Shown: one piece after another, positions 1 through 64,000 of the stretch
How the letters are laid out: each line of letters starts with the position of its first letter
Numbering within the stretch: position 1 is the first letter of the stretch
Sequence record: PP400786
Direction: 5' to 3' (one strand)
Length of the DNA stretch: 64,000 bases
Origin: Escherichia phage FL12
The notes under the pieces: model-generated
What the model saw: only the letters and a program-made list of their open reading frames with translations
Database searches by the model: none
What the model was told of the DNA's origin: nothing
Made by a program: the position numbers and the translations under genes

Positions 1-195
1 ATGTAGGTCTTTAGATGCTTTGCCCCACTTATTTTGATATTCATTTTTGAGATTAGCACGTGATTGAGCTAATAAAACATCATTAGTTGGAGGTAAAGAT
101 TCTAACCGCTGAATCTGGCGTCCATAAATCATTGCAGCCATCTCGGATTCATAAATCAATCCTTTGAGATGTTCAAATTGATGCCATGAAATCAT
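1..195 (-). CDS. hypothetical protein, 5' part only (continues past window start)
   Basis: ATG at 193-195 overlaps the stop of the upstream ORF (ATGA); open frame runs to position 1. Confidence 0.4.
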   Translation of the reverse strand, partial: MISWHQFEHLKGLIYESEMAAMIYGRQIQRLESLPPTNDVLLAQSRANLKNEYQNKWGKASKDLH

Positions 196-491
196 TTACA
201 TTTATCCTCTTTTAGCTCTTGACGATAATAACATATCATAGTTTTCTGGTCATGTACATATCGTTTTACATCATTAAGCCAAATACGAAATTCCTGGGAA
301 TCTTCAAATGGCATACCGACCCAAGCTTTACCATCGATAACTTTAACTTGCCAAGATAGTTTAGCTTCATCATATGACTTTATTTGCACAGGCCAATTAG
401 GATGAACTGTTTCTTTCTTTACTTCTAGAGGCTTTGTCGAACAACCAACTAGAAGACCAATAGATAATATTACTGCTGATAGTTTAATCAT
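192..491 (-). CDS. putative lipoprotein
   Basis: 99-aa ORF; N-terminal signal peptide ending in lipobox-like LLVGC. Confidence 0.5.
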   Translation of the reverse strand: MIKLSAVILSIGLLVGCSTKPLEVKKETVHPNWPVQIKSYDEAKLSWQVKVIDGKAWVGMPFEDSQEFRIWLNDVKRYVHDQKTMICYYRQELKEDKCK

Positions 492-841
492 TTAGAAAGG
501 TCCTGGATGTCTTCTGCGAACTTGTTGAAGGAGTTGTTGATTTGTTTTTCAACCAATCCTGGCTTATGAGCCACCACATCCGCCTTCTTTGCGTCTTTGC
601 GCAGTTTTTCATTTTCACGCTCAATAGCAGCAATTGCCTCACGATTTTTATTATTCATCGCATCAATATAATTATACTGAATTCGCAAATTATTTAATGC
701 TAAGGCGTTTTCATTGGCCGTTTTTGTAATTTCTACAACAGACGTTTCTAATCTTTCTACCTTATTTTTTAAAATAATAGATGTTCCGCCTAATGCTATT
801 ACAATTAATAGCAAACCTGCTGTCGTATTACTTAATTGCAT
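488..841 (-). CDS. hypothetical membrane-anchored protein
   Basis: 117-aa ORF; N-terminal hydrophobic helix then charged helical region; coupled to neighbours. Confidence 0.5.
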   Translation of the reverse strand: MQLSNTTAGLLLIVIALGGTSIILKNKVERLETSVVEITKTANENALALNNLRIQYNYIDAMNNKNREAIAAIERENEKLRKDAKKADVVAHKPGLVEKQINNSFNKFAEDIQDLSK

Positions 842-1338
842 AAAGTTTTAATAACCTCTACAATATCGTCTTGAGAAAGACCGTTAATTAAAATATGATG
901 TTCAGCCGGAGATTTAGAAATTTTAAAGCATGCCGCAACATCTTCTGCCATATCTGATGCACTACGATTTGGATTACTAATTCCAAGACGATGCTTTCCA
1001 GTCAAAGGATTAACGATGATATAGCATTTACAGCTATTGATATGAACATTAGGTTGAGTCTGATTAATGAATACTTCGCACTCATACTTAGCGAGTTGAT
1101 TTTCTAAAAAGACTTTCATCTCCTCAACCGCATCAGGAAGCATATCACGGGCTTGCTCAAGACGACGATTTCGATATTCTTTAATGGTCGTTTTCCGCTT
1201 GACTTGCTTAGCTAAATCTTTCTTAAGATCGGTGATATATCCAACTCGACGATTTCCTTTGAATACAGAAATCCCATCTGTAGTATCACCGTATGCTTCA
1301 ACGACCATTTCAGTAGTAATAAGCTGTAAATCCATCAT
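832..1338 (-). CDS. alc: Alc, inhibitor of host transcription on cytosine-containing DNA
   Basis: 168-aa ORF directly downstream of rnlA as in T4; size and sequence recalled as T4 Alc. Confidence 0.75.
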   Translation of the reverse strand: MMDLQLITTEMVVEAYGDTTDGISVFKGNRRVGYITDLKKDLAKQVKRKTTIKEYRNRRLEQARDMLPDAVEEMKVFLENQLAKYECEVFINQTQPNVHINSCKCYIIVNPLTGKHRLGISNPNRSASDMAEDVAACFKISKSPAEHHILINGLSQDDIVEVIKTLCN

Positions 1339-1399
1339 AAAGTCCTCATGTTATGTCAGTAAGACTACTATAACACAACATGAGGGACTTGTAAACAGC

Positions 1400-2987
<1,588 letters not shown>

Positions 2988-3014
2988 AATAAAATGGGCC
3001 TTGCGGCCCACTCC

Positions 3015-3516
3015 TTAAAAGTATTTTTTAAAACTCATCATAACTTTATCATCAACATCATTATCAATCTGTGCAACAAGGTAAGATGACAGTTCTACTT
3101 CTTGTGGCGCGGATTGAACATTATCAGAATTAAGATATTCACGAATCCAAGGATACGGATGTTTAACCGGAGCATCGGTAATTGGGCATGGAAGACCACA
3201 CTGTTTCATACGAGATACAGTTAAGTAATCAATAAAGCTCCACATGCTATTTGTATTTAATCCAGGAACATCACCATCTTTAAATAAATGAACTGCCCAA
3301 TCTTTTTCTTGGCGGTTAACTTCCATGAAAATATCAACTGCTTCTTGTTCACACTCTTGAGCAATTTTAACCCATTCATCACCATCAGTGCCGGATTGAA
3401 GTTGACGAATAATATATTGAGTGCCTTTAAGATGAAGCTGCTCATCACGAGCAATGAACTTCATAATCTTGGCATTACCTTCCATGATTTCCATGTTCTT
3501 ATGGAAGTTAAAGGTA
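3015..3516 (-). CDS. nrdB: ribonucleotide reductase beta subunit, exon 2
   Basis: ...TFNFHKNMEIMEGNAKIMKFIARDEQLHL... is the conserved R2 region that follows ...FYVSFAC; splice acceptor inferred. Confidence 0.7.
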
Positions 3517-4107
3517 CCGTTATGTTCGATTGAGCTCGCTAATTCTCAACCCGTTCTCTTATGAACTGCTACATATTACTATGCAGACCAGACTATATCA
3601 CAATCCCAGAGGGATTCTCCCCATTTCGAGTCGCTTGACCCTACGTCCGAAGACTAGTCGTTGAACCTTGCTTTGCAATTGTCGCCGTGCCATCGTTTAT
3701 ATGTTGATGGTGATAAATCTTTCTTATCACAATATGGACAATTCAATTGAATTCTATTTGGATTTAATTTACATCTGTCATTATGTTTTAGATAAAATCC
3801 AGGACCTTTACCAATGTGCCCGCAGAAATCACATGTGATTTCTTTTTGTGCAGGATGGGTCCCGTTCTTAACCATTTCTAATGTTTTTGCTGATGTTCTT
3901 TTCTTATGGTCCCATCAGAATCTTTAAGTAGGTCCGTCAGCATCTATCCAAATTTTTCTATAGTTCAATTGTGCATCCTCTTAAAAGTATAATCATATTA
4001 TACTAATTAAAGGTGCAAGCAAAACCTTGGCTGCTAGTTTTCCTATAAAGGACTTTCCAGCAATTAAAGGAGTTTTCGATAAACGTTACCGTTTAAAGGC
4101 GCATTTT
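3517..4107 (-). mobile_element. group I intron in nrdB (about 591 nt)
   Basis: Exon 1 frame stops right after ...FYVSFA; exon 2 resumes about 590 nt downstream; inferred junction GCGU|GUACC gives ...VSFACTFNF...; intron ends in G. Confidence 0.6.
3654..3875 (-). CDS. degenerate intron endonuclease ORF (I-TevIII-like, zinc finger)
   Basis: 73-aa ORF inside the intron with CDFCGH...CPYCDKK zinc-finger motifs; too short for a full HNH enzyme. Confidence 0.5.
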   Translation of the reverse strand: MVKNGTHPAQKEITCDFCGHIGKGPGFYLKHNDRCKLNPNRIQLNCPYCDKKDLSPSTYKRWHGDNCKARFND

Positions 4108-4783
4108 ACGCAAAAGATACATAAAAACGAATAGCTTCTAAGGCATTAATAACGTGCAAACAGAGGTAAAGAGATTTCATTAAAGCACGTTTAGCTTCGG
4201 CTTCTTGTTTAATAGCTCGGTTTAAACGAAAGTCGGCATCAGGAGATTCTTTAGCTAGTTCTACAAATTCTTTAGCATTTTCCCATTCACGGGTTTTAAC
4301 CAAGACATCATCATAATAACGTCCAATGGATTCAGCTCGTTTCATAATAGCTTCATCTAATACAATCTCATCAAATACCTTTGACGGATCAGTATAAAGA
4401 TTTCGCATGATATGAGTATATGAACGACTGTGAATAGTTTCACTAAAAGTCCATGTAGCAACCCATGTATCTAATGAAGGATCTGAAAGCAATGGCATAA
4501 GTACCGCAGATGGTGCACGACCTTGAATGCTATCAAGTAACGATTGATATTTAAGATTATTAGTAAAAATATTTTGTTGATACTGAGGAAGTTTATTAAA
4601 TTGAGTAGCATCCATCATCAAGTTAACTTCTTCAGGACGCCAGAAAAACGAGAGCTGACGTTCAATAAGTTCTTCAAATACCCTATGTCGTTGAATATCA
4701 TAACGTGCAATTCCAAGACCAGACCCAAAAAACATGGGTTCTGTTAAAACATCGACCTGTTTAGTATTAAAAACTGTACTCAT
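4108..4783 (-). CDS. nrdB: ribonucleotide reductase beta subunit, exon 1
   Basis: MSTVFNTKQVDVL... ending ...ALEAIRFYVSFA, the conserved R2 radical-site region. Confidence 0.8.
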
Positions 4784-6375
4784 TATTTTGTCCTGTAAAC
4801 TAAATTTCCACAGTCCCAGATTCTTCTAAGACCATTTGCATAACAATTTTCTACTTCAGTTATTGTATCATCATAATTTTTAAGCTTGTTTTTAAGCTTA
4901 TGTTTCATATAGCTTGAGCGGTGAAATACCTCTCCTTTATCGACGTACCAATAACACGGCTCAGAGATATGACTAAATTCCATGACAGAGTCATAAACAT
5001 TTGATAATGTACTGCACCATCTTCGATTGCCATAAGATAGACAATTAATTCCTTTTAATAATTTTGAGACTCCTCCTACAACACAAACCCCCAATTTTGA
5101 ACACATCCTTAAAAGTTCATCACCTGAGCTATATCTAGATTTACCGATAGAAATAATTTGAACTAACTCATTATTGTAATAAAGTCCTTTATACGTATGA
5201 GCTCCCGAGCAAAATCCTTGAAGATGATTCTTATTAATAAATTCTTTTGCCTCATCCTTATTAACAAAACGCGCTTTGCATTTTCGGGCTGGTATTCTTT
5301 CTGATAATCCTAATTTATGCTTTATAATGGATTTCCAGATCTCTCTTTTTGTATCATCAATCCATTCATTTTCGAAGATGTGAAGTAATTGAATTCCTTG
5401 TGCTTCACACATCTCTGTCTTCATCAAATGATAAGTTTCTTTAATTTTATCTGTTTCCTTTGACCCGCTAGAATGCCAATAAATTCCATCGTATTCTATA
5501 GCCAATTTTTTCTCAGGAATGTAAATATCTAATTCATACGGAGGAATAATTTTTCTAGTTTCTACGCAATCAAATCCTAGATCTAAAATGAATTGCTCTA
5601 TAGAACTTTGAGTATAATGAACGTCAATTAGTCCTTTGGATGAAAGAGCTCTATAAGCCGTCATCCGAGAACAATTTGCTAATTGTTGTAGTTCTTCTAT
5701 AGAAATTTTGTAATTGATTTTATCTAGTATATCATGATTAATATGACCGTTATTTTTAATAGATTTTCCTATAGATGAATATAACGATGCCTTATATTCT
5801 TCAGTCCAATTTAATTTGGTCTTCTTAGATTTTTCGCGAGATTTTTTAGAATGCAGAATATCAACTGATTTACCGTTTTCTATAACTTTTCTCGCTTCTT
5901 TCACACTTTCTAATTGTGAATTATGCGTTACCCCATATCGTTCAATTAAAGTTTTTCTATTTTTATTTCTTGAAATTTTTTGATGAGTTGTTCCATATTT
6001 TTCTAAAGAATTTTTGTGTTGAAGTTCAGACAAATATTTTTTATATTTTTCTTTTCCACCAAAATTTGTATCACGGCTTTGAGTTCTCTTATCCGCGAAA
6101 AATATCCCTGCGCAGGATTTACTACATGTTGCTGGAAATACACGTTTCTTTGCTGTTTTCAGAGAAATGAAATTTCCACAAACTGCACATTTTAGATCGT
6201 TAATGTCAATGCCTTCCATAATTTGGAACACATTGAGCTTAAAATCTATTCCATCAGTTAGAAGAGCTTTATCTTCTTCTGTTAGTCTAGATTTAAGTTT
6301 TTCTTCTCCAAATGGAAGAAACTTTCCGTTTTTGTATATATTATCAAACATAGCGTTATTCTTAGTTAACCACAT
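4783..6375 (-). CDS. large nuclease-like protein of unknown type (zinc ribbon, basic repeats, Vsr/DUF559-like motif)
   Basis: 530-aa ORF between nrdA and nrdB; CAVCGNF...CSKSCAG; repeated KYGTTHQ / RYGVTHNSQ; ...LAIEYDGIYWHS...GIQLLHIFENEW. Confidence 0.55.
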   Translation of the reverse strand: MWLTKNNAMFDNIYKNGKFLPFGEEKLKSRLTEEDKALLTDGIDFKLNVFQIMEGIDINDLKCAVCGNFISLKTAKKRVFPATCSKSCAGIFFADKRTQSRDTNFGGKEKYKKYLSELQHKNSLEKYGTTHQKISRNKNRKTLIERYGVTHNSQLESVKEARKVIENGKSVDILHSKKSREKSKKTKLNWTEEYKASLYSSIGKSIKNNGHINHDILDKINYKISIEELQQLANCSRMTAYRALSSKGLIDVHYTQSSIEQFILDLGFDCVETRKIIPPYELDIYIPEKKLAIEYDGIYWHSSGSKETDKIKETYHLMKTEMCEAQGIQLLHIFENEWIDDTKREIWKSIIKHKLGLSERIPARKCKARFVNKDEAKEFINKNHLQGFCSGAHTYKGLYYNNELVQIISIGKSRYSSGDELLRMCSKLGVCVVGGVSKLLKGINCLSYGNRRWCSTLSNVYDSVMEFSHISEPCYWYVDKGEVFHRSSYMKHKLKNKLKNYDDTITEVENCYANGLRRIWDCGNLVYRTK

Positions 6376-6391
6376 CCTTGTGGTAATTATA

Positions 6392-7381
6392 TCATAATTT
6401 ACAGGATGAACAATCTTCAGCTTTTGGAGTTTCTATTTCATAATCATCAGTACCAGAACCATCACGGGTATTATGATAATAGAAATTTTTAATGCCATAA
6501 TACCATCCGTATAGCATGTCATCAATCATTATTGACATTGGAACCTTTCCTTTTGGAAAAATCTGCGGGTCATAATATGTATTCGCTGAAGCTGATTGAC
6601 ATACCCATTTCAGCATAATAGCTACCTGCGTAAGATAAGGTTTATTACCTTTCTTAGCTAATTTCCATGTATAGTCGTAAAGGTCTATGTTATGCTCAAT
6701 ATTGGGCACGACTTGATTAAAGGAGCCCTCTTTTGATTCTTTAACAGAGACTGGTCCACGTGGAGGCTCGATACCGTTTGTACTGTTAGAAACTTGGGAA
6801 GATGACTCACATGGCATAAGTGCTGATAATGTGCTATTACGGATGCCAAAGAGCTTAAGGTCTTCCCGCAGCGCCGACCAATCACAAACGTATTTTGGAG
6901 CTGCGATTTGGTCAATCTTTTTATTGTACCAGTCGATAGGTAATTCGCCTCGAGACCAACGAGTGTCTGAATAATATTCGCAAGGTCCTTTTTCTTTGGC
7001 GAGCTTAATGGATGCTTTAATGAGTCCATACTGTAATCTCTCAAATAGTTCATGTGTTAAATCGTTAGCATCTTCATAAGAAGCAAAGTTACTTGCCAGC
7101 CAAGCTGCATAGTTGGTAACACCTACACCAAGATTTCGACGCTTTTTAGCTTTTTCTGCTTCAGGAACTGGATATCCTTGGTAATCCAAAAGATTATCAA
7201 GAGCACGAACTTGAACTTCTGCCAATTCATTAATTTTATCTTGGTCTTGCCAGTCAAAATTATCCAGTACGAATGCGCTAAGGGTACAAAGCCCCACTTC
7301 TCCCTTGTTTTCAATAACTTCTATTGTAGTATACTCATCATCTTCGTAAAATTCATCTACAAATTCATAATCAATATTCAT
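6392..7381 (-). CDS. nrdA: ribonucleotide reductase alpha subunit, C-terminal fragment
   Basis: ...GLCTLSAF...LSALMPCESSSQ...NTRDGSG...CSSCKL, matching the C-terminal third of class Ia R1. Confidence 0.85.
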   Translation of the reverse strand: MNIDYEFVDEFYEDDEYTTIEVIENKGEVGLCTLSAFVLDNFDWQDQDKINELAEVQVRALDNLLDYQGYPVPEAEKAKKRRNLGVGVTNYAAWLASNFASYEDANDLTHELFERLQYGLIKASIKLAKEKGPCEYYSDTRWSRGELPIDWYNKKIDQIAAPKYVCDWSALREDLKLFGIRNSTLSALMPCESSSQVSNSTNGIEPPRGPVSVKESKEGSFNQVVPNIEHNIDLYDYTWKLAKKGNKPYLTQVAIMLKWVCQSASANTYYDPQIFPKGKVPMSIMIDDMLYGWYYGIKNFYYHNTRDGSGTDDYEIETPKAEDCSSCKL

Positions 7382-8081
7382 TTAATTCTTTTACCTTTTT
7401 TCTAGTAATTCCTAAAGCTTTAGATGCTCGATGTATTGATTGATATTCTATACCGTTTATTTTTACAGCAATTAAGTTATGGGGTTTTAATCCCTTTGGA
7501 TGAGGTTTACTGACGAAAACTAAATTATCAAGCTCTGAAATCTTATCCAATTTCTTACACTTAAATCCTTTGTGATGCGACCGTTTACCTTTACAAACGG
7601 CTGACATTGCAGATGGATTTAAATTATGCTCTTTACAAAATTCGTTAAGACCTCGATGAATTTCCTCATGACCATCAGGAAATGTAAACACCCAAGATGT
7701 TTGAAGTCGAGATTTAACTTCTGGAGACATAGGAATACCTTTGTTCCAAGCTGGTTTGCCTTTATTATTTTCAGATACAGAAATAGCCAATTTTCTTCTA
7801 AGCCACCCATGGCGTTTATTGGTGTTCTTTCGTTCAATATTATCTTTAGAATAAACACACATCATATTAGCGGCAAATATCAATTTATGATTATTTGGAT
7901 ATATCTTTACTAATAATTGATGAGCTATGTAATGCTCTTCTGGCGTCAAATCTACCAGGTTTTCCTTTGTATCAGAACCACCAATACACAGAGGTATAAT
8001 ATGGTGTGATTCGGTATAGCAATCTAATTTTCTATTCTTAGCTTTAGAAATAAGGTTATTGTAAATTTTAAAATAATCCAT
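7371..8081 (-). CDS. HNH homing endonuclease inserted within nrdA
   Basis: 236-aa ORF with ESHHIIPLCIGGSDTKENLVDLTPEEHYIAH motif; stop overlaps the start region of the downstream nrdA fragment. Confidence 0.8.
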   Translation of the reverse strand: MDYFKIYNNLISKAKNRKLDCYTESHHIIPLCIGGSDTKENLVDLTPEEHYIAHQLLVKIYPNNHKLIFAANMMCVYSKDNIERKNTNKRHGWLRRKLAISVSENNKGKPAWNKGIPMSPEVKSRLQTSWVFTFPDGHEEIHRGLNEFCKEHNLNPSAMSAVCKGKRSHHKGFKCKKLDKISELDNLVFVSKPHPKGLKPHNLIAVKINGIEYQSIHRASKALGITRKKVKELNEY

Positions 8082-8126
8082 AACTTTTCCTCTTGTTATG
8101 GATTATTTATTAACGGTCTGTGTACT

Positions 8127-9560
8127 TTATTTGCTTTGAATTATACCGTCAGGATTAGCTTCATAAAACTTAGCTACATCCGACTTCTTAATTTTGATTA
8201 AACGGGTTTGTTGGCTATTCACATCATTTGTTGGAATAGCAATTTCACAACACAAGTTACTCTGACGAATAGGCGCCTTTTCGCGAATAAACGGAGTGTA
8301 GTTATTCGTATTATCAATGAACTGTACATAAATCCTTGCTGTTCCTGAACGTTCAGTCATGAGCAATTCAAATAGTTCACGGGCTTTAATACGCTTTTTA
8401 CGAATATTAGGGTCTTTTTCTGCTGCTTCGTATAATTCACGGAAACGGTCTTGGTCTTTAAAATAAGAATAATAAAGCTCGCCACCCATTTCATGTGGAC
8501 TGAACAAAGTAATGTAATCGTTCTTTCCAAAACGTTCCATCATCAAATCATTCAGCTGAACACCATAATCCATATGACGAATGCGGTTTTCTTCTACGCC
8601 TTTGTTATTTTTCAAAACGAGAAGATTTTCAACTTCCAAATGCCAAATAGGATAATAAGCAGTAGCAGCGCCGCCACGAATTCCACCCTGTGAACATGAT
8701 TTAACTGCAGTCTGAAAATGTTTCCAAAAAGGAATAACACCAGTATGGCGTACTTCACCCATGCCAATCTTAGAACCTTCGGCACGAATCATACCAACGT
8801 TAATACCAATTCCAGCGCGTTTAGAGATATATTCAACAATTGAAGCGGAAGCCTTATTGATAGACTTCAATGAATCTCCTGCCTCAATAACAACACATGA
8901 ACTAAACTGTCGAGTAGGAGTACGACAACCAGCCATAATAGGAGTTGGCAGTGAAATTTGTCGGGTTGATACTGCTTCATAAAAACGAATAACGTGTTTT
9001 AGTCTATCAACAGGTTCATCTTGATGCAGTGCCATTCCAATAGTCATAAATGCAAACTGTGGAGTTTCATAAATTTGACCAGTGGTTTTATCTTTAACTA
9101 GATATTTTTCTTTTAATTGCATCGCCCCGGAATAAGTAAATTCCATATCCCGCTCATGCTTAATTTTTGATTCTAAAAATGTAATTTCTTCTGCTGAATA
9201 TTTTGACAATAATTCAGGGTCGTATTTACCTTCATTTACACAGTAAGAAATATGGTCAATAAATGAACGTGGTTCATACTGCCCATAAACATGCTTACGA
9301 AGAGCGAACATTAGACAACGTGCAGCTACATATTGATAATCAGGCTCTTCAACCGAAATAGAATTCGCAGCGGCCTTAATGACAATAGTCTGAATATCAT
9401 CAGTTGTCATTCCATCACGGAGATAAGATTTAATATTTTCATATAATTCATAAGGATCTACTGATGTTCCTTCAGCTGCCCAAGATAAAACTTTAATAAT
9501 TTTTTGTGGGTCAAAGCTCTGAGAAACACCACTACTTTTGATAACATTAATTAATTGCAT
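8127..9560 (-). CDS. nrdA: ribonucleotide reductase alpha subunit, N-terminal fragment
   Basis: ATP-cone N-terminus; ...MAGCRTPTRQFSSCVVIE... and ...SNLCCEIAIPTNDVN then 26 non-conserved residues and stop. Confidence 0.85.
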   Translation of the reverse strand: MQLINVIKSSGVSQSFDPQKIIKVLSWAAEGTSVDPYELYENIKSYLRDGMTTDDIQTIVIKAAANSISVEEPDYQYVAARCLMFALRKHVYGQYEPRSFIDHISYCVNEGKYDPELLSKYSAEEITFLESKIKHERDMEFTYSGAMQLKEKYLVKDKTTGQIYETPQFAFMTIGMALHQDEPVDRLKHVIRFYEAVSTRQISLPTPIMAGCRTPTRQFSSCVVIEAGDSLKSINKASASIVEYISKRAGIGINVGMIRAEGSKIGMGEVRHTGVIPFWKHFQTAVKSCSQGGIRGGAATAYYPIWHLEVENLLVLKNNKGVEENRIRHMDYGVQLNDLMMERFGKNDYITLFSPHEMGGELYYSYFKDQDRFRELYEAAEKDPNIRKKRIKARELFELLMTERSGTARIYVQFIDNTNNYTPFIREKAPIRQSNLCCEIAIPTNDVNSQQTRLIKIKKSDVAKFYEANPDGIIQSK

Positions 9561-9877
9561 AAGTCCTCAACTTGAAAATCGTCTTTAAACAATCGGTTAA
9601 CTATATGAGCTATTATATCACCATGACACGGCTTTGGTTTACATGTGCATCCTAGCCTCATTCCACGTAAAGGCTCTAAATGTGCTTTAGTTATTTCTCC
9701 GGATTTAATTCGACGTATAAAATCTTTTTTGAATAATTCAATGGCAGCCTCCCGGCTGCCAGCATCTTTACCGACGTAATTTCCCCAAAATGTACCACGG
9801 TGAATATTAACATCAAAGTCGGATTTATATTTATTCACTACCCGACATAGACGGCCCACGCTGGAATAATTCGTCAT
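9551..9877 (-). CDS. hypothetical Cys/His-motif protein
   Basis: 108-aa ORF with [15 protein letters not shown]; stop overlaps nrdA start. Confidence 0.5.
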
Positions 9878-10106
9878 ATTGTTTTTCCGTTAAAACAGTA
9901 ATATCGTAGTAACAGTCAGAAGAAGTTTTAACTGTGGAAATTTTATTATCAAAATACTCACGAGTCATTTTATGAGTATAGTATTTTTTACCATAAATGG
10001 TAATAGGCTGTTCTGGTCCTGGAACTTCTAACTCGCTTGGGTTAGGAAGTGTAAAAAGAACTACGCCAGAAGTATCTTTAAATCGTAAAATCATATATCC
10101 TCGCAA
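9831..10106 (-). CDS. hypothetical protein
   Basis: 91-aa ORF between td and nrdA; start may be an internal Met. Confidence 0.4.
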
Positions 10107-10114
10107 TAATAAAA

Positions 10115-11798
<1,684 letters not shown>

Positions 11799-11808
11799 AT
11801 TATTTTCC

Positions 11809-12051
11809 TCAAACAGACTTTTTCACAATTTTCCAATCAGCTTTAAACTGTTCAACGTCAGAATGGTAAATCCAGAATCCTGCGCTTTCTCCATCCTCAT
11901 AAAGAGGGCATCCATCACATTCATCTTCCCATCCCATATCACGCAAAAGACGTTCAGTTTTTTCAACAAGTTCAGAATCTTTACCGATGATATTAAAATA
12001 CCATTTACCCCTAACTTCTGAATCTTTAATGCTCTGACGTTGTAATCTCAT
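11809..12051 (-). CDS. hypothetical protein
   Basis: Track ORF 11809..12087; shortened to an internal Met because an early promoter overlaps the 5' extension. Confidence 0.4.
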   Translation of the reverse strand: MRLQRQSIKDSEVRGKWYFNIIGKDSELVEKTERLLRDMGWEDECDGCPLYEDGESAGFWIYHSDVEQFKADWKIVKKSV

Positions 12052-12076
12052 TTTTATTCTCCTTAGTTGATAGGGT

Positions 12077-12107
12077 AATAGTATCACACTACTACCCTAC
12101 TGTAAAC
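12077..12107 (-). promoter_or_regulatory. early sigma70-type promoter
   Basis: Minus strand reads GTTTACA, 16-nt spacer, TACTATT; plus-strand tgtaaac at 12101-12107. Confidence 0.45.
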
Positions 12108-12487
12108 TACTTTTTGAAAGTTTTTCGTAAAAGTTCAATGATTTCATCTACATTGTTTTCATCTACAATGCAGTGAATTTTTGTTACGCCAGAAACTGTG
12201 TCTTCGGTTTCATCTTCTTCAGAAGTCGGTTCTTTATACTCACGAAAACAATGAAATTCGTCTTCGCAAATTTCTAAAAGTCTATCTTTGAGATAAAAAT
12301 GCTTTCCATTTGCGCATTCAATGTGTTTTACTGCTTTGTATCCATTGGCGACGGAAACTTCTTTAACTTCAAACCATCCGCCATTATCTCGAATAGCTTT
12401 AACTATTGATGAATTAGAACGTGGACTATAATTAATAAATGTATCAATAAGTCTTGGAACAAGTTCATACTTTCTACCGGTATACAT
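12107..12487 (-). CDS. hypothetical protein
   Basis: 126-aa ORF. Confidence 0.5.
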   Translation of the reverse strand: MYTGRKYELVPRLIDTFINYSPRSNSSIVKAIRDNGGWFEVKEVSVANGYKAVKHIECANGKHFYLKDRLLEICEDEFHCFREYKEPTSEEDETEDTVSGVTKIHCIVDENNVDEIIELLRKTFKK

Positions 12488-12531
12488 TGCGTTTTCCTCA
12501 TTTTAATAGGGGCTTGATAGCCCCTTGATAA

Positions 12532-12783
12532 TTACTGCTCAATAAATCCAGTGTAAAATTCTACATCTTCAGCATCCATACCGTCACAATATTCATTAAC
12601 CATAAATTGTTTAAGACGATTTAAAGGACCTTCAATAACAACTGAAACATTGCAGTTAGGATCATTTAGTGCGCTTGTAATACGGAGTTCAGGATAACGA
12701 TTACGAATAATTTCTTCAATATATTCAAAATCAACAACATCAATATCAATTTTAGCCATGTTATTTTCCTCTTTAATCATCAT
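12532..12783 (-). CDS. hypothetical protein
   Basis: 83-aa acidic ORF just downstream of an early promoter. Confidence 0.5.
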
Positions 12784-12802
12784 CAGCAGTATTGCCGATA
12801 GT

Positions 12803-12835
12803 TGTATAGTACCATAGTCCTTGTTGTATGTAAAC
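12803..12835 (-). promoter_or_regulatory. early promoter
   Basis: Minus strand GTTTACA, about 17 nt, TACTATAC; part of repeated hairpin-promoter cassette. Confidence 0.5.
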
Positions 12836-12859
12836 TGTTTTGTGAAAAAATTTTGAAAT

Positions 12860-12885
12860 AAAAAAGGGGACCTCTATGGTCCCCA
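12860..12885 (-). terminator. intrinsic terminator after gene 32
   Basis: Minus-strand hairpin GGGGACCAUAGAGGUCCCC followed by U6. Confidence 0.6.
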
Positions 12886-12906
12886 ATTAATTAGTAATAT
12901 AATCTA

Positions 12907-13815
12907 TTAAAGGTCATTCAAAAGGTCATCCAGGTCCGTGTCATCAGCACTAGATGAACTACCAGAGCTTGAGCTCATAAAATCATCTTCAGTTTTTGTA
13001 TTGAAGTCATCAACATTGAATGCATCCAAATCATCAGCAACTTTATCAGCTTTCTTAGCAGCAGTTGCTGCGGCACCACCCATCACAGCAGTTCCCATAA
13101 CTTGACTGAACTTAGTGCTCAGTTCTTCGAACGATTTGAATTTATCTTTAGAAGTCATTTCAGAAAGGTCAACCATTTGTTCGAACAGTTCTTTCTGGAA
13201 AGATTCGTCATCAATGTTTGGAATCGCAGATTGATTCAGGAATTTAGATTCGTCGTAGTTACTAAATCCGGAAACTTGTTTAACTTTCAGTACAAAGTTA
13301 GCACCTTCCCACGGACAAGTTACATCAACCGGAGTTTCACCCATTTCAACATCAACTGCAATCATCGCGTTGATTTTATCCCAGATTTTCTTACCGAAAC
13401 GGTATTTAAATACTTTACCTTCATTTTCTGGAGCAGCTGGGTCTTTTACAACAAGAATATTAGCCCAGTAAGAAGTTTTACGTTTAACAAGACTGTACTC
13501 TTTATTGTCAGTGTTGTACAGATCATTTTTACTGATGTATTGACATACTGGGCAAGAATCGTAATCACCGTGGGTAGATGAACATGTTTCAATATACCAT
13601 TTACCATTTTTCTTGAAACCGTGATTTACAAGAATTGCGAATGGTGCTTGTTCATCATTTTTAGACGGAAGAAAACGAATTACTGCTTGACCGTTACCCG
13701 CATTGTCGAGTTTCAGTTTCCACTCGCCTTTATCTTCAGAAGAAAAACCACCTTTATTTCCAGCCAGTTTAGCCATTTGTGCAGCGAGTTCAGCAGTAGA
13801 TTTACGTTTAAACAT
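12907..13815 (-). CDS. 32: single-stranded DNA-binding protein
   Basis: 302-aa ORF with Zn site ...[14 protein letters not shown]... and acidic Ser/Asp-rich C-terminus. Confidence 0.9.
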
Positions 13816-13898
13816 TTTTATTTCCTTTTTAATTTAATTAACAGTTGGTGCTATGACGATGTATGACCTCATAGCTGGTCAGTGAGATAATTATAATC
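13816..13898 (-). promoter_or_regulatory. gene 32 leader / autoregulatory operator
   Basis: AU-rich leader ...UUAAUUAAAUUAAAAAGGAAAUAAAAAUG before the start codon. Confidence 0.5.
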
Positions 13899-13906
13899 TA
13901 TTTATA
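13899..13906 (-). promoter_or_regulatory. late-promoter-like TATAAATA box
   Basis: Plus strand tatttata equals TATAAATA on minus strand, 84 nt upstream of gene 32 ATG. Confidence 0.35.
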
Positions 13907-13914
13907 ATAAGCAA

Positions 13915-14568
13915 TTAATACTTGCAAGATTTCACAGTTTCAATGAAAACATTTTTAGCTTTCTGTGAATCAATATTTAAAATTTTTCTATAAGCCTTTA
14001 ACTTTATAGAATAATTATTCCAGACTAAATTATCAGTCTGTTCATCGTGTTTATCAATTATATTTAAAAATGAATCAAGCAAGATAAACGTCTCAAACGA
14101 AATTATGTTCGATTGCAGAAGTTTAAAAATATAACTTGACTGAACTTTTGGATTATACTCAAAAATTTCTTTAAAAGCAGAAACTTCAACTTTTTTACTA
14201 AAATAATAAATGTTACGAATATCTTCTTCAAACTTAAATTTAATTTGCTTTAAGCGTCCGATATATTCACGATAAAACACAAGTGCATCAGCGTCAGAGA
14301 TGTCACCAATCCAAGCATCCTGGTTAGCAACCAGATTGCTTATAAAGATTAAAGCAAGTTCCTTTAATTTATATTTTTCTGATAACTTCTGGAAAAAATA
14401 CTTATCCCTTCGCTTTTGATAAGCGGCATCAGACACCCGCATGCACCAATTATACTTAATTACATCATACTTTCCATTCATATGTTGTTTTATCATTAAG
14501 TATAATTTATAAACTGATTTACCATCAATATATCTTTCACCACCAGCAGGCATGCGGAGTTTAATCAT
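13915..14568 (-). CDS. 59: helicase loader
   Basis: 217-aa ORF MIKLRMPAGGERYIDGKS...; T4 gene order 32-59-33. Confidence 0.9.
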   Translation of the reverse strand: MIKLRMPAGGERYIDGKSVYKLYLMIKQHMNGKYDVIKYNWCMRVSDAAYQKRRDKYFFQKLSEKYKLKELALIFISNLVANQDAWIGDISDADALVFYREYIGRLKQIKFKFEEDIRNIYYFSKKVEVSAFKEIFEYNPKVQSSYIFKLLQSNIISFETFILLDSFLNIIDKHDEQTDNLVWNNYSIKLKAYRKILNIDSQKAKNVFIETVKSCKY

Positions 14569-14903
14569 AGTAGAAAATCTAATGTATTAGTTTTTTCGCA
14601 ACGAACAACAGAAGGACGTAAAAGATTTTCATCAATAGCTTCTGACTGAATTTTTTCAATTATACCCGAAGGAATAAATTTAGCAAATTGAGTTTCAGGA
14701 ATAGAGTTTTCTTCCAAGAATGCTGTCGTAGCTTCAAGATAACTCATTCCAAACTCTTCTACCATTTTTTCAATAATAAATCCATTTTCTTGACGATCAA
14801 GAAGCTTTGCTATTTCATCCTTTTCTTTCTTAATTGAAAGTTCTTTTTCTGAAAGACCGGTCTCATCGACCGGACGAATATCATTTAGAGAAAACTGTGT
14901 CAT
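14565..14903 (-). CDS. 33: late transcription co-activator
   Basis: About 112 aa from internal Met of track ORF 14565..14912; position between 59 and dsbA. Confidence 0.75.
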   Translation of the reverse strand: MTQFSLNDIRPVDETGLSEKELSIKKEKDEIAKLLDRQENGFIIEKMVEEFGMSYLEATTAFLEENSIPETQFAKFIPSGIIEKIQSEAIDENLLRPSVVRCEKTNTLDFLL

Positions 14904-15150
14904 AAAGTTCAACTACCTCTTCAGTTTCAGCTTCAAACACATCACGGTTATCTTTATGATACAAAGCTAACAGACGATTAAACATCTTGCCATCAACACC
15001 AAGTTCATCTTTAGCACGAATTCGAATATCTTTAATCAATTCATTATAACCGGAAATTTTCAGTTTATGATCAGATGCTTCTTTAATAAATTTAGCCAAG
15101 TCTTCGCCGTGGATAGCTTCATCAAATTCAACCATTTCTTTTTTAGCCAT
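14881..15150 (-). CDS. dsbA: double-stranded DNA-binding protein
   Basis: 89-aa ORF MAKKEMVEFDEAIHG... Confidence 0.85.
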   Translation of the reverse strand: MAKKEMVEFDEAIHGEDLAKFIKEASDHKLKISGYNELIKDIRIRAKDELGVDGKMFNRLLALYHKDNRDVFEAETEEVVELYDTVFSK

Positions 15151-15158
15151 TATTCACC

Positions 15159-16076
15159 TCAAAATTCATTAATGCTATTAGTTAATTTAGAAAGACCCGC
15201 TTTTACAAAATATGAATAAATTTTGCCACGCGGTGGTAATTTATATGAATTATAGTAATTCACAATGTTTGAAGCAATATTATCAGGAATATAATCAAAA
15301 TCAATTAGAACTAGATTTTCTTTATAACGATTATATTCAGATTCTGTGAGAAGCACCTTAGCTTGCTCACGGTCATTAGCAATAGCTTCAACGATTGAAG
15401 TTTTCATTGAAGGAGTTCGTTCACCTTCAACTTTGGTAAACCAAAAGTCAGATCGTACTTTAACTGAAGCAACGTTATCCTTTTTGTCACCTTTAAGGAT
15501 TTTAGTCATACAGTCAATTTCAGCAGAACCGCTTTTAATTTTAACCCATTTCTTGTGCATCGGTGACCATTGCTTAACATTTGGATATTTGTGAAGCTGT
15601 GTAAAGTCACCATCCGACGAAATGATTAAAATCTTATGTCCTTCTAAAGAGAACTTTTTAACAAGAACAGCAATATGGTCATCTGCTTCATACTTATCAA
15701 TATCCATAACAATGTATGGCATATAAGCTTTCAATTCATCTATAACTTTATGGCTGGATTCAAAATAACCTTCCCAGTCCCAAGTAGATTCTTCTCGTGC
15801 TTTTCCACGGTTTTTCTTGTAATAATACGCAAAATCACGACGCCAGTATCCAGATTTCGCGTTATCAATACACAATACAATTTTAGTGTATCCAAGAGCT
15901 TTTGCTTTTTTGACATTAAACTTAATTGAGTTCAATATCAAATGACGAACCATTGATAAATTAATTTTTTCTTTATCTGGGAAGTTTACCAAAGCAGTTG
16001 AAAGCGCAATTTGACTAAAGTCAATTAAGCAGATTCCTTCTTTGTAATCTTCATCCAGCATCATTTCTAAATCCAT
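15159..16076 (-). CDS. rnh: RNase H (5'-3' exonuclease, FEN family)
   Basis: About 305 aa from MDLEMMLDED...; track ORF 15159..16091. Confidence 0.9.
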   Translation of the reverse strand: MDLEMMLDEDYKEGICLIDFSQIALSTALVNFPDKEKINLSMVRHLILNSIKFNVKKAKALGYTKIVLCIDNAKSGYWRRDFAYYYKKNRGKAREESTWDWEGYFESSHKVIDELKAYMPYIVMDIDKYEADDHIAVLVKKFSLEGHKILIISSDGDFTQLHKYPNVKQWSPMHKKWVKIKSGSAEIDCMTKILKGDKKDNVASVKVRSDFWFTKVEGERTPSMKTSIVEAIANDREQAKVLLTESEYNRYKENLVLIDFDYIPDNIASNIVNYYNSYKLPPRGKIYSYFVKAGLSKLTNSINEF

Positions 16077-16138
16077 ATGAACCTCGTTCAATTAGTGAGA
16101 TTTCTATTATATACCATCCGAATCTTAAAGTAAACAAG

Positions 16139-16146
16139 TATAAATA
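16139..16146 (+). promoter_or_regulatory. late promoter
   Basis: Exact TATAAATA about 35 nt upstream of gene 34 ATG. Confidence 0.7.
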
Positions 16147-16180
16147 CTTATTATTGAAAACACAATAGGAGCCCGGGAGA

Positions 16181-19100
16181 ATGGCCGAGATTAAAAGAAA
16201 GTTCAGAGCAGAAGATGGTCTGGACGCAGGTGGTGATAAAATAATCAACGTAGCTTTAGCTGATCGTACCGTAGGAACTGACGGTGTTAACGTTGATTAC
16301 CTAATTCAAGAAAACACAGTTCAACAATACGATCCAACTCGTGGATATTTAAAAGATTTTGTAATCATTTATGATAACCGCTTTTGGGCTGCTATAAATG
16401 ATATTCCAAAACCGGCAGGAGCTTTTAATAGCGGACGCTGGAGAGCATTACGTACCGATGCTAACTGGATTACAGTCTCATCTGGTTCATATCAATTAAA
16501 ATCAGGTGAAGCTATTTCGGTTAACACTGCAGCTGGTAATGGTATTACATTTACTTTACCATCTACTCCAATTGACGGTGATACTATCGTTCTCCAAGAC
16601 ATTGGAGGAAAACCTGGAGTTAATCAAGTTTTAATTGTAGCTCCAGTGCAAAGTATTGTAAACTTCAGAGGCGAGCAAGTACGTTCAGTACTAATGACTC
16701 ATCCAAAGTCACAGTTAGTTTTAATTTTTAGTAATCGTCTGTGGCAAATGTATGTAGCTGATTATAGTAGAGAAGCTGTAGTTGTAACACCAGCGAATAC
16801 TTATCAAGCGCAATCCAACGATTTTATCGTACGTAGATTTACTTCTGCTGCACCGATAAATATTAAACTTCCGAGATTTGCTAATCATGGCGATATTATT
16901 AATTTCGTTGATTTAGATAAACTGAATCCACTTTATCATACAATTGTTACTACATACGATGAAACGACTTCAGTACAAGAAGTTGGAACTCATTCCATTG
17001 AAGGCCGTACATCTATTGACGGTTTCTTGATGTATGATGATAATGAGAAATTGTGGAGATTGTTTGACGGGGATAGTAAAGCGCGTTTACGCATTATAAC
17101 GACTAATTCTAATATTCGTCCAAATGAAGAAGTTATGGTATTTGGTGCGAATAACGGAACAACTCAAACAATTGAGCTTAAGCTTCCAACTAATATTTCT
17201 GTTGGTGATACTGTTAAAATTTCCATGAATTACATGAGAAAAGGACAAACAGTTAAAATCAAAGCTGCTGATGAAGATAAAATTGCTTCTTCAGTTCAAT
17301 TGCTGCAATTCCCAAAACGCTCAGAATATCCGCCTGAAGCTGAGTGGGTTACAGTCCAAGAATTAGTTTTTAATGGTGAAACTAATTATGTTCCAGTTTT
17401 AGAGCTTGCTTATATAGAAGATTCTGATGGAAAATACTGGGTTGTACAGCAAAACGTTCCAACTGTAGAAAGAGTAGATTCTTTAAATGATTCTACTAGA
17501 GCAAGATTAGGCGTAATTGCTTTAGCTACACAAGCTCAAGCAAATGTCGATTTAGAAAATTCTCCACAAAAAGAATTAGCAATTACTCCAGAAACGTTAG
17601 CTAATCGCACTGCTACTGAAACTCGCAGAGGTATTGCAAGAATAGCAACTACTGCTCAAGTGAATCAGAACACCACATTCTCTTTTGCAGATGACCTTAT
17701 CATTACTCCTAAAAAGCTGAATGAAAGAACTGCTACAGAAACTCGTAGAGGTGTCGCAGAAATTGCTACGCAGCAAGAAACTAATACAGGTACTGATGAT
17801 ACTACAATCATTACTCCTAAAAAGCTTCAAGCTCGTCAAGGTTCTGAATCATTATCTGGTATTGTAACTTTTGTATCTACCGCAGGTGCTACTCCAGCTT
17901 CTAGCCGTGAATTAAATGGTACGAATGTTTATAATAAAAACACTAATAATTTAGTTGTTTCACCTAAAGCTTTGGATCAGTATAAAGCTACGCCTACTCA
18001 ACAGGGTGCAGTAATTTTAGCAGTTGAAAGTGAAGTAATTGCTGGACAAAGTCAGCAAGGATGGGCAAATGCTGTTGTAACGCCAGAAACGTTACATAAA
18101 AAGACATCAACTGATGGAAGAATTGGTTTAATTGAAATTGCTACGCAAAGTGAAGTTAATACAGGAACTGATTATACTCGTGCAGTCACTCCTAAAACTT
18201 TAAATGACCGTAGAGCAACTGAAAGTTTAAGTGGTATAGCTGAAATTGCTACACAAGTTGAATTCGACGCAGGCGTCGACGATACTCGTATCTCTACACC
18301 ATTAAAAATTAAAACCAGATTTAATAGTACTGATCGTACTTCTGTTGTTGCTCTATCTGGATTAGTTGAATCAGGAACTCTCTGGGACCATTATACACTT
18401 AATATTCTTGAAGCAAATGAGACACAGCGTGGTACACTTCGTGTGGCTACACAAGTTGAAGCTGCTGCAGGAACATTAGATAATGTTTTAATAACTCCTA
18501 AAAAGCTTTTAGGTACTAAATCTACCGAATCGCAAGAGGGTGTTATTAAAGTTGCAACTCAGTCTGAAGCTGTGGCTGGAACGTCAGCAAATACTGCTAT
18601 ATCTCCAAAAAATTTAAAATGGATTGTGCAGAGTGAACCTTCTTGGAGAGCAACTACTGCGGTAAGAGGGTTTGTTAAAACTTCATCTGGTTCAATTACA
18701 TTCGTTGGTAATGATACAGTCGGTTCTACCCAAGATTTAGAACTATATGAGAAAAATAGCTATGCAGTATCACCATATGAATTAAACCGTGTATTAGCAA
18801 ATTATTTGCCGTTAAAAGCAAAAGCTGCTGATACAAATTTATTGGATGGTCTAGATTCATCTCAGTTCATTCGTAGGGATATTGCACAGACGGTTAATGG
18901 TTCACTAACCTTAACCCAGCAAACGAATCTGAGTGCCCCTCTTGTATCATCTAGTACTGCTACGTTTGGTGGATCAGTTTCGGCAAATAGTACATTAACT
19001 ATTTCTAATACTGGAACGGCAACTCGTCTGATTTTTGAGAAAGGACCTCAAACTGGAACTAACCCAGCACAGACGATGACTATCAGAGTTTGGGGAAATC

Positions 19101-20053
19101 AGTTTGGCGGCGGTTCAGATACAACACGTTCTACTGTATTTGAAGTTGGTGATGAAACATCTAATCACTTTTATTCTCAACGTAATACAGCTGGAAAGAT
19201 ATTGTTTAATATCAATGGTACTGTAATGCCGATAGATGTAAATGCTTCTGGTTCATTGAATGCGAATGGCGTTGCAACATTTGGTAATTCAGTTACTGCT
19301 AATGGAGAATTTACCAGTAAATCAGCAAATGCTTTTAGAGCAATAAATGGAAATTACGGATTCTTTATTCGTAATGCTGGTAATGACACCTATTTTATGC
19401 TCACTGCAGCCGGTGATCAGTTTGGTGGATTTAATGGATTACGTCCATTATCAATTAATAATCAATCCGGTCAAGTTACAATTGGTGAAGGGCTTATCAT
19501 TAGTAAAGGTGGAGCAACAATTAACAGCGGTGGTTTAACTGTTAACTCGAGAATTCGCTCTCAGGGTACTAAAACATCTGATTTATATACCCGTGCGCCA
19601 ACATCTGATACGGTAGGATTCTGGTCAATTGATATTAACGATTCAGCCACTTATAACCAGTTCCCGGGTTATTTTAAAATGGTTGAAAAAACTAATGAAG
19701 TGACTGGGCTTCCATACTTAGAACGTGGCGAAGAAGTTAAATCTCCTGGTACACTGACTCAGTTTGGTAACACACTTGATTCGCTTTACCAAGATTGGAT
19801 TACTTATCCAACTACCCCAGAAGCACGCACCACTCGCTGGACACGTACATGGCAGAAAACCAAAAATTCTTGGTCGAGTTTTGTTCAGGTATTTGATGGA
19901 GGTAACCCTCCTCAGCCGTCTGATATCGGTGCTTTGCCATCTGATAATGCTACAATGGGGAATCTTACTATTCGTGATTTCTTACGAATTGGTAATGTTC
20001 GCATTATTCCTGACCCAGTGAATAAATCTGTTAAATTTGAATGGATTGAATAA
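16181..20053 (+). CDS. 34: long tail fibre proximal subunit
   Basis: 1290-aa ORF MAEIKRKFRAEDGLDAGGDKIINVALADR...; internal ...ITP(E/K)(T/K)L..R.ATE... repeats. Confidence 0.9.
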   Translation: MAEIKRKFRAEDGLDAGGDKIINVALADRTVGTDGVNVDYLIQENTVQQYDPTRGYLKDFVIIYDNRFWAAINDIPKPAGAFNSGRWRALRTDANWITVSSGSYQLKSGEAISVNTAAGNGITFTLPSTPIDGDTIVLQDIGGKPGVNQVLIVAPVQSIVNFRGEQVRSVLMTHPKSQLVLIFSNRLWQMYVADYSREAVVVTPANTYQAQSNDFIVRRFTSAAPINIKLPRFANHGDIINFVDLDKLNPLYHTIVTTYDETTSVQEVGTHSIEGRTSIDGFLMYDDNEKLWRLFDGDSKARLRIITTNSNIRPNEEVMVFGANNGTTQTIELKLPTNISVGDTVKISMNYMRKGQTVKIKAADEDKIASSVQLLQFPKRSEYPPEAEWVTVQELVFNGETNYVPVLELAYIEDSDGKYWVVQQNVPTVERVDSLNDSTRARLGVIALATQAQANVDLENSPQKELAITPETLANRTATETRRGIARIATTAQVNQNTTFSFADDLIITPKKLNERTATETRRGVAEIATQQETNTGTDDTTIITPKKLQARQGSESLSGIVTFVSTAGATPASSRELNGTNVYNKNTNNLVVSPKALDQYKATPTQQGAVILAVESEVIAGQSQQGWANAVVTPETLHKKTSTDGRIGLIEIATQSEVNTGTDYTRAVTPKTLNDRRATESLSGIAEIATQVEFDAGVDDTRISTPLKIKTRFNSTDRTSVVALSGLVESGTLWDHYTLNILEANETQRGTLRVATQVEAAAGTLDNVLITPKKLLGTKSTESQEGVIKVATQSEAVAGTSANTAISPKNLKWIVQSEPSWRATTAVRGFVKTSSGSITFVGNDTVGSTQDLELYEKNSYAVSPYELNRVLANYLPLKAKAADTNLLDGLDSSQFIRRDIAQTVNGSLTLTQQTNLSAPLVSSSTATFGGSVSANSTLTISNTGTATRLIFEKGPQTGTNPAQTMTIRVWGNQFGGGSDTTRSTVFEVGDETSNHFYSQRNTAGKILFNINGTVMPIDVNASGSLNANGVATFGNSVTANGEFTSKSANAFRAINGNYGFFIRNAGNDTYFMLTAAGDQFGGFNGLRPLSINNQSGQVTIGEGLIISKGGATINSGGLTVNSRIRSQGTKTSDLYTRAPTSDTVGFWSIDINDSATYNQFPGYFKMVEKTNEVTGLPYLERGEEVKSPGTLTQFGNTLDSLYQDWITYPTTPEARTTRWTRTWQKTKNSWSSFVQVFDGGNPPQPSDIGALPSDNATMGNLTIRDFLRIGNVRIIPDPVNKSVKFEWIE

Positions 20054-20061
20054 GAGGTATT

Positions 20062-21177
20062 ATGGAAAAATTTATGGCAGAGTTTGGACAAGGATATGTC
20101 CAAACGCCATTTTTATCGGAAAGTAATTCAGTAAGATACAAAATAAGTATAGCGGGTTCTTGCCCGCTTTCTACTGCAGGACCATACGTTAAATTTCAGG
20201 ATAATCCTGTTGGAAGTCAAACATTTAGCGCAGGTCTTCATCTAAGAGTTTTTGACCCTTCCACCGGAGCATTAGTTGATAGTAAGTCATATGCTTTTTC
20301 TACTTCAAATGATACTACATCAGCTGCTTTTGTTAGTTTCATGAATTCTTTGGCGAATAATAGACTTGTTGCTATATTAACTAGCGGAAAGGTTAATTTT
20401 CCTCCTGAAGTAGTATCTTGGTTAAGAACCGCAGGAACGTCTGCTTTTCCATCTGATTCTTTATTGTCAAGATTTGACGTATCATATGCTGCCTTTTATA
20501 CTTCTTCTAAAAGAGCTATTGCATTAGAACATGTTAAACTAAGTAATAGAAAAAGCACAGATGATTATCAAACTATTTTAGATGTTGTATTTGACAGTTT
20601 AGAGGACGTTGGAGCCACAGGATTTCCTAAAAGAACATACGAAAGCGTTGAGCAATTTATGTCGGCGGTTGGAGGAACTAATAACGAAATTGCACGTCTA
20701 CCAACTTCAGCTGCCATAAGTAAATTATCTGACTATAATTTAATTCCTGGCGATGTTCTTTATCTCAAAGCACAGTTATATGCTGATGCCGATTTACTTG
20801 CGCTTGGAACTACAAATATATCTATCCGTTTTTATAACTCATCGAATGGATATATTTCCTCGACACAAGCTGAGTTTACCGGGCAAGCTGGTTCTTGGGA
20901 ATTAAAAGAAGATTATGTGGTTGTTCCAGAAAACGCTGTCGGATTTACGATATATGCACAGAGAACTGCGCAAGCTGGTCAAGGTGGCATGAGAAATTTA
21001 AGCTTTTCTGAAGTGTCAAGAAATGGCGGTATTTCAAAACCCGCTGAATTTGGCGTCAATGGTATTCGTGTTAATTATATCTGTGAATCCGCTTCACCTC
21101 CGGATATAATGGTACTTCCTACACAAGCATCGTCTAAAACTGGTAAAGTGTTTGGGCAAGAATTTAGAGAAGTTTAA
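20062..21177 (+). CDS. 35: long tail fibre hinge protein
   Basis: 371-aa ORF directly after gene 34. Confidence 0.85.
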   Translation: MEKFMAEFGQGYVQTPFLSESNSVRYKISIAGSCPLSTAGPYVKFQDNPVGSQTFSAGLHLRVFDPSTGALVDSKSYAFSTSNDTTSAAFVSFMNSLANNRLVAILTSGKVNFPPEVVSWLRTAGTSAFPSDSLLSRFDVSYAAFYTSSKRAIALEHVKLSNRKSTDDYQTILDVVFDSLEDVGATGFPKRTYESVEQFMSAVGGTNNEIARLPTSAAISKLSDYNLIPGDVLYLKAQLYADADLLALGTTNISIRFYNSSNGYISSTQAEFTGQAGSWELKEDYVVVPENAVGFTIYAQRTAQAGQGGMRNLSFSEVSRNGGISKPAEFGVNGIRVNYICESASPPDIMVLPTQASSKTGKVFGQEFREV

Positions 21178-21182
21178 ATTGA

Positions 21183-21207
21183 GGGAGCCTTCGGGTTCCC
21201 TTTTTCT
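21183..21207 (+). terminator. intrinsic terminator after gene 35
   Basis: Hairpin GGGAGCC-UUCG-GGUUCCC followed by U5. Confidence 0.6.
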
Positions 21208-21208
21208 T

Positions 21209-21216
21209 TATAAATA
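21209..21216 (+). promoter_or_regulatory. late promoter
   Basis: Exact TATAAATA 24 nt upstream of gene 36 ATG. Confidence 0.7.
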
Positions 21217-21239
21217 CTATTAAAATAAAGGGGCATACA

Positions 21240-21929
21240 ATGGCTGATTTAAAAGTAGGTTCAACAACTGGAGGCTCTGTCATTTGGCATCAAGGAAATT
21301 TTCCATTGAATCCAGCCGGTGACGATGTACTCTATAAATCATTTAAAATATATTCAGAATATAACAAACCACAAGCTGCTGATAACGATTTCGTTTCTAA
21401 AGCTAATGGTGGCACAGATTCTCAAGGTTTCCAAAAAGAAGTAGAATTTAAAAAAGGTGTTAAGATTTCTGCAACGTTTCCTGGCGGTTCAAACCTGAAT
21501 GGGTTATATTCTGGCAATGGAGATGGAGCTTCCAGAGAAAAAGCTAACATGGATTTACGTTCATGGTACGGCATTGGTATTTGGAACTCATGCACAGGTG
21601 ATGGGTTCCAGGGACGCACAATCTGGTTTAATGTCAGGCGTGGTACAGTTGAAACACTTGGCGATATTGTTTCGGGCCGGCAAGTTATTTCTAATGCTTC
21701 AGGACCGACCGGCCCAGCACACTTAACTCGCAAAGATTATGTTGATGGAGCAATAAATAATGTTACAGCAAATGCGAACTCTAGAGTGTTGCGTTCTGGT
21801 GACACTATGACAGGTAATTTAACGGCGCCAAACTTTTTCTCGCAGAATCCCGCATCTCAACCTTCACATGTTCCACGATTTGACCAAATCGTAATTAAGG
21901 ATTCTGTTCAAGATTTCGGCTATTATTAA
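21240..21929 (+). CDS. 36: long tail fibre distal connector
   Basis: 229-aa ORF between 35 and 37. Confidence 0.8.
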   Translation: MADLKVGSTTGGSVIWHQGNFPLNPAGDDVLYKSFKIYSEYNKPQAADNDFVSKANGGTDSQGFQKEVEFKKGVKISATFPGGSNLNGLYSGNGDGASREKANMDLRSWYGIGIWNSCTGDGFQGRTIWFNVRRGTVETLGDIVSGRQVISNASGPTGPAHLTRKDYVDGAINNVTANANSRVLRSGDTMTGNLTAPNFFSQNPASQPSHVPRFDQIVIKDSVQDFGYY

Positions 21930-21937
21930 GAGGACTT

Positions 21938-24900
21938 ATGGCTACTTTAAAACAAATACAATTTAAAAGAAGCAAAACCGCAGGTGCACGTCCTGCTGCT
22001 TCAGTATTAGCCGAAGGTGAATTGGCTATAAACTTAAAAGATAGAACAATTTTTACTAAAGATGATTCAGGAAATATCATTGATCTAGGTATTGCTAAAG
22101 GCGGCCAGGTTGATGGTGATGTGACTATCAATGGTAAATTAACATTAAATGGCGCGTATGTTCAGACGCTGGCTGGTATTAATACCACGGGTGGTATTAA
22201 TTCTGGGGCCGCTATAAGTGCAACAACTTATTATGCTCGGTCTGGTTCTTTTTATGCTCGTGCTCCAGATGCCAATGCGAATACACATATTTGGTTTGAA
22301 AATAACAATGGTATAGAACGTGGTGTGATTTGGGCTGTTCCGAACACTTCAGACCTTGGCCAGGTCAAAATTCGTGCAAAAACTACAGGTGGTGTTTTTG
22401 CCGGCGAGTACAGTTTCCGCTCTGATGGCCAATTTGAGGTTCCTGTAGCAGTTAAAATCGGCGGGGCCGCGATGCTAACCAAAGACGGTAACATTACATC
22501 GGGTTCATTGTTTGGTGGTAATCTTAATAACTATTTGAATACCATTAAAAATGACATTGTTACTGGTGATAATAAGAAAGTGAGTAAAACCGGTGACACG
22601 ATGTCCGGTAACTTGACTATTAACGCTAACTTAAAAGTCGAAAACTCTAACGGAACGTTTGTTGATTTAGGTTCAGAGAACTCTGATAAGAATAGCAGAT
22701 TAACTCTTGCTCGTAAAATTGGCGATGGCGCTGGTGTAGCAATGCTTAAAGTTACTCCTGAAGGAAACGTGCAATTTGGTTATCAACCTACAGTTGCTAC
22801 TCCATCTCCTACCAAGTATATTCTAATTAAATCTAACGGTCTTGAAGTAGAAGGGGATTTAGTTTTTAAGCAAACTTACCGTGGTGTTGAAGAAGCAGTT
22901 GATATTACTAATCAGACTATTGACCTTAATAGCCTTATTATTAGAGGATCAGATTTAGGTACTCGTAAGCTGTATAAATGCAGATCATCTGGAGGTGGTT
23001 CTAATATATTGAACAAACCTACATCTGATGGCAACTTTACTCTTGAAGTTCTGTCTTTACGCAAGGTTTCTGATACCGATTGGTCATGTAAGCAGACCTT
23101 TACTACAAAGAACAATAATGTTGTAGGCGTATATGTTCGCTACGGGCAAGTCGGCTCATGGACTGAGTGGAAAGAGGTTGTTGCTGGTGTTCAACCAATT
23201 AATTTAGGTGGTACTGGAGCAACTTCTGTAGCTGCTGCCCGTAATAACCTTGGTGTTGGTGAAGGCCAAACTGTAACATTCGGTAATTTAGTTACCAACA
23301 ATTTAAATGCAAACGGACAAGTTAAAATCGGCAGGACCGGCGATGCATTAAGAATTTGGAATGCTGAATATGGTGCTATTTTCCGTCGCTCAGAAACAGC
23401 ATTACATATTATCCCGACTCCTAAAGACGCCGGTGAAAGCGGTGGAATAAGTAATCTTCGTCCATTAAGTATCGGCCTTAATAATGGTATGGTGCAAATG
23501 CGTCATTCTGTTGAGTTAGGCGATGATGGAGCTGGCGGTAATATGATTACTGTTGATAATGATAGTAAAAATGTTGTGATAACTTCTAATGCCAGATTAA
23601 GCCCTAATTTCCGCATGCAATTAGGGCAGGCGTCGTACATTGATGCCGAATGCACTACCTCTGTTCGCCCTGCTGGAGCTGGTTCATTTGCTTCACAGAA
23701 TAATGAAAACGTTCGTGCCCCGCTCTATATGAATATTGATAGGACTGATAATAGTACTTATGTTCCTATTTTAAAACAACGTTATGTTCAAGGAAATAGC
23801 TGTTATTCTTTAGGTACTTTAATAAATAACGGTGATTTTCGTTTACATTACCATGAAGGCGGCGACGGTTCTTCGACAGGTGCAGTTATAAAAGATATTT
23901 CCTGGGAATTTAAACGTAATGGTGATTTCTATTCTCCGGGGCGTTTGCGCACTGCAAACGTTTATATCGGAACTGATGGTAACATTACAGGTGGTTCTGG
24001 TAATTTTGCCAACTTAAATACCACGTTAAACCGTAAAGTTAATGTTGGCGGTTGGGCTGGTAGTTCTTATGGTGGATGGTACAAATTTGCTACGGTAACA
24101 ATTCCTCAAGGTACTGGTACAGTAACTTTTAAGATTTCTGGTGGTGCTGGTTTTAATTTTAAAAGATATAGCCAAGCTTCTATTGCTGAGATAGTTCTTC
24201 GCACAGGTAATAATAATCCTAAAGGCATAAACGCTGTACTATGGAACAGGTCAGACCTAAGTTTTAATCAGATAGCTACTATGAATACATCTGGTGATAC
24301 TTATGATGTATACGTGTTCTGTGACGGTTATACAAATGCATTAGTGGTTGAATATTCTTGTAGTGAAAACTCTTCGGTAACTGTAGTCGGTCTTAACGGA
24401 GGCATTCAACCGGCTGTTGATGCATTGCCTGAGGGACATGTTGTAGGTAAAACAGTTCGTCTGTTAAATAATATTGGCGGAACTTTCGCAGCCGGCGAAT
24501 CTGACATTGTTACTCGTGGTGAATACGTTACTGATAATCAAAAAGGCATGCGTATTAAATCTAACGGTAATAATATCGGTTCTAATGCTGCTATACTTCG
24601 AAATGACGGCAGAAGTTTTTATATTTTAGCTACAGATAAAAATACAGCAGAAAAATCCGATGCAGCTAATGGTGATTGGAACTCATTGCGTCCTTTTACA
24701 ATAAGCATGACTACCGGTGAAGTATCAATGAATAACGGCATAACTGTTCGTAACTATGCCACATTCTATAATGATATTGTTCTCAAAGATAATGGTTATA
24801 TTCACTTTAATAAGTCTGGCAATAATCCAAGAAACATGAGTATATTCCATGCCGGAGATGCCACACGTGGTAACCGTATTGAAATTGCTGATGATTCAAG

Positions 24901-25477
24901 TTATTTAGTTTATTTTCAACGTTTACCGGGCGGCGCTAACCAGTGTACATTTAACTCTGCTGCTCTTTCTGGTATAACGCAGACTAACTCTTTTGGTGTC
25001 AATACATCAAACGCACTTGGTGGAAATAGTATAACGTTTGGTGATAATGACACTGGTATTAAGCAAAATGGTGATGGATTATTAGACATATATACGAACA
25101 GCGTACAAGTGTTCCGTTTCCAAAACGGTGATTTGTACTCATACAAAAATATAAATGCTCCAAACGTTTATATTCGTTCTGATATTCGTTTAAAATCCAA
25201 CTTTAAACCTATCGAAAATGCACTCGATAAAGTTGAAAAACTTAACGGTGTCATTTACGATAAAGCTGAATACATCGGTGGAGAGGCAATTGAAACTGAA
25301 GCGGGTATTGTGGCTCAAACGTTACAAGACGTTTTACCAGAAGCTGTCCGTGAAACAGAAGACAGTAAGGGTAATAAAATACTCACTGTTTCTTCTCAAG
25401 CCCAGATTGCTCTTCTGGTTGAAGCTGTGAAAACACTTTCTTCTCGTGTAAAAGAACTTGAATCTAAACTTATGTAA
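21938..25477 (+). CDS. 37: long tail fibre distal subunit with C-terminal intramolecular chaperone domain
   Basis: MATLKQIQFKRSK...; conserved ...RIWNAEYGAIFRRSE... and ...RMQLGQASYIDAECT...; C-terminus ...SDIRLKSNFKPIENALDKVEKLNGVIYDKAEY... Confidence 0.85.
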   Translation: MATLKQIQFKRSKTAGARPAASVLAEGELAINLKDRTIFTKDDSGNIIDLGIAKGGQVDGDVTINGKLTLNGAYVQTLAGINTTGGINSGAAISATTYYARSGSFYARAPDANANTHIWFENNNGIERGVIWAVPNTSDLGQVKIRAKTTGGVFAGEYSFRSDGQFEVPVAVKIGGAAMLTKDGNITSGSLFGGNLNNYLNTIKNDIVTGDNKKVSKTGDTMSGNLTINANLKVENSNGTFVDLGSENSDKNSRLTLARKIGDGAGVAMLKVTPEGNVQFGYQPTVATPSPTKYILIKSNGLEVEGDLVFKQTYRGVEEAVDITNQTIDLNSLIIRGSDLGTRKLYKCRSSGGGSNILNKPTSDGNFTLEVLSLRKVSDTDWSCKQTFTTKNNNVVGVYVRYGQVGSWTEWKEVVAGVQPINLGGTGATSVAAARNNLGVGEGQTVTFGNLVTNNLNANGQVKIGRTGDALRIWNAEYGAIFRRSETALHIIPTPKDAGESGGISNLRPLSIGLNNGMVQMRHSVELGDDGAGGNMITVDNDSKNVVITSNARLSPNFRMQLGQASYIDAECTTSVRPAGAGSFASQNNENVRAPLYMNIDRTDNSTYVPILKQRYVQGNSCYSLGTLINNGDFRLHYHEGGDGSSTGAVIKDISWEFKRNGDFYSPGRLRTANVYIGTDGNITGGSGNFANLNTTLNRKVNVGGWAGSSYGGWYKFATVTIPQGTGTVTFKISGGAGFNFKRYSQASIAEIVLRTGNNNPKGINAVLWNRSDLSFNQIATMNTSGDTYDVYVFCDGYTNALVVEYSCSENSSVTVVGLNGGIQPAVDALPEGHVVGKTVRLLNNIGGTFAAGESDIVTRGEYVTDNQKGMRIKSNGNNIGSNAAILRNDGRSFYILATDKNTAEKSDAANGDWNSLRPFTISMTTGEVSMNNGITVRNYATFYNDIVLKDNGYIHFNKSGNNPRNMSIFHAGDATRGNRIEIADDSSYLVYFQRLPGGANQCTFNSAALSGITQTNSFGVNTSNALGGNSITFGDNDTGIKQNGDGLLDIYTNSVQVFRFQNGDLYSYKNINAPNVYIRSDIRLKSNFKPIENALDKVEKLNGVIYDKAEYIGGEAIETEAGIVAQTLQDVLPEAVRETEDSKGNKILTVSSQAQIALLVEAVKTLSSRVKELESKLM

Positions 25478-25479
25478 AA

Positions 25480-25495
25480 GAGGGCTTCGGCCCTC
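25480..25495 (+). other. RNA hairpin between genes 37 and 38
   Basis: GAGGGC-UUCG-GCCCUC; weak U-tract, so more likely a structure element than a strong terminator. Confidence 0.35.
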
Positions 25496-25507
25496 TAAGG
25501 ATTTTTA

Positions 25508-26287
25508 ATGGCAATTGTAGGTGTTCCTGGCTGGATTGGCGAATCTGCCGTGAATGAAACCGGACAACGTTGGATGGATGCTGCGATGAGAGCTGTTCGT
25601 GTTTCAGTTCCCGGTTGGATGAGCTCAATGGCTGGACAATCTAAAGAAATTATTCACACGCTTGGAGCAGACCATAACTTCAATGGTCAATGGTTCCGAG
25701 ATAGATGTTTTGAGGCAGGTAGTACACCTATAGTGTTTAATATTACAGGTGATTTAGTATCATATTCTAAAGATGTTCCTTTATTCTTCATGTATGGAGA
25801 TACACCGAATGAATATGTTCAGTTGAATATACACGGCGTAACGATGTATGGACGTGGCGGTAATGGCGGTAGCAATAGTCCTGGCTCAGCTGGAGGTCAT
25901 TGTATTCAAAACGATATTGGTGGGAGACTAAGAATTAATAATGGTGGAGCTATTGCAGGCGGCGGCGGCGGCGGCGGCGGCGGTAACAGGGGTAGACTAG
26001 TATTTGGTGGCGGCGGTGGTCGTCCATTTGGTGCTGGTGGGTCTTCCTCTCATATGAGTGCTGGTGCAACCGCTGGCACCATTTACGCTCCGGGTGCAGG
26101 ATCTGTCGGTGAGGGGTCTCTTAGTGCATATACAGGCGGGTCTGGTGGTGAAGTTGGCTCCGCAGGAGGTAGATGTAATACTCACGGTGCCGGTACAGAA
26201 TATAACGGCGGTGCTGCCGGTTATGCCGTCATAGGATCTACACCGACATGGCAAAACGTTGGAGCAATATATGGTCCAAGAGTATAA
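25508..26287 (+). CDS. 38: T2-type receptor-recognising adhesin with glycine-rich motifs
   Basis: [23 protein letters not shown]... N-terminus; poly-Gly segments [28 protein letters not shown]. Confidence 0.85.
25958..25984 (+). repeat. (GGC)8-GGT trinucleotide tract encoding Gly9 within gene 38
   Basis: Read directly: ggcggcggcggcggcggcggcggcggt. Confidence 0.9.
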
Positions 26288-26317
26288 TTTGAATAAATAT
26301 CCTTAAAAGGAGGGTCT

Positions 26318-26974
26318 ATGGCAGCACCTAGAATATCATTTTCGCCCTCTGATATTCTATTTGGTGTTCTAGATCGCTTGTTCAAAGATAACGCTACCGG
26401 GAAGGTTCTTGCTTCCCGAGTAGCTGTCGTAATTCTTTTGTTTATAATGGCGATTGTTTGGTATAGGGGAGATAGTTTCTTTGAGTACTATAAGCAATCA
26501 AAGTATGAAACATACAGTGAAATTATTGAAAAGGAAAGAAATGCACGCTTTGAATCTGTCGCCCTGGAACAACTCCAGATAGTTCATATATCATCTGAGG
26601 CAGACTTTAGTGCGGTGTATTCTTTCCGCCCTAAAAACTTAAACTATTTTGTTGATATTATAGCATACGAAGGAAAATTACCTTCGACAATAAGTGAAAA
26701 ATCACTTGGAGGATATCCTGTTGATAAAACTATGGATGAATATACAGTTCATTTAAATGGACGTCATTATTATTCCAACTCAAAATTTGCTTTTTTACCA
26801 ACTAAAAAGCCTACTCCCGAAATAAACTACATGTACAGTTGTCCATATTTTAATTTGGATAATATCTATGCTGGAACAATAACAATGTACTGGTATAGAA
26901 ATGATCATATAAGTAATGACCGCCTTGAATCAATATGTGCTCAGGCGGCCAGAATATTAGGAAGGGCTAAATAA
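26318..26974 (+). CDS. t: holin
   Basis: 218-aa ORF MAAPRISFSPSDILFGVLDRLFKDN... with one TM segment. Confidence 0.9.
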   Translation: MAAPRISFSPSDILFGVLDRLFKDNATGKVLASRVAVVILLFIMAIVWYRGDSFFEYYKQSKYETYSEIIEKERNARFESVALEQLQIVHISSEADFSAVYSFRPKNLNYFVDIIAYEGKLPSTISEKSLGGYPVDKTMDEYTVHLNGRHYYSNSKFAFLPTKKPTPEINYMYSCPYFNLDNIYAGTITMYWYRNDHISNDRLESICAQAARILGRAK

Positions 26975-27247
26975 TTATTTGTTCGTATACATCTCTAGAT
27001 ATCGATATACACCCTCAAAACCCTCGTTGAATTCGTCGATGAGGGTTTTCTTATCTTTTTGAGTTAATTCAGAAACAATTTTACGGAATGAATTCTGATT
27101 TAATTTTCTACCTTCATGCGTTACTCCAATCTCATTCAGAAATGCAATAAAATTAGCACGATTTTCAACAATATCTTCTCTGGAAAATTTAATCAAAATA
27201 GACGCAACAGTAATAATTTCACGAACTGTATCAATATTTTTATTCAT
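26975..27247 (-). CDS. asiA: anti-sigma70 factor
   Basis: 90-aa ORF MNKNIDTVREIITVASILIKFSREDIVENRANFIAFLNEIGV... Confidence 0.9.
   Translation of the reverse strand: MNKNIDTVREIITVASILIKFSREDIVENRANFIAFLNEIGVTHEGRKLNQNSFRKIVSELTQKDKKTLIDEFNEGFEGVYRYLEMYTNK
27019..27055 (+). terminator. candidate terminator for plus-strand late transcripts, inside asiA coding region
   Basis: Imperfect hairpin CCCUC...GAGGG followed by a U-rich run. Confidence 0.3.
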
Positions 27248-27276
27248 TAACTATACCACTCAATTAGTTGACTTTG

Positions 27277-27307
27277 TTATAATATCATCAGACGCTTGAT
27301 TTGTAAA
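27277..27307 (-). promoter_or_regulatory. early promoter upstream of asiA
   Basis: Minus strand GTTTACA, 16-17 nt, TATTATAA. Confidence 0.4.
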
Positions 27308-27408
27308 CTGGTCTGTGTTATTTTCTTCAAAAATTTTTTCTACGAATTCTTTGAACGACTCACGTTCCTGAGCTACATTATGCTCGATTACCTTTTCAAG
27401 ATTATGAC

Positions 27409-27687
27409 TCATTCAAAATAATCTTCAATTTCGTAATCATGGACATAAATCATTATAGTTTTTAATACATCATCAATACTTTTTCCTGGAGCTGGAATTA
27501 CGTAAAAATATCCTGCTTTTGAGAGGTCTTTATAAGTTCCAACCAAGAAATCATTATTCTCGAGATGTAGTTCTTCAACTAATTCATTAACAATTGAGTG
27601 GTATAAATTTGGTAGAAACTTATATAGCTTTTCTAGAATATCAATTTTGATTGTGTATTGAACCACAGATTGAGAATCAATAATCAT
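27409..27687 (-). CDS. arn: Arn, inhibitor of McrBC restriction
   Basis: 92-aa acidic ORF; T4 arn-like sequence and position. Confidence 0.8.
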   Translation of the reverse strand: MIIDSQSVVQYTIKIDILEKLYKFLPNLYHSIVNELVEELHLENNDFLVGTYKDLSKAGYFYVIPAPGKSIDDVLKTIMIYVHDYEIEDYFE

Positions 27688-27770
27688 AGACCTTCCCCTT
27701 ATGTTTCTGTTTGCGATTAGATTCTTTAAACGCTTTCTTCTTATCCTTATGGACAGAAGCTTTATTAAAA

Positions 27771-27989
27771 TTATGTTTTGCGACTAAATTGTTCATAGTG
27801 CTGAATTACCTCTCTCAAACATTTGCATGTGAATGAAAACTTTTTAGCTACACCACATTCAAATATATGTTCTCTTAAATCACGTGTATCAGTATATCCC
27901 ATCTCAACGATAAAATGCCGTATTAGATTTTTATCTTTATCATTGAGAGAATTAAAATAATCGGATTTTGAATTAATTTCCCTGGCCAA
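27771..27989 (-). CDS. hypothetical protein
   Basis: 72-aa ORF with Cys pair (CGVAKKFSFTCKC). Confidence 0.45.
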   Translation of the reverse strand: MAREINSKSDYFNSLNDKDKNLIRHFIVEMGYTDTRDLREHIFECGVAKKFSFTCKCLREVIQHYEQFSRKT

Positions 27990-28269
27990 ATTGAATCACC
28001 TTCAGTTGACGTTTTAGCTCTTTTATCATCTCTTCGTTCATCGCAATATAAAGATCGCGTAAAGCAGGTTTTAGCATTCCATTTACTGGAGAACTAAATG
28101 GACATACATAATCTTTTCCTACGAGCTTTTTAGTGAATTCCATATCACAGAACTGAAATGCCGGTTCATTAGCATAAATTCCCCAATTAGTTGACATCAT
28201 TTTATTGGCATATTCTAGTGCCTGGATTTGATTCATAATTCCATCAATTTGAAACTTTTTAATATTCAT
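27973..28269 (-). CDS. hypothetical protein
   Basis: 98-aa ORF. Confidence 0.5.
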   Translation of the reverse strand: MNIKKFQIDGIMNQIQALEYANKMMSTNWGIYANEPAFQFCDMEFTKKLVGKDYVCPFSSPVNGMLKPALRDLYIAMNEEMIKELKRQLKVIQFGQGN

Positions 28270-28730
28270 TAGTAAAGGTCCTCAGAGTAAAGTTCTTTTT
28301 CACTACCACCACGTTCAATACGTACTTGTCCAGCGTAAGTTGCAATAATCATTGCTTCTTCACGTGTCCAATAATTACTATATTGGTCAATAAACCCTTG
28401 GTCATCATCACAAACTTGTTGAGTAACTAATTGAGGTTTAACTACATCTAAAACTTCTGCCATATCTTTAGAATAATGACGAGCACCTGGAATAACAAGA
28501 GTTCGTCCATCTTTTAATTTAAAACGGTTGGCTGCGCAAACAATTCGTCGTTGATACTTTTGGTTTTCATCCCAGTATGCAGACTGCCAACAGATTTCAG
28601 GAACTTCATCTAAAACATTTTGTTCTGTGTATTCACCACTGTAAGAAGCTAATTTAGCCGCCAAACTTTCTGGAGTCTCACGTGACAAAGCTTTATCTAA
28701 CAGAGCTAAACGTTCTTTAAAAGTTTTCAT
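28269..28730 (-). CDS. hypothetical protein
   Basis: 153-aa ORF, stop/start coupled. Confidence 0.5.
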
Positions 28731-29056
28731 TTAAACCATCCTTTAATACGCCGCCACAAAGTTTTCTGTTGAGCTTTGTTAACACCAATTGAGCGAATAA
28801 CTGGTTGAGATTCCTGGAATTCTTTATAATCAGCAAGGTAAATTTCGTAAGCTGAATCCGTAAAGGAACTTATCGCTGCCATAAAATTATTGCGAATACC
28901 TACTGGAGCATCTTTACTTTCACGAATAATCATGTATTTACCAGTCTTAATCTTTACGATAGTTCCAAGATAAGCTCCGTGGTACCAAATATCCCAACCC
29001 TCTTGAGTAGGTTCTGCGCAACGACGGAGTTCATTAACAATTTCTAACTTGTTCAT
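28727..29056 (-). CDS. hypothetical protein
   Basis: 109-aa ORF. Confidence 0.5.
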
Positions 29057-29066
29057 TATTTATTCC

Positions 29067-29702
29067 TCACAGTTCAGATGCTACAGTGATTACGGCTTCA
29101 ATGTTTTCTGCCGAGCGTTTAATGTCAAGATACACATTACCGTTTTTAGCGATTTTACATGACATTCCGATGTCAGTAAATTTCTGAATATGATGTTCCA
29201 TCATTTTGTATCCAAAAATTCGCATATTTCCATTGTTGTTAATTTCAAAATTACGAATTCCGTTAGTGCGTTTTTCTAAAATAGCAAGATAATTACTACG
29301 ATAAATTTCAACCTTTTTAAGAACAAATCCATTTTTATCTAAAAGTTTTAACACGAAGTCTTTATCTTCTTCCATATCGGAAGTAATCTCGCGAGCTTTA
29401 CGAGTTGCTCGTTTTTTCAGTAGTTCCGGAGCATTTTCCTGTGCGTATAAAGTAGCTGCATTTGAAATAATATCCTGGGCTTCACCTGTAATGATTAATC
29501 CATCACCAGATTTCTCCACCAGGCCTTTTTTGATCAATACCCCAATATTACTATTAACTACTGCGTTACCTAAATCTGGATGCACCTCACGAACTTCTGC
29601 AGCTGTAATGAAATCTTTCTTAGCAATGGTAATTAAAATCACAGCAGTTTTTTCATTCAGAACATCGTTAGAAGCTTTGATGATGTAAGTTACTTTAGAC
29701 AT
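29067..29702 (-). CDS. motA: middle-transcription activator MotA
   Basis: 211-aa ORF MSKVTYIIKASNDVLNEKTAVILITIAKKDF... Confidence 0.9.
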   Translation of the reverse strand: MSKVTYIIKASNDVLNEKTAVILITIAKKDFITAAEVREVHPDLGNAVVNSNIGVLIKKGLVEKSGDGLIITGEAQDIISNAATLYAQENAPELLKKRATRKAREITSDMEEDKDFVLKLLDKNGFVLKKVEIYRSNYLAILEKRTNGIRNFEINNNGNMRIFGYKMMEHHIQKFTDIGMSCKIAKNGNVYLDIKRSAENIEAVITVASEL

Positions 29703-29741
29703 TTTCTAATCTCCGTAATTCTGTATCAGTAGTTGATAGTT

Positions 29742-29773
29742 GTATAGTACCACAGTATGCTTTGGTTGTAAAC
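29742..29773 (-). promoter_or_regulatory. early promoter upstream of motA
   Basis: Minus strand GTTTACA, 17 nt, TACTATAC; part of repeated cassette. Confidence 0.5.
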
Positions 29774-29805
29774 CGTTTTGTGAAAAAAATTTTTGAAATA
29801 AAAAA

Positions 29806-29825
29806 GGGAGAGCCGAGGCTCTCCC
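29806..29825 (-). terminator. intrinsic terminator
   Basis: Hairpin GGGAGAGCC-UCGG-CUCUCCC followed on the minus strand by U6. Confidence 0.55.
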
Positions 29826-29830
29826 TAAAA

Positions 29831-29980
29831 TTACTGCATGACAGTTATCACAGTCATGATAACACGTTGAATTCCGAACGCAAGAAGACCTCCTGCTATG
29901 GCTGGAACAACGCCTAAACCCGCCAGTAAAATGCTACCAGATACTAATGCAGCGCTTGTAATACCTATGAATGGACTCAT
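29831..29980 (-). CDS. small hydrophobic membrane protein (49 aa)
   Basis: MSPFIGITSAALVSGSILLAGLGVVPAIAGGLLAFGIQRVIMTVITVMQ; ATGA overlap with gene 52 stop; below track cutoff. Confidence 0.45.
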   Translation of the reverse strand: MSPFIGITSAALVSGSILLAGLGVVPAIAGGLLAFGIQRVIMTVITVMQ

Positions 29981-31305
29981 TTGATTTCCTCTAAATCTTT
30001 AGTGTATTCTGTAACTACATCAGTAGTTTTCCAATATTCGTTTTCTTCTTTTTTAGCTTTAGCTTCTTCAGCAAGTTTCTTTGCTTCGTCGGAAGTCATA
30101 TGAAAAATATTCATACCAACTAGTTTATCAACATAAGAAGAATACATATCGATTTTCGAAAGTTCTTCGGTCAGTTCTTTACGAGTTTTACCCTGCACAA
30201 CGATTTCACCTGAAATTACTTTCTTAATGAAATGCGCCTTGGCAAAGGCTAAACGAAAAGCTGATTCAGTTTCTTTAATTTTGTTATCAATTCGTTTTTG
30301 AACATAAGTTTTACGAACTTCAACAAAGTCTTTAATTAAATCAACTACGTTATCGTAAACTTGTAGTTTTCCTTTCTCATTAATAACCGTAATATTCTGA
30401 GAACGACGCTCAATCAACCCGAAGTCTTTCATGATTTTTGCATGGCGTTCTTCTTCATTATCACTCAAAGAGTATTCTTTGCGGAATTTAATTTTAAAGC
30501 CAAAACCATGCTCACCACAAGCATCATCCCATGTAATGAAGCCTTTATCTTCAAGCGGGTCTAAGATTTTACTCACATAAGTTTCACGATCATACTTATA
30601 TGGAATCTCAGTGATATGCATTTGAGTTCGTGAAGTAAACTTATATGTTCCACGAATTTCATACTGCCCATCAATTTCAACGACTTCACCACGAAATTCT
30701 GGGAATTCTACCTTCGGTTTAGTTACTTTCTTTCCTTGAAGAGCTTGTAATACAGCTTTCTTAACAGAAGAAACACTATGAGGAAGAATGTAAGTTGCAT
30801 AACCAGTTGCAATACCGGAAACGCCATTAAGAAGAACAGTAGGAATAACAGGCAAATAGAAAGCAGGCGGAATGTGTTCTTTATCTTGATGTACCGGAGC
30901 ATATTCAGTATCTTTATATACGTTATAGAAATTTTTACTTACACGAGCAAAAATATAACGACTTGCTGCTGCTTTTTGAACGGTACGAGAACCAAAGTTT
31001 CCTTGACCATCTAACAGAGGAAAGTTATTATTCCAAGTGTTAGCCATCAAAGCACCTGCGTCTTGCGCAGAGTTTTCACCGTGATGATATCCAAGGTCCG
31101 CTACACCACCTGCAATAGAAGCGAGTTTGTGAAACTTATCTTTATTTCCCCGTGCCAAATCAAGAGCTCGAGCAATAACAAATCGTTGAACTGGCTTAAA
31201 TCCATCAATCATATTTGGGATAGCACGATTTTCAACCGTGTACATAGCATAAGCCAATGCTTCATTATCAATGATACTTTTTAAATCGCGATTATTCAGT
31301 TGCAT
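29977..31305 (-). CDS. 52: DNA topoisomerase II medium subunit (GyrA-like)
   Basis: 442-aa ORF with ...FKPVQRFVI... and ...ASRYIFARV... (active-site Tyr region). Confidence 0.9.
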   Translation of the reverse strand: MQLNNRDLKSIIDNEALAYAMYTVENRAIPNMIDGFKPVQRFVIARALDLARGNKDKFHKLASIAGGVADLGYHHGENSAQDAGALMANTWNNNFPLLDGQGNFGSRTVQKAAASRYIFARVSKNFYNVYKDTEYAPVHQDKEHIPPAFYLPVIPTVLLNGVSGIATGYATYILPHSVSSVKKAVLQALQGKKVTKPKVEFPEFRGEVVEIDGQYEIRGTYKFTSRTQMHITEIPYKYDRETYVSKILDPLEDKGFITWDDACGEHGFGFKIKFRKEYSLSDNEEERHAKIMKDFGLIERRSQNITVINEKGKLQVYDNVVDLIKDFVEVRKTYVQKRIDNKIKETESAFRLAFAKAHFIKKVISGEIVVQGKTRKELTEELSKIDMYSSYVDKLVGMNIFHMTSDEAKKLAEEAKAKKEENEYWKTTDVVTEYTKDLEEIK

Positions 31306-31309
31306 AAAT

Positions 31310-31450
31310 TTACCATACTAGTGAATGTAGTGCCATAATAACATCAGAAATGAAAAGCACGACTTGAATTAATCCGAACATTACTCCATAATATAGTGCT
31401 ACCAATAAAGTAGCAAGGGCTAATGAATAGCCCAAGATTTTCTTAATCAT
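31310..31450 (-). CDS. small hydrophobic protein (about 47 aa)
   Basis: MIKKILGYSLALATLLVALYYGVMFGLIQVVLF...; between stp and 52, the position of T4 ac. Confidence 0.35.
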   Translation of the reverse strand: MIKKILGYSLALATLLVALYYGVMFGLIQVVLFISDVIMALHSLVW

Positions 31451-31601
31451 TGGTAGATAACAACACAAATGTTAAATATGCACACATACCCTGGGCTAAA
31501 GCTTGTGAAAACACACTGCTAGCATCGATACAGATAGTTAAAACACATGCTACTATCCAACAAATAAATGAAATAACTCCTAATAGTTTTGCAATATTCA
31601 T
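31443..31601 (-). CDS. small hydrophobic protein (about 52 aa)
   Basis: MNIAKLLGVISFICWIVACVLTICIDASSVF...; GAGGA Shine-Dalgarno before ATG. Confidence 0.35.
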   Translation of the reverse strand: MNIAKLLGVISFICWIVACVLTICIDASSVFSQALAQGMCAYLTFVLLSTND

Positions 31602-31608
31602 ATTTTCC

Positions 31609-31689
31609 TCACTGGCGTCCGAAGACGCCTTTAGTTTTAAGATTATTACGATAGAACTGCATCACATGTTCGTTGTGGAAATTACTCAT
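31609..31689 (-). CDS. stp: Stp peptide, activator of the host PrrC anticodon nuclease
   Basis: 26-codon [29 protein letters not shown]; start overlaps ndd stop (TAATG). Confidence 0.8.
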
Positions 31690-32147
31690 TAATATGCCTG
31701 CAAAACGAATTTAAAATTATCAGCCAACATACGGTTCATTTCTTCAAGTGTTTGATACTCAGAATGATGATTACGAGTAAACGCTAAAGCTAACTGTCCT
31801 TTTCCAAATCCCGTCGTCAGAGGTTTCATCTTAGAAGCAGGCAGATAAAATACTGTGTATGGAACATTGTTATTTGCAATAGTACGTGCAAGCTGAGACC
31901 GACGTTGACGAATATGACTTAAAACCGCACTGAATCCTTGCTTAGAACGCTGATTACCTACATAAAATCGTGCAGACACGCACGGATTACTAAATGGACG
32001 ACCATCTAATTTACACACTAAAAAGTAAAATCCAGGTTTAGATAAAATATCTTTATGCGGAGTTCCCAAAAACCATTCACCGTTCTTGATTGTACCAATA
32101 ACGGTAGCGCCTGCGTTGTTCAGATCAGTAACAGTCATATATTTCAT
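31689..32147 (-). CDS. ndd: nucleoid disruption protein
   Basis: About 151 aa from [18 protein letters not shown]...; internal Met of track ORF 31689..32195. Confidence 0.85.
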
Positions 32148-32207
32148 ATTAATTTCCTCTAAATTATTTTCTACTCCAAGGCCGCATGAATACACACGGC
32201 CATTAAA

Positions 32208-32423
32208 TTAATCGTCGCAGTCGACGCTCAATTCCCAGAATTCTTCTACGGTATAAGTTTCAGTATCATTTTCAATACAGAAACGTTCATTACTGTTATT
32301 TGCTAAAGTAGCGTTAACTGTCATTTTCTCGCTGGTGCTCTTGAGAGGTGAAATACGAATTAACTGATCACCACTATCCAAGCAAAAAATTTCACCAACT
32401 TTTACATCTTTAAAACTTTTCAT
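32208..32423 (-). CDS. hypothetical protein
   Basis: 71-aa ORF. Confidence 0.5.
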   Translation of the reverse strand: MKSFKDVKVGEIFCLDSGDQLIRISPLKSTSEKMTVNATLANNSNERFCIENDTETYTVEEFWELSVDCDD

Positions 32424-32538
32424 AATTCACCTCAAGGAGTATAAAATCCAAATGCAGTTGTTGACCATCCCATCCAATATGGAAAATTTGCGCCAATGTA
32501 AAACATAAGAATATAAAACCAAATGTTTAGTAAATTCA

Positions 32539-32757
32539 TTATTTTACACCATTCCAAATTGTTTCAACCACAGATTTTAAACCATTTTGATGAATATCAA
32601 TTCCGACTACCGCCATCAAATAGATTCCAACTACAACTGAACCCAAGGCGAAAATCAACATGAAAATGAATAAAGCCGGAAAAATATTATCGAAAAACCA
32701 TTCCATAAATGTAAAAGCACTGCGTTTACGCTTCATATTTTCCTCACATAAATCCAA
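32539..32757 (-). CDS. hypothetical membrane protein
   Basis: 72-aa ORF with one long hydrophobic helix. Confidence 0.5.
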   Translation of the reverse strand: MDLCEENMKRKRSAFTFMEWFFDNIFPALFIFMLIFALGSVVVGIYLMAVVGIDIHQNGLKSVVETIWNGVK

Positions 32758-32857
32758 AGTAAGCGTTTAATACATCAATCATTAAAACGATTGGGAATAT
32801 ACTCAAAACTACTAGTATTATAACTACATTCCATATAGCTTTAACAATCTTTTTCAT
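32744..32857 (-). CDS. small membrane protein (about 37 aa)
   Basis: MKKIVKAIWNVVIILVVLSIFPIVL...; the longer track ORF 32744..32992 is overextended across an early promoter. Confidence 0.4.
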   Translation of the reverse strand: MKKIVKAIWNVVIILVVLSIFPIVLMIDVLNAYFGFM

Positions 32858-32883
32858 TTTCTGTTCCTCCGTAGTTGATAGGG

Positions 32884-32915
32884 TAATAATACCACAGAGG
32901 AACAGTCTTGTAAAC
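32884..32915 (-). promoter_or_regulatory. early promoter
   Basis: Minus strand GTTTACA, 18 nt, TATTATTA. Confidence 0.5.
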
Positions 32916-33100
32916 AACTTTTTTAAAAATATTCGTAATAAATGTGAATACCAATCACTACTGCCGAAACTTGCGCAACCCACCACGCACAAGCAATAAG
33001 TACAGAATTCAAAATCTTCATAATAACCTCATCACAAAAGTAAATGTTAAACAAATTAATGGAATACTAATTAACCAAACAAAACACCACCATAATGAAC

Positions 33101-33364
33101 TCATAGTTCAATCTCAGCGATTTTCATTTCATTACTATTAATAGCCGCTTTAAGACTATCTGAAAGAATTACATTCCAGTGGTCATTCATATGACCATTA
33201 ACTAAGCGTGTAATTTCTTCAGGAGTTGAAAAATAAGGCGTATCAGACTCCCAATGCGATAGTCCCAAGCGAGTATAAATCATACCTTCATCATCGCTAG
33301 AATATTCAACTGACACAAACTCATCAGTTATTTTATGTTTAGCGTAATAAAATTTAAATTTCAT
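33101..33364 (-). CDS. hypothetical protein
   Basis: 87-aa ORF with GGAGG Shine-Dalgarno, just downstream of an early promoter. Confidence 0.5.
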   Translation of the reverse strand: MKFKFYYAKHKITDEFVSVEYSSDDEGMIYTRLGLSHWESDTPYFSTPEEITRLVNGHMNDHWNVILSDSLKAAINSNEMKIAEIEL

Positions 33365-33388
33365 TTTTACTCCTCCGTAGCTGATAGT

Positions 33389-33420
33389 TGTATAGTACCA
33401 CAGTCCTTGTGGTTTGTAAA
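33389..33420 (-). promoter_or_regulatory. early promoter
   Basis: Minus strand GTTTACA, 17 nt, TACTATAC. Confidence 0.5.
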
Positions 33421-33436
33421 CCGTTTTGTGAAATTT

Positions 33437-33994
33437 TTAAATGGAAAGATACCATCCGTTGTAGTTGCTTTTTCTTACAACTTTACGAAGGTCTTCTCTA
33501 TCACCGATGAACTTCGGAGTGTACTGGATGACACCTGGATGAATTTCTTTAGTGTTGAATATAATTATACAGTCAGCGACTTGGTGATTCAGAATGGGCC
33601 CTAGATTTATTCCAGAACCATATGGATACTCTCCGCTGCATCCGGTTGTTACCGAAATCCAACGTGAGTCAGTTTGATGTGTTTTGACTTCTACACGAAG
33701 CCCACAGTATTTTGGATGCGCCAGTACATCCCATGCGTACGTATACGGGTCATTAACATCCTCTTGGCCTTTGTTAACATACCCACTCAGCCAATCTGCT
33801 ACAAAAAACTCTGCATACACAGCGATACGGCATCTTTCGATAACTTCTGCTTTATCCTGGTTCGGGTTTTGTTTTAAAGAGTATCTTGCTGTATCAGCAA
33901 TTTTGACCTTCATTTCACTAGTCAAGTCACTGTTCGATAGGGTAAATGACGGAATCTGAAATAGTCTCTGCAAACCCGGATTCGTTTTCTGCAT
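33437..33994 (-). CDS. denB: probable endonuclease IV
   Basis: 185-aa ORF at the T4 denB position between ndd cluster and rIIB; assigned from size and synteny. Confidence 0.55.
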   Translation of the reverse strand: MQKTNPGLQRLFQIPSFTLSNSDLTSEMKVKIADTARYSLKQNPNQDKAEVIERCRIAVYAEFFVADWLSGYVNKGQEDVNDPYTYAWDVLAHPKYCGLRVEVKTHQTDSRWISVTTGCSGEYPYGSGINLGPILNHQVADCIIIFNTKEIHPGVIQYTPKFIGDREDLRKVVRKSNYNGWYLSI

Positions 33995-34049
33995 TTAAAC
34001 TTTCCTTTATGTCGGAATCACTGATATTCATATAAATCATAATTTCTCT

Positions 34050-34073
34050 TAAAACAAAAGGGCCGAAGCCCTT
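34050..34073 (-). terminator. candidate intrinsic terminator
   Basis: Hairpin AAGGGC-UUCG-GCCCUU followed on the minus strand by a U-rich run. Confidence 0.45.
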
Positions 34074-34076
34074 ATT

Positions 34077-34271
34077 TTATTTGAATTGTGCAATTCTTTT
34101 CTCTAAACAGTCAGCATAAGATTTCATTGAGATAAACTGCGAAAGTAACAGTTCTTGCTCAACTGCACTAACTGTTAGAAACTTTGTGCTTTCTAAAAAT
34201 TTGCTCAGTGCATTAATTTTGAGCATTAATTGATCGTATTCTTCTTTTACTCGTGCTTGATAACCTAACAT
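34077..34271 (-). CDS. hypothetical protein
   Basis: 64-aa ORF downstream of rIIB. Confidence 0.5.
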   Translation of the reverse strand: MLGYQARVKEEYDQLMLKINALSKFLESTKFLTVSAVEQELLLSQFISMKSYADCLEKRIAQFK

Positions 34272-34279
34272 AATTTTCC

Positions 34280-35218
34280 TTATTTAAATTGTTCAGTAAC
34301 GTCTTCAACTACTTCGTATTGGCAGGTACGCATTTTAGCATCGTTGTAATCAATTGGAATTGATACTACATCACGAGGATGCACTTTAACTTTTACAACT
34401 CGGCTAGTTGAACTGCCAAAGTGACGAATATAAGATTTAGAACACACATGCAGACCACGAGAACAAGTTTGTGTATCATCGTCATTCACACGAGTGCGTG
34501 GCATTTTAACTACTTTACCAGGACTGTTATCAAAGGTATTTGAGTGACAGTCAAAGTAATTGCTGCGAACTACTTTCCAAGCATAGAAGTAGCCGTCTTC
34601 TGTAATTTCAATATCGTTTGCTACCAAGAAATCAAAGAGTCGAGATACCGCTTTTTGGCTCGGGTTTTCCAACAGATTTTCCAAGAACGGAAAATAAAAT
34701 TCAAAGTTTTCGCCTTTTTCCATCGAATCGAGAATACGATCAACTAAACCAGACCGCAATTCAATATTTTGATAGAACAGGCTTCCACCTTCAATTCGAA
34801 CATCACCGGAAATATATTTTTCAACAGCGCGACGAACGTTAATTTTTTGCGCAGCTTCTTCTAATTTATCTGCAACAAGCAGATTAAGAATTTCCTGGAA
34901 GTTTGAATGAGTATTAGGAGTTGCGTTATAAGTTACACCATCAACAGTAATTGAAATGAATTTTTTAGATGCATTCCAAATAATGTCAGATTTAGCAACT
35001 GGAGCAATAGCTACATCACTCTTAACTTCAACTGTAATGTCACCGCTAATGGTAACTTTGGAGCGTTCAGCTTCTTCAGCATTTTTCAAAACACGACGGA
35101 TTGTGTCAACAGATACACCTTGCCAATCAGCCAATTCCTGTTGGGTGTAATTACCACTTGAATACAGTTTGACAATTTCAGCTTGTTCGTTTTTGGTCAG
35201 GCATTTAATATTGTACAT
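34280..35218 (-). CDS. rIIB: rIIB protein
   Basis: 312-aa ORF MYNIKCLTKNEQAEIVKLYSSGNYTQQELADW... (HTH N-terminus). Confidence 0.9.
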   Translation of the reverse strand: MYNIKCLTKNEQAEIVKLYSSGNYTQQELADWQGVSVDTIRRVLKNAEEAERSKVTISGDITVEVKSDVAIAPVAKSDIIWNASKKFISITVDGVTYNATPNTHSNFQEILNLLVADKLEEAAQKINVRRAVEKYISGDVRIEGGSLFYQNIELRSGLVDRILDSMEKGENFEFYFPFLENLLENPSQKAVSRLFDFLVANDIEITEDGYFYAWKVVRSNYFDCHSNTFDNSPGKVVKMPRTRVNDDDTQTCSRGLHVCSKSYIRHFGSSTSRVVKVKVHPRDVVSIPIDYNDAKMRTCQYEVVEDVTEQFK

Positions 35219-35229
35219 AATTTTCCTTA

Positions 35230-37407
35230 TTAGGCCGCAAGGGCCTTCATAGTTTTAGCGATTTGGGAAACTTCATCATCACTTAAAGAGTTGCGATAAC
35301 CGATGAAGTCGGAAACAATACGGAATTTCTTGGTAAACTCAGCAACCATTTTATCACTGTTTTTTGAAGCATTATTTGATAATACATCAAAAAGATTAGT
35401 TACTGTCCAGATGTCATGACCGATGGTATCTTTTCCACCGTTGAAATATATACCCTGCAATGAACTAACCATATTACCAAGGCGAGTATATTCTTCGGAA
35501 ACTTCATCTACACTGAAGTACTTCATCATAAAATCTAGTTCAGGATACTTAATAATTTTATCAATATATCGTTTAGCTGAACTTGAATAACCTACATACT
35601 TATCATAATCTACAGCATCAAAAGCATCTACATATAAATCACGCAGAGTTTCAAAAATACATTGGCACTGACCGAGTTCTTTTACCTTTTTCTGTAAAAG
35701 CGGACGAATAACATAAAATTCATTAATGCCAATAAGATTAGCCATACGAGTCAAAATACTCGTAGACGGATTACAAAGCGATGTAGTACCATCCATAGAG
35801 AAAATATCAGAACGATGCATGTATGCTACATAACCAGTAATTTCATCTGCTTCTGACGTAAGTGTAAACAGTTCCTCTTTTTCCCAACGCCCGTCTTTAA
35901 TTTCAAACTTAAATGCTGTAGCAGCTTTAGGACGAGGAGCTTTACTTTTAACTACCTTTGGAATATAGCTTTTAACTAAAGCTTCAATTTCTGACAAATA
36001 ATGAATGTTAACTTCATCACTTTCAAACATTGCCATAATATCAGGGAGTAAATCAATCTGCGATTCTACTTCCGGATTAATAAACAGAAGACGCTCATTG
36101 TGATGAATATTCAAAGTGTTATTAAATTCACTATCATCTAATGCACGTGCTAATCCACGGACAATATTAACACGATTTTTAATATTATCAATAACAATAT
36201 TAATTTTTGTCGTATTAATACCAAACAGACGATAACTTGATGCAACGGCTGAAGTTTCATGGCTTTGCTTAATGCGTTTCAGTCGAGGGTCAAGATTTAC
36301 TTCATACACAACCCCTGCATTGCATAACTTACTGTCAGGTTCAAACATGCTCTGCATCTTTTTATATGACAGATTTTTAGTCGTGAATTTGACTGAATTA
36401 CTAATCATATAATCTCGAGCAGAATACCCCATCTTCATTAATTCACGATATGTGTGACGAGGAGATGTAGATTCTTTAAATCGTTTTACATCTTCATTAA
36501 ATGCTTTCTCACTGAGTTCTTTAACTCGTTCAATAATATTTTTACGAGTGCGATCGTCTAATGAAAGAGCTTCGCGTGATGGGGCAATATCAAGTGAACC
36601 CATTGGAAATTTAATGTAATTCACTTCATTGCGAATGCTTAGCCAGTTACGGTCTCTAATAACACCATCGATAGGATAAACAATACCGCCATAGATAGCA
36701 TATAATCCACCGCGATCAGGCCAGTATCTTTCTGGATTTACACCGTAATAGTCATCAAAATCCGGAAAATAATCAACTTCACGGTCAAGACCATTAATGA
36801 TAGCCAAATCTTTGAACGGTCGCATGATATAAGAAACTTCATAAGCAAAGTTTCTAAAGTCTTTTTCTTCAACTGGAACTACGATTTCAATACCAGTTTT
36901 ATCATCTGGACCCATTTCTTTTACGAATGTAGGTTTAATCTGTGGACCATCACCGTCCATATAAGCTACATAACCACGAATTTCACCTTTATGGTATGAA
37001 GTAATACTAAACGTATCAGTATAACTAAATGGAGATTTAGAACCTAAACCAAATCCGCCAATAAAGTCATTAGATTCAGCCTTAGATGAACTAAAGTATG
37101 AATTATACAACCCAGGAGAATTATCATCACCTTGAATATCAAAATCACTCATACCCGGACCAAAATCTCGACAAACAAATCGTGGGTCTAAACGTCCAGG
37201 AACTTGTATGATAAATTTTTCAGGATTTCCATTAAGTGCATGGGCATCAATCATGTTAGTAATTAATTCACGGACTACTGCGCGAATCTTGTTTGTATAC
37301 AAATCAGATGACAGAATTTTAAATACTTTAGGAGATGCTGTGATGCTAAATGCTTTTGATTTAGAACCATTACCAAGAATTGTTTCTTTTTCAGTGGTGA
37401 TAATCAT
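35230..37407 (-). CDS. rIIA: rIIA protein
   Basis: 725-aa ORF with GHKL-ATPase-like N-terminal region. Confidence 0.9.
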
Positions 37408-37417
37408 AATTTCCTCA

Positions 37418-37621
37418 TTAATTCATATTACGCTTAATAACTTCGGCAACTTCTAGTAGTTCATCTTTAGTTGCGGTGTCGGATTGAATTTTATCTCTAA
37501 TATCCTTAAAGCGGTTTTTAAATTCTTCGGCTTCTCCCATATCGAAAAAGCGTTGAATGATTCTATATTCTCGATGAACTGCTTTATCAAAAAGTTCTAA
37601 ATTTACTTTATATGATTTCAT
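37418..37621 (-). CDS. hypothetical protein (rIIA.1 position)
   Basis: 67-aa ORF preceded by an early promoter. Confidence 0.5.
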
Positions 37622-37646
37622 TTCAATATCCTCATTTGCCCAATTA

Positions 37647-37677
37647 ATTATACCACATCCTTGTGGTAAAGTAAACT
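37647..37677 (-). promoter_or_regulatory. early promoter
   Basis: Minus strand GTTTAC, 18 nt, TATAAT. Confidence 0.5.
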
Positions 37678-37771
37678 ACTGGCTCATCCATTCTTTACGA
37701 AGGTCAGGATTAAATGGGACTGCACGAGATGGGATAAACATAACTTTCATAATTAAGCCTTATTAAAATTA

Positions 37772-37789
37772 AAACGAAGCTCCCGAAGG
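37772..37789 (-). terminator. candidate terminator after the HNH gene
   Basis: Hairpin AAGCUCC-UUCG-GGAGCUU followed by a U-rich run. Confidence 0.4.
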
Positions 37790-37792
37790 AGC

Positions 37793-38605
37793 TTAGGACA
37801 TCCAACACATTTTATAACCTTTGCAGGTTCTGTTAGGATTATTTAATGCTTTCAATATATTAGAAGACCCTATATCTAAATACTCCCTTAATTCATAAAG
37901 ATAGTTAAAATCAACAGTTTCACCTGTTTTTACACTTGTGATTCTTATAGGCCTTCTTTCATATTTAGATTTATACAACTCTCTAGTCTTAGCTTTAGTT
38001 TCTTCTGACCTAGGAGTGTATGGTTTAAATCCTTTTGTTTTAAATGTTTCCATTCTTGATTTAGTTATTTTATCCTGGTGTTCTTTTGTTTTTACAGGTG
38101 CTTTTCGCCCATTCTCCCAAGATAACTTGTTGGCCTGTATTATTTTATCTATTGCTTCTTGCGTATGAGTTTTACCATAAAATGGATTTAATTCGCCTAT
38201 ACGTTGTGAAGCAATATGTGACATTAATTCTCTTGTTGCTTTAGTATGTTTTTTACCTTTAAATGGGTTGCCATTTTTAGCAATCCATTCTTTCATAAAT
38301 CTAGAGTGCTCTTTAGAGAATTCTTGTTTAAGCCAATCATAATCTCTAGAATTTCTAGCTCCCATGTAAAAAGCTCTAATAGCCATAAGCATAGAACGGT
38401 TCTTATGAATTTTATAAAGCAATAAATGGGCGATAAAATGCTCTCTAGGGGTCATTTTAACTAGATTTGATTTAGCATTACTCCCGCCCATAGATTTAGG
38501 CAAAATATGGTGAGTTTCAGTATAATTAGGAATAGTGCTGCGGTTTTTAGCCGCAGCGATAAGTTTATCATAAATTTTACGATAATTCATTATCGTAGCA
38601 TCCAA
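37793..38605 (-). CDS. free-standing HNH homing endonuclease with NUMOD-like repeats
   Basis: 270-aa ORF; ETHHILPKSMGGSNAKSNLVKMTPREHFIAH; repeats NPFKGKKHT and NPFYGKTHT; 5' end overlaps gene 39 3' end by 16 nt. Confidence 0.8.
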   Translation of the reverse strand: MDATIMNYRKIYDKLIAAAKNRSTIPNYTETHHILPKSMGGSNAKSNLVKMTPREHFIAHLLLYKIHKNRSMLMAIRAFYMGARNSRDYDWLKQEFSKEHSRFMKEWIAKNGNPFKGKKHTKATRELMSHIASQRIGELNPFYGKTHTQEAIDKIIQANKLSWENGRKAPVKTKEHQDKITKSRMETFKTKGFKPYTPRSEETKAKTRELYKSKYERRPIRITSVKTGETVDFNYLYELREYLDIGSSNILKALNNPNRTCKGYKMCWMS

Positions 38606-40410
38606 TCTTTACGGAGTTCAGGGTCGTTACCCATGAGCATTTCAAATAGTTCTTTCCAATTTTCAGGAAGTTTAACTACGTCGTACACAGGGTTTTGAAT
38701 CATTTCTTTATATTCATCCCGCTGAAGTGAGCCCAATCCCTTGATGTATCGAATACTATGCTTAGGCAGTGTATCTTTAGCTTCTTCATACTCAGCTACA
38801 GTATAAAACCATTTTTGAGTTTTGCCAATTTGTGCAATAATTACAGGCGTTTTAACAAAGCGAATACGTCCTTGTTCAAACAATTCAGGCCAATTACTAA
38901 AGAAAGCAAGCAAAGCCGGATAAATACTTCCAAGTCCGTCATGATCGGCATCGGTCATAATAGCAATATTATGATAATTCAAGTTTTCAGCTTTTTCACC
39001 GAGAACTAATCCAGTGATTGCGCAAATATCAAATAGTTCTTTGTTTTTAAGCATATCTGCATAAGACATACCCCAACTGTTGAGAACTTTACCACGCAAT
39101 GGATAACCACCGTGAAGTTCTTTATCACGAACATCAATAAGATATCCGATAGCAGAATCACCCTCAGTCAAGAAAAGAGTAGTGTCAGCATCTTTACCAC
39201 AAAGATTCGCTTTGATATGTTTATGAACCTTAGCTTTAGAAGCCTTTTTAGCTGCCTTTGTTTCTGCTGCTTTTTCTGCCGCCAATTTACGAGCTAGTGC
39301 AGCTTCAATAATCGGCATTAAAATTGCTTCATTATTCAAAATAGCACGTGAAATCTTTTTAGCATCAAGTTGAATATGACTACGGATTTCACCAAATGGA
39401 GAAGTCAAACGCTCTTTAGTTTGAGAATCAAATCGCATGTTTTTCATATCACGAACAAACATAACGATAGTCAAACATTCTTTGACACGCGCTTTAGTTA
39501 CATCAATTTTGAACTTGCGTTTGATTTGTGGAATAAGGTCTTCACAAATATCATCCATAACACAGTCAATGTGATGGCCACCATTCTTAGTATGAATGTT
39601 ATTCACATAAGTTAATTGACGAAAACCATCCGGTGAACGACCAACCGCAATAGAACAGTTTTCTTGTTCTTGAACGATAGCATGCTCATCATACTGCCGT
39701 GCATATTTCTTAAAATTGCCCTGAACCTTTTTACCATTAAAGGTAAATTGAATATCAGGATAAACAACAGCAAGTGTCTGGAGACGATCCAGTGTAATGT
39801 CAAGATAAACCTGAGACAGCTCATTAGTTTCAAATGACATAAAATCAGGAATGAAAGTAACGCGAGTTCCTTTCCATTTTCCAGGAATATCTTCCCATGA
39901 TTTATTTTCCATGCCGTTTGAACAACGAACTACAATATTATTTTGACCATCGCCAGTTTCACCAACAAACATCACAGAAAAAATGTTTGTCAAACTAGAA
40001 CCAACACCATTCATACCACCGGTGACACGTTCTTTATCATCACCAAAGTTACCACCTGCTTTTGGAATAGTCCATGCAGCAACAGGACCAGGAATTTCTT
40101 CACCGGTAGGTGTTTTAACCATCGCTTGTGGAATACCACGACCGTTATCTTCAACTGTTACTTGATTGTTTTTAATAGTAACATTAATTTTATTTGCGAA
40201 TTTAAACTTAGTACGAATACCTTCATCTACTGAGTTATCGATAATTTCATCAATAAGCTTAACAAGACCAGGTACATACTGAACACTTTCCCATTTACCA
40301 AACAGAAAGCGCTCATGCATTTCATTAGCTGAAGAGCCAATGTACATGCCGCTACGCTTTTTGATATGTTCAATATCGCTCAGAATTTTAATTTCATTCT
40401 TAATCATCAC
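38590..40410 (-). CDS. 39: DNA topoisomerase II large subunit, uninterrupted (T4 39 plus 60 equivalent)
   Basis: 606-aa ORF with GHKL ATPase N-terminus and Toprim C-terminus (...IAIMTDADHDGLGSIYP...) in one frame. Confidence 0.9.
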   Translation of the reverse strand: MMIKNEIKILSDIEHIKKRSGMYIGSSANEMHERFLFGKWESVQYVPGLVKLIDEIIDNSVDEGIRTKFKFANKINVTIKNNQVTVEDNGRGIPQAMVKTPTGEEIPGPVAAWTIPKAGGNFGDDKERVTGGMNGVGSSLTNIFSVMFVGETGDGQNNIVVRCSNGMENKSWEDIPGKWKGTRVTFIPDFMSFETNELSQVYLDITLDRLQTLAVVYPDIQFTFNGKKVQGNFKKYARQYDEHAIVQEQENCSIAVGRSPDGFRQLTYVNNIHTKNGGHHIDCVMDDICEDLIPQIKRKFKIDVTKARVKECLTIVMFVRDMKNMRFDSQTKERLTSPFGEIRSHIQLDAKKISRAILNNEAILMPIIEAALARKLAAEKAAETKAAKKASKAKVHKHIKANLCGKDADTTLFLTEGDSAIGYLIDVRDKELHGGYPLRGKVLNSWGMSYADMLKNKELFDICAITGLVLGEKAENLNYHNIAIMTDADHDGLGSIYPALLAFFSNWPELFEQGRIRFVKTPVIIAQIGKTQKWFYTVAEYEEAKDTLPKHSIRYIKGLGSLQRDEYKEMIQNPVYDVVKLPENWKELFEMLMGNDPELRKDWMLR

Positions 40411-40476
40411 TTATCCTCGTTTGGTTTCGGGAATATTATACTCCAATAATCATAAAGCTAAAGGCCCGAAGGCCTT

Positions 40477-40746
40477 TTATTTAAAACGAATAGTCGAATC
40501 CTTGAAGAATAGTCCAGAACATACTGTTCCTTCTACTTTCTGCCCGGTAGGTCCAATAGCACGAAATCCAGTATGCTGGAAATCATTTTCAGAGCAACCG
40601 AACCAATTATATCCAGTGATTTCAATATTAGTAAAACCACTTGAAGACAAAACTTTGGTTGCATTATCAGCATCAGTACATCCTATTAAAGACACTGCTA
40701 ATACTAATGCTGCAATAGAACGATTAATATATTTCATAATTTTCAC
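40477..40746 (-). CDS. putative lipoprotein
   Basis: 89-aa ORF; signal peptide with lipobox LIGC. Confidence 0.5.
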   Translation of the reverse strand: MKIMKYINRSIAALVLAVSLIGCTDADNATKVLSSSGFTNIEITGYNWFGCSENDFQHTGFRAIGPTGQKVEGTVCSGLFFKDSTIRFK

Positions 40747-41114
40747 TTAAATTTAATGGCTTGAAGGAGACTAATAACTCTCAAGCGACTTCTTTCATCT
40801 TTAACTGTAAAAGAAAGAGGGTCACCAGACTTCATAGTAATAGTGCATTCAAAATCAAAATCTTCAGGAACTTCTTCGAAGAAGTCAAATTCTTCATCAT
40901 AAATTAGAACATTACTCTGAAAACTGTGAAGAATTTTTCCATCATTTCCAGATGCTGTACTAATCATTGTAACATTATTACCTTTCATATCTTCAACGAT
41001 AAATTCGCTTGTAGATATTACAGCATTAATAGAACCATTCCTATAAATAGCAGACATTAGATATTTCTTTTCTTCGCCTTCGCGAATACGATATTTCTTA
41101 CCGATTTTAAACAT
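40743..41114 (-). CDS. hypothetical protein
   Basis: 123-aa ORF. Confidence 0.5.
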   Translation of the reverse strand: MFKIGKKYRIREGEEKKYLMSAIYRNGSINAVISTSEFIVEDMKGNNVTMISTASGNDGKILHSFQSNVLIYDEEFDFFEEVPEDFDFECTITMKSGDPLSFTVKDERSRLRVISLLQAIKFK

Positions 41115-41116
41115 AA

Positions 41117-41293
41117 TTACCCTTTAAGTAAGTCGTAAAATCCGCCATTCACATGCTTAGGGGCAGAGACTAACCGAATAGCAATCCGATGACAATCAGG
41201 ACATACATCAGTATCTCTTTCAGAAATTTTCTTGATTTTTTCGTATTCTTTTGCGCAGTCTTTTGATTGACATTTATAATCATAAAGCGGCAT
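41117..41293 (-). CDS. small zinc-ribbon protein (about 58 aa)
   Basis: MPLYDYKCQSKDCAKEYEKIKKISERDTDVCPDCH... (CxxC...CxxC); below track cutoff. Confidence 0.45.
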   Translation of the reverse strand: MPLYDYKCQSKDCAKEYEKIKKISERDTDVCPDCHRIAIRLVSAPKHVNGGFYDLLKG

Positions 41294-41295
41294 AA

Positions 41296-41709
41296 TTATT
41301 CCTTAAAGTGAGCTTTCAACATCTGATACAAGGACCATGCCTGTTCATCATTTTCAATAGTAACTTTCATTACAGGGAATTTAGATTGATCAGTTATCGG
41401 TGCAGATTCTTCCTGCTCTTCAGCTGCCTGGTATGGATTTTCAACTTCATTAAAGAATTCAGCTTCATTCGATGAAAGCCAAATAAAATCTTCATCCAAA
41501 ATATCTTTACCAGAAGATAGTACTAAATTTCCAGCAAATGACATAATTTTAATAGGACGCCCAAGAGCATCCACATCTAAAATTTTAAAAGGATGCATAC
41601 CTAAACGGCGTGCATAGATTCCGTTATCAGTATGGTCTTTAATAAAATTTTCTTGAGCTTGTTTATTTTTAAATTGATACCATTTATTAACTTCAAATTT
41701 AATAGCCAT
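41296..41709 (-). CDS. hypothetical protein
   Basis: 137-aa acidic ORF. Confidence 0.5.
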
Positions 41710-41927
41710 TAATAAATTTCCTTCCAGTAAGTTGTACCATCTTCAGTGATTTCACGAAATACACCGTAAATTGGTTGTTTATCCCCAACCTTTTCATACA
41801 CATAAACCGAAGTCAAGTGAGTAAACTTAGCAGTGTGTTCCTTTTGAACTACTACCAAATCTGGATCGAATAACACATCTTCAAATTCGTCATTAGTGCA
41901 ATTCTGAACAATTTTACGTTTCATCAT
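41709..41927 (-). CDS. hypothetical protein
   Basis: 72-aa ORF. Confidence 0.5.
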
Positions 41928-42097
41928 AATTTCCTCATTAATTGAACATTGGAGCGATGCGTTTCAGAAGAGTATCAGCGCACCTTTAACGAATTATTCA
42001 TTTTATTCTCCAAGTTGTTTTCTGTATCAGTAGTTGATATTGATATAGTACCATAATCAACTACTGATGTATATAGTTTTATGAAAAAATTTAAACT

Positions 42098-42589
42098 TTA
42101 TGCATAGCGAGCTTTGCTGTAGTGTTTAATCCAACTTTCAGGAATGACTTTGTATGTTCCTAAAAATACCGCGTTGTATAACTTAACGCCATCTTCTACC
42201 CATTGATCAGTAATGTATGCACACATAGCGCGAGTACGGTTAACAACACCTTCCTCACCTTCAGTAAATTCAAACTCATAAGGAGCAACGAACTTGATAG
42301 CTTGACCGAGTTTCCACTTAAAGTCTACACCTACATGCGAAGTATCAATCGTTTCAATTCCTTTAGCAGGAACAGCTTTCAAAAACGCAGATTCAAGAAA
42401 TTTCGCGCGAACATAACCAAACTGAGGTTTAGACTTTCCATCTTTAGGAATGATACGAACTTTTACTTCAGAATCTTCATCTTTAACGCCGTGTTTAAGC
42501 TGAATGCTTACAATTTCGACCAATTTTCCTGCTGCTTTAGAACGGGATTTATCAGATACACGAGCAATTTCACCAATATTAATAATCAT
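42098..42589 (-). CDS. hypothetical protein, tandem paralog A
   Basis: 163-aa ORF; C-terminal motif ...AYITDQWVEDGVKLYNAVF shared with neighbour. Confidence 0.5.
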   Translation of the reverse strand: MIINIGEIARVSDKSRSKAAGKLVEIVSIQLKHGVKDEDSEVKVRIIPKDGKSKPQFGYVRAKFLESAFLKAVPAKGIETIDTSHVGVDFKWKLGQAIKFVAPYEFEFTEGEEGVVNRTRAMCAYITDQWVEDGVKLYNAVFLGTYKVIPESWIKHYSKARYA

Positions 42590-42633
42590 AGTTATCTCTC
42601 ACTTGTTAAAAAGATTTTATACTCCACAGGACC

Positions 42634-42663
42634 ATTATACTCTGGTCCCAAGAGTTTGTAAAC
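42634..42663 (-). promoter_or_regulatory. early promoter
   Basis: Minus strand GTTTACA, 17 nt, TATAAT. Confidence 0.5.
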
Positions 42664-42705
42664 TATTAATTCAAAATAGCTACCACCGCACTACGAGGTA
42701 CTACA

Positions 42706-43209
42706 CTAAAATCTCCTTGCATGGACAACGTTCAGAAGCTCAACACCATCTTCAATCCACTGGTCTGTTACCCAACCACAGACCGAAATAAATGGGGTCT
42801 TGATAGCTACTGCACGAGTTAGAAGGTCAGTAGGATCAACTTCTTTGAAGAGGATAAGCTCTGCTTCAAAGACTATAGTTTTAATTACTTCATCATTATC
42901 TAAGCGATGTGCTCGAATCACGTAAGCTTTATTCTTATCATACCAATTACTTTTTGAAAAACTTTTAACCACAAACTCACCTTCACCAAAAACACTGGTC
43001 AATGCTTTATAACCCAAATTTAATTCAGTAGTTTTAATTTCAGTTTCAACCAGTTTGTAGGTTTTGCCAGTTTCGATGGTCCGAGCAGTCATAAATGTTT
43101 CCTTAATTTCCAGTGGTTTAACAGGGCATACATAAGTGCTTACAACATCAAAATCAATCAGTTTAGCTACCGGATTTGGTATGTATTCAAGATTATAATT
43201 AAATTTCAT
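42706..43209 (-). CDS. hypothetical protein, tandem paralog B
   Basis: 167-aa ORF; C-terminal motif ...GWVTDQWIEDGVELLNVVH. Confidence 0.5.
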   Translation of the reverse strand: MKFNYNLEYIPNPVAKLIDFDVVSTYVCPVKPLEIKETFMTARTIETGKTYKLVETEIKTTELNLGYKALTSVFGEGEFVVKSFSKSNWYDKNKAYVIRAHRLDNDEVIKTIVFEAELILFKEVDPTDLLTRAVAIKTPFISVCGWVTDQWIEDGVELLNVVHARRF

Positions 43210-43211
43210 AA

Positions 43212-43751
43212 TTATCTCATTTCAATAAAATCTACGAGTTCAGCATGCGATTTGCGGAACATTACTTGATGCCCACCAATGATAACTTCATCTTCAGGAA
43301 CTTCGTATACAGCGAGATAAAATCCTTTAGAAGATAATTCTTCCCGCTCTTCTCGTGTGAACCATCTCATCATATCATATTCGCTAGCGAAAGCAAAATG
43401 ATAAAGAGCTATAAACCATCCTGGAATATGATATTCTACTCCAACATAATCTTTCTTGAACTTAGTATTAATTACTATATTAGCGTTTTTAACTAATAGT
43501 TTATCTTCGTGTGGTAAAGGAATTCTTTTATTATTATCGCTATGATGCATAAAATTAGGTCTGTCATAACCTACGTGTAATAGCCACTCTTCGCTCCATG
43601 AATCTATTATACTCCTGTATGGCGTTATTTGAACACAAAGATTTCGACGTATTGTTATAGCATCTTCACAATTAAGAATACTAAACGATGATTCAACACG
43701 GTAAATTTTCATTTTATTATCCTCAGTAGCTATGGTGTTATAATACCACAA
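43212..43751 (-). CDS. hypothetical protein
   Basis: 179-aa ORF. Confidence 0.5.
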   Translation of the reverse strand: MWYYNTIATEDNKMKIYRVESSFSILNCEDAITIRRNLCVQITPYRSIIDSWSEEWLLHVGYDRPNFMHHSDNNKRIPLPHEDKLLVKNANIVINTKFKKDYVGVEYHIPGWFIALYHFAFASEYDMMRWFTREEREELSSKGFYLAVYEVPEDEVIIGGHQVMFRKSHAELVDFIEMR

Positions 43752-43771
43752 CTAACCGAGGAAGTAAACAA
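43738..43771 (-). promoter_or_regulatory. early promoter
   Basis: Minus strand GTTTAC, about 19 nt, TATTATAA. Confidence 0.4.
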
Positions 43772-43775
43772 CTTT

Positions 43776-44459
43776 TTATCGTTTTGTTGGAAGAGATAGA
43801 GGATCGCATTCTTCCTCTGATGGAGCATCTTCAAGACCCATAGCATAGCGCAAAGCATACTTCATCATCAGGATGTCTTTCGCACAGTCATGAATAGAAT
43901 CATGTGCAACGAATCCATCTAAAGTTCCCTTTGGAAGGGGGCATGTGGTCATATCACGAACAAGCAGAAGTGCTTCAATTCTGGTACGAATATCACGCTG
44001 ATTCCAAAATTTACAAGGTTCTAACTTAAATGTATCAAGCTCATTCTCAGAAACGCCATTAAGACGTTGAATATCACGAATGAGATCGACTAAAATTGGA
44101 AAATCAAACGACATTCCACGGCACCAGCCTTGAGATTTCCAAGGATCGATATTATGTGCATTGATGTAATCATTAAATTTTGCAATACCATCGATAGTGC
44201 TTACATCTTCATCGGATGGTGCAATATTTTTTCGAGCTTCAGGAGACTGATTTTTCCACCATTCGATAGTGCTTTTAGTAAAAAGACGATGTCCTTTTTG
44301 GCTTTTTAAATCAAATTTGATTTTAATGCCACGTGAAACTAATTCATCAAATGTTTCAACTACTTCTGGGTTAGGGTCAAAAGCAATTACAGCCAAATCA
44401 ATAACAGCTGCTTTTTCACCGCTTCCCATTGTTTCAAAATCTATAATAAAATCAAACAT
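43776..44459 (-). CDS. dexA: exonuclease A (DEDDh 3'-5' exonuclease)
   Basis: 227-aa ORF MFDFIIDFETMGSGEKAAVIDLAVIAFD... (exo I motif). Confidence 0.85.
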   Translation of the reverse strand: MFDFIIDFETMGSGEKAAVIDLAVIAFDPNPEVVETFDELVSRGIKIKFDLKSQKGHRLFTKSTIEWWKNQSPEARKNIAPSDEDVSTIDGIAKFNDYINAHNIDPWKSQGWCRGMSFDFPILVDLIRDIQRLNGVSENELDTFKLEPCKFWNQRDIRTRIEALLLVRDMTTCPLPKGTLDGFVAHDSIHDCAKDILMMKYALRYAMGLEDAPSEEECDPLSLPTKR

Positions 44460-44734
44460 TAAATTTTCCTCGCTAAATCACGAATTTGGCCTACAGTATA
44501 GTCTTGAATATAAACTTTATTAATAGGTTCATCAATAAATTTTGCCATAGATTCAATGTCTTTTTGCATCTCTTCAAGACTGTATATTATCTTTAAAGCT
44601 TTTTCGCGAATAGTAACATTATCAGGTCCTGAATTTTCTTGAATGACAGCTTTAACATTTGCCGTAAGAGATTTAAACTGATGCAAACTTAATTCAATCA
44701 TTAATAACCGCCTTATAAAGATGGCTAATTTCAC
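44459..44734 (-). CDS. hypothetical small protein
   Basis: 91-aa ORF; resembles next ORF (SLEE...DY.VGQI pattern). Confidence 0.4.
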   Translation of the reverse strand: MKLAIFIRRLLMIELSLHQFKSLTANVKAVIQENSGPDNVTIREKALKIIYSLEEMQKDIESMAKFIDEPINKVYIQDYTVGQIRDLARKI

Positions 44735-44954
44735 CTAAAACATAATCACTGATTGTAACAGTTTTCACTTCGCCGCAAAAGAATTCTAACGCAATCAAAT
44801 CTCGTTCAATTTCTTCCAATTGAAGCATTAACTTGCCTGATTCAATTTTCACGTTTTTGCGATTTTTACTATAAGCTATTTCATAAATTTCGCTCACTTT
44901 ATCTTGAAGCAGATAAAACTGGTCTTTAGTTATTTCCACGAATAGCTTCCTCAA
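44694..44954 (-). CDS. hypothetical small protein
   Basis: 86-aa ORF; pattern QLEEIERDL...ISDYVLGEI. Confidence 0.4.
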   Translation of the reverse strand: MRKLFVEITKDQFYLLQDKVSEIYEIAYSKNRKNVKIESGKLMLQLEEIERDLIALEFFCGEVKTVTISDYVLGEISHLYKAVIND

Positions 44955-45186
44955 ATTTAATCAGCAACTTACAGACACTTTCATCTAATGTAATTACCGT
45001 ATCTGTATTACTGTGATATGATTGTTTTTCAATTCGTTTAATTGCTAGTATAGTATCACTTATAAGATTAAGCTTATAAAGGAGCTCAGCTCCTGTTACC
45101 ATAACACTGAGGTTATCTTGCTTATCAGTGTGCTTCTTTATACCATCTATTAGACGATTTAAATATTTTGAATTGATGTTAATCAT
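44926..45186 (-). CDS. hypothetical small protein
   Basis: 86-aa ORF downstream of dda. Confidence 0.4.
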   Translation of the reverse strand: MININSKYLNRLIDGIKKHTDKQDNLSVMVTGAELLYKLNLISDTILAIKRIEKQSYHSNTDTVITLDESVCKLLIKFEEAIRGNN

Positions 45187-45192
45187 ATATCC

Positions 45193-46512
45193 TCACACAT
45201 AAAACACATCATAACGACCACGAGTGACACCAACATAAAGAAGCTGCTGAGCCAATTCAGCATCTGCATAATGAATACAAGGCGTATAGATGAAAGCACG
45301 GTCTACAGACATACCCTGCGCTTTATGGAATGTTGATGCAGGAAGTGCTTTCACTTTACTAAACTGTGATTTAGCATCCCAAAAATCACTCCACGGAGCT
45401 TTTCCACCTTTATTCCAATTTTTATAAGTTTCTGCTGTTTTACCTAAAAATAGGTTAAACTTATATAGCTCTTCATCAGATGAAATTATTTTAATCTTTT
45501 CACGATAATATTCATCATCGCCGTAAGTTTCTACTGTTAAATCCCAATGACGAATTAGATATTCTCCAGGAACACCACGAGCTTTAACAAACGTTGATGT
45601 ATACTCTGCTTCTATAATACGAACTAATTGTCCGTTATTAAAAATAATTTCTGACACAGGCTTTCCATCAATTTTATATGTTTTAATTAATGGTTCCTGC
45701 ATTACAATAATTTCACCGACAATAAAATCTTTATCAGTTTCAAAAATCTTTTTACGAATAATGCTATTTAACTTGTCAACAGATTTATTCGTAAATGCCA
45801 TTACGCGATTTTCAAACAAATCATCTAAAGATTTGACGATTGAAAAATAATTTACCATAAAATCGCGTAAAGCGGTATCACCAGTAAATCCACGTACTCC
45901 ATGCCCGTCAACAACTTTATCATAAATCCACTTACCGTTACGAACATCAGTAGCTACATCAATAATAGGAGCATTACTGCGTTTAACTTCAGTGAGTTCA
46001 CACTGATAAAAATCTTTGTGTGTAAAGAACGGACTGATATAAGCAGTGTTTTCTCCTGGGTCAACAGGTCTAATTTGCTTATTATCGCCTATTCCAATTA
46101 TAGTACACCAAGGTGGGATAGTTGAAAGCAGAATTTTAAATAGCTTTCTATCATACATTGACACTTCATCGCAGATTAATACTCTGCATTTAGCTAAATC
46201 TGGTACTTCCTTCTGTTCAAAAAGAACATTTTCTTCATATGTTACTGGGTTAATTTTAAGAATACTATGAATAGTACTTGCTTCTTTCCCTGATAGTTTT
46301 GAAAGAATCTTTTTAGCTGCATGAGTAGGAGCTGCCAAAATGATACCAGTTTCACCCGTAGATATTAAAGCTTCAATGATGAACTTAGTAAGAGTAGTCT
46401 TACCGGTACCAGCAGGTCCATTAATAGTTACATGATGTTTCTTTTCTTTAATAGCCTTCATAACAATGTTAAAGGCATTTTTCTGGCCTTCGGTCAAATC
46501 ATCAAATGTCAT
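45193..46512 (-). CDS. dda: Dda DNA helicase (SF1B)
   Basis: 439-aa ORF with Walker A GPAGTGKTT and Walker B ...LICDEVSM... Confidence 0.9.
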   Translation of the reverse strand: MTFDDLTEGQKNAFNIVMKAIKEKKHHVTINGPAGTGKTTLTKFIIEALISTGETGIILAAPTHAAKKILSKLSGKEASTIHSILKINPVTYEENVLFEQKEVPDLAKCRVLICDEVSMYDRKLFKILLSTIPPWCTIIGIGDNKQIRPVDPGENTAYISPFFTHKDFYQCELTEVKRSNAPIIDVATDVRNGKWIYDKVVDGHGVRGFTGDTALRDFMVNYFSIVKSLDDLFENRVMAFTNKSVDKLNSIIRKKIFETDKDFIVGEIIVMQEPLIKTYKIDGKPVSEIIFNNGQLVRIIEAEYTSTFVKARGVPGEYLIRHWDLTVETYGDDEYYREKIKIISSDEELYKFNLFLGKTAETYKNWNKGGKAPWSDFWDAKSQFSKVKALPASTFHKAQGMSVDRAFIYTPCIHYADAELAQQLLYVGVTRGRYDVFYV

Positions 46513-46820
46513 CGTAAATTCCCTGCAATTGGAATACTAACAATACGCCCAGTATCTAAAATTCGCTGATATAATCTTTGTGTGTCTACGTCAGGCTTAA
46601 CATGTTTAACTTCTATTTTATTAAACCAAAATTTACGTGGAGTCTCAACTAATCTCGGAATTCCCATACCTAAAGCTAGTCGATACTGCTCTTTAAGAGT
46701 TGTAAAAACTTTATCAGCAATCTCCCTTTCAAAAAATACAGCAGGGCGGTGTTCATCAAGAGGAACTGGCGCCGTAAATCCGTCTTTGTCTCGGTAAACT
46801 ATCGCGTATACATAAACCAT
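46509..46820 (-). CDS. hypothetical protein (dda.1 position)
   Basis: 103-aa ORF coupled to dda. Confidence 0.5.
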   Translation of the reverse strand: MVYVYAIVYRDKDGFTAPVPLDEHRPAVFFEREIADKVFTTLKEQYRLALGMGIPRLVETPRKFWFNKIEVKHVKPDVDTQRLYQRILDTGRIVSIPIAGNLR

Positions 46821-46821
46821 A

Positions 46822-47568
46822 TTATCCTCGGATAAGTTTAAAAATTGAACAATTTAGCGGGTATCCTCTTTTCAGTTTAAGTTTATCAATAAAAGACAAA
46901 TTTTGATACCGCTCTACACCTTGAATAATTTTATCACACATATCATATTGCATTTCTGCTTCTGACAACTTTTTCACAATTTTCCAATCCGAGCCTTTAA
47001 GAAGAACATTCAGTTTAACAACTTCAGCGCCTTCTGCTATGCGAGAACCATCAATACGTGCTTTAAGTGCTATAATCCTTAGCTTAATGTCAGAGGTCTG
47101 TTTTGATTTAGAAAGCTGAGAAATGTGTTCAATTCGGTTTTCACGTTTTTTCTGTATAGCTTTAATTTGATTATAAGTCTTTTTGATTTTAGCCCATTTC
47201 TTTTCATCTAAATTTAGTTTATGAACTTTTTTCGCAGATGAACGACCAATTCGCAAAGCAAATAAATCCCGTTTTTCAATCAACTCCTCTAAAGTATAAT
47301 CAGAACGAAATGTATTATACTTTTTCTTTACTGCAATAACATTCCCTTTAATGTATCCAACGTTATTATCAAAACGTTCTAATGATAATTTCTCTCCTTC
47401 AATACGATTATCAAAAGGTTCTCCCGAGTAAGCACAAACTTTTTGATCTAAAATGTTCTTAATGTAATTGAAGTCTAAGTTAAAATCTTTAGAACGTCTT
47501 TTTGCAGATGCCTGAGTATGCTCTAAACGACGTTTAATTTTACGAATTTGGTTATTAGACAGCTTCAT
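46822..47568 (-). CDS. srd: Srd-like protein
   Basis: 248-aa basic ORF upstream of dda and downstream of modA; assigned mainly by synteny. Confidence 0.55.
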   Translation of the reverse strand: MKLSNNQIRKIKRRLEHTQASAKRRSKDFNLDFNYIKNILDQKVCAYSGEPFDNRIEGEKLSLERFDNNVGYIKGNVIAVKKKYNTFRSDYTLEELIEKRDLFALRIGRSSAKKVHKLNLDEKKWAKIKKTYNQIKAIQKKRENRIEHISQLSKSKQTSDIKLRIIALKARIDGSRIAEGAEVVKLNVLLKGSDWKIVKKLSEAEMQYDMCDKIIQGVERYQNLSFIDKLKLKRGYPLNCSIFKLIRG

Positions 47569-47602
47569 ATTTTTCTCACATCTTACGGACGGTTAACTAC
47601 TT

Positions 47603-47635
47603 ATACTATAACATTTTTACTTTAACTTGTAAACA
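47603..47635 (-). promoter_or_regulatory. early promoter
   Basis: Minus strand GTTTACA, 18 nt, TATAGTAT. Confidence 0.5.
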
Positions 47636-47691
47636 ACTTTATGTAAAAATGCTTTAAAAATTTCATGGTATAATGAATCTAAGTCCTTCCA

Positions 47692-48294
47692 TTATAGATT
47701 AAATCCTTCAAAATCAAGAGTATAGATAGTGTATGTTGAATACTTTTTGTACTCATATCTATCTGCAATTCTAAATACACTTCCAGCTGGTATCATTACT
47801 TCTTGTTCATCTGAAACTAATTCCATATTACGATAACGATGGCTATCTGGAAACTTAAAACTTGGACTATATTCTTTACAACGTAGAGCTTTTATAGCAT
47901 ACTCCTGGAAATTAAACACCATAGGAGCTTTGAATTCAAAAATAACTTGTGTGTTGTATTCTAATCCAGAAGCAAAATGTAGAGCTATATTTTTATCATA
48001 TGAAGCTGATACTACTTTATCAAATGTAATAATATCAATTCCTTGATTTAACACCTGTTTAGTCTCAACTGGAACACCTCTCCAAAGAGGTTTATCGTTT
48101 GGAACCAAACGAGATTTGATTATTTCATTTAACCAAGAATGATCGTCTGGCTTATTAGTAATACAATGAATTAAAAGTTCAATTTCGGATAAATTAAATC
48201 CTTCAGAAAGTAATTCTTCACGAATAGAAGCACGCACCGATGCATCCATTGATTTGATTTTAAAATCTTTTAATTGCATTGCTGAATATTTCAT
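47692..48294 (-). CDS. modA: ADP-ribosyltransferase ModA
   Basis: 200-aa ORF; ART-like features (R...S.S...EQE); tandem with a paralog as in T4. Confidence 0.7.
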   Translation of the reverse strand: MKYSAMQLKDFKIKSMDASVRASIREELLSEGFNLSEIELLIHCITNKPDDHSWLNEIIKSRLVPNDKPLWRGVPVETKQVLNQGIDIITFDKVVSASYDKNIALHFASGLEYNTQVIFEFKAPMVFNFQEYAIKALRCKEYSPSFKFPDSHRYRNMELVSDEQEVMIPAGSVFRIADRYEYKKYSTYTIYTLDFEGFNL

Positions 48295-48926
48295 TCAACT
48301 ACCTCAATATCATACACTTTAAATGTTCCAAACGAATCGTGTAATTTTTCTTTTGAAATAGAAGTTATTTTATACTTTCCAATTGGAATCATCCATTCTT
48401 GTTCACGTACAATCATCATTAAGTTATCAGTACGTTCTGAATCTAATCCATCTGTATCTTCATATGTATACTTAAACTCAGTATTAGGAGAAGAAAGTAT
48501 AATATCGCTGATATGGTCAGAATAATTAAAAGCTTTATCAGTTTTTAAGCGAAATATTATTTCAGTGAAATACTCAAAATAAGAAAAACCACATGCTGTG
48601 TGCAAACTAGTAGTAAATGAATCTACTCTGTTCGTTGAAAACACTTCTCCGACTTGTAAATCTTTAATGAGTTCTTTTGTCGATTTTGATATACCACGAT
48701 ATAACTGATAAGGCGATTTAGTTAAATGCTTTTTAACGATTTTATTCAACTGTTGATGAAGAGCTTCATTCTTTTTGGCTTCCATACATTGCCAAAGAAC
48801 TGACTGTTCAAAGTCAGTAAATTTTTCACAGACCTTTTTATACATATCATATTGAAAATCAACACTTTCAGCTTTTATAGATAATTGTTCAACATCTGCA
48901 AGATTAATAATCATGATAGCCTCCAT
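48291..48926 (-). CDS. modB: ADP-ribosyltransferase ModB
   Basis: 211-aa paralog of the neighbour; R-S-EQE pattern. Confidence 0.7.
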   Translation of the reverse strand: MEAIMIINLADVEQLSIKAESVDFQYDMYKKVCEKFTDFEQSVLWQCMEAKKNEALHQQLNKIVKKHLTKSPYQLYRGISKSTKELIKDLQVGEVFSTNRVDSFTTSLHTACGFSYFEYFTEIIFRLKTDKAFNYSDHISDIILSSPNTEFKYTYEDTDGLDSERTDNLMMIVREQEWMIPIGKYKITSISKEKLHDSFGTFKVYDIEVVE

Positions 48927-48940
48927 ATACTTCAGAAGCT

Positions 48941-48972
48941 ATCATATCATTGTTAGGAAGGAAAGTAAACAA
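48941..48972 (-). promoter_or_regulatory. early promoter
   Basis: Minus strand GTTTAC, 17 nt, TATGATA. Confidence 0.5.
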
Positions 48973-48981
48973 CTTTTTGAA

Positions 48982-49164
48982 TTATTTTGCCCAGGGAGCC
49001 CAGGGCGGAGGGTCAAGATGGTATGAAGCTAGTTCTTCTAGAAGAGCATCTGGGGCTTCAATTCCATAATTCTGTAATACTATACGGTACTCTTTCTTAT
49101 AATCACTAGAATCATTCTGGATATTCGTAGAATGATTATCTTCTAACATCTCAAATAAATCCAT
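48982..49164 (-). CDS. hypothetical protein
   Basis: 60-aa acidic ORF. Confidence 0.4.
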   Translation of the reverse strand: MDLFEMLEDNHSTNIQNDSSDYKKEYRIVLQNYGIEAPDALLEELASYHLDPPPWAPWAK

Positions 49165-49172
49165 ATTAATTC

Positions 49173-49655
49173 CTAGCGATAAAAACCAAACCGACGATTA
49201 GTTTCAATAATCTTTCTTTCTTCTTCGGACATTCTCCAGCGTAGTCCAACATCAAAATGAGCCCAGACCATCTTAACAAATGCATTTATATCTTTAATAT
49301 CTTCAATAATGAATGTTTTACTTTTAGAAGGTTGACCTGCTAAATTAAGTGCTAATTTAACTTTATCGTCTTCAAACATGTCAAAAAGACCATATTCATG
49401 AGCTCTTTTATAGCCTTTAATAGTTAAAGCTTCGGAAGAAGAAAACGGTGAATCTGTATTCTGCAAAATATCTTCAGTATGCTTTATAATTAGAATAACA
49501 TTTTCTGGATATTTTCTTTCTTTTATATCTTTAATTAAAATATCCGGATTTTCTGCTAAAGGAATAATTAACGAGCATTTTTTATCAAGTGTATTTACTG
49601 ATTTACCTTCTTTAGACATAAATTCTATTGAATAATGTTTTGCTACTTCAATCAT
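49173..49655 (-). CDS. hypothetical protein
   Basis: 160-aa ORF. Confidence 0.5.
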
Positions 49656-49808
49656 GGGATTTCCTTTTGCCTACTAATGGACCATCGGGAATTTTGTTTT
49701 CCTGAATGTATTTCTCATTTTCTTCCATCATTTTACTACCGATTTTAAGAAGCAAATCCAAGGCTTCATTTGCTTTTGCTTTGGCCTCTTCTAACGTCAT
49801 ATCTTTGC

Positions 49809-50012
49809 TCATGATTTATCACCGTAAATATCTCTCATTAATTTAAGAGCTGAGCGCTCTAATTTCTTTTCTTGCTCAGCTTTAATCATAGATTTCATCC
49901 ACTCTTCTGATTCGTTCTGCATTTCTTTATTTGCTTGTTCAACCCAGCCATCGTCAATATACATTGAGTTTGATCTATTGAACCATTCAAGCATTTTCTT
50001 CAGAACTTTCAT
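49809..50012 (-). CDS. hypothetical protein
   Basis: 67-aa ORF. Confidence 0.45.
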
Positions 50013-50021
50013 TTGTTTTAC

Positions 50022-50489
50022 CTAAAACAATAGTAGGAGCATCGTCAAATTCATGAATTTTAGCAATTTTGGATTTAAATTATTCCATACATAATAAATA
50101 AAGTATGATAAAGCATCTTCACTCGCAATTATAAATTTATTTCCTTTATCTATTTTCCAACTATATAATGAATCGTACGAATAGAAAGATAAAGGTTTAT
50201 CATTATATTGTTCTGCGCTAACATTAATGTATTCGGATTTAGTAAATGCTTCAATTGCTCTAAACGGAATATTTGGTACAGTTTCAATAATACCAATCTT
50301 TTTAAGTTTTATTTCAGCATCTTCTGGAACTGGCATTGAAACGAAATTTTCTACGAGATACATAGGGTTACAATAACCCTTATCAATCACTACGGCTACA
50401 GTAATTGGAACATCTTTAGCAAACGACATGCTATTACTGCTAATATACATTTCAAACAAAATCGCTTCCATAATTTTCCTCAATCGCAA
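50022..50489 (-). CDS. hypothetical protein
   Basis: 155-aa ORF. Confidence 0.5.
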
Positions 50490-50821
50490 GATGTAGATGA
50501 ACAGCCAGAATCACAAGAACTTCCACATGAATCGCCCATCCATACATGAACAGGAACATTAGTATCATATGAATCAGAACTAGACTGTGTATTCTGTGCA
50601 TTAGATGATGTAGTAGGTACTGACCAGCGCCAAGGATTTTTATAATATTCTTGGGCTTCTTCATAAGTCATAGTAACTGCTTCTACTGTTCCATCTCCCA
50701 TATAAACATACTCAACTACAGTTAAAGGAAGATAGTCATTTGAAATAGGAACTACACCTTCTCCGGGAGTTGTAGAGAAAAAATCTGTAAAGAAACTTTT
50801 AAACCAATTAAAGATAAACAT
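50480..50821 (-). CDS. hypothetical protein with Cys/Ser-rich C-terminal tail
   Basis: 113-aa ORF ending ...[20 protein letters not shown]. Confidence 0.5.
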
Positions 50822-51027
50822 TACAAAAAGCCTCTCTTGAATTCGACTTGCTTTTCGCCATAATCATATCGAATCTCTGCATTAAATTCGACAGAACCAT
50901 CTGCGTACATCATAAATGAATGCACAACAACTTCTGTGGACCATGGCTGCAGTTCATATTTCTTCATTACATGCCGTGAAATGATAATATCTAAATCTTC
51001 ATTTGGTTTAATCCAACGATTTAACAT
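50821..51027 (-). CDS. hypothetical protein
   Basis: 68-aa ORF preceded by an early promoter. Confidence 0.5.
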   Translation of the reverse strand: MLNRWIKPNEDLDIIISRHVMKKYELQPWSTEVVVHSFMMYADGSVEFNAEIRYDYGEKQVEFKRGFL

Positions 51028-51053
51028 AGTGCTCTCCTCTATAAGATAATTCT

Positions 51054-51083
51054 ATTATACCATACTCATTTTGATATGTAAAC
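51054..51083 (-). promoter_or_regulatory. early promoter
   Basis: Minus strand GTTTACA, 17 nt, TATAAT. Confidence 0.45.
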
Positions 51084-51091
51084 TGCAAAAA

Positions 51092-51120
51092 CGAAAAAAG
51101 GAACCCCGAAGGATTCCTTA
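51092..51120 (-). terminator. intrinsic terminator after soc
   Basis: Hairpin AGGAAUCC-UUCG-GGGUUCCU followed by UUUUUUCGUUUUU. Confidence 0.6.
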
Positions 51121-51124
51121 AATT

Positions 51125-51382
51125 TTAACCACCAATACCTGGAGTTGGCGTAACAGTCCAAAGACCTTCATTAGCAGTAATCCATTCAGTACGCTGATTT
51201 TCTTCATATACTGTAGAATATGCTGCTTTTTCAGAAGGGAATGTCTGATAATGAGCACCAGAAATTTTGTGAACATCAGAATAAAGAGGGAAAGCTACAG
51301 AAATTTCTTTACCCTGAATTGTACCACCATCAACTGCTTGGTCAAATGTTTTGATATTAACATAACCGCGAGTACTAGCCAT
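51125..51382 (-). CDS. soc: small outer capsid protein
   Basis: 85-aa ORF MASTRGYVNIKTF...ISVAFPLYSDVHKISGAHYQTFPSEKAAYSTVYEENQRTEWI... Confidence 0.85.
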   Translation of the reverse strand: MASTRGYVNIKTFDQAVDGGTIQGKEISVAFPLYSDVHKISGAHYQTFPSEKAAYSTVYEENQRTEWITANEGLWTVTPTPGIGG

Positions 51383-51398
51383 GTAATTCTCCTTTTAT

Positions 51399-51608
51399 TT
51401 AAATTACATGATTATTTATAATAAATTCTCGCGGAACGTTAAAATATCCGATTTTAGTTAATATAACAACATCACCGTTAATAATTACCGGAGAATAATC
51501 TTCTGGAGCATTAAATTTCCAATGGGCTCTAATATTATATCCATCAGAACCAAATGCTCGAGTAGCCGGTCTCCCGGCTTTTTGCCACGCGTAGAAATCA
51601 AATTTCAT
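51399..51608 (-). CDS. hypothetical protein
   Basis: 69-aa ORF. Confidence 0.45.
   Translation of the reverse strand: MKFDFYAWQKAGRPATRAFGSDGYNIRAHWKFNAPEDYSPVIINGDVVILTKIGYFNVPREFIINNHVI
51413..51420 (-). promoter_or_regulatory. late promoter for soc
   Basis: Plus strand tatttata equals TATAAATA on minus strand, about 30 nt upstream of soc ATG. Confidence 0.55.
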
Positions 51609-51805
51609 TTTGAATGCTCTATAATTAATTTTAAGGCTTCTTCGCTGACAAAAATTTCGTCAGGACCTTCTTCTATAACCCAATCAACCATACGAAGTTG
51701 ATTAGTTAAGAGCTCACATACGAGCTCCTTGTTATAATCTTTAAATAGCTGGTTAATACGTTTCTTATGGGCTTTCTTAAGCTGACGCTTATTTAAACGA
51801 GCCAT
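51605..51805 (-). CDS. hypothetical protein
   Basis: 66-aa basic ORF. Confidence 0.45.
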   Translation of the reverse strand: MARLNKRQLKKAHKKRINQLFKDYNKELVCELLTNQLRMVDWVIEEGPDEIFVSEEALKLIIEHSK

Positions 51806-52323
51806 TAATAACCTCGGTCTTGACGAGCGAAGTTTTCAGCATTTTTCAGGTAATAAAGTTTAAAGATTTCTTCAGCTGACATTCCAAGAGCAATAAATTT
51901 ATTCATGAAAAAGTGAAATTGGTCAATCAGTTCAAATTTAATTTCAAGCTGATCTTCGGGAGATAAATCTTGAATTTTCTTGGATTGCATTTCAGAATAA
52001 CGTTTCTTCCAAGGTTTCCATACAGCAGAAGCTTCTTTTTCACCATTACTCATACCACCAAGAGAAGTATATAGTTCGCGAGTTTCATCTGCGATATAAT
52101 CGTCTTGGTTTCGCAACCAAGCAAGAACTTCTCCTGCGGTTTCAAGTGAATCAGGATGACGATTTGTTTCTGGTTTATCATTAGCCAAACGAATCTGTAA
52201 ATGCCGCTGCATATCAAGCATAACCTGCAGTGGGTCAATATTGTGCATAATATTCTCAGCATATGCACGATTTGCTTTATCAACACCTTCGATCAAATGA
52301 GCACATTCATTAAAGTAAGCCAT
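51805..52323 (-). CDS. 56: dCTP pyrophosphatase (MazG-like)
   Basis: About 172 aa from MAYFNECAHLIEGVDKA...; ...EASAVWKPWK...KLYYLKNAENFARQDRGY; internal Met of track ORF. Confidence 0.8.
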   Translation of the reverse strand: MAYFNECAHLIEGVDKANRAYAENIMHNIDPLQVMLDMQRHLQIRLANDKPETNRHPDSLETAGEVLAWLRNQDDYIADETRELYTSLGGMSNGEKEASAVWKPWKKRYSEMQSKKIQDLSPEDQLEIKFELIDQFHFFMNKFIALGMSAEEIFKLYYLKNAENFARQDRGY

Positions 52324-52358
52324 TATTTTTCCTTTCAATTCATGGGTTAGTAGATTAA

Positions 52359-52384
52359 TTATACAATAAATATATAAAGCAATA
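52359..52384 (-). promoter_or_regulatory. possible MotA-dependent middle promoter for gene 56
   Basis: Minus strand ATTGCTTTA (MotA-box-like), 11-12 nt, TATAAT. Confidence 0.3.
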
Positions 52385-52394
52385 AGGAGGACAT

Positions 52395-52595
52395 ATGGTA
52401 CAAAAATTAATGGCACTTGTTAATGCCATAAAAGGTAATAAAAAACGTATAGCTTTTACTATTTCTGCTATGGTAGGAATTTTACTCTGGAACTTTATTC
52501 TATCACCTGTTGCAATTGCGCATGGTATTAATATTCCAGTAGTTACTCTTGATACATTTGTAGATTTAGCATTTGCTTTAGTTGGGTTGATTTAA
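52395..52595 (+). CDS. small membrane protein on the plus strand
   Basis: 66-aa ORF with two hydrophobic helices; AAGGAGG Shine-Dalgarno 7 nt upstream; convergent with gene 61. Confidence 0.45.
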   Translation: MVQKLMALVNAIKGNKKRIAFTISAMVGILLWNFILSPVAIAHGINIPVVTLDTFVDLAFALVGLI

Positions 52596-53620
52596 ATCTT
52601 AGCATATTTAGATAGCCGCATTTTAGCCATCAACCCCTGGGCAATATTATTTTTCATATATTCCATAATTTGTTCAGGGGTTGCACCTTCCTTTCTAATC
52701 ATATCATTGACATCTTTTGATTTCCAGGGAGATTTATCCCAAAACATAACCCTTTCTCCTGCATCAACTAATTTAGTCATTCGTTTGATAGTGTCAGGGT
52801 GACGAGGTTCATTATCTAAAACCCACACTCGTCTATCTTTAAATGGAACAACTTCTAGGTCTAATTGACCACCTGTAATAGCTATACCATTTTCAATAAA
52901 AAGTGAATCTATAGGTCCTTCTAGAACATATACATCACCATCTTTAACTCGTTCAACTCCATAGATTTTTGTTGCCTCAGGATAAGCTTTGATGGTGATA
53001 TATTTTTGAGGAGCATCTTTCTTTAATGCACGTCCTTGAAAAGACTCAGCTTTTCCATTAGCATTATAAATTGGAATAACAAGACGAGGCTCAGATATTT
53101 CCTTTTTATATGTTCCCGGTGCTATACTATTAACTAATTTAGGCCATTCGGTTGTAAACCAAAGATATTTCCATTTATCCTTTGGAATACAACGAGCTTT
53201 TACGTATTTTATAATTGGGTGGTCTTCCGCCAGTTTATCTAATCTAACACATGACGGAAGAGATTTAATTATTTTCTTCTCAGGTTGTTTAGGAAGTTCT
53301 TTAGGTTTTTCTACTGGACGACTTTTACCTTTTTCTTTTCTTATTTCAAAGATATACTCACGATATAAATCAGGTTCAAACTCCTTTAAATATATTCCGA
53401 TTGGTGCATGATAGTTACAGTTATAACAATGAATATTTCCTTCATTATTATCACCATAATACCATCCACGAGCTTTATTCTGGTCGGTTTTTGAATCTCC
53501 ACAAACAGGGCATCTAAACCGCAATTTAAAAGTTGAACTATTATTTACTTGTGTGAATTTAGGTAAATGAGCTAATGCACGGTATGCAAACTCATTATCA
53601 ATCCAAGGTATTGATGACAT
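52592..53620 (-). CDS. 61: DNA primase
   Basis: 342-aa ORF with zinc ribbon ...FRCPVCGDSKTDQNKARGWYY...HCYNCNYH... and Toprim region. Confidence 0.9.
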   Translation of the reverse strand: MSSIPWIDNEFAYRALAHLPKFTQVNNSSTFKLRFRCPVCGDSKTDQNKARGWYYGDNNEGNIHCYNCNYHAPIGIYLKEFEPDLYREYIFEIRKEKGKSRPVEKPKELPKQPEKKIIKSLPSCVRLDKLAEDHPIIKYVKARCIPKDKWKYLWFTTEWPKLVNSIAPGTYKKEISEPRLVIPIYNANGKAESFQGRALKKDAPQKYITIKAYPEATKIYGVERVKDGDVYVLEGPIDSLFIENGIAITGGQLDLEVVPFKDRRVWVLDNEPRHPDTIKRMTKLVDAGERVMFWDKSPWKSKDVNDMIRKEGATPEQIMEYMKNNIAQGLMAKMRLSKYAKI

Positions 53621-53622
53621 TT

Positions 53623-53787
53623 TTACTCTTCTTTTTCTTTAGATTCCTCTTTTTTCTTTTTAGGAATCTGCTCAGGACCTTTATTTACTACAGCGCCTGA
53701 CGTTGTTCCAGTAGAGATATTTTCAGGATTACCACCTGAATCTCCAGCGACCATATCTTCTTTGATAAATTCTTTATATGTTTTCAT
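53623..53787 (-). CDS. small hypothetical protein (61.1 position)
   Basis: About 54-aa ORF MKTYKEFIKEDMVAGDSGGNPENI...; below track cutoff. Confidence 0.4.
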   Translation of the reverse strand: MKTYKEFIKEDMVAGDSGGNPENISTGTTSGAVVNKGPEQIPKKKKEESKEKEE

Positions 53788-53788
53788 A

Positions 53789-54138
53789 TTAACCTCTATT
53801 CATAAAAGCATTAAAAATTTGGTCATCAATAGATGGCGCAGTAATATTTTCTGCATCATTTAGCAAATCATTAATTTCATCAGATAGCATAACACATGTA
53901 CCTTTATTTCCTGTAATTGTTACTGCACAATTACGAACGTTTTCTTTATCAAATTTTAGGTTAATATTTTCGTAGTGAAAATCCTTTAATGCCGAATATA
54001 TCTTTAAAATGAAATTGTCTTTTACTACAATAAACCCAACCTCACTATTAAAACGTGGTTCATGGAAACTGTAATAAACCTTTTCATCTATAAAATCGTA
54101 TGAAATTTTTCCATTTTTAAATATGAAAATTCAGAACT
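53789..54138 (-). pseudogene. frameshifted, truncated paralog of the upstream 210-aa gene
   Basis: Frame encoding ...FIVVKDNFILK...SIDDQIFNAFMNRG has no usable start; an ATG in another frame stops after 18 codons; last about 40 nt nearly identical to 54141-54190. Confidence 0.5.
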
Positions 54139-54145
54139 ATACATA

Positions 54146-54778
54146 TTAATCTCTATTCATAAAAGCATTAAAAATTTGATCGTCAATAGAAACTTTTACT
54201 TTAGGCTGTTCTTCAAACGGTAATTCATATCCACATATTACAATTTTGTGATCGATACCAAAATACACAGAAGCAATATTATTAATATTATTTTCAGTGA
54301 AATCTAAATCAACATCAATATCTTTTTGACTAACGCTCAAAGGATAATTAATACGAATAATTCGATTATCTTTAACAAAGATTCCACCGACATACTCTGT
54401 GCTGCGTTTAAAGTTTACACGTTTCCTAAATGAAAAATATTCAGGTTCTTTATGGGCTCGACTCATAGGGCTTAAAGTGTATTCCGAATATGAAATATCA
54501 AATCCTACACCTTCAATATGAGCCAAAGTGTCATGATTAAACCAATTATAATCGTATGCCAAATCCATTAAATTGTAATATGTGAAAGGCACCGGATTAA
54601 CATCATATGTTGTACCTTTAAAATCTGCCCAGGCAACGATTTCGTTATCTTTAACAATTACAAAAATTGTGCCAATAAGATATCCACGGTTATTTTCATC
54701 AGGCGTTATATTATAACATTGTGCATCAGGAAATTTACCGTATTTAAACGGTGGATTTTTGTGCATATAATAAATCAT
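54146..54778 (-). CDS. hypothetical protein (61.2 position)
   Basis: 210-aa ORF ending ...SIDDQIFNAFMNRD. Confidence 0.55.
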   Translation of the reverse strand: MIYYMHKNPPFKYGKFPDAQCYNITPDENNRGYLIGTIFVIVKDNEIVAWADFKGTTYDVNPVPFTYYNLMDLAYDYNWFNHDTLAHIEGVGFDISYSEYTLSPMSRAHKEPEYFSFRKRVNFKRSTEYVGGIFVKDNRIIRINYPLSVSQKDIDVDLDFTENNINNIASVYFGIDHKIVICGYELPFEEQPKVKVSIDDQIFNAFMNRD

Positions 54779-54779
54779 A

Positions 54780-55073
54780 TTATTCGCCTGTGATTTCGGT
54801 TACGATATTTTTATTATTGAAGTTTTTATCACAATACAGAACGTAATTATACTGCATTACCCCACCAGACTTAAGCTGTTTTTGTACTTCAGCTTTCATT
54901 TCAGGACGATCACGCTCAACGATATTCATAATATCTGCTTCAATTTGAGTTTCAACCTCAGTCTGATCCGCAGTCATAGACCATTCGCACAAATCTTTAT
55001 CATAGCCTGCCATAGCAGGCTGAGCAGCACAAGAAGATAAAGCAAAAATTGTAGCAAAGATAAATTTTTTCAT
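54780..55073 (-). CDS. sp: Spackle periplasmic protein (superinfection exclusion)
   Basis: 97-aa ORF MKKFIFATIFALSSCAAQPAMAGYDKDLCEW... with signal peptide. Confidence 0.85.
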   Translation of the reverse strand: MKKFIFATIFALSSCAAQPAMAGYDKDLCEWSMTADQTEVETQIEADIMNIVERDRPEMKAEVQKQLKSGGVMQYNYVLYCDKNFNNKNIVTEITGE

Positions 55074-55098
55074 GATAATCTCCTCAGTAGTTTATGTT

Positions 55099-55130
55099 TA
55101 TAGTATCTCAATTTCCAACAAAAGTAAACA
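55099..55130 (-). promoter_or_regulatory. early promoter upstream of sp
   Basis: Minus strand GTTTAC, 18 nt, TACTATA. Confidence 0.5.
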
Positions 55131-55131
55131 G

Positions 55132-55389
55132 TTATTTTAAAACTTCTGCATAATCACATGTTACAAACTGTTTCTCTAACTTGACGATTTTACGAAAGTA
55201 TCTTTTGCATTGGCGAATCTGCCGCTTCGTAGGGCGAACAGCAAACTTAATAAATTCCACTCGACCAAATGGAGGGTTTTCTTCTGCTGGAATATCTAAC
55301 ACCAATTCCCACGTATCCGCAATAAGTGCTTTGAATTGAGTATTTTTCCTAACGTTATACGGAGTAGGTTTAAATAAAACAATATGCAT
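55132..55389 (-). CDS. hypothetical protein
   Basis: Track ORF 55132..55443, shortened to internal Met to avoid overlap with dmd. Confidence 0.45.
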   Translation of the reverse strand: MHIVLFKPTPYNVRKNTQFKALIADTWELVLDIPAEENPPFGRVEFIKFAVRPTKRQIRQCKRYFRKIVKLEKQFVTCDYAEVLK

Positions 55390-55390
55390 A

Positions 55391-55573
55391 TTATCCTCGG
55401 CAATCCACTTCACATACTTTCTTGTCATCAATAAAAGCTTCAACTAATGCTTTATTAACTTCAGCATACTGAGTAGTAGCCCATTGAACGTCATCTTTCA
55501 TCATTGTGGTTTCTTTAGTAAACATGCTTTCATTCTTAAACCACCCCATAAAAACTACCTTTACCAATTCCAT
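55391..55573 (-). CDS. dmd: Dmd antitoxin
   Basis: 60-aa ORF MELVKVVFMGWFKNESMFTKETTMMKDDVQWATTQYAEVNKALVEAFIDDKKVCEVDCRG. Confidence 0.85.
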   Translation of the reverse strand: MELVKVVFMGWFKNESMFTKETTMMKDDVQWATTQYAEVNKALVEAFIDDKKVCEVDCRG

Positions 55574-55601
55574 AACAATCTCCTCATTTAACCAACAAGA
55601 C

Positions 55602-55632
55602 TACTATACCATAGTCTCGTCAGCTTGTAAAC
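55602..55632 (-). promoter_or_regulatory. early promoter upstream of dmd
   Basis: Minus strand GTTTACA, 17 nt, TATAGTA. Confidence 0.45.
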
Positions 55633-57059
55633 TAAAATTTTAATTCATTCGCCAAAGCATCTAACTGAGCTCGAGCTGATTCGTTTCTTTGATAGCGATT
55701 CTGTTCAGCCTGAATCTGTTGTGAACCTGCTACTTCGTTCACTTCAGTTGGAGTAGAATCTTGTTCAATTTCTACCCATTTCTGATTTCCCTTTTGAACA
55801 CCCATCAAAAACTTATTCCATTTGTTCTTATCGCCATATCGTGATTTGATTTGCTTAATGAGTTGTTGTTCAGCAGCTGCTAGCTCCTCGGTTTCAATGA
55901 CTGCAAGCATAAAATCAGCTGTTGCTGGAAGACCGGCAGATTCTGCAATATCGCTCATGTTAACATCGGAAGAGTCCCAAGCTTGTTTACCAACCTGTGC
56001 TGCAGTCCAAAGAACAGTTTCGGTTTCAACAGCCAGAGCACGCAATTCCTCGGCAATAGCTTTAACAGTTGTGTAACTATTTTCTGAATAAACTCTAATG
56101 CGGCAAGATTTACAAATACCTAGATAGTCGACAATAATGATTGTTGGAACAAAATTCTTCTTGAGCTTCAATTCGTTTAAAAGTGATCGAAATGTATTAG
56201 CATCTGCTCCACCAGTAGGATATTGTTTAACGATTAAACGACCGAGAGTAGATTTCTCACGCCATTTTTCCATTTTTCCTTTATACTCAGCGTAAGAAAT
56301 ATGCCCATCATCAATGTCATCAAGAGAAACATCAAGCATATTAGCGTCAATACGTTTAGCACAGACTTCTTCTGCCATTTCCATGGAGATATAAAGAACG
56401 TTATGACCAAGCTGTAAATAATCTGCTGCCAATGAACACAATCCTAATGATTTACCAACGTTAACGCCAGCCATTAAAACGTTCAGTGTTCCAGTCTCAG
56501 CTCCGCCTTTAGTAATTTTGTTTAGAATTCTGAGTTTAAATGGAACCTTACGAGCTTTATTCATATAAGATAGCCAGCGTGCTTCGTAGTCATCCATCCA
56601 ATCATGACCAACGTAGCTATCAAATGAAATTGATAATGCTTGACGCATGATGTCAGGAATAGCACCAACATCCGGCATTTTCTTATTTCGTTTTTCCGGA
56701 GGAAGCTCAGCATTAGTTTGAATTTCGATTATTTTAGACGTAGCATTAAACATCGCCCTTTGCTGAACATATTTTTCTGTTTCTTTTACTAACCAGCTGT
56801 GGTCTTCTGGAGAATCGGCTAGTTTTGAAATAAGTGTTTTTACACCAGAATATTCCGTTTCAGTAAATGAACTATTTTCTAATGCAACATTTAACGCATT
56901 AATAGATGGAACGCTATGATACTCATTGACATGAGATTTAATTAATTTGAATGTATTTTTAGCTGGACCACTTTCAAAATATTCTGAATCCATATATGGC
57001 CAAACTTTTGAAAAATAAGCTTGATCAAATATGAGATGAGAAAGAATAATTTCTACCAC
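55632..57059 (-). CDS. 41: replicative DNA helicase (DnaB-like)
   Basis: 475-aa ORF with Walker A ...LMAGVNVGKSLGL... Confidence 0.9.
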   Translation of the reverse strand: MVEIILSHLIFDQAYFSKVWPYMDSEYFESGPAKNTFKLIKSHVNEYHSVPSINALNVALENSSFTETEYSGVKTLISKLADSPEDHSWLVKETEKYVQQRAMFNATSKIIEIQTNAELPPEKRNKKMPDVGAIPDIMRQALSISFDSYVGHDWMDDYEARWLSYMNKARKVPFKLRILNKITKGGAETGTLNVLMAGVNVGKSLGLCSLAADYLQLGHNVLYISMEMAEEVCAKRIDANMLDVSLDDIDDGHISYAEYKGKMEKWREKSTLGRLIVKQYPTGGADANTFRSLLNELKLKKNFVPTIIIVDYLGICKSCRIRVYSENSYTTVKAIAEELRALAVETETVLWTAAQVGKQAWDSSDVNMSDIAESAGLPATADFMLAVIETEELAAAEQQLIKQIKSRYGDKNKWNKFLMGVQKGNQKWVEIEQDSTPTEVNEVAGSQQIQAEQNRYQRNESARAQLDALANELKF

Positions 57060-57068
57060 ACTTACTCC

Positions 57069-57413
57069 TTAAAAGAATTTAAACTTTTTCTTTGACCTTT
57101 TATTAAATGCATCTTGTAGTTGCATTGTAATACATTTTTCTACATGAGGAGCTAACTCAGCTTTTCTTTCTTGGTCAAGAACAGCAAAGTCCATTACGAC
57201 TTTTCCATCAACCCAATCTAATTTTGTCACATACACAATGTGCGTAGAACCATCTTCTAGTTTAATGACAATCTCCTGGATAACATTTTCCATGGCAGAT
57301 TTAATTATCTTAAGAGACTCATTAAAAAGACGTTCTTTTCTTTCTTCTTCCCCCTCCGAAGAGGGGGATTCATCGATAATTTCTAGATCTAAATCTAAAT
57401 CATCTTTATTCAT
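57069..57413 (-). CDS. 40: head vertex assembly chaperone
   Basis: About 114 aa between uvsX and 41; assigned mainly by synteny. Confidence 0.55.
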   Translation of the reverse strand: MNKDDLDLDLEIIDESPSSEGEEERKERLFNESLKIIKSAMENVIQEIVIKLEDGSTHIVYVTKLDWVDGKVVMDFAVLDQERKAELAPHVEKCITMQLQDAFNKRSKKKFKFF

Positions 57414-58581
57414 TAAATTCTTCCATATCACTTAACTGTTCGAGGTCAGTTTCTAAATTAGCAGCTGATTTACTTTTACTTTCTGGAGATTTAAATTTTT
57501 CAACCTTTGAGTTAATCAATTCATCAACTTCAGCTTCAACAATTTCATTACTATCAATAGCACCTAACTGATAAGCACGTTTAATAGCATCTCGGAATGG
57601 TTGATGCTTAAATAAAGGACCCCAGAATGTAGTGCAGTTGGTATCTTTTGCACGCCAAGATTTTTCTTCGCGAATCATCTCGCCGGTTTCTTCATCAAGA
57701 AATTCACGAGCATACCAGCCATTTTTAGGTTTTACCACGAATCCTAATTCTAGAGCCATATCTAACAATCCAGAATAAGGATCGATACCACCGTCAAATT
57801 TAACATCAATAAAGAATTTACTTTTTTCTTTAACGGTACGAGATTTTTCTACATTTAGAACAAATTGATACCCTTGAAGATCAGAACCATCTTTAATCTG
57901 GCGTTTACCGATAATGAATACGGTATCAGCCGAATACATCGGTCCAGTACCACCTCCCATAACTGTTTTACTAAACATTTCTTGTGTTTCGTATGTATGG
58001 TTAATAGCAATACATGGAATATTTTTAGTACTAAAATAGGGAGTTACGATACGAAATAAGCTTTTCATTGTTTTAGCTCTAGTCATATCACTAACAACTT
58101 TTTCATTTAAAGCATCTTCAGTTTCTTTCTTAGAAGCTAAGTTACCAAGTGAATCGATAAAAACGACTACCTTTTCGCCACGTTCAATTGCATCCAATTG
58201 ATTAACCATGTCAATACGTAATTGCTCAAGTGATTGAACCGGAGTATGAATTACTCGTTCTGGATCGACTCCCATAGACCGCAAATAAGCAGGAGTAATA
58301 CCAAATTCACTATCATAAAACAAACATACTGCATCAGGATATTGACGCATGTAAGATGACACCATTGTTAATCCAAAGTTTGATTTAAATGATTTTGATG
58401 GACCTGCCAAAATTAACAGACCAGATTGCATACCACCAGTAATTTCACCAGAAAGTGCAATATTCATCATAGGAATTTTTGTTCGAACTACATCTTTTTC
58501 ATTAAAGAATTTAGATGCTGTTAATTCTGCAGTCAATTTAGAAGTAGAAGCTTTAATCAAACGAGATTTTAAATCAGACAT
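57406..58581 (-). CDS. uvsX: UvsX recombinase (RecA-like)
   Basis: 391-aa ORF MSDLKSRLIKASTSKLTAELTASKFF... with Walker A ...GPSKSFKS... Confidence 0.9.
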   Translation of the reverse strand: MSDLKSRLIKASTSKLTAELTASKFFNEKDVVRTKIPMMNIALSGEITGGMQSGLLILAGPSKSFKSNFGLTMVSSYMRQYPDAVCLFYDSEFGITPAYLRSMGVDPERVIHTPVQSLEQLRIDMVNQLDAIERGEKVVVFIDSLGNLASKKETEDALNEKVVSDMTRAKTMKSLFRIVTPYFSTKNIPCIAINHTYETQEMFSKTVMGGGTGPMYSADTVFIIGKRQIKDGSDLQGYQFVLNVEKSRTVKEKSKFFIDVKFDGGIDPYSGLLDMALELGFVVKPKNGWYAREFLDEETGEMIREEKSWRAKDTNCTTFWGPLFKHQPFRDAIKRAYQLGAIDSNEIVEAEVDELINSKVEKFKSPESKSKSAANLETDLEQLSDMEEFNE

Positions 58582-58589
58582 ATAATACC

Positions 58590-59267
58590 TTATAGTAGTG
58601 TTCTTGTTCCACGAAATACTTCGAGCATTCTTGCATAAGATTTATTTGGAAATCCAGCTTCAATTGCTAATTTTTTAAGCTTAATAGCACCGGGTTTTCC
58701 AGAGTTTTCCCATATTTCTTTAATCTTTTCAATGTTATCCCACATTATTGGGTCACGTTTATGTGATGGTTTATTTCTATTATAACCATATGGATTATTA
58801 AGCAAAGCTTCTTTTCGTTTTGCTTTAGTTTCTTCTGACTGCTTTTTGCCTAGCTGGGCTTTCCGGCAAACATCACTAAATCCAAGATGTTTTGGTTTTC
58901 CTTTTTGAGCTTTTGAAATTTTTTCTTTGGTTTCTGATGAAACTCTATAACCAATTCTTCTACCACCCTCTCCACCAATTTTTAAATTATAAGTCATAGG
59001 ATCATTTACCACATCTATTGTTACTAATTCTCTTTCAGCATCACGGGCTGATTTAAAATCTTTATAAAACCCAAGAATGCTTAAATTAAAATTTTTCTTA
59101 CCATACTTTTTCTTGGCTTGTGCTAATAAAGTTCCTGATCCCATATAACCATCATTTAAATCATCGGTTGAATGAGTTCCATAGTAAATTTTATTATTAA
59201 CTAAATTAGTTATAACATAAGTATAATTATATTTCTTTTCTTTATGTCTTTTCATGTCATTAATCAA
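58590..59267 (-). CDS. segA: GIY-YIG homing endonuclease (SegA-like)
   Basis: GIY-YIG motif YNYTYVITNLVNNKIYYGTH...; between beta-gt and uvsX as T4 segA. Confidence 0.7.
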   Translation of the reverse strand: MINDMKRHKEKKYNYTYVITNLVNNKIYYGTHSTDDLNDGYMGSGTLLAQAKKKYGKKNFNLSILGFYKDFKSARDAERELVTIDVVNDPMTYNLKIGGEGGRRIGYRVSSETKEKISKAQKGKPKHLGFSDVCRKAQLGKKQSEETKAKRKEALLNNPYGYNRNKPSHKRDPIMWDNIEKIKEIWENSGKPGAIKLKKLAIEAGFPNKSYARMLEVFRGTRTLL

Positions 59268-59419
59268 CTGCTATTCGATGAACTTCTCTCTTTTCTAATC
59301 AATATAACAAAAGAAGTCCCAAAAAGCAAACAGACCTAAACCGATAATAAGCAATAAAGGTCCTAACATTTATTCCACCGGTTAAAGATAAATAACTTTC
59401 TAATAATAGTTCATAATTT

Positions 59420-60475
59420 TTATAAATCAATAGCTTTTTTGAACGCATCTTGCCATTCGGCTTTCTTTGCACGGGTTTTATTTAAAATATCATGTTGAAT
59501 AGAAAGCATCTCTTTACGTAAAACATCACTGTGTTTTAACTCATTGACTCTATCAATGAGTTCAGCACGATTATTTACATAAAAACGAGCATCATTAATA
59601 ATTCGATGTTTGGTATCAAATTCTTCGTCAATTAGCATCACTGCATCAGATGCCATTGTTTCCCAGACGCGTAAGGTAATAAAGTTGTCATTATAATTCT
59701 TGTCACCAATAATTAATGCAGCAATAGCTTGACTATTCTTTTCAGATACCATGTTCATAGGAATTTTTCCAGTAAACGCCGGAGCTTTGGTCCAAGGATA
59801 TTTAGGATTTTTAAACTGTTTTTCTCGTGCATTGCCAAAAAACTCAATATTTAAACCGGTGTCAAATAAGAATTCTACCATCTTGGATTCGCGTTGACCG
59901 GACCGAAATGAACCGCCATAAATAACATCCAAAGTTTTCTTGGTAGGCTTAGATAATTGAAAATCGTTCATATGAATTTTATATTGTTCAATAGGAAAAT
60001 ATTCAAATTCAATAACATTATCAACTTTCTTATGCGCAGCCTTAGCAATGTCTAAATTTATACCTTGGGAAATCACTTTAATTGGTGATTTAATTAATAG
60101 CTCTTCTTCAGTGTACAAATATGCCCATGGTCTATTTTTAACATTTGGCCAAGACTGCGAAAACGGCAAACGTATATCTGTAAATAAATAATAAATTTTA
60201 CTTTTGTATTTTGCCATAAATTTTTGCGCAGATAAAATTGCTAAATTAAGTTTACCGCCAAAAAAGTTAATAGAAGAATTAACAACTATCAAACGGTCAT
60301 AATCATTAACATCTACTTCATCAAAAGATTTAGTGTAAACACCATTTTTAAGAGAAATAATGTCGACATTAAGACCCATTTCAGAAATAACTTTAAAAAG
60401 ATAAATAGTTTCAGAAGATGGAACAGTTTTAAAATTAATAACATTATTACCCATATTAATTATAGCAATTTTCAT
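59420..60475 (-). CDS. bgt: DNA beta-glucosyltransferase
   Basis: 351-aa ORF MKIAIINMGNNVINFKTVPSSETIYLFKVISEMGLNVDIISL... Confidence 0.9.
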   Translation of the reverse strand: MKIAIINMGNNVINFKTVPSSETIYLFKVISEMGLNVDIISLKNGVYTKSFDEVDVNDYDRLIVVNSSINFFGGKLNLAILSAQKFMAKYKSKIYYLFTDIRLPFSQSWPNVKNRPWAYLYTEEELLIKSPIKVISQGINLDIAKAAHKKVDNVIEFEYFPIEQYKIHMNDFQLSKPTKKTLDVIYGGSFRSGQRESKMVEFLFDTGLNIEFFGNAREKQFKNPKYPWTKAPAFTGKIPMNMVSEKNSQAIAALIIGDKNYNDNFITLRVWETMASDAVMLIDEEFDTKHRIINDARFYVNNRAELIDRVNELKHSDVLRKEMLSIQHDILNKTRAKKAEWQDAFKKAIDL

Positions 60476-60498
60476 ATTATTCCTTTTATGTTAAACGA

Positions 60499-61239
60499 TT
60501 AAGCGTATTTTCCTACATAATCTTTTTTCGAAATATGTGTTTCGCCAGTTTTCCACCAATGATCAACCAAATAAAAATGACGAGAATACACATGTAGGCT
60601 TCCAACATTCCATATAATGGAACCTGCTTTATACTGGCGAGTTGAATCACCTGCATTCAAATCAGATACTAATTTATCTAATACGTATTTTTGCCATGCA
60701 TAATCATTACGGAATCCGAAGACCACGTCATTTGAGCGCATGCTTACTACTGCATTGACTTTCTTGTCACGAATCAGGTATTGTACTGTATTCGTGCACA
60801 TGAAATCTGACATACCATCTTTATTATAGTCAAACTGCATAGATGGACGAGTATAAATCATGATACCACGTCGAGAATCAGGATTTTGACCAAGTTCAGC
60901 TAAACACATGTCATATTGAGCATAGTTATCTTCTGACCAGATAGCCCAACCATAATTCGAGTTAATTTCACCTTTAGAAGATGCTACTTGTTGCCAAATC
61001 TTCGGTGTTTCACCTGGAATATCTTTAACAAACAAACTCTTAGATTTATACCATTCAAGTTCACGCTGAATGTATTCATCATTAAGAGCGCCAAAAATAA
61101 AAGGTTCATCTGCTACAAATGATGCGCCAATAATTTCAATAGTTTTAACACCAGTTTTATCAACTACGAAATCTTTTTCTTTTAATGCAAGCCCCAAATG
61201 AAGACGGATTTCTTCAACTGTCATAGAGTCACTAATCAT
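60499..61239 (-). CDS. 42: dCMP hydroxymethylase
   Basis: 246-aa thymidylate-synthase-like ORF. Confidence 0.9.
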   Translation of the reverse strand: MISDSMTVEEIRLHLGLALKEKDFVVDKTGVKTIEIIGASFVADEPFIFGALNDEYIQRELEWYKSKSLFVKDIPGETPKIWQQVASSKGEINSNYGWAIWSEDNYAQYDMCLAELGQNPDSRRGIMIYTRPSMQFDYNKDGMSDFMCTNTVQYLIRDKKVNAVVSMRSNDVVFGFRNDYAWQKYVLDKLVSDLNAGDSTRQYKAGSIIWNVGSLHVYSRHFYLVDHWWKTGETHISKKDYVGKYA

Positions 61240-61392
61240 TTAAACCTCAATTGATACATTCATATTTAACTTGTAACAGTAATAAACCCCAACCTAAAAT
61301 AATAGTTGGAATCATAAGAGGAACCGTTACACTATAGTATATACTTATTATAACCATCAAGATTAAAAGCAATGCTGCTATAATTTTGCTTT

Positions 61393-61644
61393 TCATTCCT
61401 TCTCTCTGATGATAATTACCTGATTTGGCTGTGCAGACTTTTTAGTTTCACCTGCAATTGACCAAATAAATGTAATAAACCAACCAATAATTGACCAGTT
61501 AAACAGTAAAGATGTGAAAAAGATTCCTACTGTCGATTTTGACCCACGCATCAAGGCGATAAACCATGGAAGCATGTATATAATAATAGCCAACACACCT
61601 GAAACTAAAACCATAAAAATTGAACCTGCTACTAAAGTTTCCAT
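61393..61644 (-). CDS. imm: superinfection immunity membrane protein
   Basis: 83-aa ORF with two TM helices, between 42 and 43. Confidence 0.7.
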   Translation of the reverse strand: METLVAGSIFMVLVSGVLAIIIYMLPWFIALMRGSKSTVGIFFTSLLFNWSIIGWFITFIWSIAGETKKSAQPNQVIIIREKE

Positions 61645-61651
61645 CTTTTCC

Positions 61652-62032
61652 TCACTTAGTCAAATTTTTTACACATGAATTATAAGAATTCACTACATAC
61701 TCCATCGGAGCAGTTTTACCTGTGCGCCATTGGTAATTATTAGCCCAATTTGCCCAAAGTTCAGCGCAGTAGTTTTCAATTTTTTCTTCGCGTGTAATTA
61801 CATCAGAATTACGATATGCTTGAGCAGATTCATCTGGACGAATAGCTTCGTCAAAATTCGCCTGCATTTGTTCTACTGTCTGTTTTGGAGCTTCTTTATA
61901 ACACTTGACATTAGGATTATAAAATTTGCTTGAACAGTTTACAATTTTTCCTACATCAGACTGATTTACTACCGGTCCTTGAGCTACACAACCAGCAAGA
62001 CCTAATGCAATAACCAAAATAGCGATTTTCAT
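61652..62032 (-). CDS. putative lipoprotein (imm.1 position)
   Basis: MKIAILVIALGLAGC... signal peptide with lipobox; internal Met of track ORF 61652..62044. Confidence 0.5.
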   Translation of the reverse strand: MKIAILVIALGLAGCVAQGPVVNQSDVGKIVNCSSKFYNPNVKCYKEAPKQTVEQMQANFDEAIRPDESAQAYRNSDVITREEKIENYCAELWANWANNYQWRTGKTAPMEYVVNSYNSCVKNLTK

Positions 62033-62064
62033 TTCATTCTCCAAATCCGTATCAGTTGATAGTT

Positions 62065-62096
62065 GTATAGTACTATAGAAGAGCAGGGATGTAAAC
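62065..62096 (-). promoter_or_regulatory. early promoter
   Basis: Minus strand GTTTACA, 17 nt, TACTATAC. Confidence 0.5.
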
Positions 62097-62178
62097 AGTT
62101 ATGTGAAAAAATTTTTAGGGAATCCAAAGGGTCCAGAATCATCTCTTTTTCATAAGTATAGATTTATATTACTTGTAT

Positions 62179-62200
62179 GAAAAAGGGACCTGGAGGTCCC
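62179..62200 (-). terminator. intrinsic terminator after gene 43
   Basis: Hairpin GGGACC-UCCA-GGUCCC followed by U5. Confidence 0.55.
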
Positions 62201-62213
62201 TAGATTTATTCTA

Positions 62214-64000
62214 TCAGCCAAACAGGAAGTCTAACGAAGCTTTTTCTTCATAGTCCATGCCAGCCGATTCACACATACCCGCAAGCGGTTTAACAAACGA
62301 TTTTTGGAACAAAGTTGAGTAGTCAATCCAAGACAATACATCAGAACGAATTTCTTTTGGAAGTTCTGTACCCGACGGCCAAGCAATGCACTTATCACCA
62401 AATGGATTTCCTTCACGCAATGGAAGAACCATTACCTTATTTCCATCCAAAATTGGAGCTACACCTAGACCACTAACAGCTCGACGATAAGTTAGCACCC
62501 CACGAATGTGGAACGGGCATTTAAATCCTGGCCAACCTTTATCATCATATTTCGCTATATCGTTCGCAGTTTTTACTTCAGCAATAACTTTATAGTCAAG
62601 TTGACGATATTCTTTCTCGAAGTTCTTGTAATATTCTTGGACAGACTCTTCACCTTCCTGAAGAATACGACGAATACTTTCTTCGAGAGCTTCTTGTACT
62701 GCTTTTGGTGTTGAACTCTGTTGAGTTTCCATACCCATGATTTTTAGATGCGGTTCAGCAAATCGCTTATCTTCCATATCATAAACGTTCAGAGCATAAC
62801 GCTTTTTCGCTTTCCAAAATCCACCAACGCCCTTTGAACCAAGCGGAGGGCAAGAAATAGCTTCACGGTCCATATGCATCAGATGCTCGCGGTTATTCAT
62901 ATAATCACATAACTCGCGATATGCAACATCAATCATAGGTTCCATCTTTTTCTTACCGAACTGATTCATGAATTCAACTAAATCGTTCTGCTCTTTGAAT
63001 CGGTCAAGACCAGCTTTTTCAATAACTTTATCTACACAAACATATACCGAATCAGTATCACCTGCTGCGATGAAATCTTCATCATTAGTTCCGCATACTT
63101 TATTCAGATATTCATTAATTTTGCGAGCAATCCACTGAATACCAACTTGACCGAAAATTGTGATAGCAGTAGCATTTCGCAAATCATAGTAGCGGAAATG
63201 AATATTACCAAGAGCACCATAAAGACTGTTAATAAGAATTTTACGGTTCAGCTGATTTGTGTTAGCAAGTGTAGCAGCTTTTTCACATTCTTCAATCAGA
63301 CTATTAAGAACAGATTCGGTGTAATTCGATAATTCGTTTAAGAAATCATCACTGAACTTAACATATCGTTCAACTTCCGGTTTAGTTGAACAAGACCCTG
63401 CACCTTTCATAATAATTTTTTTAATAGCTTCGGCATTCATTTCTTCCGCGAACATTTTCTTTTTCCAGTCTTTACGCTGGAAAAATACTTTAGCGATTTC
63501 CTTTGGAATGATACCTTCTTGATGCTTATCATACATCCATCCATTCGGAGAACAAGAATATTCATCACTCGGTTTAGGAGCTGTTCCTGCAATATATTCA
63601 TGAATTGGATGAACTTTAAACTGCCCACGAATAGTCTCAGGACTAATGTTAACCTGACGAATAATGCTAGGATACAGAGACGTCAAGTCAAAACTCATAA
63701 TATATCGACGAGCAATTGGTTTAGGTTCAAACACAAATGCACCCGGAAAACTTTGTTTAACGTGCGAACCCTGTTGAGGAATAACCTTATGTTCACCTTT
63801 CAATGAGTTAAAAATAATAGCATCCCAAGTTTTAATAGGACTCATTACACCAGAAAAAGGCATTTTAGCATAATAAGACATACTTAAAACTAGATCGATA
63901 AACCCGCGAATTTTATCAATTGCTTGAACTGATTCTACGTCAATGATGTTATAACTAATGTATCGTTGATGATTAGTCTCACGAAGTTTATTAATAGGAC
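62214..64000 (-). CDS. 43: DNA polymerase (family B), C-terminal part; 5' end beyond window
   Basis: Open frame to window edge; ...SFDLTSLYPSIIRQ... (motif A), ...YGDTDS... (motif C), ends ...KASLDFLFG. Confidence 0.9.
   Translation of the reverse strand, partial: PINKLRETNHQRYISYNIIDVESVQAIDKIRGFIDLVLSMSYYAKMPFSGVMSPIKTWDAIIFNSLKGEHKVIPQQGSHVKQSFPGAFVFEPKPIARRYIMSFDLTSLYPSIIRQVNISPETIRGQFKVHPIHEYIAGTAPKPSDEYSCSPNGWMYDKHQEGIIPKEIAKVFFQRKDWKKKMFAEEMNAEAIKKIIMKGAGSCSTKPEVERYVKFSDDFLNELSNYTESVLNSLIEECEKAATLANTNQLNRKILINSLYGALGNIHFRYYDLRNATAITIFGQVGIQWIARKINEYLNKVCGTNDEDFIAAGDTDSVYVCVDKVIEKAGLDRFKEQNDLVEFMNQFGKKKMEPMIDVAYRELCDYMNNREHLMHMDREAISCPPLGSKGVGGFWKAKKRYALNVYDMEDKRFAEPHLKIMGMETQQSSTPKAVQEALEESIRRILQEGEESVQEYYKNFEKEYRQLDYKVIAEVKTANDIAKYDDKGWPGFKCPFHIRGVLTYRRAVSGLGVAPILDGNKVMVLPLREGNPFGDKCIAWPSGTELPKEIRSDVLSWIDYSTLFQKSFVKPLAGMCESAGMDYEEKASLDFLFG

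Follow-up and report, generated by a model that had tools for sequence, protein, structure and literature searches.

Genes 37 and 38 of a T4-like coliphage encode an ordinary T2-type long-tail-fibre tip

We asked what kind of distal long-tail-fibre tip is encoded by genes 37 and 38 in a 64,000-nucleotide stretch of coliphage DNA (the window), and how the tip relates to the surrounding backbone. Both genes are ORFs on the positive strand, with exactly the positions and lengths given in a preliminary description of the locus: gene 37 (21938..25477) codes for the distal long-tail-fibre subunit, a 1179-aa precursor, and gene 38 (25508..26287; ORF and Pfam) for a monomeric tail-fibre tip adhesin of 259 aa (25.9 kDa). 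On the same strand they are preceded by gene 36 (21240..21929; ORF of 229 aa, Pfam Phage_T4_gp36, E = 2.1e-23), the long tail fibre hinge/distal connector, and followed by the holin gene t (26318..26974; Pfam Phage_holin_T, E = 7e-118), a conserved right flank. The products gp36, gp37 and gp38 were identical to proteins XAO16658.1, XAO16659.1 and XAO16660.1 (the last named 'adhesin protein') of phage FL12; gp37 was the sole member of its 90% identity cluster, and no record in the phage collection spanned at least 80% of the region. [quoted passage not shown] In this T4-like coliphage, genes 37 and 38 encode a long-tail-fibre tip of the ordinary T2 type, already known and holding nothing new; that the module is the standard T2-type distal tip of a Tequatrovirus, with proteins matching the published phage FL12, is a reading we hold with high confidence.

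An autoproteolytic chaperone domain had been proposed for the end of gp37, and profile searches bore this out. Pfam Peptidase_S74 matched aa 1081-1138 over its full length (profile positions 1-58 of 58, E = 3.4e-15), at the start of an intramolecular chaperone/auto-cleavage domain covering aa 1081-1179 (99 aa, 10.8 kDa; 25178..25474, positive strand). The peptide YIRSDIRLKSNFKPIENALDKVEKLNGVIYDKAEY is present in gp37, and SDIRLK begins at aa 1081. The predicted cut, marked here by a slash, is NVYIR/SDIRLK, where NVYIR (aa 1076-1080; 25163..25177, positive strand, by alignment) is the predicted last strand and mature C-terminus. This site aligned with DLNVS/SDRRIKK of S16 and DVYIR/SDGRLKI of the fPS phages (sites as in PMC7917993), and the NVYIR/S motif was also found in 19 related loci. 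Residues S1081, D1082, R1084 and K1086 were invariant in both alignments, L1085 in the 7-sequence alignment only, and the Ser + Lys(+5) spacing is that of T5 pb1 Ser1264/Lys1269 (PMC4690869). A profile search retrieved S16 gp37 (6f45_A, 1e-43), MYRF (7dc3, 1e-11) and the GA-1 chaperone domain (3gud, 5.5e-4). The AlphaFold2 monomer model of the gp37 C-terminus (mean pLDDT 51) was too poor to use, so the chaperone fold is assigned from sequence and profile homology. Very probably gp37 removes its own C-terminal folding domain, and by analogy the NVYIR end is predicted to form the docking surface for gp38.

The adhesin assignment of gp38 drew on both sequence and predicted structure. Pfam searches (PF05268/PF21721) matched GP38 (adhesin family, E = 1.1e-69) and Gp38_N (E = 2.9e-18). 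The AlphaFold2 model (mean pLDDT 87.8) had as its top Foldseek match the gp38 of PP01 (9v85; TM-score 0.88 normalised by target length, rmsd 2.0 Å, 67% identity), followed by S16 gp38 (6f45_D, E = 6.5e-22); besides these two, no Foldseek match fell below E = 2. The same two solved structures were retrieved by sequence (PP01, E = 1.7e-79; S16, E = 3.3e-50). The N-terminal attachment domain (aa 1-42, Gp38_N; 25508..25633, positive strand) was 98% identical to T2; the N-terminal peptide that the preliminary description had called T2-like is present, the first 48 aa being common to T2. Tryptophans W9 and W22 were invariant across 45 homologues. Conserved N-terminal tryptophans of gp38 are the prongs that insert into gp37 (PMC7917993), and W9 and W22 are assigned to this role by conservation. 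The glycine-rich receptor-binding domain spans aa 115-243 (25850..26236, positive strand, by alignment); aa 115-259 contain 35% glycine, with a run of nine at 151-159 and one of five at 167-171, and between invariant glycine columns lie variable stretches (roughly aa 160-166, 179-195, 199-210 and 221-233), which match Ac3, JSE and FL18, not T2. A blastp comparison with T4 gp38 gave no match. As had been described earlier from its poly-glycine motifs, gp38 is a glycine-rich tip adhesin, not of the T4 kind.

Two other readings of these proteins deserve consideration. If gp38 were only an assembly chaperone, like its T4 namesake, the gp37 tip itself would bind the receptor, and in many records homologues do still go by the older name 'distal long tail fiber assembly catalyst'. 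We regard this as scarcely credible: gp38 has no similarity to T4 gp38, it matches the adhesin family strongly, its predicted fold is that of solved receptor-binding gp38 proteins, and OmpA dependence is common to phages with the same gp38 type. The T4 needle motifs are also absent from the gp37 tip, as had been claimed: T4 gp37 carries seven HxH motifs between aa 883 and 998, against none in the C-terminal part of gp37 here, and gp37 did not match the sequence of the PDB entry for the T4 needle. It is very unlikely, too, that the S74-like domain is a degenerate remnant staying on the mature fibre. Such a remnant would agree with cleavage being predicted rather than observed here and with the uninformative monomer model, but the Pfam match runs the full length of the profile, divergent homologues all retain Ser and Lys(+5), and S16 gp38 binds the cleaved gp37 tip. 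Moreover, aa 1013-1179 are 95% identical to T2 gp37, which reportedly loses a C-terminal segment.

We also examined where the parts of the module find their closest relatives. gp37 is a mosaic: aa 1-466 were 94% identical to NIC06P2, aa 440-937 were 76% identical to T2, and matches to T4 were confined to aa 1-168 (62%) and aa 445-750 (55%). A variable shaft segment of gene 37 (22168..23614, positive strand), delimited by the DNA identity profile against T4/T2, had essentially no DNA match to either phage, 23308-23396 alone aligning; it is common to several Tequatroviruses, BCH953P2, BCH953P4 and GRNsp7 (93-96%; megablast, query bases 1-1369). Downstream, a T2-like 'docking block' (24992..25651, positive strand) covers gp37 aa 1019-1179, continues through the 37-38 spacer and takes in gp38 aa 1-48; blastn gave it as one unbroken segment with 96.4% identity to T2, the stretches on both sides lacking a T2 match. 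T2 DNA homology came back only at 26207, inside the final glycine-rich motif of gp38 (aa 234). The gp38 receptor-binding part was about 50% identical to T2 and grouped with Ac3/JSE/FL18. The preliminary description of the module as T2-type therefore holds for the docking half (gp37 aa 1013-1179 and gp38 aa 1-48) and fails for the receptor-binding part of gp38. By these sequence comparisons the module is a recombinational mosaic inside the adhesin class, with a T2-like docking unit, a gp38 receptor-binding part of the Ac3/JSE/FL18 lineage and a gp37 shaft from other Tequatroviruses.

The preliminary description had set this module in a T4-type backbone, from which one could propose that a T4-like ancestor, with a needle tip and a chaperone gp38, recently had its cassette replaced by a T2-derived one. 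The boundaries are compatible with such a replacement: T4 DNA homology ends at 24018 (near aa 694 of gp37) and sets in again abruptly at 26293, six bases past the stop codon of gene 38, and identity to T4 is 96-99% in the flanks and 99.3-99.8% in a segA/beta-gt patch. This patch is, however, the sole distinctly T4-like part. Over the whole window the DNA was as near to T2 (94.9% identity, 83% aligned) as to T4 (95.0%, 85% aligned), and gene 39, like that of T2, is not split, so a specifically T4-type backbone was not upheld. As for the T4-like flanks, the holin gene does adjoin the module, but its product, with identities of 99.5% (T4) and 97.7% (T2), is close to both and does not discriminate; a T4-type beta-glucosyltransferase exists (59420-60475, minus strand; PF09198, E = 8.6e-97), but lies 33 kb off and is not flanking. 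Sharp boundaries would be equally consistent with T4 being the changed lineage, and the cassette is no T2 copy, given the divergent gp38 receptor-binding part and the shaft common to other phages. Adhesin-type gp38 occurred in 757 phage-collection records and T4-type gp38 in 210, and Trojet et al. 2011 (PMC3157838) call the adhesin type predominant and T4 the exception. Since the adhesin arrangement is common and T4 exceptional, the natural reading is not that a T4 backbone received a swapped-in tip, and we consider such a replacement unlikely.

Linkage between the two proteins was tested among 20 loci. The gp38 N-terminus co-varied with the C-terminal part of gp37, tip plus chaperone domain (Mantel r = 0.72, p = 0.0002, an optimistic p-value because the loci are phylogenetically related), and the remaining gp38 showed only weak covariation with it (r = 0.15 for the receptor-binding part, and 0.21). 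Compatibility between the gp38 N-terminus and gp37 has experimental support, since PP01 gp38 rescued a T2 gene-38 deletion only with the T2 N-terminus (PMC12892980).

Cleavage and docking are known from S16, T5 and K1F, and by analogy would proceed likewise here. Three chains of the 1179-aa gp37 precursor would fold into a fibre guided by the chaperone domain; once the trimer is correct, the Ser1081/Lys1086 pair would cut between R1080 and S1081 and release the 99-aa domain. The exposed NVYIR tip would then serve as docking site for one gp38 molecule, attached through aa 1-42 with W9 and W22, and the hypervariable loops of the gp38 polyglycine sandwich domain would face the cell surface and bind the extracellular loops of OmpA.

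The module was compared with known systems. It shares with T2 the gene order 36-37-38-t, the architecture, the tip motif NAPNVYIR/SDIRLKSN and a chaperone domain of 99 aa. It differs in its shorter gp37 shaft (the whole protein has 1341 aa in T2), in shaft composition, in gp37 aa ~75-440, which have no significant T2 counterpart save short repeat matches, and in the gp38 core and hypervariable loops, which are only about 50% identical; the T2 receptor is FadL/OmpF, according to PMC3157838, versus OmpA for FL12 (PMC12032242). S16 gp38 (gp37-gp38 complex, PDB 6F45) matched over the whole length, with a predicted-fold TM-score of 0.74-0.78, and the S16 gp37 C-terminus, with its auto-cleaved chaperone domain and S-D-x-R-x-K motif, aligned; yet gp38 identity was about 43%, the S16 tip reads DLNVS/S instead of NVYIR/S, and its chaperone domain has 112-113 aa. 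Marti et al. 2013 name Salmonella OmpC as the target of the S16 long tail fibres. PP01 gp38 (PDB 9V85), the closest solved structure, is nearly identical in the core (aa ~47-150) but differs in the hypervariable loops and targets OmpC of E. coli O157 (PMC12892980). In the alignment, gp38 of this phage has its set of hypervariable loops in common with Ac3, JSE and FL18; overall gp38 identity was 85-89% to Ac3, FL18 and FL20, and 68% to JSE, although in these four gp38 is carried on different N-terminal attachment domains. FL12, FL18 and FL20 share 'type 2' OmpA-dependent adhesins and the same host-range type, FL18 (Mosigvirus) and FL20 (Krischvirus) belonging to genera other than that of FL12 (PMC12032242). 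K1F endosialidase, T5 pb1, the GA-1 neck appendage and MYRF have the C-terminal Peptidase S74/ICA domain with Ser + Lys(+5) in common with gp37, whose domain differs in that its removal would uncover the place where another protein, the adhesin, docks, and not a receptor-binding surface; that of T5 pb1 is also longer (133 aa). The module sits at the same genome position as in T4, and gp37 is homologous to its T4 counterpart at the N-terminus and over part of the shaft; gp37 here has no homology past aa ~750, and gp38 is unrelated.

Regarding expression, an exact match to the T4-type late promoter box, TATAAATA, lies upstream of gene 36 (21209..21216, positive strand); one further positive-strand match near the fibre genes was found at 16139, upstream of gene 34. 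Across the whole window the motif was no more enriched than in shuffled sequence, so the case for the 21209..21216 box is made by its position; late transcription of genes 36, 37 and 38 probably begins there. A GC-rich, terminator-like hairpin with a UUCG loop (25479..25496, positive strand; -13.4 kcal/mol, z = -2.3) lies just 3' of the gene 37 stop and 5' of the gene 38 ribosome-binding site (AAGGA), and may set the gp37:gp38 ratio. Further upstream, gp36 was 71% identical to its T4 counterpart and 72% to that of T2, and DNA comparison gave no match to T4 or T2 in the central stretch of gene 36 (21416-21725). As a separate observation, the part of the T2 record X04442 that matches the hairpin region includes, at some position, an annotated 'stem-loop structure; pot. 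transcription terminator'.

The distal fibre locus of the window comprises gene 34 (16181-20053), gene 35 (20062-21177), gene 36 (21240-21929), gene 37 (21938-25477, 1179 aa) and gene 38 (25508-26287, 259 aa), with the holin gene t (26318-26974) downstream of gene 38. The ORF positions and lengths of genes 37 and 38, which encode the distal long-tail-fibre subunit gp37 and the tip adhesin gp38, agreed with those in the preliminary description, and both peptides cited there were found in the two proteins. Gene 38 directly follows gene 37 with its C-terminal chaperone domain, and 19 related loci keep this arrangement. An exact-sequence look-up matched gp36, gp37 and gp38 to the FL12 entries XAO16658.1 to XAO16660.1; for FL12, GenBank gives the product names 'L-shaped tail fiber protein' (gp37) and 'adhesin protein' (gp38). 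At NCBI, gp37 was the sole member of its own 90% identity cluster, though the assembly index gave no match to the exact product. A megablast search of the phage collection (a searchable set of phage records, here without the FL12 genome) found no record with at least 80% DNA coverage of the region. At the protein level the closest relative of gp37 in the collection was that of NIC06P2, with 79% identity over 83% (tblastn).

At the extreme C-terminus of gp37, Pfam identified the Peptidase_S74 family (PF13884, 'chaperone of endosialidase') at aa 1081-1138, with E = 3.4e-15, 56.5 bits against a cut-off of 22 and profile positions 1-58 of 58 covered. The segment also aligned with the S16 gp37 fragment (PDB 6F45), so that its proposed chaperone-like character was confirmed both by the family match above cut-off and by the alignment. 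A profile built from these domains matched S16 gp37 (1e-43), the MYRF auto-cleavage domain (1e-11), the tail fibre 8jov (9e-10) and the isolated GA-1 chaperone domain 3gud (5.5e-4). The AlphaFold2 monomer model of gp37 aa 1001-1179, made from a 7-sequence alignment, was unreliable (mean pLDDT 51, below 50 in the chaperone region), including its terminal helix at model residues 154-178, and it was left out of the fold search because a poor model yields meaningless matches; the chaperone fold is therefore predicted from homology alone.

The published cleavage site of S16 is DLNVS/SDRRIKK, and DVYIR/SDGRLKI has been predicted for the fPS phages (PMC7917993; the slash marks the cut). The sequence NVYIR/SDIRLK of gp37 lines up with both, and a cut is therefore predicted between R1080 and S1081. 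Such a cut would leave a mature gp37 of 115 kDa and release a 99-aa fragment (10.8 kDa), the chaperone domain of T2 having the same length of 99 aa. S1081 and K1086, the lysine five residues downstream, did not vary in either of two alignments of divergent homologues, and their spacing equals that of Ser1264 and Lys1269 in pb1, the L-shaped fibre of T5, in which a Ser-to-Ala change blocks cleavage (PMC4690869). A chaperone domain that is inactive and stays on the fibre was considered as an alternative and rejected, since the catalytic pair is invariant. By analogy with S16, T5 and T2, we infer that the gp37 C-terminus would instead be released auto-proteolytically after trimerisation; for T2, Drexler et al. 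1986 reportedly described removal of a C-terminal segment of gp37.

When the gp37 C-terminus was run in a word-indexed protein search, the matches were mainly short fragments of prophage tail fibres over aa ~1013-1080, with few chaperone-domain proteins among them, and they served only for one small alignment (A3). The stretch at aa 1013-1080 (window 24974-25177; SNALGGNSITFGDNDTGIKQNGDG...), just before the predicted cleavage site, resembles many 'phage tail protein' entries from E. coli, Salmonella and Shigella. Some of these are located on chromosome-sized contigs and therefore probably belong to prophages; PF03406 or PF21446 is present in several that lack any S74 domain. Phage Mu tail fibre protein S (5yvq) was likewise reached by the profile search.

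The second protein, gp38, had been described as a glycine-rich protein of the adhesin type, and family, composition and fold all bore this out. Pfam assigned it to the GP38 family PF05268 (E = 1.1e-69, 235.1 bits, cut-off 25) and its N-terminus to PF21721, Gp38_N (E = 2.9e-18, 66 bits, cut-off 25). Its sequence matched the receptor-binding domain of PP01 gp38 (9V85, E = 1.7e-79) and S16 gp38 (6F45 chain D, E = 3.3e-50). An AlphaFold2 model from 45 homologues reached a mean pLDDT of 87.8, and in a Foldseek search of the PDB its only significant matches were PP01 gp38 (TM-score 0.88, normalised to target length; rmsd 2.0 A) and S16 gp38 (E = 6.5e-22). The predicted fold has the three expected domains, namely the attachment domain, a beta-helix and a polyglycine-II sandwich; pLDDT was lower in the attachment domain (58-67), as expected because gp37 was absent from the model. 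Of the residues at aa 115-259, 35% are glycine, with runs of nine and five, and in two alignments (12 and 45 homologues) variable stretches (approximately aa 160-166, 179-195, 199-210 and 221-233) lie between invariant glycine columns. W9 and W22 were invariant in 45 gp38 sequences. In S16, conserved N-terminal tryptophans of gp38 are prongs that insert into gp37 (PMC7917993), and we take W9 and W22 to be the corresponding docking residues. FL12 has been reported as an OmpA-dependent Tequatrovirus that does not infect an ompA deletion mutant; it is classed with FL18 and FL20 among the 'type 2' phages, which have a narrow host range and for which use of OmpA loops 3a/3b and loop 2a has been proposed (Npj Viruses 2025, PMC12032242). 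In keeping with the literature, gp38 would be present at the fibre tip of the virion and would bind an outer-membrane protein.

In the T4-type tip, gp37 forms a needle with a series of His-x-His metal sites in its last ~150 aa, and gp38 is a Tfa-like chaperone. T4 gp37 has seven His-x-His motifs at aa 883-998; the C-terminal part of gp37 here has none, a single HYH (aa 637) being in the shaft, and a PDB sequence search with gp37 did not match the T4 needle structure, in keeping with the earlier view that a T4-style His needle is missing. By blastp, gp38 had no match to T4 gp38 at E <= 1e-3. The possibility that gp38 is a chaperone of the T4/lambda Tfa type rather than an adhesin was accordingly rejected for want of homology. 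T4 DNA homology stops at 24018 (gp37 aa ~694), is missing across 24019-26292 and resumes at 26293, six bases past the gene 38 stop.

The preliminary description had placed a T2-type fibre module in a T4-type backbone and proposed a modular exchange of the host-range determinant; its identification of the proteins was right, but its evolutionary framing only in part. The whole window was 95.0% identical to T4 (85% aligned) and 94.9% to T2 (83% aligned), so the backbone is as near to one as to the other and, judged from these alignments, is of the generic Tequatrovirus type and not T4-like in particular. T2 homology occurred in blocks at 23615-24681, at 24992-25651 (96.4%) and from 26207 onward. 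The second block takes in residues 1019-1179 of gp37, the intergenic spacer that contains the UUCG hairpin, and gp38 aa 1-48. As proposed, gp37 is T2-like in its tip and chaperone domain and gp38 in its first 48 residues, but gp38 aa 49-233 are not T2-like: their core resembles T6, M1 and Ac3, and their variable loops match Ac3, JSE and FL18. Two divergence peaks were also seen upstream, one in the region encoding the gp34 C-terminus (19001-19400, 64-81% identity to T2 and T4) and one in central gene 36 (21416-21725, no DNA match to T4 or T2), and fibre mosaicism therefore reaches upstream of gene 37.

From IMG/VR 38 related loci were taken, and 17 of them, together with the window, T2 and NIC06P2, formed the set of 20 analysed; the gp37 C-terminus and gp38 were extracted from every locus and their pairwise identities compared by the Mantel test. 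By eye, gp38 N-termini of a given type were paired with a single gp37 tip type and a single length of the chaperone domain. The gp38 N-terminus correlated with the gp37 tip and with the chaperone domain (Mantel r 0.72, p = 0.0002, n = 20), p-values that are optimistic because the 20 loci are kin, whereas for the rest of gp38 r was 0.15 with the tip and 0.21 with the chaperone domain (n = 20). Between the window and T2, identity was 0.87 in the tip, 0.99 in the chaperone domain, 0.98 in the gp38 N-terminus and 0.50 in the rest of gp38; conversely, loci with a receptor-binding part like that of the window (0.81-0.86) had unrelated tips (0.17-0.27). The linkage is consistent with a compatibility experiment that already implies it, in which PP01 gp38 rescued a T2 gene-38 deletion only when it carried the T2 N-terminus (PMC12892980). 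By the mapped boundaries, the stretch 24992-25651 (tip and chaperone domain of gp37 plus the first 48 residues of gp38) would have to stay together for adhesin and fibre to fit, and gp38 aa ~49-233 would be the specificity piece; the locus thereby offers a well-defined case for host-range engineering. We regard as quite improbable the broader proposal that this docking unit is a distinct co-inherited exchange unit able to set any gp38 receptor-binding domain onto any compatible fibre, that the phage is a chimera of at least three donors and that the gp37 shaft could hold further surface-binding or regulatory activity; an extra function of the shaft is pure speculation.

Published descriptions of this tip architecture date back to the 1980s. 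Adhesin-type gp38 was found in 757 records of the phage collection and T4-type gp38 in 210, and according to Trojet et al. 2011 (PMC3157838) the predominant adhesin form is the gp38 of T2 and T6, not the T4 version; in this genus it is therefore normal for a T4-like genome to carry a T2-type module. The gp37/gp38 system as a whole is not new; it has been annotated, and at the phage level it has been characterised by experiment. Its importance as a discovery is accordingly small, the architecture being annotated for FL12 in GenBank and the receptor of FL12 published.

T4-type late promoter boxes (TATAAATA) were located at 16139, upstream of gene 34, and at 21209, upstream of gene 36. Genes 35 and 37 are each followed by a GC-rich UUCG hairpin, at 21181-21202 and at 25479-25496 (-13.4 kcal/mol, z = -2.3), and the second hairpin may lower the output of gp38 relative to gp37. 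A sigma-70 scan of the fibre region was uninformative (46 sites against 36.7 +/- 5.9 expected), and the fibre genes are late. Rfam gave no match in the whole window at gathering thresholds, and therefore no curated RNA family explains the hairpins or the gaps in nrdB and nrdA described next.

The gene nrdA (ribonucleotide reductase large subunit; 6392-9560, minus strand) is in two ORFs: an N part of 477 aa (8127-9560) with the ATP-cone, the all-alpha domain and barrel positions 1-221, and a C part of 329 aa (6392-7381) with barrel positions 219-523. Between them is an ORF for a 236-aa I-HmuI/NUMOD-like endonuclease (7371-8081), and neither T4 nor T2 gave an alignment across the insert. Only four records of the phage collection (FL23, FL44, Manna and vB_Eco_F26) showed the split arrangement at a coverage of at least 80%, and they annotate two RNR alpha pieces and a homing endonuclease. 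The split may represent an intron or a 'gene in pieces'; at gathering score Rfam found no intron. A 530-aa ORF (4783-6375, minus strand) between nrdB and nrdA has no counterpart in either T4 or T2, with zero coverage at 5001-6000. Its sole Pfam match was a sub-threshold REase_MTES_1575, and the Salmonella phage SG1 feature under the match to this stretch, very probably the equivalent ORF, is a 'putative Hef-like homing endonuclease'. nrdB is also in two minus-strand ORFs (4106-4783 and 3015-3494) about 610 bp apart, and the gap matches the T4 nrdB group I intron in position; at gathering score Rfam found nothing in it. The interval 3001-4000 aligned fully to T4 and only 52% to T2.

Elsewhere, a T4-like patch at 58001-61000 with segA (58590-59267) and the beta-glucosyltransferase gene (59420-60475) was 99.3-99.8% identical to T4, against ~97% in its surroundings, and T2 has at this spot an unrelated 280-aa glucosyltransferase; the block looks like a recently shared patch beside a homing endonuclease. 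Gene 39 (topoisomerase II large subunit; within 37793-40410, minus strand) is a single T2-like ORF of 606 aa, and the gene 60 split of T4 and its translational bypass are therefore absent. Between gene 39 and rIIA, and overlapping the gene 39 end, is a 270-aa ORF with a NUMOD3 motif (37793-38605); most of this stretch did not align to T4 or T2. Finally, gp35 (371 aa, 20062-21177, 98% identical to T4 gp35) has an above-threshold Pfam match to the ILEI 'interleukin-like EMT inducer' domain (aa 58-127; E = 3.5e-8; 34.3 bits, cut-off 27).

Follow-up and report, generated by a model that had tools for sequence, protein, structure and literature searches.

Work that aims to predict or re-engineer which hosts T-even phages infect has a main target in the gp38 adhesins, and two of these have been described at the level of structure. 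In gp38 of phage S16, the glycine-rich motifs (GRMs) fold as polyglycine-II (PGII) helices and build a three-layer sandwich; the motif 151-GGGGGGGG-158 is "helix 3," central among the ten motifs and held in a saturating backbone hydrogen-bond network with the neighbouring helices, while the hypervariable segments between the motifs form distal loops that are the proposed receptor binders (PMC6851490). The N-terminal tryptophans of gp38 dock into the gp37 trimer (PMC6851490). In PP01 gp38, loop B (residues 158-170) governs adsorption (PMC12892980), and experimental evolution of this phage selected Y159H, Q161H and N163H within that loop (PMC6027323). More generally, the adaptive or host-range changes known from gp38 affect the loops, as point mutations or as swaps, and not the number of glycines (PMC12892980, PMC3157838, PMC6027323), and deletions of whole GRMs gave no viable T6 recombinants (PMC3157838).

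The GRMs of T-even phages have also been proposed as crossover sites at which loops are exchanged (Tetart et al., 1998; Trojet et al., 2011, PMC3157838). Phage FL12 carries an OmpA-dependent "type 2" adhesin, has a narrow host range and accepts OmpA variants 1, 3, and 4; the study that described it regards the GRMs as a conserved scaffold and leaves the DNA repeat that is our subject here unmentioned (PMC12032242). This repeat, a perfect (GGC)8 tract, lies in gene 38 of the window (the whole stretch of phage DNA that was analysed, 64,000 nt in length).

The glycine run of gene 38 and its place in the adhesin

Gene 38 of the window is the gp38 adhesin of the T2/T6/S16-type Straboviridae. Its product matches the Pfam profiles (PF05268 + PF21721) GP38, at E=1e-69 and 235 bits, and Gp38_N, at E=3e-18 and 66 bits, both against a cut-off of 25, and its sequence matches in the PDB are 9V85, the PP01 adhesin (E=2e-79), and chain D of 6F45, the S16 adhesin (E=3e-50). 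The gene order (g37, g38, holin t) is annotated in the same way in BF15, Ac3, NBG2, and others, and the N-terminal tryptophan W9 is present in all of 58 gp38 homologues and W22 in at least 90% of them. Compared at the protein level, the window gp38 is 100% identical to the FL12 adhesin (P0129; 0 differences), so that the receptor and narrow host range reported for FL12 apply to it as well; an exact-protein look-up in the contig index gave no match, and the sequence is listed as FL12 in the protein cluster. The features that matter for what follows are these:

21938..25477, + strand: gene 37 (1179 aa), distal subunit of the long tail fibre; its C-terminal part is a Peptidase_S74 chaperone domain (context)
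25508..26287, + strand: gene 38 (259 aa plus stop), coding for gp38, the adhesin that recognises the receptor (ORF list, Pfam, PDB matches)
25508..25633, + strand: N-terminal domain for attachment (residues 1-42); it caps the trimer of gp37 and has Trp9, Trp22, and Trp37 (span of Pfam Gp38_N)
25958..25981, + strand: perfect (GGC)8, coding for Gly151-158, glycine-rich motif 3 (GRM3, "helix 3") by homology to PP01 9V85 and S16 6F45
25982..25984, + strand: GGT, coding for Gly159, the ninth glycine and predicted first residue of the distal loop-B hairpin (HMMER alignment, DSSP on the model)
25985..26005, + strand: loop B, or hypervariable segment 2, Asn160-Phe166 (NRGRLVF), the distal receptor-facing tip
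26006..26020, + strand: the next glycine-rich motif, GGT GGC GGC GGT GGT, coding for Gly167-171
26318..26974, + strand: holin t, 218 aa (Pfam Phage_holin_T, E=7e-118)

The sequence from 25955 to 25987 reads GCA-(GGC)8-GGT-AAC, in frame with the gene 38 ORF, and the eight GGC codons and the GGT together encode Gly151-Gly159. An earlier sequence-only reading of this DNA had described a perfect (GGC)8 plus GGT that codes for nine glycines in the adhesin gene, and coordinates, frame and Tandem Repeats Finder (array 25958-25983, period 3, 8.7 copies, matches 100%) all agree with that description; the GGC-GGC-GGT-GGT cluster that it had placed 25 nt past 25984 is likewise present, as part of the glycine block at 26006-26020.

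The tract stands out within the window, which has 35% GC: it is the only trinucleotide run of at least four units in the 64 kb, and (GGC)5 with at most one mismatch is confined to it (0 expected, 100 shuffles). On the gene's own usage, eight successive GGC codons are unexpected, since GGC makes up 12 of the 54 glycine codons of gene 38 outside the run. At the same nine codons in the 26 other alleles of this length, the position-wise frequency of GGC is 0.35-0.88, which gives a probability of about 0.029 per allele for the all-GGC state and an expectation of about 0.8 perfect-GGC alleles by chance among 27. The perfect state is thus close to what chance would deliver from the codon frequencies of the family, and a special selective explanation is unnecessary. 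A glycine run is to be expected at this position, and its perfect GGC form is an occasional state.

By alignment, Gly151-158 correspond to the G8 of both PP01 (9V85) and S16, and Gly159 to the Tyr that opens loop B of PP01. An AlphaFold2 model of the window gp38, built on the 58 homologues, has a mean pLDDT of 87.8 (mean 97 over the 10-residue block 151-160) and matches 9V85 (TM 0.88, rmsd 2.1 Å) and 6F45_D (TM 0.78), with no other match in the PDB. Sequence pattern and model together describe a protein in which glycine-rich motifs alternate with hypervariable segments and form a polyglycine-II sandwich on a beta-helix. In this model, DSSP leaves residues 151-158 unclassed, as expected for PGII, and pairs the strand 159-161 with 164-167 as a beta-hairpin. 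By homology and in the model, Gly151-158 make up the middle PGII helix in the "polyglycine sandwich," part of its buried structural core, and Gly159, alone of the nine glycines, is predicted to belong to the receptor-facing loop B. Since Gly159 starts this distal loop, a change of one unit could touch the receptor loop.

The run resembles GRM3 of S16 gp38 (6F45; Dunne et al., 2018; PMC6851490): it has the same residue numbers, it stands after the conserved R-I-N-N-G-x-I-x, and an all-glycine central PGII helix leads into a distal loop, behind which comes a G5 block. The two proteins differ in that the window has G9 where S16 has G8, in the loop (NRGRLVF against FRVGHTEA of S16) and in the receptor, which is E. 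coli OmpA for the window protein and Salmonella OmpC for S16; their identity is 44%. PP01 gp38 (9V85; PMC12892980) shares 67% identity, a TM of 0.88 to the model, the context of AIA followed by the glycine run, and loop B directly after the run. Here the differences are that the run of PP01 is G8, with a loop of 13 residues (YSQANNWAGKYVC) behind it, and its receptor OmpC, whereas in the window protein a ninth glycine takes the place of the Tyr and the loop has seven residues. On present evidence the tract is an ordinary, previously described motif in a published protein, with a modest twist, and is not a demonstrated host-range switch.

We also considered a regulatory or antisense role for the tract and dropped it: at the tract, the opposite strand carries no antisense ORF, and no promoter- or terminator-like sites overlap the repeat.

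Length of the run across the adhesin family

Among 120 cluster representatives of the family, the homologous run is G9 in 56, G8 in 34, G7 in 14, and G6 in 8. Its length goes with the kind of loop behind it: every representative with an NRGRLVF-like, YYSP-like or YWxA-like loop has G9 in front of it, and loops of the T2/PP01 type and the IAYRPHSG type are preceded by G8, G7 or G6. The next glycine block is G5 in all 112 representatives that match the motif, and the exceptions to G5 at this block are P0126 (a Gly-to-Asp change), P0166 (G4), and a divergent NSADGGM subgroup.

Because clustering at 90% would mask indels of a single residue, the individual members of ten clusters were listed, and G9 was retained in about 102 of the 104 members that were informative. 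Departures from it in the G9 classes are P0157 (G8), P0104 and P0166 (both G6), and P0060 (G4), about 4 of 160 distinct proteins. In this loop class, about 97% of the alleles thus keep nine codons; each exception is a contraction, and runs longer than nine glycines did not occur among the alleles of the class. A BLAST screen of curated phage genomes with a 181-nt query gave 28 records that span the region, and at the tract itself none of them has an indel. In partial hits, two apparent deletions of 3 nt (PaulHMueller and CMS-2020a) were artefacts of gap placement, both having nine codons, and the additional 3 nt of Ac3 lie outside the tract, as an extra Leu codon downstream. The sequence-only reading had turned on length variation among populations or related isolates; such variation exists among the relatives as rare whole-unit contractions, set against nine codons in nearly the whole class and in 28 of 28 curated genomes.

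The constancy of length among isolates could in part reflect shared ancestry, and the 21 DNA haplotypes behind it (below) speak against this. Its cause is most plausibly purifying selection. Nine would be the number kept in this loop class, again most plausibly, since side chains and a shortened helix alike would be more than the core of the sandwich can take.

Taken together, the reading that we favour and regard as likely is that of a constrained structural element (GRM3 plus the first residue of loop B) written in mutable DNA, the count of nine codons being held by selection. At the DNA level, the GGN run would behave as a perfect or imperfect microsatellite; replication slippage, probably along with short-patch recombination between co-infecting phages, would reshuffle the order of the GGN codons and now and then gain or lose whole units. 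In the protein, the backbone hydrogen bonds to adjacent helices in the sandwich would leave no room for side chains. Selection on the fold would purge nearly all changes of length, so that the count stays fixed at nine while the synonymous pattern drifts fast. The all-GGC state of the window would be one transient outcome of this process, and its allele may be somewhat more prone to slippage than its interrupted relatives. If so, the glycine run combines a load-bearing central helix, with a residue count fixed per loop class, and coding DNA that is unusually unstable, and this instability would bear on how gp38 adhesins evolve.

Turnover of the codon pattern and the part of recombination

The 27 unique G9 DNA alleles, all of equal length, carry 21 different patterns of GGC, GGT, GGA, and GGG. 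The purity of the window tract is not conserved (0 of the 26 other G9 alleles are perfect), and the tract differs by one synonymous change from that of IME340 and by two from that of BF15.

Two close-pair tests, with both flanks controlled, superseded a comparison of synonymous divergence over all pairs (0.39 vs 0.24-0.30), which was weakly informative on account of saturation and mosaicism. In seven independent pairs of close alleles, 18 of 63 third positions of the tract differ, as against 33 of 765 fourfold sites elsewhere (Fisher p=2.7e-9). In flank-controlled pairs (50-codon flanks on each side, both at most 10% diverged at fourfold sites), differences were found at 22 of 667 flank sites (3.3%), at 23 of 108 third positions of the tract (21%) and at 3 of 60 in the G5 block (5%). 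The GGN pattern of the tract therefore changes at 6-7 times the rate of fourfold sites in the rest of gene 38. Individual cases show the same: five kvi-like alleles that are 97-99.6% identical have five distinct tracts and identical downstream sequence.

These data support the tract as a hotspot at the DNA level, by slipped-strand events or by recombination. To this extent the earlier proposal of a slipped-strand hotspot has held up, through the fast turnover of the GGN pattern and through the in-frame unit variants described below (L117, L016, L175/L176, and L023); as to mechanism, we infer slippage to be the main one, and it is inseparable here from short-patch recombination.

Some of the tracts have perfect periods of 3, 6 or 9 nt, such as (GGTGGC)4 in kvi and (GGCGGCGGT)3 in BF15. 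With rough permutation odds within alleles of about 1-4% each and some 25 alleles, this periodicity fails multiple testing and was set aside.

It could be argued that the tract is above all a landing pad for recombination, in which the DNA similarity of GRMs supplies microhomology for loop exchange and the scrambled codons and indels are by-products of crossovers; we consider this unlikely as the main explanation, though there is a good deal of recombination to be seen at the locus. Between the window and its closest relative, L118, there are 7 differences before nt 492 of gene 38 and 39 after it, so that divergence jumps at the tract, and of 17 comparisons, 4 place the best breakpoint within nt 441-492 (the one with L118, and three others at nt 441-453); most of the remaining ones break near nt 138, where the attachment domain ends. 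In P0054, the protein switches to another within the run. Unequal exchange between the tract and the G5 block has occurred in both directions, as a perfect tandem duplication of 51 nt, loop plus G5, in L001 and in PYps47T (P0184; the middle block here being G6, not G5), and as a deletion of the loop between the two blocks in P0024, P0027, and P0031. Such mosaic boundaries and unequal exchanges at the tract and the next glycine block are what the modular recombination described for T-even GRMs would lead one to expect (Tetart et al., 1998; PMC3157838).

Recombination thus contributes to change at the tract, but it is not easily reconciled with changes of pattern between identical flanks or with clean losses of 3 and 9 nt. 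The window and BF15 differ at 0 of 60 fourfold sites in the flanks and at two of nine tract codons; L105 and L106 differ at 0 of 62 flank sites, and such identical-flank pairs differ at 2-3 of nine tract codons. Where the tract differs between flanks that are identical on both sides, recombination would have to cross over twice within 27 nt. The G5 block, likewise a GRM, has no excess of turnover, deletions of whole units (3 nt and 9 nt) are classic products of slippage, and the perfect (GGC)8 does not maximise identity with other alleles. Trojet et al. recovered 0 GRM1-GRM5 exchanges among 14 chimeras (PMC3157838). In contrast to the crossovers described for T-even GRMs, synonymous turnover at constant length and unit contractions between near-identical alleles fit slippage within one genome better; in the literature on T-even adhesin recombination that we examined, we found no description of within-genome slippage at GRM codons.

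Whole-unit variants and the receptor-binding loop

Departures from nine codons, where they occur, can be followed in a few assemblies. The tract of L117 (P0157) is (GGC)7-GGT, one codon below its nearest G9 relative, L173, and one GGC below the window; outside the tract, L117 and L173 differ by 3 substitutions, and within it by the deletion of one codon and one T-to-C change. L117 has the sole other perfect GGC tract in this loop class and is also its sole G8. L016 differs from L022 by a 9-nt in-frame deletion in the tract and 5 SNPs in 1.1 kb (both from one accession series, with the same contig ends). L175 and L176, two independent ENA assemblies, have (GGCGGCGGT)2 where their relatives have three units; their next block is G4, and an extra A upstream shifts the frame of the gene, so that together the frameshift and the G4 block make this resemble a decaying copy. 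L023, finally, has G4 before the usual loop. In its AlphaFold2 model, pLDDT falls below 50 at residues 152-157, the hairpin is lost and confidence in the sandwich is lower, which suggests damage more than a switch, with the reservation that AlphaFold2 confidence follows the alignment and is a weak proxy for stability, so that this model lends weak support only.

These length variants come from SRA and metagenome assemblies (Logan, ENA), and at least one of them could be an artefact of assembly or sequencing. Scans of further metagenomes added little: the pattern A-I-A + (GGC)7 gave 50 hits in JGI metagenomes, none of them gp38-like; the "GAIA-Gly6" context gave 77 hits in IMG/VR, about 20 of them gp38; and a perfect-tract scan returned L081 alone, which was already known.

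Simple-sequence contingency loci are known in bacteria, where slipped-strand events produce phase and antigenic variation, and poly-G tracts occur in some phage receptor-binding-protein genes. The window tract resembles them in being a short perfect tandem repeat in a surface-recognition gene, with natural variants of unit number. It differs in that its purity is unselected, its length strongly conserved and its residues part of a buried core rather than an exposed epitope; in addition, a change of one unit stays in frame and so gives no on/off switch.

The sequence-only reading had suggested that slips could alter the length of the glycine motif in frame and in this way vary the receptor-contact loops. 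Extended to frequent slips that would broaden the host range of a population by changing the reach or shape of these loops, this becomes an adaptive contingency tract, which we think improbable. It is true that the C-terminal end of the run adjoins the distal loop B, beside the sites of the adaptive changes Y159H, Q161H, and N163H, that the one other perfect GGC tract of the loop class is the only G8, and that run length varies from 6 to 9 between adhesin classes with different loops and receptors. The perfect tract also has the higher hairpin potential: as single-stranded DNA, its G-rich strand folds at -12.5 kcal/mol (z=-2.2), as against -7.7 for BF15 and -6.8 for kvi, both of which are interrupted. 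The perfect state is, however, no more frequent than chance predicts and is not conserved; the run is never longer than nine, and it is exactly nine in all the curated plaque-forming isolates that were screened. One of the contractions sits in a frameshifted gene and another models poorly. With eight of the nine residues predicted to lie in the core PGII helix, length near-invariant and the reported host-range or adaptive mutations being loop substitutions or swaps, the suggestion that the run varies the receptor-contact loops finds no support in the comparative data.

A narrower version would be that rare one-unit slips are functional. An all-glycine helix can slide in register, and a slip of one unit would then make the loop-B hairpin one residue longer or shorter; a change from G9 to G8, as in L117, might in this way alter the hairpin and retune which OmpA variants are bound. 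We hold this to be a long shot. If it were true, it would amount to in-frame, reversible fine-tuning of a receptor-binding protein, most active in perfect-repeat alleles such as that of the window, and would offer a simple and testable case of a viral receptor-binding loop being tuned in frame by a microsatellite.

On the reading that we favour, with the length of the run constrained and its DNA mutable, there are two practical consequences. When gp38 is engineered, recoding the run with mixed GGN codons should stabilise the tract, and indels at the tract in assemblies should be read as artefacts or defective alleles.

That the perfect tract of the window or the length variants of its relatives are as a whole errors of sequencing or assembly in low-complexity DNA is very improbable: the length variants are indeed found only in Logan and ENA assemblies of public runs, and GC-rich triplet repeats are liable to polymerase stutter, but the window protein equals the independently deposited FL12 protein, the tract of 24-27 nt is below the usual assembly k-mers, the same contraction is present in the independent assemblies L175 and L176, P0157 is recorded in both Logan and NCBI, and all of the variants are whole-unit and in frame.

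Repeat, duplication and loss around loop B

The repeat itself had already been noticed in a database record, although without interpretation, since in gene 38 of phage kvi (MN850615) the depositors marked 26 bp as a "repeat_region" (615-640 of the compared locus L116, corresponding to 91749-91774 of the record) at the homologous tract, there reading (GGTGGC)4GGT. The glycine blocks on either side of loop B, which separates the nine-glycine (G9) tract from the five-glycine (G5) block, are also where whole loops have been gained and lost. In gene 38 of one allele (L001, 1951-2079), the loop YYSPFSQMRLTF and the G5 block are duplicated in tandem, perfectly, over 51 nt, with the duplication junctions lying within GGCGGTGGCGGCGG, a sequence that the G5 block has in common with the last part of the G9 tract. 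This allele and another of the loci compared (L038) lie on a single contig (IMGVR_UViG_2974787500, 167,948 nt). This same duplication is present in the adhesin of Yersinia phage PYps47T (P0184), except that the middle block there has six glycines (G6).

The opposite change is found in three other gp38 proteins (P0024, P0027, and P0031), in which the entire loop from the G9 tract to the G5 block is absent and the protein reads AIA-G4/6-RPFG, and two further natural gp38 variants (P0114 and P0116, 212 aa) are without a larger stretch between glycine-rich motifs. These deletion variants are the reciprocal products of the duplication seen in L001 and PYps47T.

Exchange of the adhesin and of the fibre tip

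In most allele comparisons, the strongest mosaic breakpoint fell at about 25645 of the window, i.e., at about nt 138 of gene 38, where the N-terminal attachment domain ends. It thus appears that the attachment domain goes with the gp37 type, while the remainder of the adhesin is swapped separately. Two features of the window belong to gene 37 and to the gap that follows it:

21938-25477, + strand: gene 37; residues 1081-1138, at the C-terminal end of its product, form a Peptidase_S74 intramolecular-chaperone domain
25479-25496, between genes 37 and 38: terminator-like hairpin (AGAGGGC-TTCG-GCCCTCT), then a T-rich tail

The window's gp37 thus ends in its own chaperone domain, whereas T4 gp37 requires separate chaperones. 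In the record of phage G2133, the depositors annotated a putative terminator in the same gap.

The pair is also found well outside the T4-like phages. "Escherichia phage CMS-2020a" (CP053388.1; L171), circular and 107,648 nt long, carries a gp37-like fibre (Gp34_trimer plus Peptidase_S74) and, next after it, a gp38 adhesin whose G9 tract is the same, and clusters P0034 and P0036 show this arrangement on Salmonella-associated contigs of ~224 kb. Neither the ~108-kb circular element nor the ~224-kb contigs are T4-like, clearly so; the fibre-tip module (gp37-like fibre and gp38) has been transferred between very different phages.

Possibly distant or decaying forms, and a chimera

A-I-A-G7 also occurs inside very glycine-rich ORFs of two metagenome contigs (Ga0209792_1000118, 113 kb, L126 2735-2764; Ga0099364_10000723, 56 kb, L127 2017-2046). 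The gp38 context pattern had no match in either ORF; they might be distant fibre tips of a polyglycine type.

Gene 38 of two ENA assemblies (ERZ28619779 and ERZ27280826; L175 and L176) has an extra A close to its 5' end (GCAAGGTCGC), causing a frameshift in the attachment domain; the tract is reduced to (GGCGGCGGT)2 and the following block to G4. With gp37 upstream and the holin downstream, as in T4-like phages, this looks like an adhesin gene in decay in an otherwise T4-like context. Finally, one 303-aa protein (P0054) follows the gp38 N-terminal part as far as six glycines of the tract and then continues into a gp37-like C-terminus with Peptidase_S74, either because recombination joined the two within the tract or because of a misassembly.

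Follow-up and report, generated by a model that had tools for sequence, protein, structure and literature searches.

A Mob-family homing endonuclease gene imported from Mosigvirus at the 3' end of an unsplit topoisomerase gene 39 in Escherichia phage FL12

In the DNA of Escherichia phage FL12 (record PP400786), of which a stretch of 64,000 nucleotides was analysed (hereafter the window), the gene for the large subunit of DNA topoisomerase II, gene 39, is immediately followed on the same strand by an HNH homing endonuclease gene (HEG). An earlier note on this DNA placed the endonuclease in the slot that mobA occupies in T4, and proposed either that the arrangement precedes a T4-like split of gene 39 or that a different HEG occupies the same hotspot. 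Where does this HEG come from, what does it target, and how is it related to the MobA element?

Gene 39 lies on the minus strand. Its ORF (38590..40410) encodes 606 aa from GTG 40410, or 605 aa from ATG 40407, the latter start giving the limits used here (38590..40407). The product contains IAIMTDADHDGLGSIYP and matches the HATPase_c, DNA_gyraseB, Toprim and TOPRIM_C domains, as well as PHROG 543 “DNA topoisomerase II large subunit” (E=3.6e-294). ORF, domain and PHROG matches thus agree with the single 606-aa ORF carrying ATPase and Toprim regions described earlier. Alignment shows that the gene is colinear with the unsplit gene 39 of relatives, and comparison with these confirms that the 50-nt bypass cassette is absent between ..TDADHDG and LGS... 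The unsplit form is the usual state in the genus, with hundreds of Tequatrovirus records. The description of gene 39 as an intact target is accurate in that it forms one ORF, but comparison reveals a chimera, in which the last ~360 nt are imported and the last codons replaced. In addition, a 32-nt relic of the original gene 39 end, overlooked in the earlier note, is found downstream of the HEG.

The longest ORF of the HEG (37793..38605, minus strand) encodes 270 aa from a TTG, and the previously reported 16-nt overlap with gene 39 stems from calling the longest ORF from this first TTG. Public annotations begin the gene at ATG 38590, which gives 265 aa (37793..38590), and the consensus N-terminus of the family, MNYxKxY, also favours this start. 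The HEG therefore likely starts at the ATG within TAATG, with a 1-nt stop/start overlap. The ORF begins at the gene 39 stop codon in a different frame and is free-standing; an intron- or intein-encoded HEG was rejected, gene 39 being contiguous and ending upstream of it. The protein matches NUMOD3 in two stretches (E=5e-9) and PHROG “homing endonuclease” (E=2.4e-56). Its identification as an HNH endonuclease with NUMOD-like repeats consequently stands, at 265 rather than 270 aa, and together with alignment and a structure model assigns it to the Mob-family HNH/NUMOD3 enzymes. Residues E25, H27, H28, N42, H51 and H55 are all present and, in the alignment, invariant across 50 homologs. The HNH core is intact, which disposes of the catalytic death that had been named as a possible refutation. 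The structure model (mean pLDDT 88) has as its best PDB match I-HmuI, the HNH nickase of Bacillus phage SPO1 (PDB 1U3E; Foldseek probability 1.00, with a weak E-value of 6e-3 and ~90 residues covered). This resemblance was reached by fold search, since a PDB sequence search with the HEG returned McrA alone (E=0.39). The two enzymes resemble each other in the N-terminal HNH domain and in an extended multi-module layout with DNA-binding modules after the nuclease, whereas I-HmuI is intron-encoded and the HEG free-standing, with 18% identity over 89 columns.

Among phage records, the C-terminal 183 aa of the HEG have 27 matches, all at ≥98.4% identity, and three metagenomic relatives are found at 41-45% identity. 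Apparent orthologs at 60-80% identity were discarded as HNH-domain matches only, the C-terminal query having found none. In other T4-like contigs, the relatives at 41-45% identity are found at the same position: P0002, P0003 and P0004 each follow immediately upon a topoisomerase gene of 606-607 aa, and in L014 a relic gene end also follows the HEG. The contexts of P0001 are ordinary Mosigvirus. In both Tequatrovirus and Mosigvirus, presence or absence of the HEG is clean-cut, with defined junctions. Two of the 27 copies are frameshifted; of seven copies extracted and checked, six are intact, and their polymorphic codons comprise three synonymous and one non-synonymous. The ORF has already been auto-annotated in about 21 phages, the phiC120 genome paper merely lists it, and Manning & Atkins (10.1101/2022.08.31.505936) name MobZ, MobY1 and MobZA at other loci and nothing at the topoisomerase 3' end. 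An exact-protein look-up of the window's HEG found it not on record, because of its unique I226V. As judged from these comparisons, the HEG appears to be an uncharacterized Mob family member and a specialist of the 3' end of the gene for the T4-type topoisomerase large subunit.

How the HEG is accommodated is best seen in Mosigvirus. Anchored comparisons were used to place the empty-site junctions, as MAFFT misplaced the empty-site gap. Compared with the HEG-less Mosigvirus NHEP36, they show the HEG as an 800-nt insert (37799..38598, minus strand) between TGGATG direct repeats (38599-38604 and 37799-37804) within the last codons of gene 39. The insert brings a new gene end (..DWMLG-stop/LR-stop), whose stop is overlapped by the HEG start codon (TAATG). 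Conversely, the old end of Mosigvirus gene 39 now provides the final codons of the HEG, W-M-S-stop, and the old terminator is also reused. This intrinsic terminator of Mosigvirus gene 39, GCTCCTTCGGGAGC followed by a T-run (37767..37792, minus strand; annotated in fPS-90), now stands 3' of the HEG in a region 99% identical to HEG-less Mosigviruses. Adjoining the insert, a divergent stretch of 51 nt named patch B' holds 15 differences; together with the replaced gene end it reads MLMGNDPELRKDWMLR-stop (38590..38640, minus strand), as compared with ..GDDSELRKEWMS-stop in Mosigvirus and ..GDNADLRKEWMSQ-stop in Tequatrovirus.

In the window, all of this sits in a Tequatrovirus-type gene. Nucleotides 1-1446 of gene 39 (38962..40407, minus strand) are native, with 1419/1449 positions (97.9%) identical to the HEG-less Tequatrovirus G8 and 74.6% identity to the Mosigvirus phi25-307. 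The relation is inverted for nt 1455-1818 (38590..38953, minus strand), which share 358/361 positions (99.2%) with phi25-307 and 76.7% with G8; the HEG itself is identical to the phi25-307 copy at 796 of 798 nt. The last Tequatrovirus-specific and first Mosigvirus-specific bases delimit the left crossover to gene nt 1446-1455 (38953..38962, minus strand), in the Toprim-coding ATTATGAC. Downstream of the HEG, Mosigvirus sequence continues through the first 16 codons, MKVMFIPSRAVPFNPD, of an arabinosyltransferase gene (37702..37750, minus strand), the source gene being a Mosigvirus gene of 366 aa annotated “putative hmC-arabinosyltransferase”. Positions 37804-37702, which include this gene start, are 99% identical to HEG-less Mosigviruses. 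The fragment ends in CTGACC (37702..37707, minus strand), a microhomology between ..TAATCCTGACCGTG.. of JS09 and ..TAATGCTGACCTTCG.. of G8. It is shared with the 32-nt relic of the recipient gene 39 3' end (..DLRKEWMSQ-stop; 37676..37707, minus strand), which equals G8 gene nt 1787-1818. Beyond it lies the native context (37418..37675, minus strand; 98.7% identity to G8 and T4), with a sigma-70-like promoter (37647-37675) and rIIA.1 (37418-37621; PF24210, E=1.4e-33). These identity comparisons show that the window's HEG was imported from Mosigvirus as a block of ~1.25 kb (38953-37702). Its left boundary is seen to be a homologous crossover inside gene 39, and its right boundary an illegitimate 6-nt microhomology join of the arabinosyltransferase start to the recipient gene 39 end. 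On this evidence, the HEG is a recent copy from another phage genus, received together with a replacement gene end.

The right junction is common to all Tequatrovirus copies of the HEG: the junction region is identical at 186-188 of 189 positions in fPS-90, F1, BYEP01 and CJY920. The left crossovers differ, being located at nt ~1407-1416 in fPS-90, F1 and BYEP01, ~1646-1652 in CJY920 and 1446-1455 in the window's phage. At least three left crossovers combined with one illegitimate right junction argue for repeated transfer of the same cassette. An exact scan of IMG/VR for the founder junction gave 0 matches. The natural mosaics resemble co-conversion tracts, with a near-identical HEG in 75%-identical backgrounds, as seen in population sequences, not crosses. 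Overall, we consider it quite probable that an imported Mob-family HEG, with its target at a second divergent patch of gene 39 (patch A), entered the Tequatroviruses in one founder event and later spread among them by homing. In mixed infections, the enzyme would nick or cut gene 39 alleles that lack the HEG, at or close to the patch coding for EKSEYR; the predicted cut, within or beside nt 1674-1704 (38704-38734), adjoins the conserved KGLGSL block ~110 nt upstream of the HEG insertion point. Repair would copy the donor allele, so that the altered patch (A'), the replacement gene end and the HEG would be inherited together, while short repair tracts would produce HEG-less, probably immune alleles such as those of JM17 and SP21535. 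A single founding event from Mosigvirus to Tequatrovirus would have begun with strand invasion within gene 39, continued with copying through the HEG and beyond, and closed by annealing at a microhomology; ordinary homing among Tequatroviruses would have followed.

Target site, cleavage or nicking, and immunity are here predicted from the distribution of the polymorphisms. Patch A' (CTTCAGCGGGATGAATATAAAGAA; 38704..38727, minus strand) lies just after the conserved RYIKGLGSL block and encodes ..SL-QRDEYK-E, not ..SL-EKSEYR-E. HEG+ and HEG- Mosigvirus alleles differ there at 12 of 31 nt against a background of 1.6% (binomial P~2e-14). Every HEG copy examined is accompanied by A', an association that is expected from physical linkage alone. 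A' also occurs without the HEG in nine records, including JM17 and SP21535, where the tracts are limited to the A' neighbourhood; in both, A' stands beside a patch B of the sensitive type and the HEG is absent. The SP21535 gene is itself a patchy mosaic, Mosigvirus-type at nt ~1464-1548 and again at ~1636-1731, and its allele could derive from a recombinant that lost the HEG instead of from hit-and-run repair. Between patches A and B, 65 nt show only 2 differences between HEG+ and HEG- Mosigviruses, in an interval where Tequatrovirus and Mosigvirus differ at ~10 sites, which argues against simple replacement of the entire region from a distant donor. Furthermore, patch A falls within the shortest co-converted tract, that of CJY920, and at the founder junction recipient sequence is retained from nt 1787 on, indicating that the break lay upstream of this position. 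Patch A' is therefore the best candidate for both target and immunity site of the HEG, and a good candidate for the self-protecting sequence difference whose search had been suggested. An exact scan of IMG/VR for A' gave 0 matches.

The same homing could instead rely on recognition and cleavage at patch B or at the insertion point (gene nt ~1770-1812), like intron-type HEGs, in which case A' would be no more than a polymorphism co-converted from an older donor. We regard this as unlikely, though it is the most serious alternative. B' is strongly divergent (15 of 51 nt differ) and lies right next to the insert, which physically disrupts the patch B sequence, and a cut at nt 1770-1786 would still fit the Tequatrovirus founder junction. 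The distant lineages L014, L017 and L018 have their own patch A variants, as old divergence predicts; the closest GenBank relative of L014 is only 78% identical, so that this lineage gives no independent replicate of the patch A association. Six HEG-less Mosigviruses carry A' and B' with a 19-nt footprint, and the A'B' allele may be older than the HEG rather than evolved for immunity; the immunity determinant could also be B' or the insertion itself. On the other hand, JM17 and SP21535 are easier to explain with a break at A, and the near-identity of the 65 nt between the patches, despite the ~10 sites that distinguish the genera, speaks against a break at B. In addition, free-standing HEGs of T4 typically cut away from their own gene (PMC2988022). 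SegF, SegG and others leave co-conversion tracts of varying length, and some products receive the resistant site without the HEG (PMC2988022). These enzymes likewise have a cleavage site apart from the insertion site, the corresponding site at the HEG locus being a candidate target only; they are GIY-YIG enzymes that make double-strand breaks and are known from crosses, in contrast to the natural population mosaics used here. The closest parallel to a target at patch A is T4 MobE, which nicks within a polymorphic patch adjoining a conserved block of amino acids, the polymorphisms having been proposed to protect mobE+ genomes (PMC2790892). As with patch A beside KGLGSL, its target lies in a neighbouring conserved gene, away from the HEG. 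MobE differs in its target gene and C-terminal domain, and its nick was mapped experimentally, whereas patch A was deduced from sequence.

It is less probable still, and on balance improbable, that the HEG is a passive passenger, its block having entered Tequatrovirus by general recombination and its ORF being a decaying, vertically inherited relic. T4-like phages do recombine heavily, as the patchy mosaics in SP21535, OLB35 and BYEP01 illustrate, and the two frameshifted copies among 27 would suit such decay. However, the HEG is nearly unchanged across genera (796/798 nt) while flanking genes share ~75%, at least three left crossovers accompany a single illegitimate right junction common to all, the catalytic residues and six of the seven checked copies are intact, and three more lineages, at 41-45% identity, have been kept at the same position. 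The expression signals, too, would suit a passenger: neither a promoter nor a strong ribosome-binding site can be demonstrated for the HEG. A search near it for the T4 late promoter (TATAAATA) found none; a late-promoter-like TATAAAGA at 38712 matches at only 7 of 8 positions, is created by patch A' and was given no weight. A G-to-C change at 38595 in the window's copy removes the AGGA upstream of the ATG, which makes expression here uncertain. A hairpin over the start (TACGATAA-TGAA-TTATCGTA, 38578-38597) is not significant (z=-1.7) and does not form in the other 26 copies, where G stands in place of C; it was rejected as a conserved regulator. The HEG is probably promoter-less and expressed from gene 39 transcripts that read through into it, its translation being weak and coupled; MobE, located between nrdA and nrdB, is also promoter-less and relies on upstream transcription (PMC2790892).

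As for MobA, the HEG does not occupy its slot. The HEG is inserted after gene 39 nt 1809 (38599) and MobA after nt 1419 (38989); the insertion point is thus ~390 nt further downstream and corresponds to the gene 60/rIIA.1 gap in T4. The two proteins share 61% identity over their first 71 aa, the HNH core, only; beyond aa 71, the HEG has no significant similarity to the intact 272-aa MobA of CJY920. The proposal of a different HEG in the same hotspot is consequently right as to a different Mob-family enzyme in the same gene and wrong as to the site. Like the T4 MobA element, the HEG is a Mob-family HNH gene resident in a T4-like topoisomerase large-subunit gene, carries its own diverged copy of the adjoining target-gene sequence (compare “homR”), and has a sporadic, recent distribution. 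MobA elements always have CTE/NTE tails and a bypass and always lie in the Toprim domain (Manning & Atkins, 10.1101/2022.08.31.505936), whereas the HEG lies in the last codons of an unsplit gene 39, without CTE/NTE tails or the 50-nt bypass, and has an unrelated C-terminal domain with NUMOD3 repeats. CJY920 has a T4-type split gene 39 with bypass and full-length MobA, and the HEG after the end of its gene 60; carrying both, it indicates that the two elements are independent and additive, and the idea of a configuration preceding a T4-like split finds no support. That the T4 39/60 split with its bypass descends from an unsplit gene 39 abutted by a HEG in the mobA slot is extremely improbable, for although the same gene is concerned and the HNH cores are closely related (61% over 71 aa), the insertion points lie ~390 nt apart (after nt 1419 vs nt 1809), the C-terminal, presumably DNA-binding, regions are unrelated, both elements coexist in CJY920, and MobA's tails, bypass and Toprim insertion are all absent here.

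The way in which the HEG preserves its host gene recalls the MobE-type nrdA insertion of phage Aeh1, where a Mob HEG also lies inside a coding sequence and junction sequence rescues gene function; there, two polypeptides result, whereas here one whole protein is kept and only its last 1-2 codons are new. A MobE-type insertion splitting nrdA is also present in this window (6392-9560).

In unsplit recipients, the left crossovers (nt 1407-1464) are concentrated where MobA inserts and nicks, the nick being at ~nt 1453, and two different Mob nickases, 230-390 nt apart, possibly drive the mosaicism of the topoisomerase gene jointly. A broader reading, in which the locus records, step by step, the natural passage of a nicking HEG from one genus to another and the creation of a new self-contained homing cassette that left immune, HEG-less alleles behind, with two Mob nickases perhaps co-driving the mosaicism, is offered tentatively and is rather doubtful as a whole.

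As an element, the HEG is of an ordinary kind; its history can be read unusually well, and no general principle is changed by it. Public genomes display sensitive, HEG+, HEG-less with resistant patch, footprint and frameshifted states as well as a cross-genus founder junction, an unusually complete set that leads to a specific, testable target prediction. The locus also provides a concrete case of a free-standing HEG moving into a genome without homology on one side. It helps in understanding how mosaicism and marker exclusion work among therapeutic T-even phages, and the enzyme is a candidate new site-specific nickase. For the T4-like phages, the HEG represents a second, independent Mob-family endonuclease lineage dedicated to the topoisomerase large-subunit gene, beside the well-known MobA/bypass element, and one that spares its host gene more simply than MobA, through substitute last codons and renewed use of the old stop and terminator.

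Gene 39, which encodes the large subunit of DNA topoisomerase II, lies on the minus strand at 38590..40410; a GTG start gives 606 aa, and the ATG at 40407, chosen in public annotations, gives 605 aa. Its product (gp39) matches HATPase_c, DNA_gyraseB, Toprim and TOPRIM_C, and the PHROG of DNA topoisomerase II large subunits with E=3.6e-294. At its 3' end, on the same strand, an HNH/NUMOD3 homing endonuclease gene (hereafter topo-HEG) precedes rIIA.1; its longest call is 37793..38605 (270 aa from TTG). Its protein product contains NUMOD3 in two stretches (E=5e-9), and the PHROG hit is to homing endonucleases (E=2.4e-56). Both ORFs are present as described in the earlier note. The 16-nt overlap reported there arises from the first in-frame TTG. 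The family N-terminus, MNYxKxY, is conserved, and the gene is annotated from ATG 38590 in Yersinia phage fPS-90, Escherichia phage vB_EcoM_F1 (F1) and BYEP01. This start gives 265 aa and reduces the overlap to the 1-nt TAATG stop/start. The window is a Tequatrovirus, here ~98% identical to fPS-90 and F1, and comparison with relatives confirmed that gene 39 is unsplit and devoid of bypass. Hundreds of Tequatrovirus records show this same, ordinary form. Adjoining the locus, a 123-aa ORF upstream of 39.1 (40743-41114, minus strand; a 372-nt gene also found in G8 and BYEP01) is missing in fPS-90 and F1, in other respects the nearest relatives, and so is a presence/absence polymorphism.

The HNH core appears intact. 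All seven positions invariant in a 50-sequence alignment (E25, H27, H28, N42, H51, H55, L58) are present, and AlphaFold gives a confident structure (mean pLDDT 88.3), with the HNH nickase I-HmuI (1U3E) as best PDB match (probability 1.00, E=6e-3, 89 columns). Six of the seven extracted copies are intact and vary at four codons, three of them synonymously; I226V is private to the window. Among the 27 records, 1-nt indels break the reading frame in two, AV118 (L020, 311-1109; stop at aa 117) and ECO111 5-P (OR844765), whether through decay of the element or through errors in sequencing. Since those Mob enzymes examined to date, MobA and MobE, nick a single strand (PMC2988022; PMC2790892), nicking would be, by analogy, the default expectation.

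The insert follows gene 39 nt 1809 (window 38599; nt counted from the gene start), equivalent to the gene 60/rIIA.1 interval of T4. In T4, the MobA element comes after ..LVLGEKA at nt 1419 (window 38989) and the 50-nt bypass insert after ..TDADHDG at nt 1473. The endonuclease gene is therefore not in the T4 mobA slot, where it had been placed. Escherichia phage CJY920 (PQ349265, L007, 1190-4849) contains both elements: a T4-type split gene 39 with a full-length, intact 272-aa MobA and gene 60 with its bypass, then topo-HEG past the gene 60 end. In addition, topo-HEG and MobA have 61% identity across the HNH core, which spans the first 71 residues, and past it they are unrelated. This coexistence, together with the restricted similarity, shows that topo-HEG is a different HEG in the same gene, one of the two readings offered before, at a neighbouring site and not at the same hotspot. 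It is not the precursor of the T4 gene 39/60 split. T4's own mobA is pseudogenised (48-aa fragment plus 60.1).

The anatomy of the insert is seen in Mosigvirus, the donor genus. In the HEG-less JS09 and AlbertHofmann, gene 39 ends ..GAATGGATG|TCCTAA. A terminator hairpin comes next, and then a 366-aa gene that carries the annotation putative hmC-arabinosyltransferase. In the HEG-bearing Mosigviruses (phi25-307 and 15 other phages), ..GATTGGATG is followed by an 800-nt insert, running from CTAGGATAATG through the HEG to TGTTGGATG, then by TCCTAA and the terminator, with TGGATG direct repeats on both sides. The insert supplies a new gene 39 end, ..DWMLG-stop, and sets the start of the HEG upon this new stop; the old codons W-M-S-stop become the end of the HEG ORF and the old terminator is reused. 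HEG-bearing and HEG-less Mosigvirus gene 39 alleles are 98-100% identical outside two patches. Patch A (nt ~1674-1704) changes GLGSL-EKSEYR-E to GLGSL-QRDEYK-E, with 12 differences in 31 nt against a background of 1.6% (P~2e-14); patch B is the last ~45 nt of the gene. The alleles accompanying HEG copies are named A' and B'.

Gene 39 of the window is a chimera with a cassette imported from a Mosigvirus. Over nt 1-1446, identity is 97.9% with G8, an HEG-less Tequatrovirus, and 74.6% with phi25-307; from nt 1455 to the stop these values are 76.7% and 99.2%, respectively. The HEG matches the phi25-307 copy at 796/798 nt. The sequence beyond the HEG stop consists of the Mosigvirus terminator and then the opening 16 codons of the arabinosyltransferase gene (37750-37702, minus strand; 99% identical to HEG-less Mosigviruses), whose presence establishes that transfer went from Mosigvirus to Tequatrovirus. 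A CTGACC microhomology marks the join between this fragment and the final 32 nt of the recipient gene 39 (37707-37676, minus strand; ..DLRKEWMSQ-stop), after which native Tequatrovirus sequence resumes at 98.7% identity. The earlier description of an intact target beside an intact endonuclease thus needs amending, in that the last ~360 nt and terminal codons of gene 39 were replaced and the displaced original end is visible downstream. The junction also creates a 24-codon ORF, MKVMFIPSRAVPFNPDLRKEWMSQ-stop (37676-37750, minus strand), in which the beginning of the arabinosyltransferase gene, AAGG ribosome site included, reads in frame into the relic; this ORF is probably a by-product of no significance.

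Between the end of the HEG and rIIA.1, fPS-90, F1, BYEP01 and CJY920 agree with the window at 186-188 of 189 positions, illegitimate junction included. Such a join is unlikely to recur, which argues for a single founding event. On the left, the crossover lies at nt ~1407-1416 in fPS-90, F1 and BYEP01, at nt 1446-1455 in the window, and at nt ~1646-1652 in CJY920. The simplest reading is one founder whose cassette then passed repeatedly, by homologous transfer, into Tequatroviruses of different background, and a shared right junction with varied left crossovers would be the expected product of homing. Left crossovers in the unsplit Tequatrovirus recipients (fPS-90, F1, BYEP01 and the window, within window 38953-39001, gene 39 nt 1407-1455; SP21535 at nt 1455-1464) all gather around the T4 MobA insertion point, nt 1419, and near the MobA nick region, ~20 nt upstream of the bypass site at nt 1473; chance, conserved Toprim homology or MobA-stimulated recombination could account for this.

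HEG-bearing genomes would have to be immune to the enzyme, and Mosigvirus differences are limited to patch A, patch B and the insert. We somewhat favour patch A as the predicted cut site. It directly follows the conserved RYIKGLGSL, mirroring the MobE target, a conserved block with a polymorphic nick region (PMC2790892). CJY920 has the shortest co-converted tract, whose start at nt ~1650 is slightly upstream of patch A, and the founder junction keeps recipient sequence from nt 1787 on, which implies a break upstream of that position. Moreover, nine records contain A' without HEG. Among them, the Mosigvirus JM17 has A' only (tract bounds nt 1629-1674 left, 1713-1761 right), and in the Tequatrovirus SP21535 two tracts (nt ~1464-1548 and ~1636-1731; left crossover nt 1455-1464) are of Mosigvirus type and the gene end is native. 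Both look like repairs that fixed a resistant site short of the HEG; alternatively, the HEG may have been lost by recombination. Patch B or the insertion point, which also differ between alleles, would be a distinctly less probable target, and the remaining likelihood falls to a site elsewhere.

HEG-less A'/B' alleles also occur. NHEP36 carries both patches, and the 800 nt are precisely absent. Six Mosigviruses (LF82-4, TH12, TH58, phiEC1, OLB35 and CCU7; L010, L021-L025) have the same 19-nt footprint at their insertion point, CTTGGTTAATTGATAGATG; its two parts resemble the insert's first 10 nt and its last 9 nt, each with two mismatches. The six also retain the ..LG-stop gene 39 end. These alleles either deleted an older, diverged HEG copy or represent the pre-insertion state.

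In GenBank phages, the C-terminal 183 aa are found only in 27 near-identical records. Metagenome assemblies yielded three full-length relatives (41-45% identity), all directly 3' of a 606-607-aa topoisomerase gene on T4-like contigs; one lineage (L014) has a relic gene 39 end after the HEG, CTTCGTAAAGAGTGGATGAATCAATAG, encoding LRKEWMNQ-stop. These comparisons point to an old lineage tied to the gene 39 3' position. Patch A deviates from EKSEYR in all four HEG-bearing lineages (QRDEYK, QRSEYG, SQDEYG, TEDEYS), a link to the HEG that is only suggestive, L014's nearest GenBank relative being 78% identical.

No promoter of its own was recognisable for the cassette, with no TATAAATA near the HEG. 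The start codon and the gene 39 stop overlap, and 3' of the HEG is the Mosigvirus terminator, an arrangement fitting the T4 'promoter-less cassette' class of HEGs (PMC2988022). At 38595, a G-to-C change private to the window (G in the other 26 copies) turns CTAGGATAATG into CTACGATAATG, replaces the last gp39 residue, G, by R, and destroys the AGGA upstream of the HEG ATG. It also creates, in the window only, a perfect 8-bp hairpin over the HEG start, which is not statistically significant. Elsewhere in the window, at 6392-9560, a second Mob-type HNH HEG (7371..8081, minus strand; 236 aa, 55% identical to the topo-HEG HNH core) separates the minus-strand nrdA N-part (8127..9560, 477 aa) and C-part (6392..7381, 329 aa), a MobE-like 'split nrdA' as in Aeh1 and HY01.

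Automatic annotation names topo-HEG 'homing endonuclease' or 'NUMOD3 motif protein' in ~21 different phages (27 records), and the phiC120 genome paper lists the ORF (PMC8022965). Manning & Atkins 2022, the study closest to this subject, gives names to other Mob paralogs, none at the gene 39 3' end. As we found no description in the literature of its target, junctions or cross-genus transfer, topo-HEG is an uncharacterized member of a well-known kind; the present analysis resolves its mosaic history and predicts a specific target.

Follow-up and report, generated by a model that had tools for sequence, protein, structure and literature searches.

One short open reading frame (ORF) in the genome of Escherichia phage FL12 (PP400786) runs against a long block of oppositely oriented genes. 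We asked whether it is a real gene, when it would be transcribed during infection and what kind of protein it would encode. The window, i.e. the whole stretch of DNA analysed, comprised 64,000 nt. Between 36 and 64 kb, all family-supported ORFs of at least 85 aa were on the minus strand, and the ORF was the sole family-supported plus-strand gene within this ~28-kb block. It was intact, opening with ATG and closing with TAA, and its product is MVQKLMALVNAIKGNKKRIAFTISAMVGILLWNFILSPVAIAHGINIPVVTLDTFVDLAFALVGLI. That a small hydrophobic (membrane) protein is encoded here by a lone plus-strand gene among minus-strand genes had been proposed from the DNA letters (the original prediction), and the ORF and family survey of the 36-64 kb region bore this out. 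The remaining plus-strand ORFs of the block all overlapped minus-strand genes; three of them, at 40340, 42203 and 42504, had no match in a PHROG search and were rejected as spurious. The original description of the locus is essentially right, with small corrections given below. The features are collected in Table 1.

Table 1 Coordinates of the features at the locus in the window, and the corresponding upstream boxes in related phages.
Feature	Coordinates	Strand	Basis
66-aa small membrane-protein CDS	52395..52595	+	ORF listing; PHROG 2024 match; 100% identical annotated proteins
Shine-Dalgarno AAGGAGG	52384..52390	+	sequence; 4 nt (ACAT) from ATG
Late promoter box AATAAATA (predicted, gp55 type; the variant of TATAAATA with A at -13)	52365..52372	+	conserved core; 22 nt before ATG
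MotA box TTATTGCTTTA of the gene 56 middle promoter	52375..52385	-	sequence; RB69 homologous site predicted
-10 hexamer TATAAT of the gene 56 middle promoter	52358..52363	-	sequence; alignment with T4, Mosigvirus and Gaprivervirus upstream regions
Gene 56 (dCTPase/dUTPase), divergent neighbour	51805..52323	-	ORF listing; start codon checked
Gene 61 (DNA primase), convergent neighbour	52592..53620	-	ORF listing; annotated in G4507, T4, RB32, RB69
Palindrome GATTTAAATC, source of the TAA stop for both convergent genes	52589..52598	.	sequence
Terminator-like hairpin and T-run inside the first codons of the ORF	52400..52429	-	pattern scan; possible gene 61 terminator
Box, T4: GATAAATA			
Box, Mosigvirus: AATAAATA			
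Box, Gaprivervirus: CATAAATA			
Box, Jiaodavirus: AATAAATA			
Box, Kanagawavirus IME523: perfect TATAAATA			
Box, Gelderland- and Moonvirus: ATTAAATA			

The Shine-Dalgarno sequence named in the original prediction was present, but its spacing to the start codon is 4 nt and not 7 nt. The corresponding gap in the T4 copy of the ORF is 6 nt. The proposed convergence with the primase gene was confirmed, together with the overlap of the stops: the two genes share 4 nt, and their stop codons are interlocked via GATTTAAATC. In phage G4507, which is 99% identical, gene 56 is annotated as nucleoside triphosphate pyrophosphohydrolase and the ORF as "hypothetical protein".

The 2-kb stretch around the ORF matched 554 phage records; several Tequatrovirus genomes, AV122 and G4507 among them, were 99% identical to it, and the window itself is from a Tequatrovirus. 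Proteins 100% identical to the window protein were found in many phage records, e.g. those of Shigella phage Shfl2 and Serratia phage PhiZZ30. A homology search of the 66-aa product, proposed with the original prediction as a check, gave a match to PHROG 2024 ("unknown function") over residues 2-66 (E 1.4e-31, 109 bits), and the same PHROG was matched by all 10 diverse family members. By tblastn, the window protein retrieved 692 phage records in three identity bands: >90% in Tequatrovirus, ~55% in Mosigvirus and ~45-50% in Gaprivervirus. A homolog from a Klebsiella phage, used as a second query, retrieved 169 further records in Jiaoda-, Moon-, Gelderland- and Kanagawavirus. In total, the family comprised ~860 phage records in eight Tevenvirinae genera.

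Family members appear under the names RB69ORF029w (RB69), RB32ORF030w (RB32), gp16.1 (Salmonella phage S16) and bas37_0144 (Bas37). These four agree with the window ORF in size, position and orientation, with nothing substantive different. The position in the family was constant, between the dCTPase gene 56 (or its neighbours) and the primase gene 61 and on the opposite strand, as seen in RB32, RB69, S16, KpV477, Moon, Metamorpho and IME523. At the corresponding site of Karamvirus EnA02, Winklervirus LC53 and Krischvirus KFS-EC, a homolog was not found.

Relatives retrieved by a word-indexed protein search were all at least 91% identical. When 1.8 billion representatives were searched exhaustively with HMMER, the only matches were clusters of Mosigvirus and Gaprivervirus, fragments, and three proteins that are long and repetitive; the latter, with 7-19 matched stretches each, were discounted as hydrophobic low-complexity matches. 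Profile searches of the window protein against Pfam, NCBIfam and PADLOC gave no match. Ten diverse members searched against Pfam produced only noise (COX7B, E 0.028; SNARE, E 0.14), and a PDB sequence-profile search produced one meaningless match (E 9.9). A BFVD fold search returned family members and two weak 63-aa matches (E ~0.1), one of them from Enterobacter phage CIP9, the rest being noise. By these searches, the gene family is narrow. It is already catalogued, and annotated as "hypothetical" in hundreds of genomes. Added here are the evidence that it is protein-coding, its wider range of eight genera, the omission from the T4 reference and the dispensability in transposon data.

Short, AT-rich and missing from the curated T4 reference records, the ORF could be taken for a chance reading frame in an intergenic spacer, annotated by automatic pipelines merely because it is open. 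Its pattern of substitution speaks strongly against this. Nei-Gojobori estimates on 16 distinct nucleotide sequences gave a dN/dS of 0.07-0.14 within Tequatrovirus and Mosigvirus. Between genera, synonymous sites were saturated, with protein identity still at 46-57%. Variable sites at the three codon positions numbered 45/21/56 overall and 7/2/14 within Tequatrovirus, an excess of third-position variation (chi-square, p ~0.0004 and ~0.009, respectively). The products ranged between 63 and 69 aa, and the sole length variant within a genus was an in-frame deletion of three residues. A strong Shine-Dalgarno sequence (AAGGAGG, TAGGAGG or TAAGGAG) was retained in all eight genera, and the frame persisted in them even where identity fell to 22-25%, the residues W, N, P, G and P being invariant. 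We therefore regard a chance origin as hardly credible. Taken together, the substitution pattern and the conserved frame show that the ORF is a genuine protein-coding gene under purifying selection.

In the T4 record NC_000866, nothing is annotated between dam (16846..17625) and gene 61 (17935..18963). This interval holds an intact 66-aa copy of the ORF at 17738..17938 (+), 97% identical to the window protein. The ORF is likewise unannotated in KJ477684 (T4 "wild"). Because it is missing from NC_000866, annotation-based gene-by-gene screens do not score it. There is no entry between dam and 61 in the T4 tables of the HIDEN-SEQ study, where the T4 annotation omits the ORF and the table therefore lacks it, or in those of the DksA RNA-seq study, whose supplement covers annotated genes only. 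For large lytic phages, T4 serves as the reference model, and its curated annotation is without this conserved gene; adding it would close a small gap.

For phage Bas37, HIDEN-SEQ places bas37_0144 at 91945..92145 (+), with a length of 201 nt and a 4-nt overlap with the primase gene (bioRxiv 10.1101/2025.11.20.689424). The size and this overlap mark it as the ortholog of the ORF. Transposon insertions were reported at 20 of its 24 TA sites, with the class "Non-essential", compared with 1 of 27 sites for the Bas37 dCTPase gene, classed "Essential" (bioRxiv 10.1101/2025.11.20.689424). No phenotype was seen for bas37_0144 in three Tn-seq host comparisons (log2FC +0.33, +0.20 and -0.28, adjusted p = 1; bioRxiv 10.1101/2025.11.20.689424). 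The tolerance of the Bas37 ortholog to insertions indicates that growth on laboratory E. coli does not require the gene. In this respect it is an ordinary accessory gene, dispensable in the laboratory.

The timing of transcription was approached through the region between gene 56 and the ORF, which carries signals on both strands. MotA boxes follow the consensus (a/t)(a/t)(a/t)TGCTT(t/c)A and lie ~12 bp upstream of a sigma-70 -10 hexamer. The box TTATTGCTTTA, on the minus strand, is separated by an 11-nt spacer from TATAAT, which lies 34 nt before the gene 56 ATG, and the site has the features of a MotA-dependent middle promoter. The MotA core TGCTTTA ends 2 nt from the Shine-Dalgarno sequence of the ORF, and the extended box overlaps the latter by 2 nt. 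A MotA-type promoter of gene 56 abutting this Shine-Dalgarno sequence had been part of the original prediction and is supported by the sequence. The homologous site in RB69 is the predicted middle promoter Pm:16038, with a score of 21.6 (Nolan et al. 2006).

From this arrangement, coupled regulation of the two divergent transcripts had been suggested. The ORF would then share the MotA-box region with gene 56 and would be expressed early or in the middle phase from a bidirectional control region. The gene 56 MotA box and -10 hexamer do overlap the region upstream of the ORF in the window, in Mosigvirus and in Gaprivervirus, and the high score of Pm:16038 in RB69 fits such a reading. However, the MotA box works in one direction, for the minus strand, and a pattern scan of the plus strand upstream of the ORF found no sigma-70-like promoter (-10/-35 pair). 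The adjacency of the two genes is also variable. Gene 56 is directly beside the ORF in the window, RB32 and RB69, whereas dam lies between them in T4 and Bas37, and a 186-aa gene followed by dam forms the left-hand side in L011. Adjacency is lost in L010 as well, and in all of these the ORF and the heptamer ATAAATA are kept. In T4 and L011 the MotA box is absent beside the ORF, the gene 56 middle promoter of T4 being on the far side of dam. Where both boxes are present, in Mosigvirus and Gaprivervirus, their order differs. The element conserved upstream of the ORF is the core of a late promoter, with the position of the MotA box varying between genera, and the suggestion of coupled regulation was not supported. 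We consider it very unlikely.

Because the arrangement of the MotA and late boxes is not conserved, their overlap looks like compaction and not like a device for co-regulation. In the window, the late box sits within the spacer between the MotA box and the -10 hexamer, on the other strand, and the promoters share part of their DNA, an overlap that speaks for mutually exclusive use and against coupling. Most likely, the predicted middle promoter of gene 56 and the predicted late promoter of the ORF act at different times. Interleaved in this way, they would form a compact example of temporal promoter switching.

The case for a late promoter was built on comparison between phages. Almost the only upstream features shared by the different phages were the strong Shine-Dalgarno sequence and ATAAATA, which was found 14-22 nt upstream of the ATG in six genera. 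In Tequatrovirus, where the left-hand neighbour may be gene 56 (window), dam (T4) or the 186-aa gene and then dam (L011), the similarity of upstream regions with differing neighbours to the window and T4 starts at the box. ATAAATA was depleted in the window, with 20 copies found vs 39.2 ± 5.8 in shuffles. Copies were located 18-34 nt before the real starts of gp34, gp36, holin t, soc, an HNH/NUMOD endonuclease gene and the ORF studied here, and holin t carries the identical AATAAATA variant in a like layout. In T4, TATAAATA at -13 to -6 constitutes the late promoter (PMC2988020, PMC1524935). An A at -13 is its commonest variant (9 of 50 T4 sites; PMC2988020), and position -13 is poorly conserved in T4 relatives (PMC2988020, PMC1524935). 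The T4 early and middle transcripts are all of opposite polarity (PMC2988020).

From the conserved ATAAATA, the lack of a sigma-70-like promoter on the plus strand and the opposite polarity of early and middle transcripts, we infer a gp55-dependent late gene. Most likely, it has its own promoter and is not co-regulated with gene 56, and its transcript is predicted to start near 52378. Like the T4-type gp55-dependent TATAAATA late genes (t, soc, 34 and 36), it has the ATAAATA box before a start led by a Shine-Dalgarno sequence. In contrast to them, it lies alone inside an early/middle region and is convergent with an early gene, and its late expression is a prediction. Several observations count against the late promoter. 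The base at -13 is not T in most genera, and ATTAAATA deviates doubly from the consensus. The box is just 14-16 nt from the ATG in some genera, which would leave a very short leader there. The 31 late-promoter sites listed for RB69 include none upstream of RB69ORF029w (Nolan et al. 2006). For the ORF, a literature search turned up neither a transcript 5' end nor an expression time course, no report from ribosome profiling or proteomics, and no name. We nevertheless regard the predicted late promoter, interleaved with the gene 56 middle promoter, as a well-supported addition to what has been catalogued for this family.

Late transcription from this promoter would not necessarily end with the ORF. 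The stop codons of the convergent genes are interlocked with no terminator between them, and no convincing plus-strand terminator was seen for >600 nt, so the late transcript probably runs antisense into gene 61. At several T4 sites both strands undergo transcription, at different times (PMC2988020). The main product of the locus might then be the RNA itself, a late antisense transcript entering the primase gene, or crossing the gene 56 promoter, that silences early or middle messages, with the ORF being secondary. We judge this highly improbable, since purifying selection on the amino-acid sequence and the conserved Shine-Dalgarno sequence point to selection on the protein itself. Furthermore, a homing-endonuclease gene lies between the ORF and the primase gene in DK-13, and a gap or another gene is found there in KpV477, phage 212 and Metamorpho; the separation in these four phages indicates that the overlap is not required. 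An Rfam search of 51800-53000 gave nothing above noise and no family match. An antisense effect could still occur as a by-product of late transcription.

The protein was modelled by AlphaFold2 from a 17-sequence alignment. The model had a mean pLDDT of 78 and helices at residues 2-12, 16-42 and 52-63. Residues 1-18 have a net charge of +5 in the window protein and of +2 to +3 in distant members. The C-terminal part, after the long helix, has a net charge of 0 to -2 in all members. The core motif W-N-[F/Y]-x4-P-x5-G-x3-P-x4-[D/E] was present in the window protein, with W32, N33, P38, G44 and P48 invariant across the family alignment and position 53 always acidic. The C-terminal helix is 12 residues long and contains K, H and D/E in distant homologs (LDKVIHFIM, LEKVVSFIM), a strong indication that it is amphipathic and not membrane-spanning. 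For RB69ORF029w, one transmembrane segment has been predicted, at residues 21-41 (Nolan et al. 2006).

The best reading of the model and the alignment is a single-pass inner-membrane protein in N-in/C-out orientation. Two hydrophobic helices had been proposed for the product. Two hydrophobic stretches are present, but neither the AlphaFold2 model nor the family supports two membrane spans, and a single transmembrane helix plus a short amphipathic tail suits the whole family better than a pair of membrane helices. In the window protein the C-terminal segment is hydrophobic (mean Kyte-Doolittle 1.78) and may allow a helical-hairpin topology. Of the points added here, the bitopic topology is a likely one as judged from the model.

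A membrane hairpin of two helices would suit a holin or a pinholin-like lysis protein, forming holes at the end of infection. Two database entries already use this name: the 91% identical UniProt entry A0A482MZV5 is called "Holin", and the homolog of Klebsiella phage KP1079 "putative holin". Small size, hydrophobicity, a probable late promoter and two hydrophobic segments, the second with Asp residues, are in line with it. However, no holin family in Pfam, NCBIfam or PHROGs was matched, and the only BFVD match with E <0.001 was the 91%-identical relative labelled "Holin". A hydrophilic, charged C-terminus is missing; the protein ends in ...AFALVGLI and its charged region is N-terminal. The modelled C-terminal helix comprises only 12 residues and is amphipathic in distant homologs. 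Moreover, the flanking genes code for dCTPase and primase, with no lysis gene adjacent, and the phage encodes a T holin elsewhere, at 26318..26974 (Pfam Phage_holin_T, E 7e-118). The tolerated disruption in Bas37 would be unexpected for a sole holin. A holin function is accordingly very improbable in our assessment, and the "holin" labels in databases are unsupported. Compared with T, RI and the pinholin S21 68, the ORF product is likewise a small inner-membrane protein, probably late, and is of pinholin size, but it has no sequence or family match to them, no charged C-terminal domain and no lysis-cassette context. RI combines a cleavable or releasable N-terminal signal-anchor with a globular periplasmic domain, whereas the ORF product has only a tail of ~24 residues.

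Returning to the single-pass topology, the invariant Asn in the middle of the transmembrane helix and the conserved short tail suggest binding to another membrane protein. In general, a buried Asn in a transmembrane helix and a conserved tail point to a membrane-protein partner. By analogy, the small single-pass bacterial membrane regulators MgrB and AcrZ are likewise ~50-70 aa long and N-in, with conserved polar or aromatic residues in or beside the helix. They have no homology to the ORF product, and the presumed action is by binding a larger membrane protein.

With moderate confidence, we favour the view that T-even-type phages carry the ORF as a genuine accessory gene of the RB69ORF029w / PHROG 2024 family, predicted to be late and to encode a bitopic protein, the binding of a partner being speculative. 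Late in infection, RNA polymerase with gp55, gp33 and gp45 would transcribe it from its own promoter AATAAATA (52365-52372), starting near 52378 and continuing past the ORF, antisense to the primase gene. Translation would start from the strong Shine-Dalgarno sequence on a leader of ~17 nt. The protein would cross the inner membrane once, in N-in/C-out orientation. Residues 1-18 would form a basic amphipathic N-terminus and residues 19-42 the transmembrane helix with the invariant W32-N33-[F/Y] and P38. The final ~24 residues would be a periplasmic tail with G44, P48, the acidic position 53 and a short amphipathic helix at the end. Speculatively, the buried Asn and the conserved tail may bind another membrane protein late in infection, possible partners being holin T and antiholin RI of the lysis-timing machinery, or a protein of the envelope or the host membrane.

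A bolder version, which we hold to be unlikely, sees in the product an overlooked late membrane effector, whose Asn and tail would tune lysis timing or inhibition or act on a host envelope protein. Here, the late promoter would be interleaved with an oriA-type gene 56 middle promoter, and the transcript would double as an antisense RNA that helps to shut off primase and dCTPase late. More modestly, the ORF adds a candidate to the late membrane proteins, a poorly understood group.

A further element of the locus is the terminator-like hairpin on the minus strand (Table 1). Read from 52429 to 52400, it has a stem of eight pairs, three of them G-C, followed by TAATTTTTGT. Its fold energy ranged between -8.9 and -13.7 kcal/mol in Tequatrovirus, and it was not conserved in Mosigvirus and Gaprivervirus. 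Since the hairpin is conserved merely where the sequence is nearly identical, it was not used to explain the conservation of the ORF.

The 66-aa small ORF between gene 56 (dCTPase) and gene 61 (primase) has an intact copy in T4, where it lies within an 'empty' gap of 309 bp from dam to gene 61. This copy is annotated neither in the T4 reference (NC_000866) nor in T4 'wild' (KJ477684), and screens based on that annotation therefore miss the small ORF. A further unannotated homolog was found in Enterobacter phage IME523, flanked by a small MazG-like gene on one side and by the gene for primase on the other. Its sequence begins MGTIFYQISKLGNKERKAMIGFLAFDVVVWNFLVVPVAATQGILLPQVTLEH, and a perfect TATAAATA is present upstream, 18 nt from the ATG.

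Table. Coordinates of the features discussed in this section.
Feature	Sequence	Coordinates	Strand	Remarks
Small-ORF copy in T4	L002 (T4 stretch)	3239..3439 (NC_000866 17738..17938)	+	Intact, 66 aa
Small-ORF homolog in phage IME523	L026 (NC_070777)	about 855..1075 (NC_070777 about 16650..16870)	+	Unannotated
Homing-endonuclease gene in phage DK-13	L005	2872..3621		Inserted between small ORF and primase gene
'soc.1/soc.2-like' genes	window	51399..51608 and 51605..51805		PHROGs 5773 and 5782
Terminator-like hairpin	window	52400..52429	-	ATGGCATTAACAAGTGCCAT, then TAATTTTTGT
AATAAATA box	window	8104..8110	-	22 nt upstream of endonuclease gene
HNH/NUMOD-type endonuclease gene, 236 aa	window	7371..8081	-	Pfam I-HmuI_NUMOD-like
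186-aa gene	L011 (IMGVR_UViG_2974787500_000001)	841..1401	-	Directly upstream of dam, abutting it

Gene content around gene 56 was compared between the window (51805..52595) and T4 (L002 1107..3440). T4 carries dam and the homing-endonuclease gene segF, whereas the window phage lacks both, and the interval between gene 56 and soc is occupied instead by the two small 'soc.1/soc.2-like' genes. The breakpoint of the dam insertion or deletion directly adjoins the predicted late-promoter box of the small ORF. On the other side of the small ORF, the homing-endonuclease gene of Escherichia phage DK-13, a Gaprivervirus, separates it from the primase gene; the small ORF thus does not require an overlap of its stop codon with gene 61.

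Some Tequatroviruses encode a 186-aa protein beside dam. Its gene occurs in 164 phage records, with the annotation 'hypothetical protein' in every one, and is absent from the window. Pfam comparison gave weak, sub-threshold similarities to DpnII, a restriction endonuclease specific for GATC (E 0.0045), and also to RE_BanI. The product may act as a nuclease together with the phage Dam methylase.

According to the NC_000866 annotation, the transcript from the T4 gene 56 middle promoter is the primer RNA of the replication origin oriA (rep_origin at 16763, just within gene 56). By homology, the window equivalent of the primer promoter would be the one interleaved with the predicted late promoter of the small ORF (about 52300..52385), so that the control region of this gene may be located on a replication origin. 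The first codons of the small ORF contain, on the gene 61 strand, a terminator-like hairpin, conserved only within Tequatrovirus, which could end primase transcripts ahead of the gene 56 promoter.

Across the whole window, both strands included, the late-promoter core ATAAATA was depleted about two-fold (20 found, with 39.2 ± 5.8 expected from shuffles), compatible with selection against stray late promoters. The position of the AATAAATA box suggests that the 236-aa HNH/NUMOD-type protein is a homing endonuclease expressed late.
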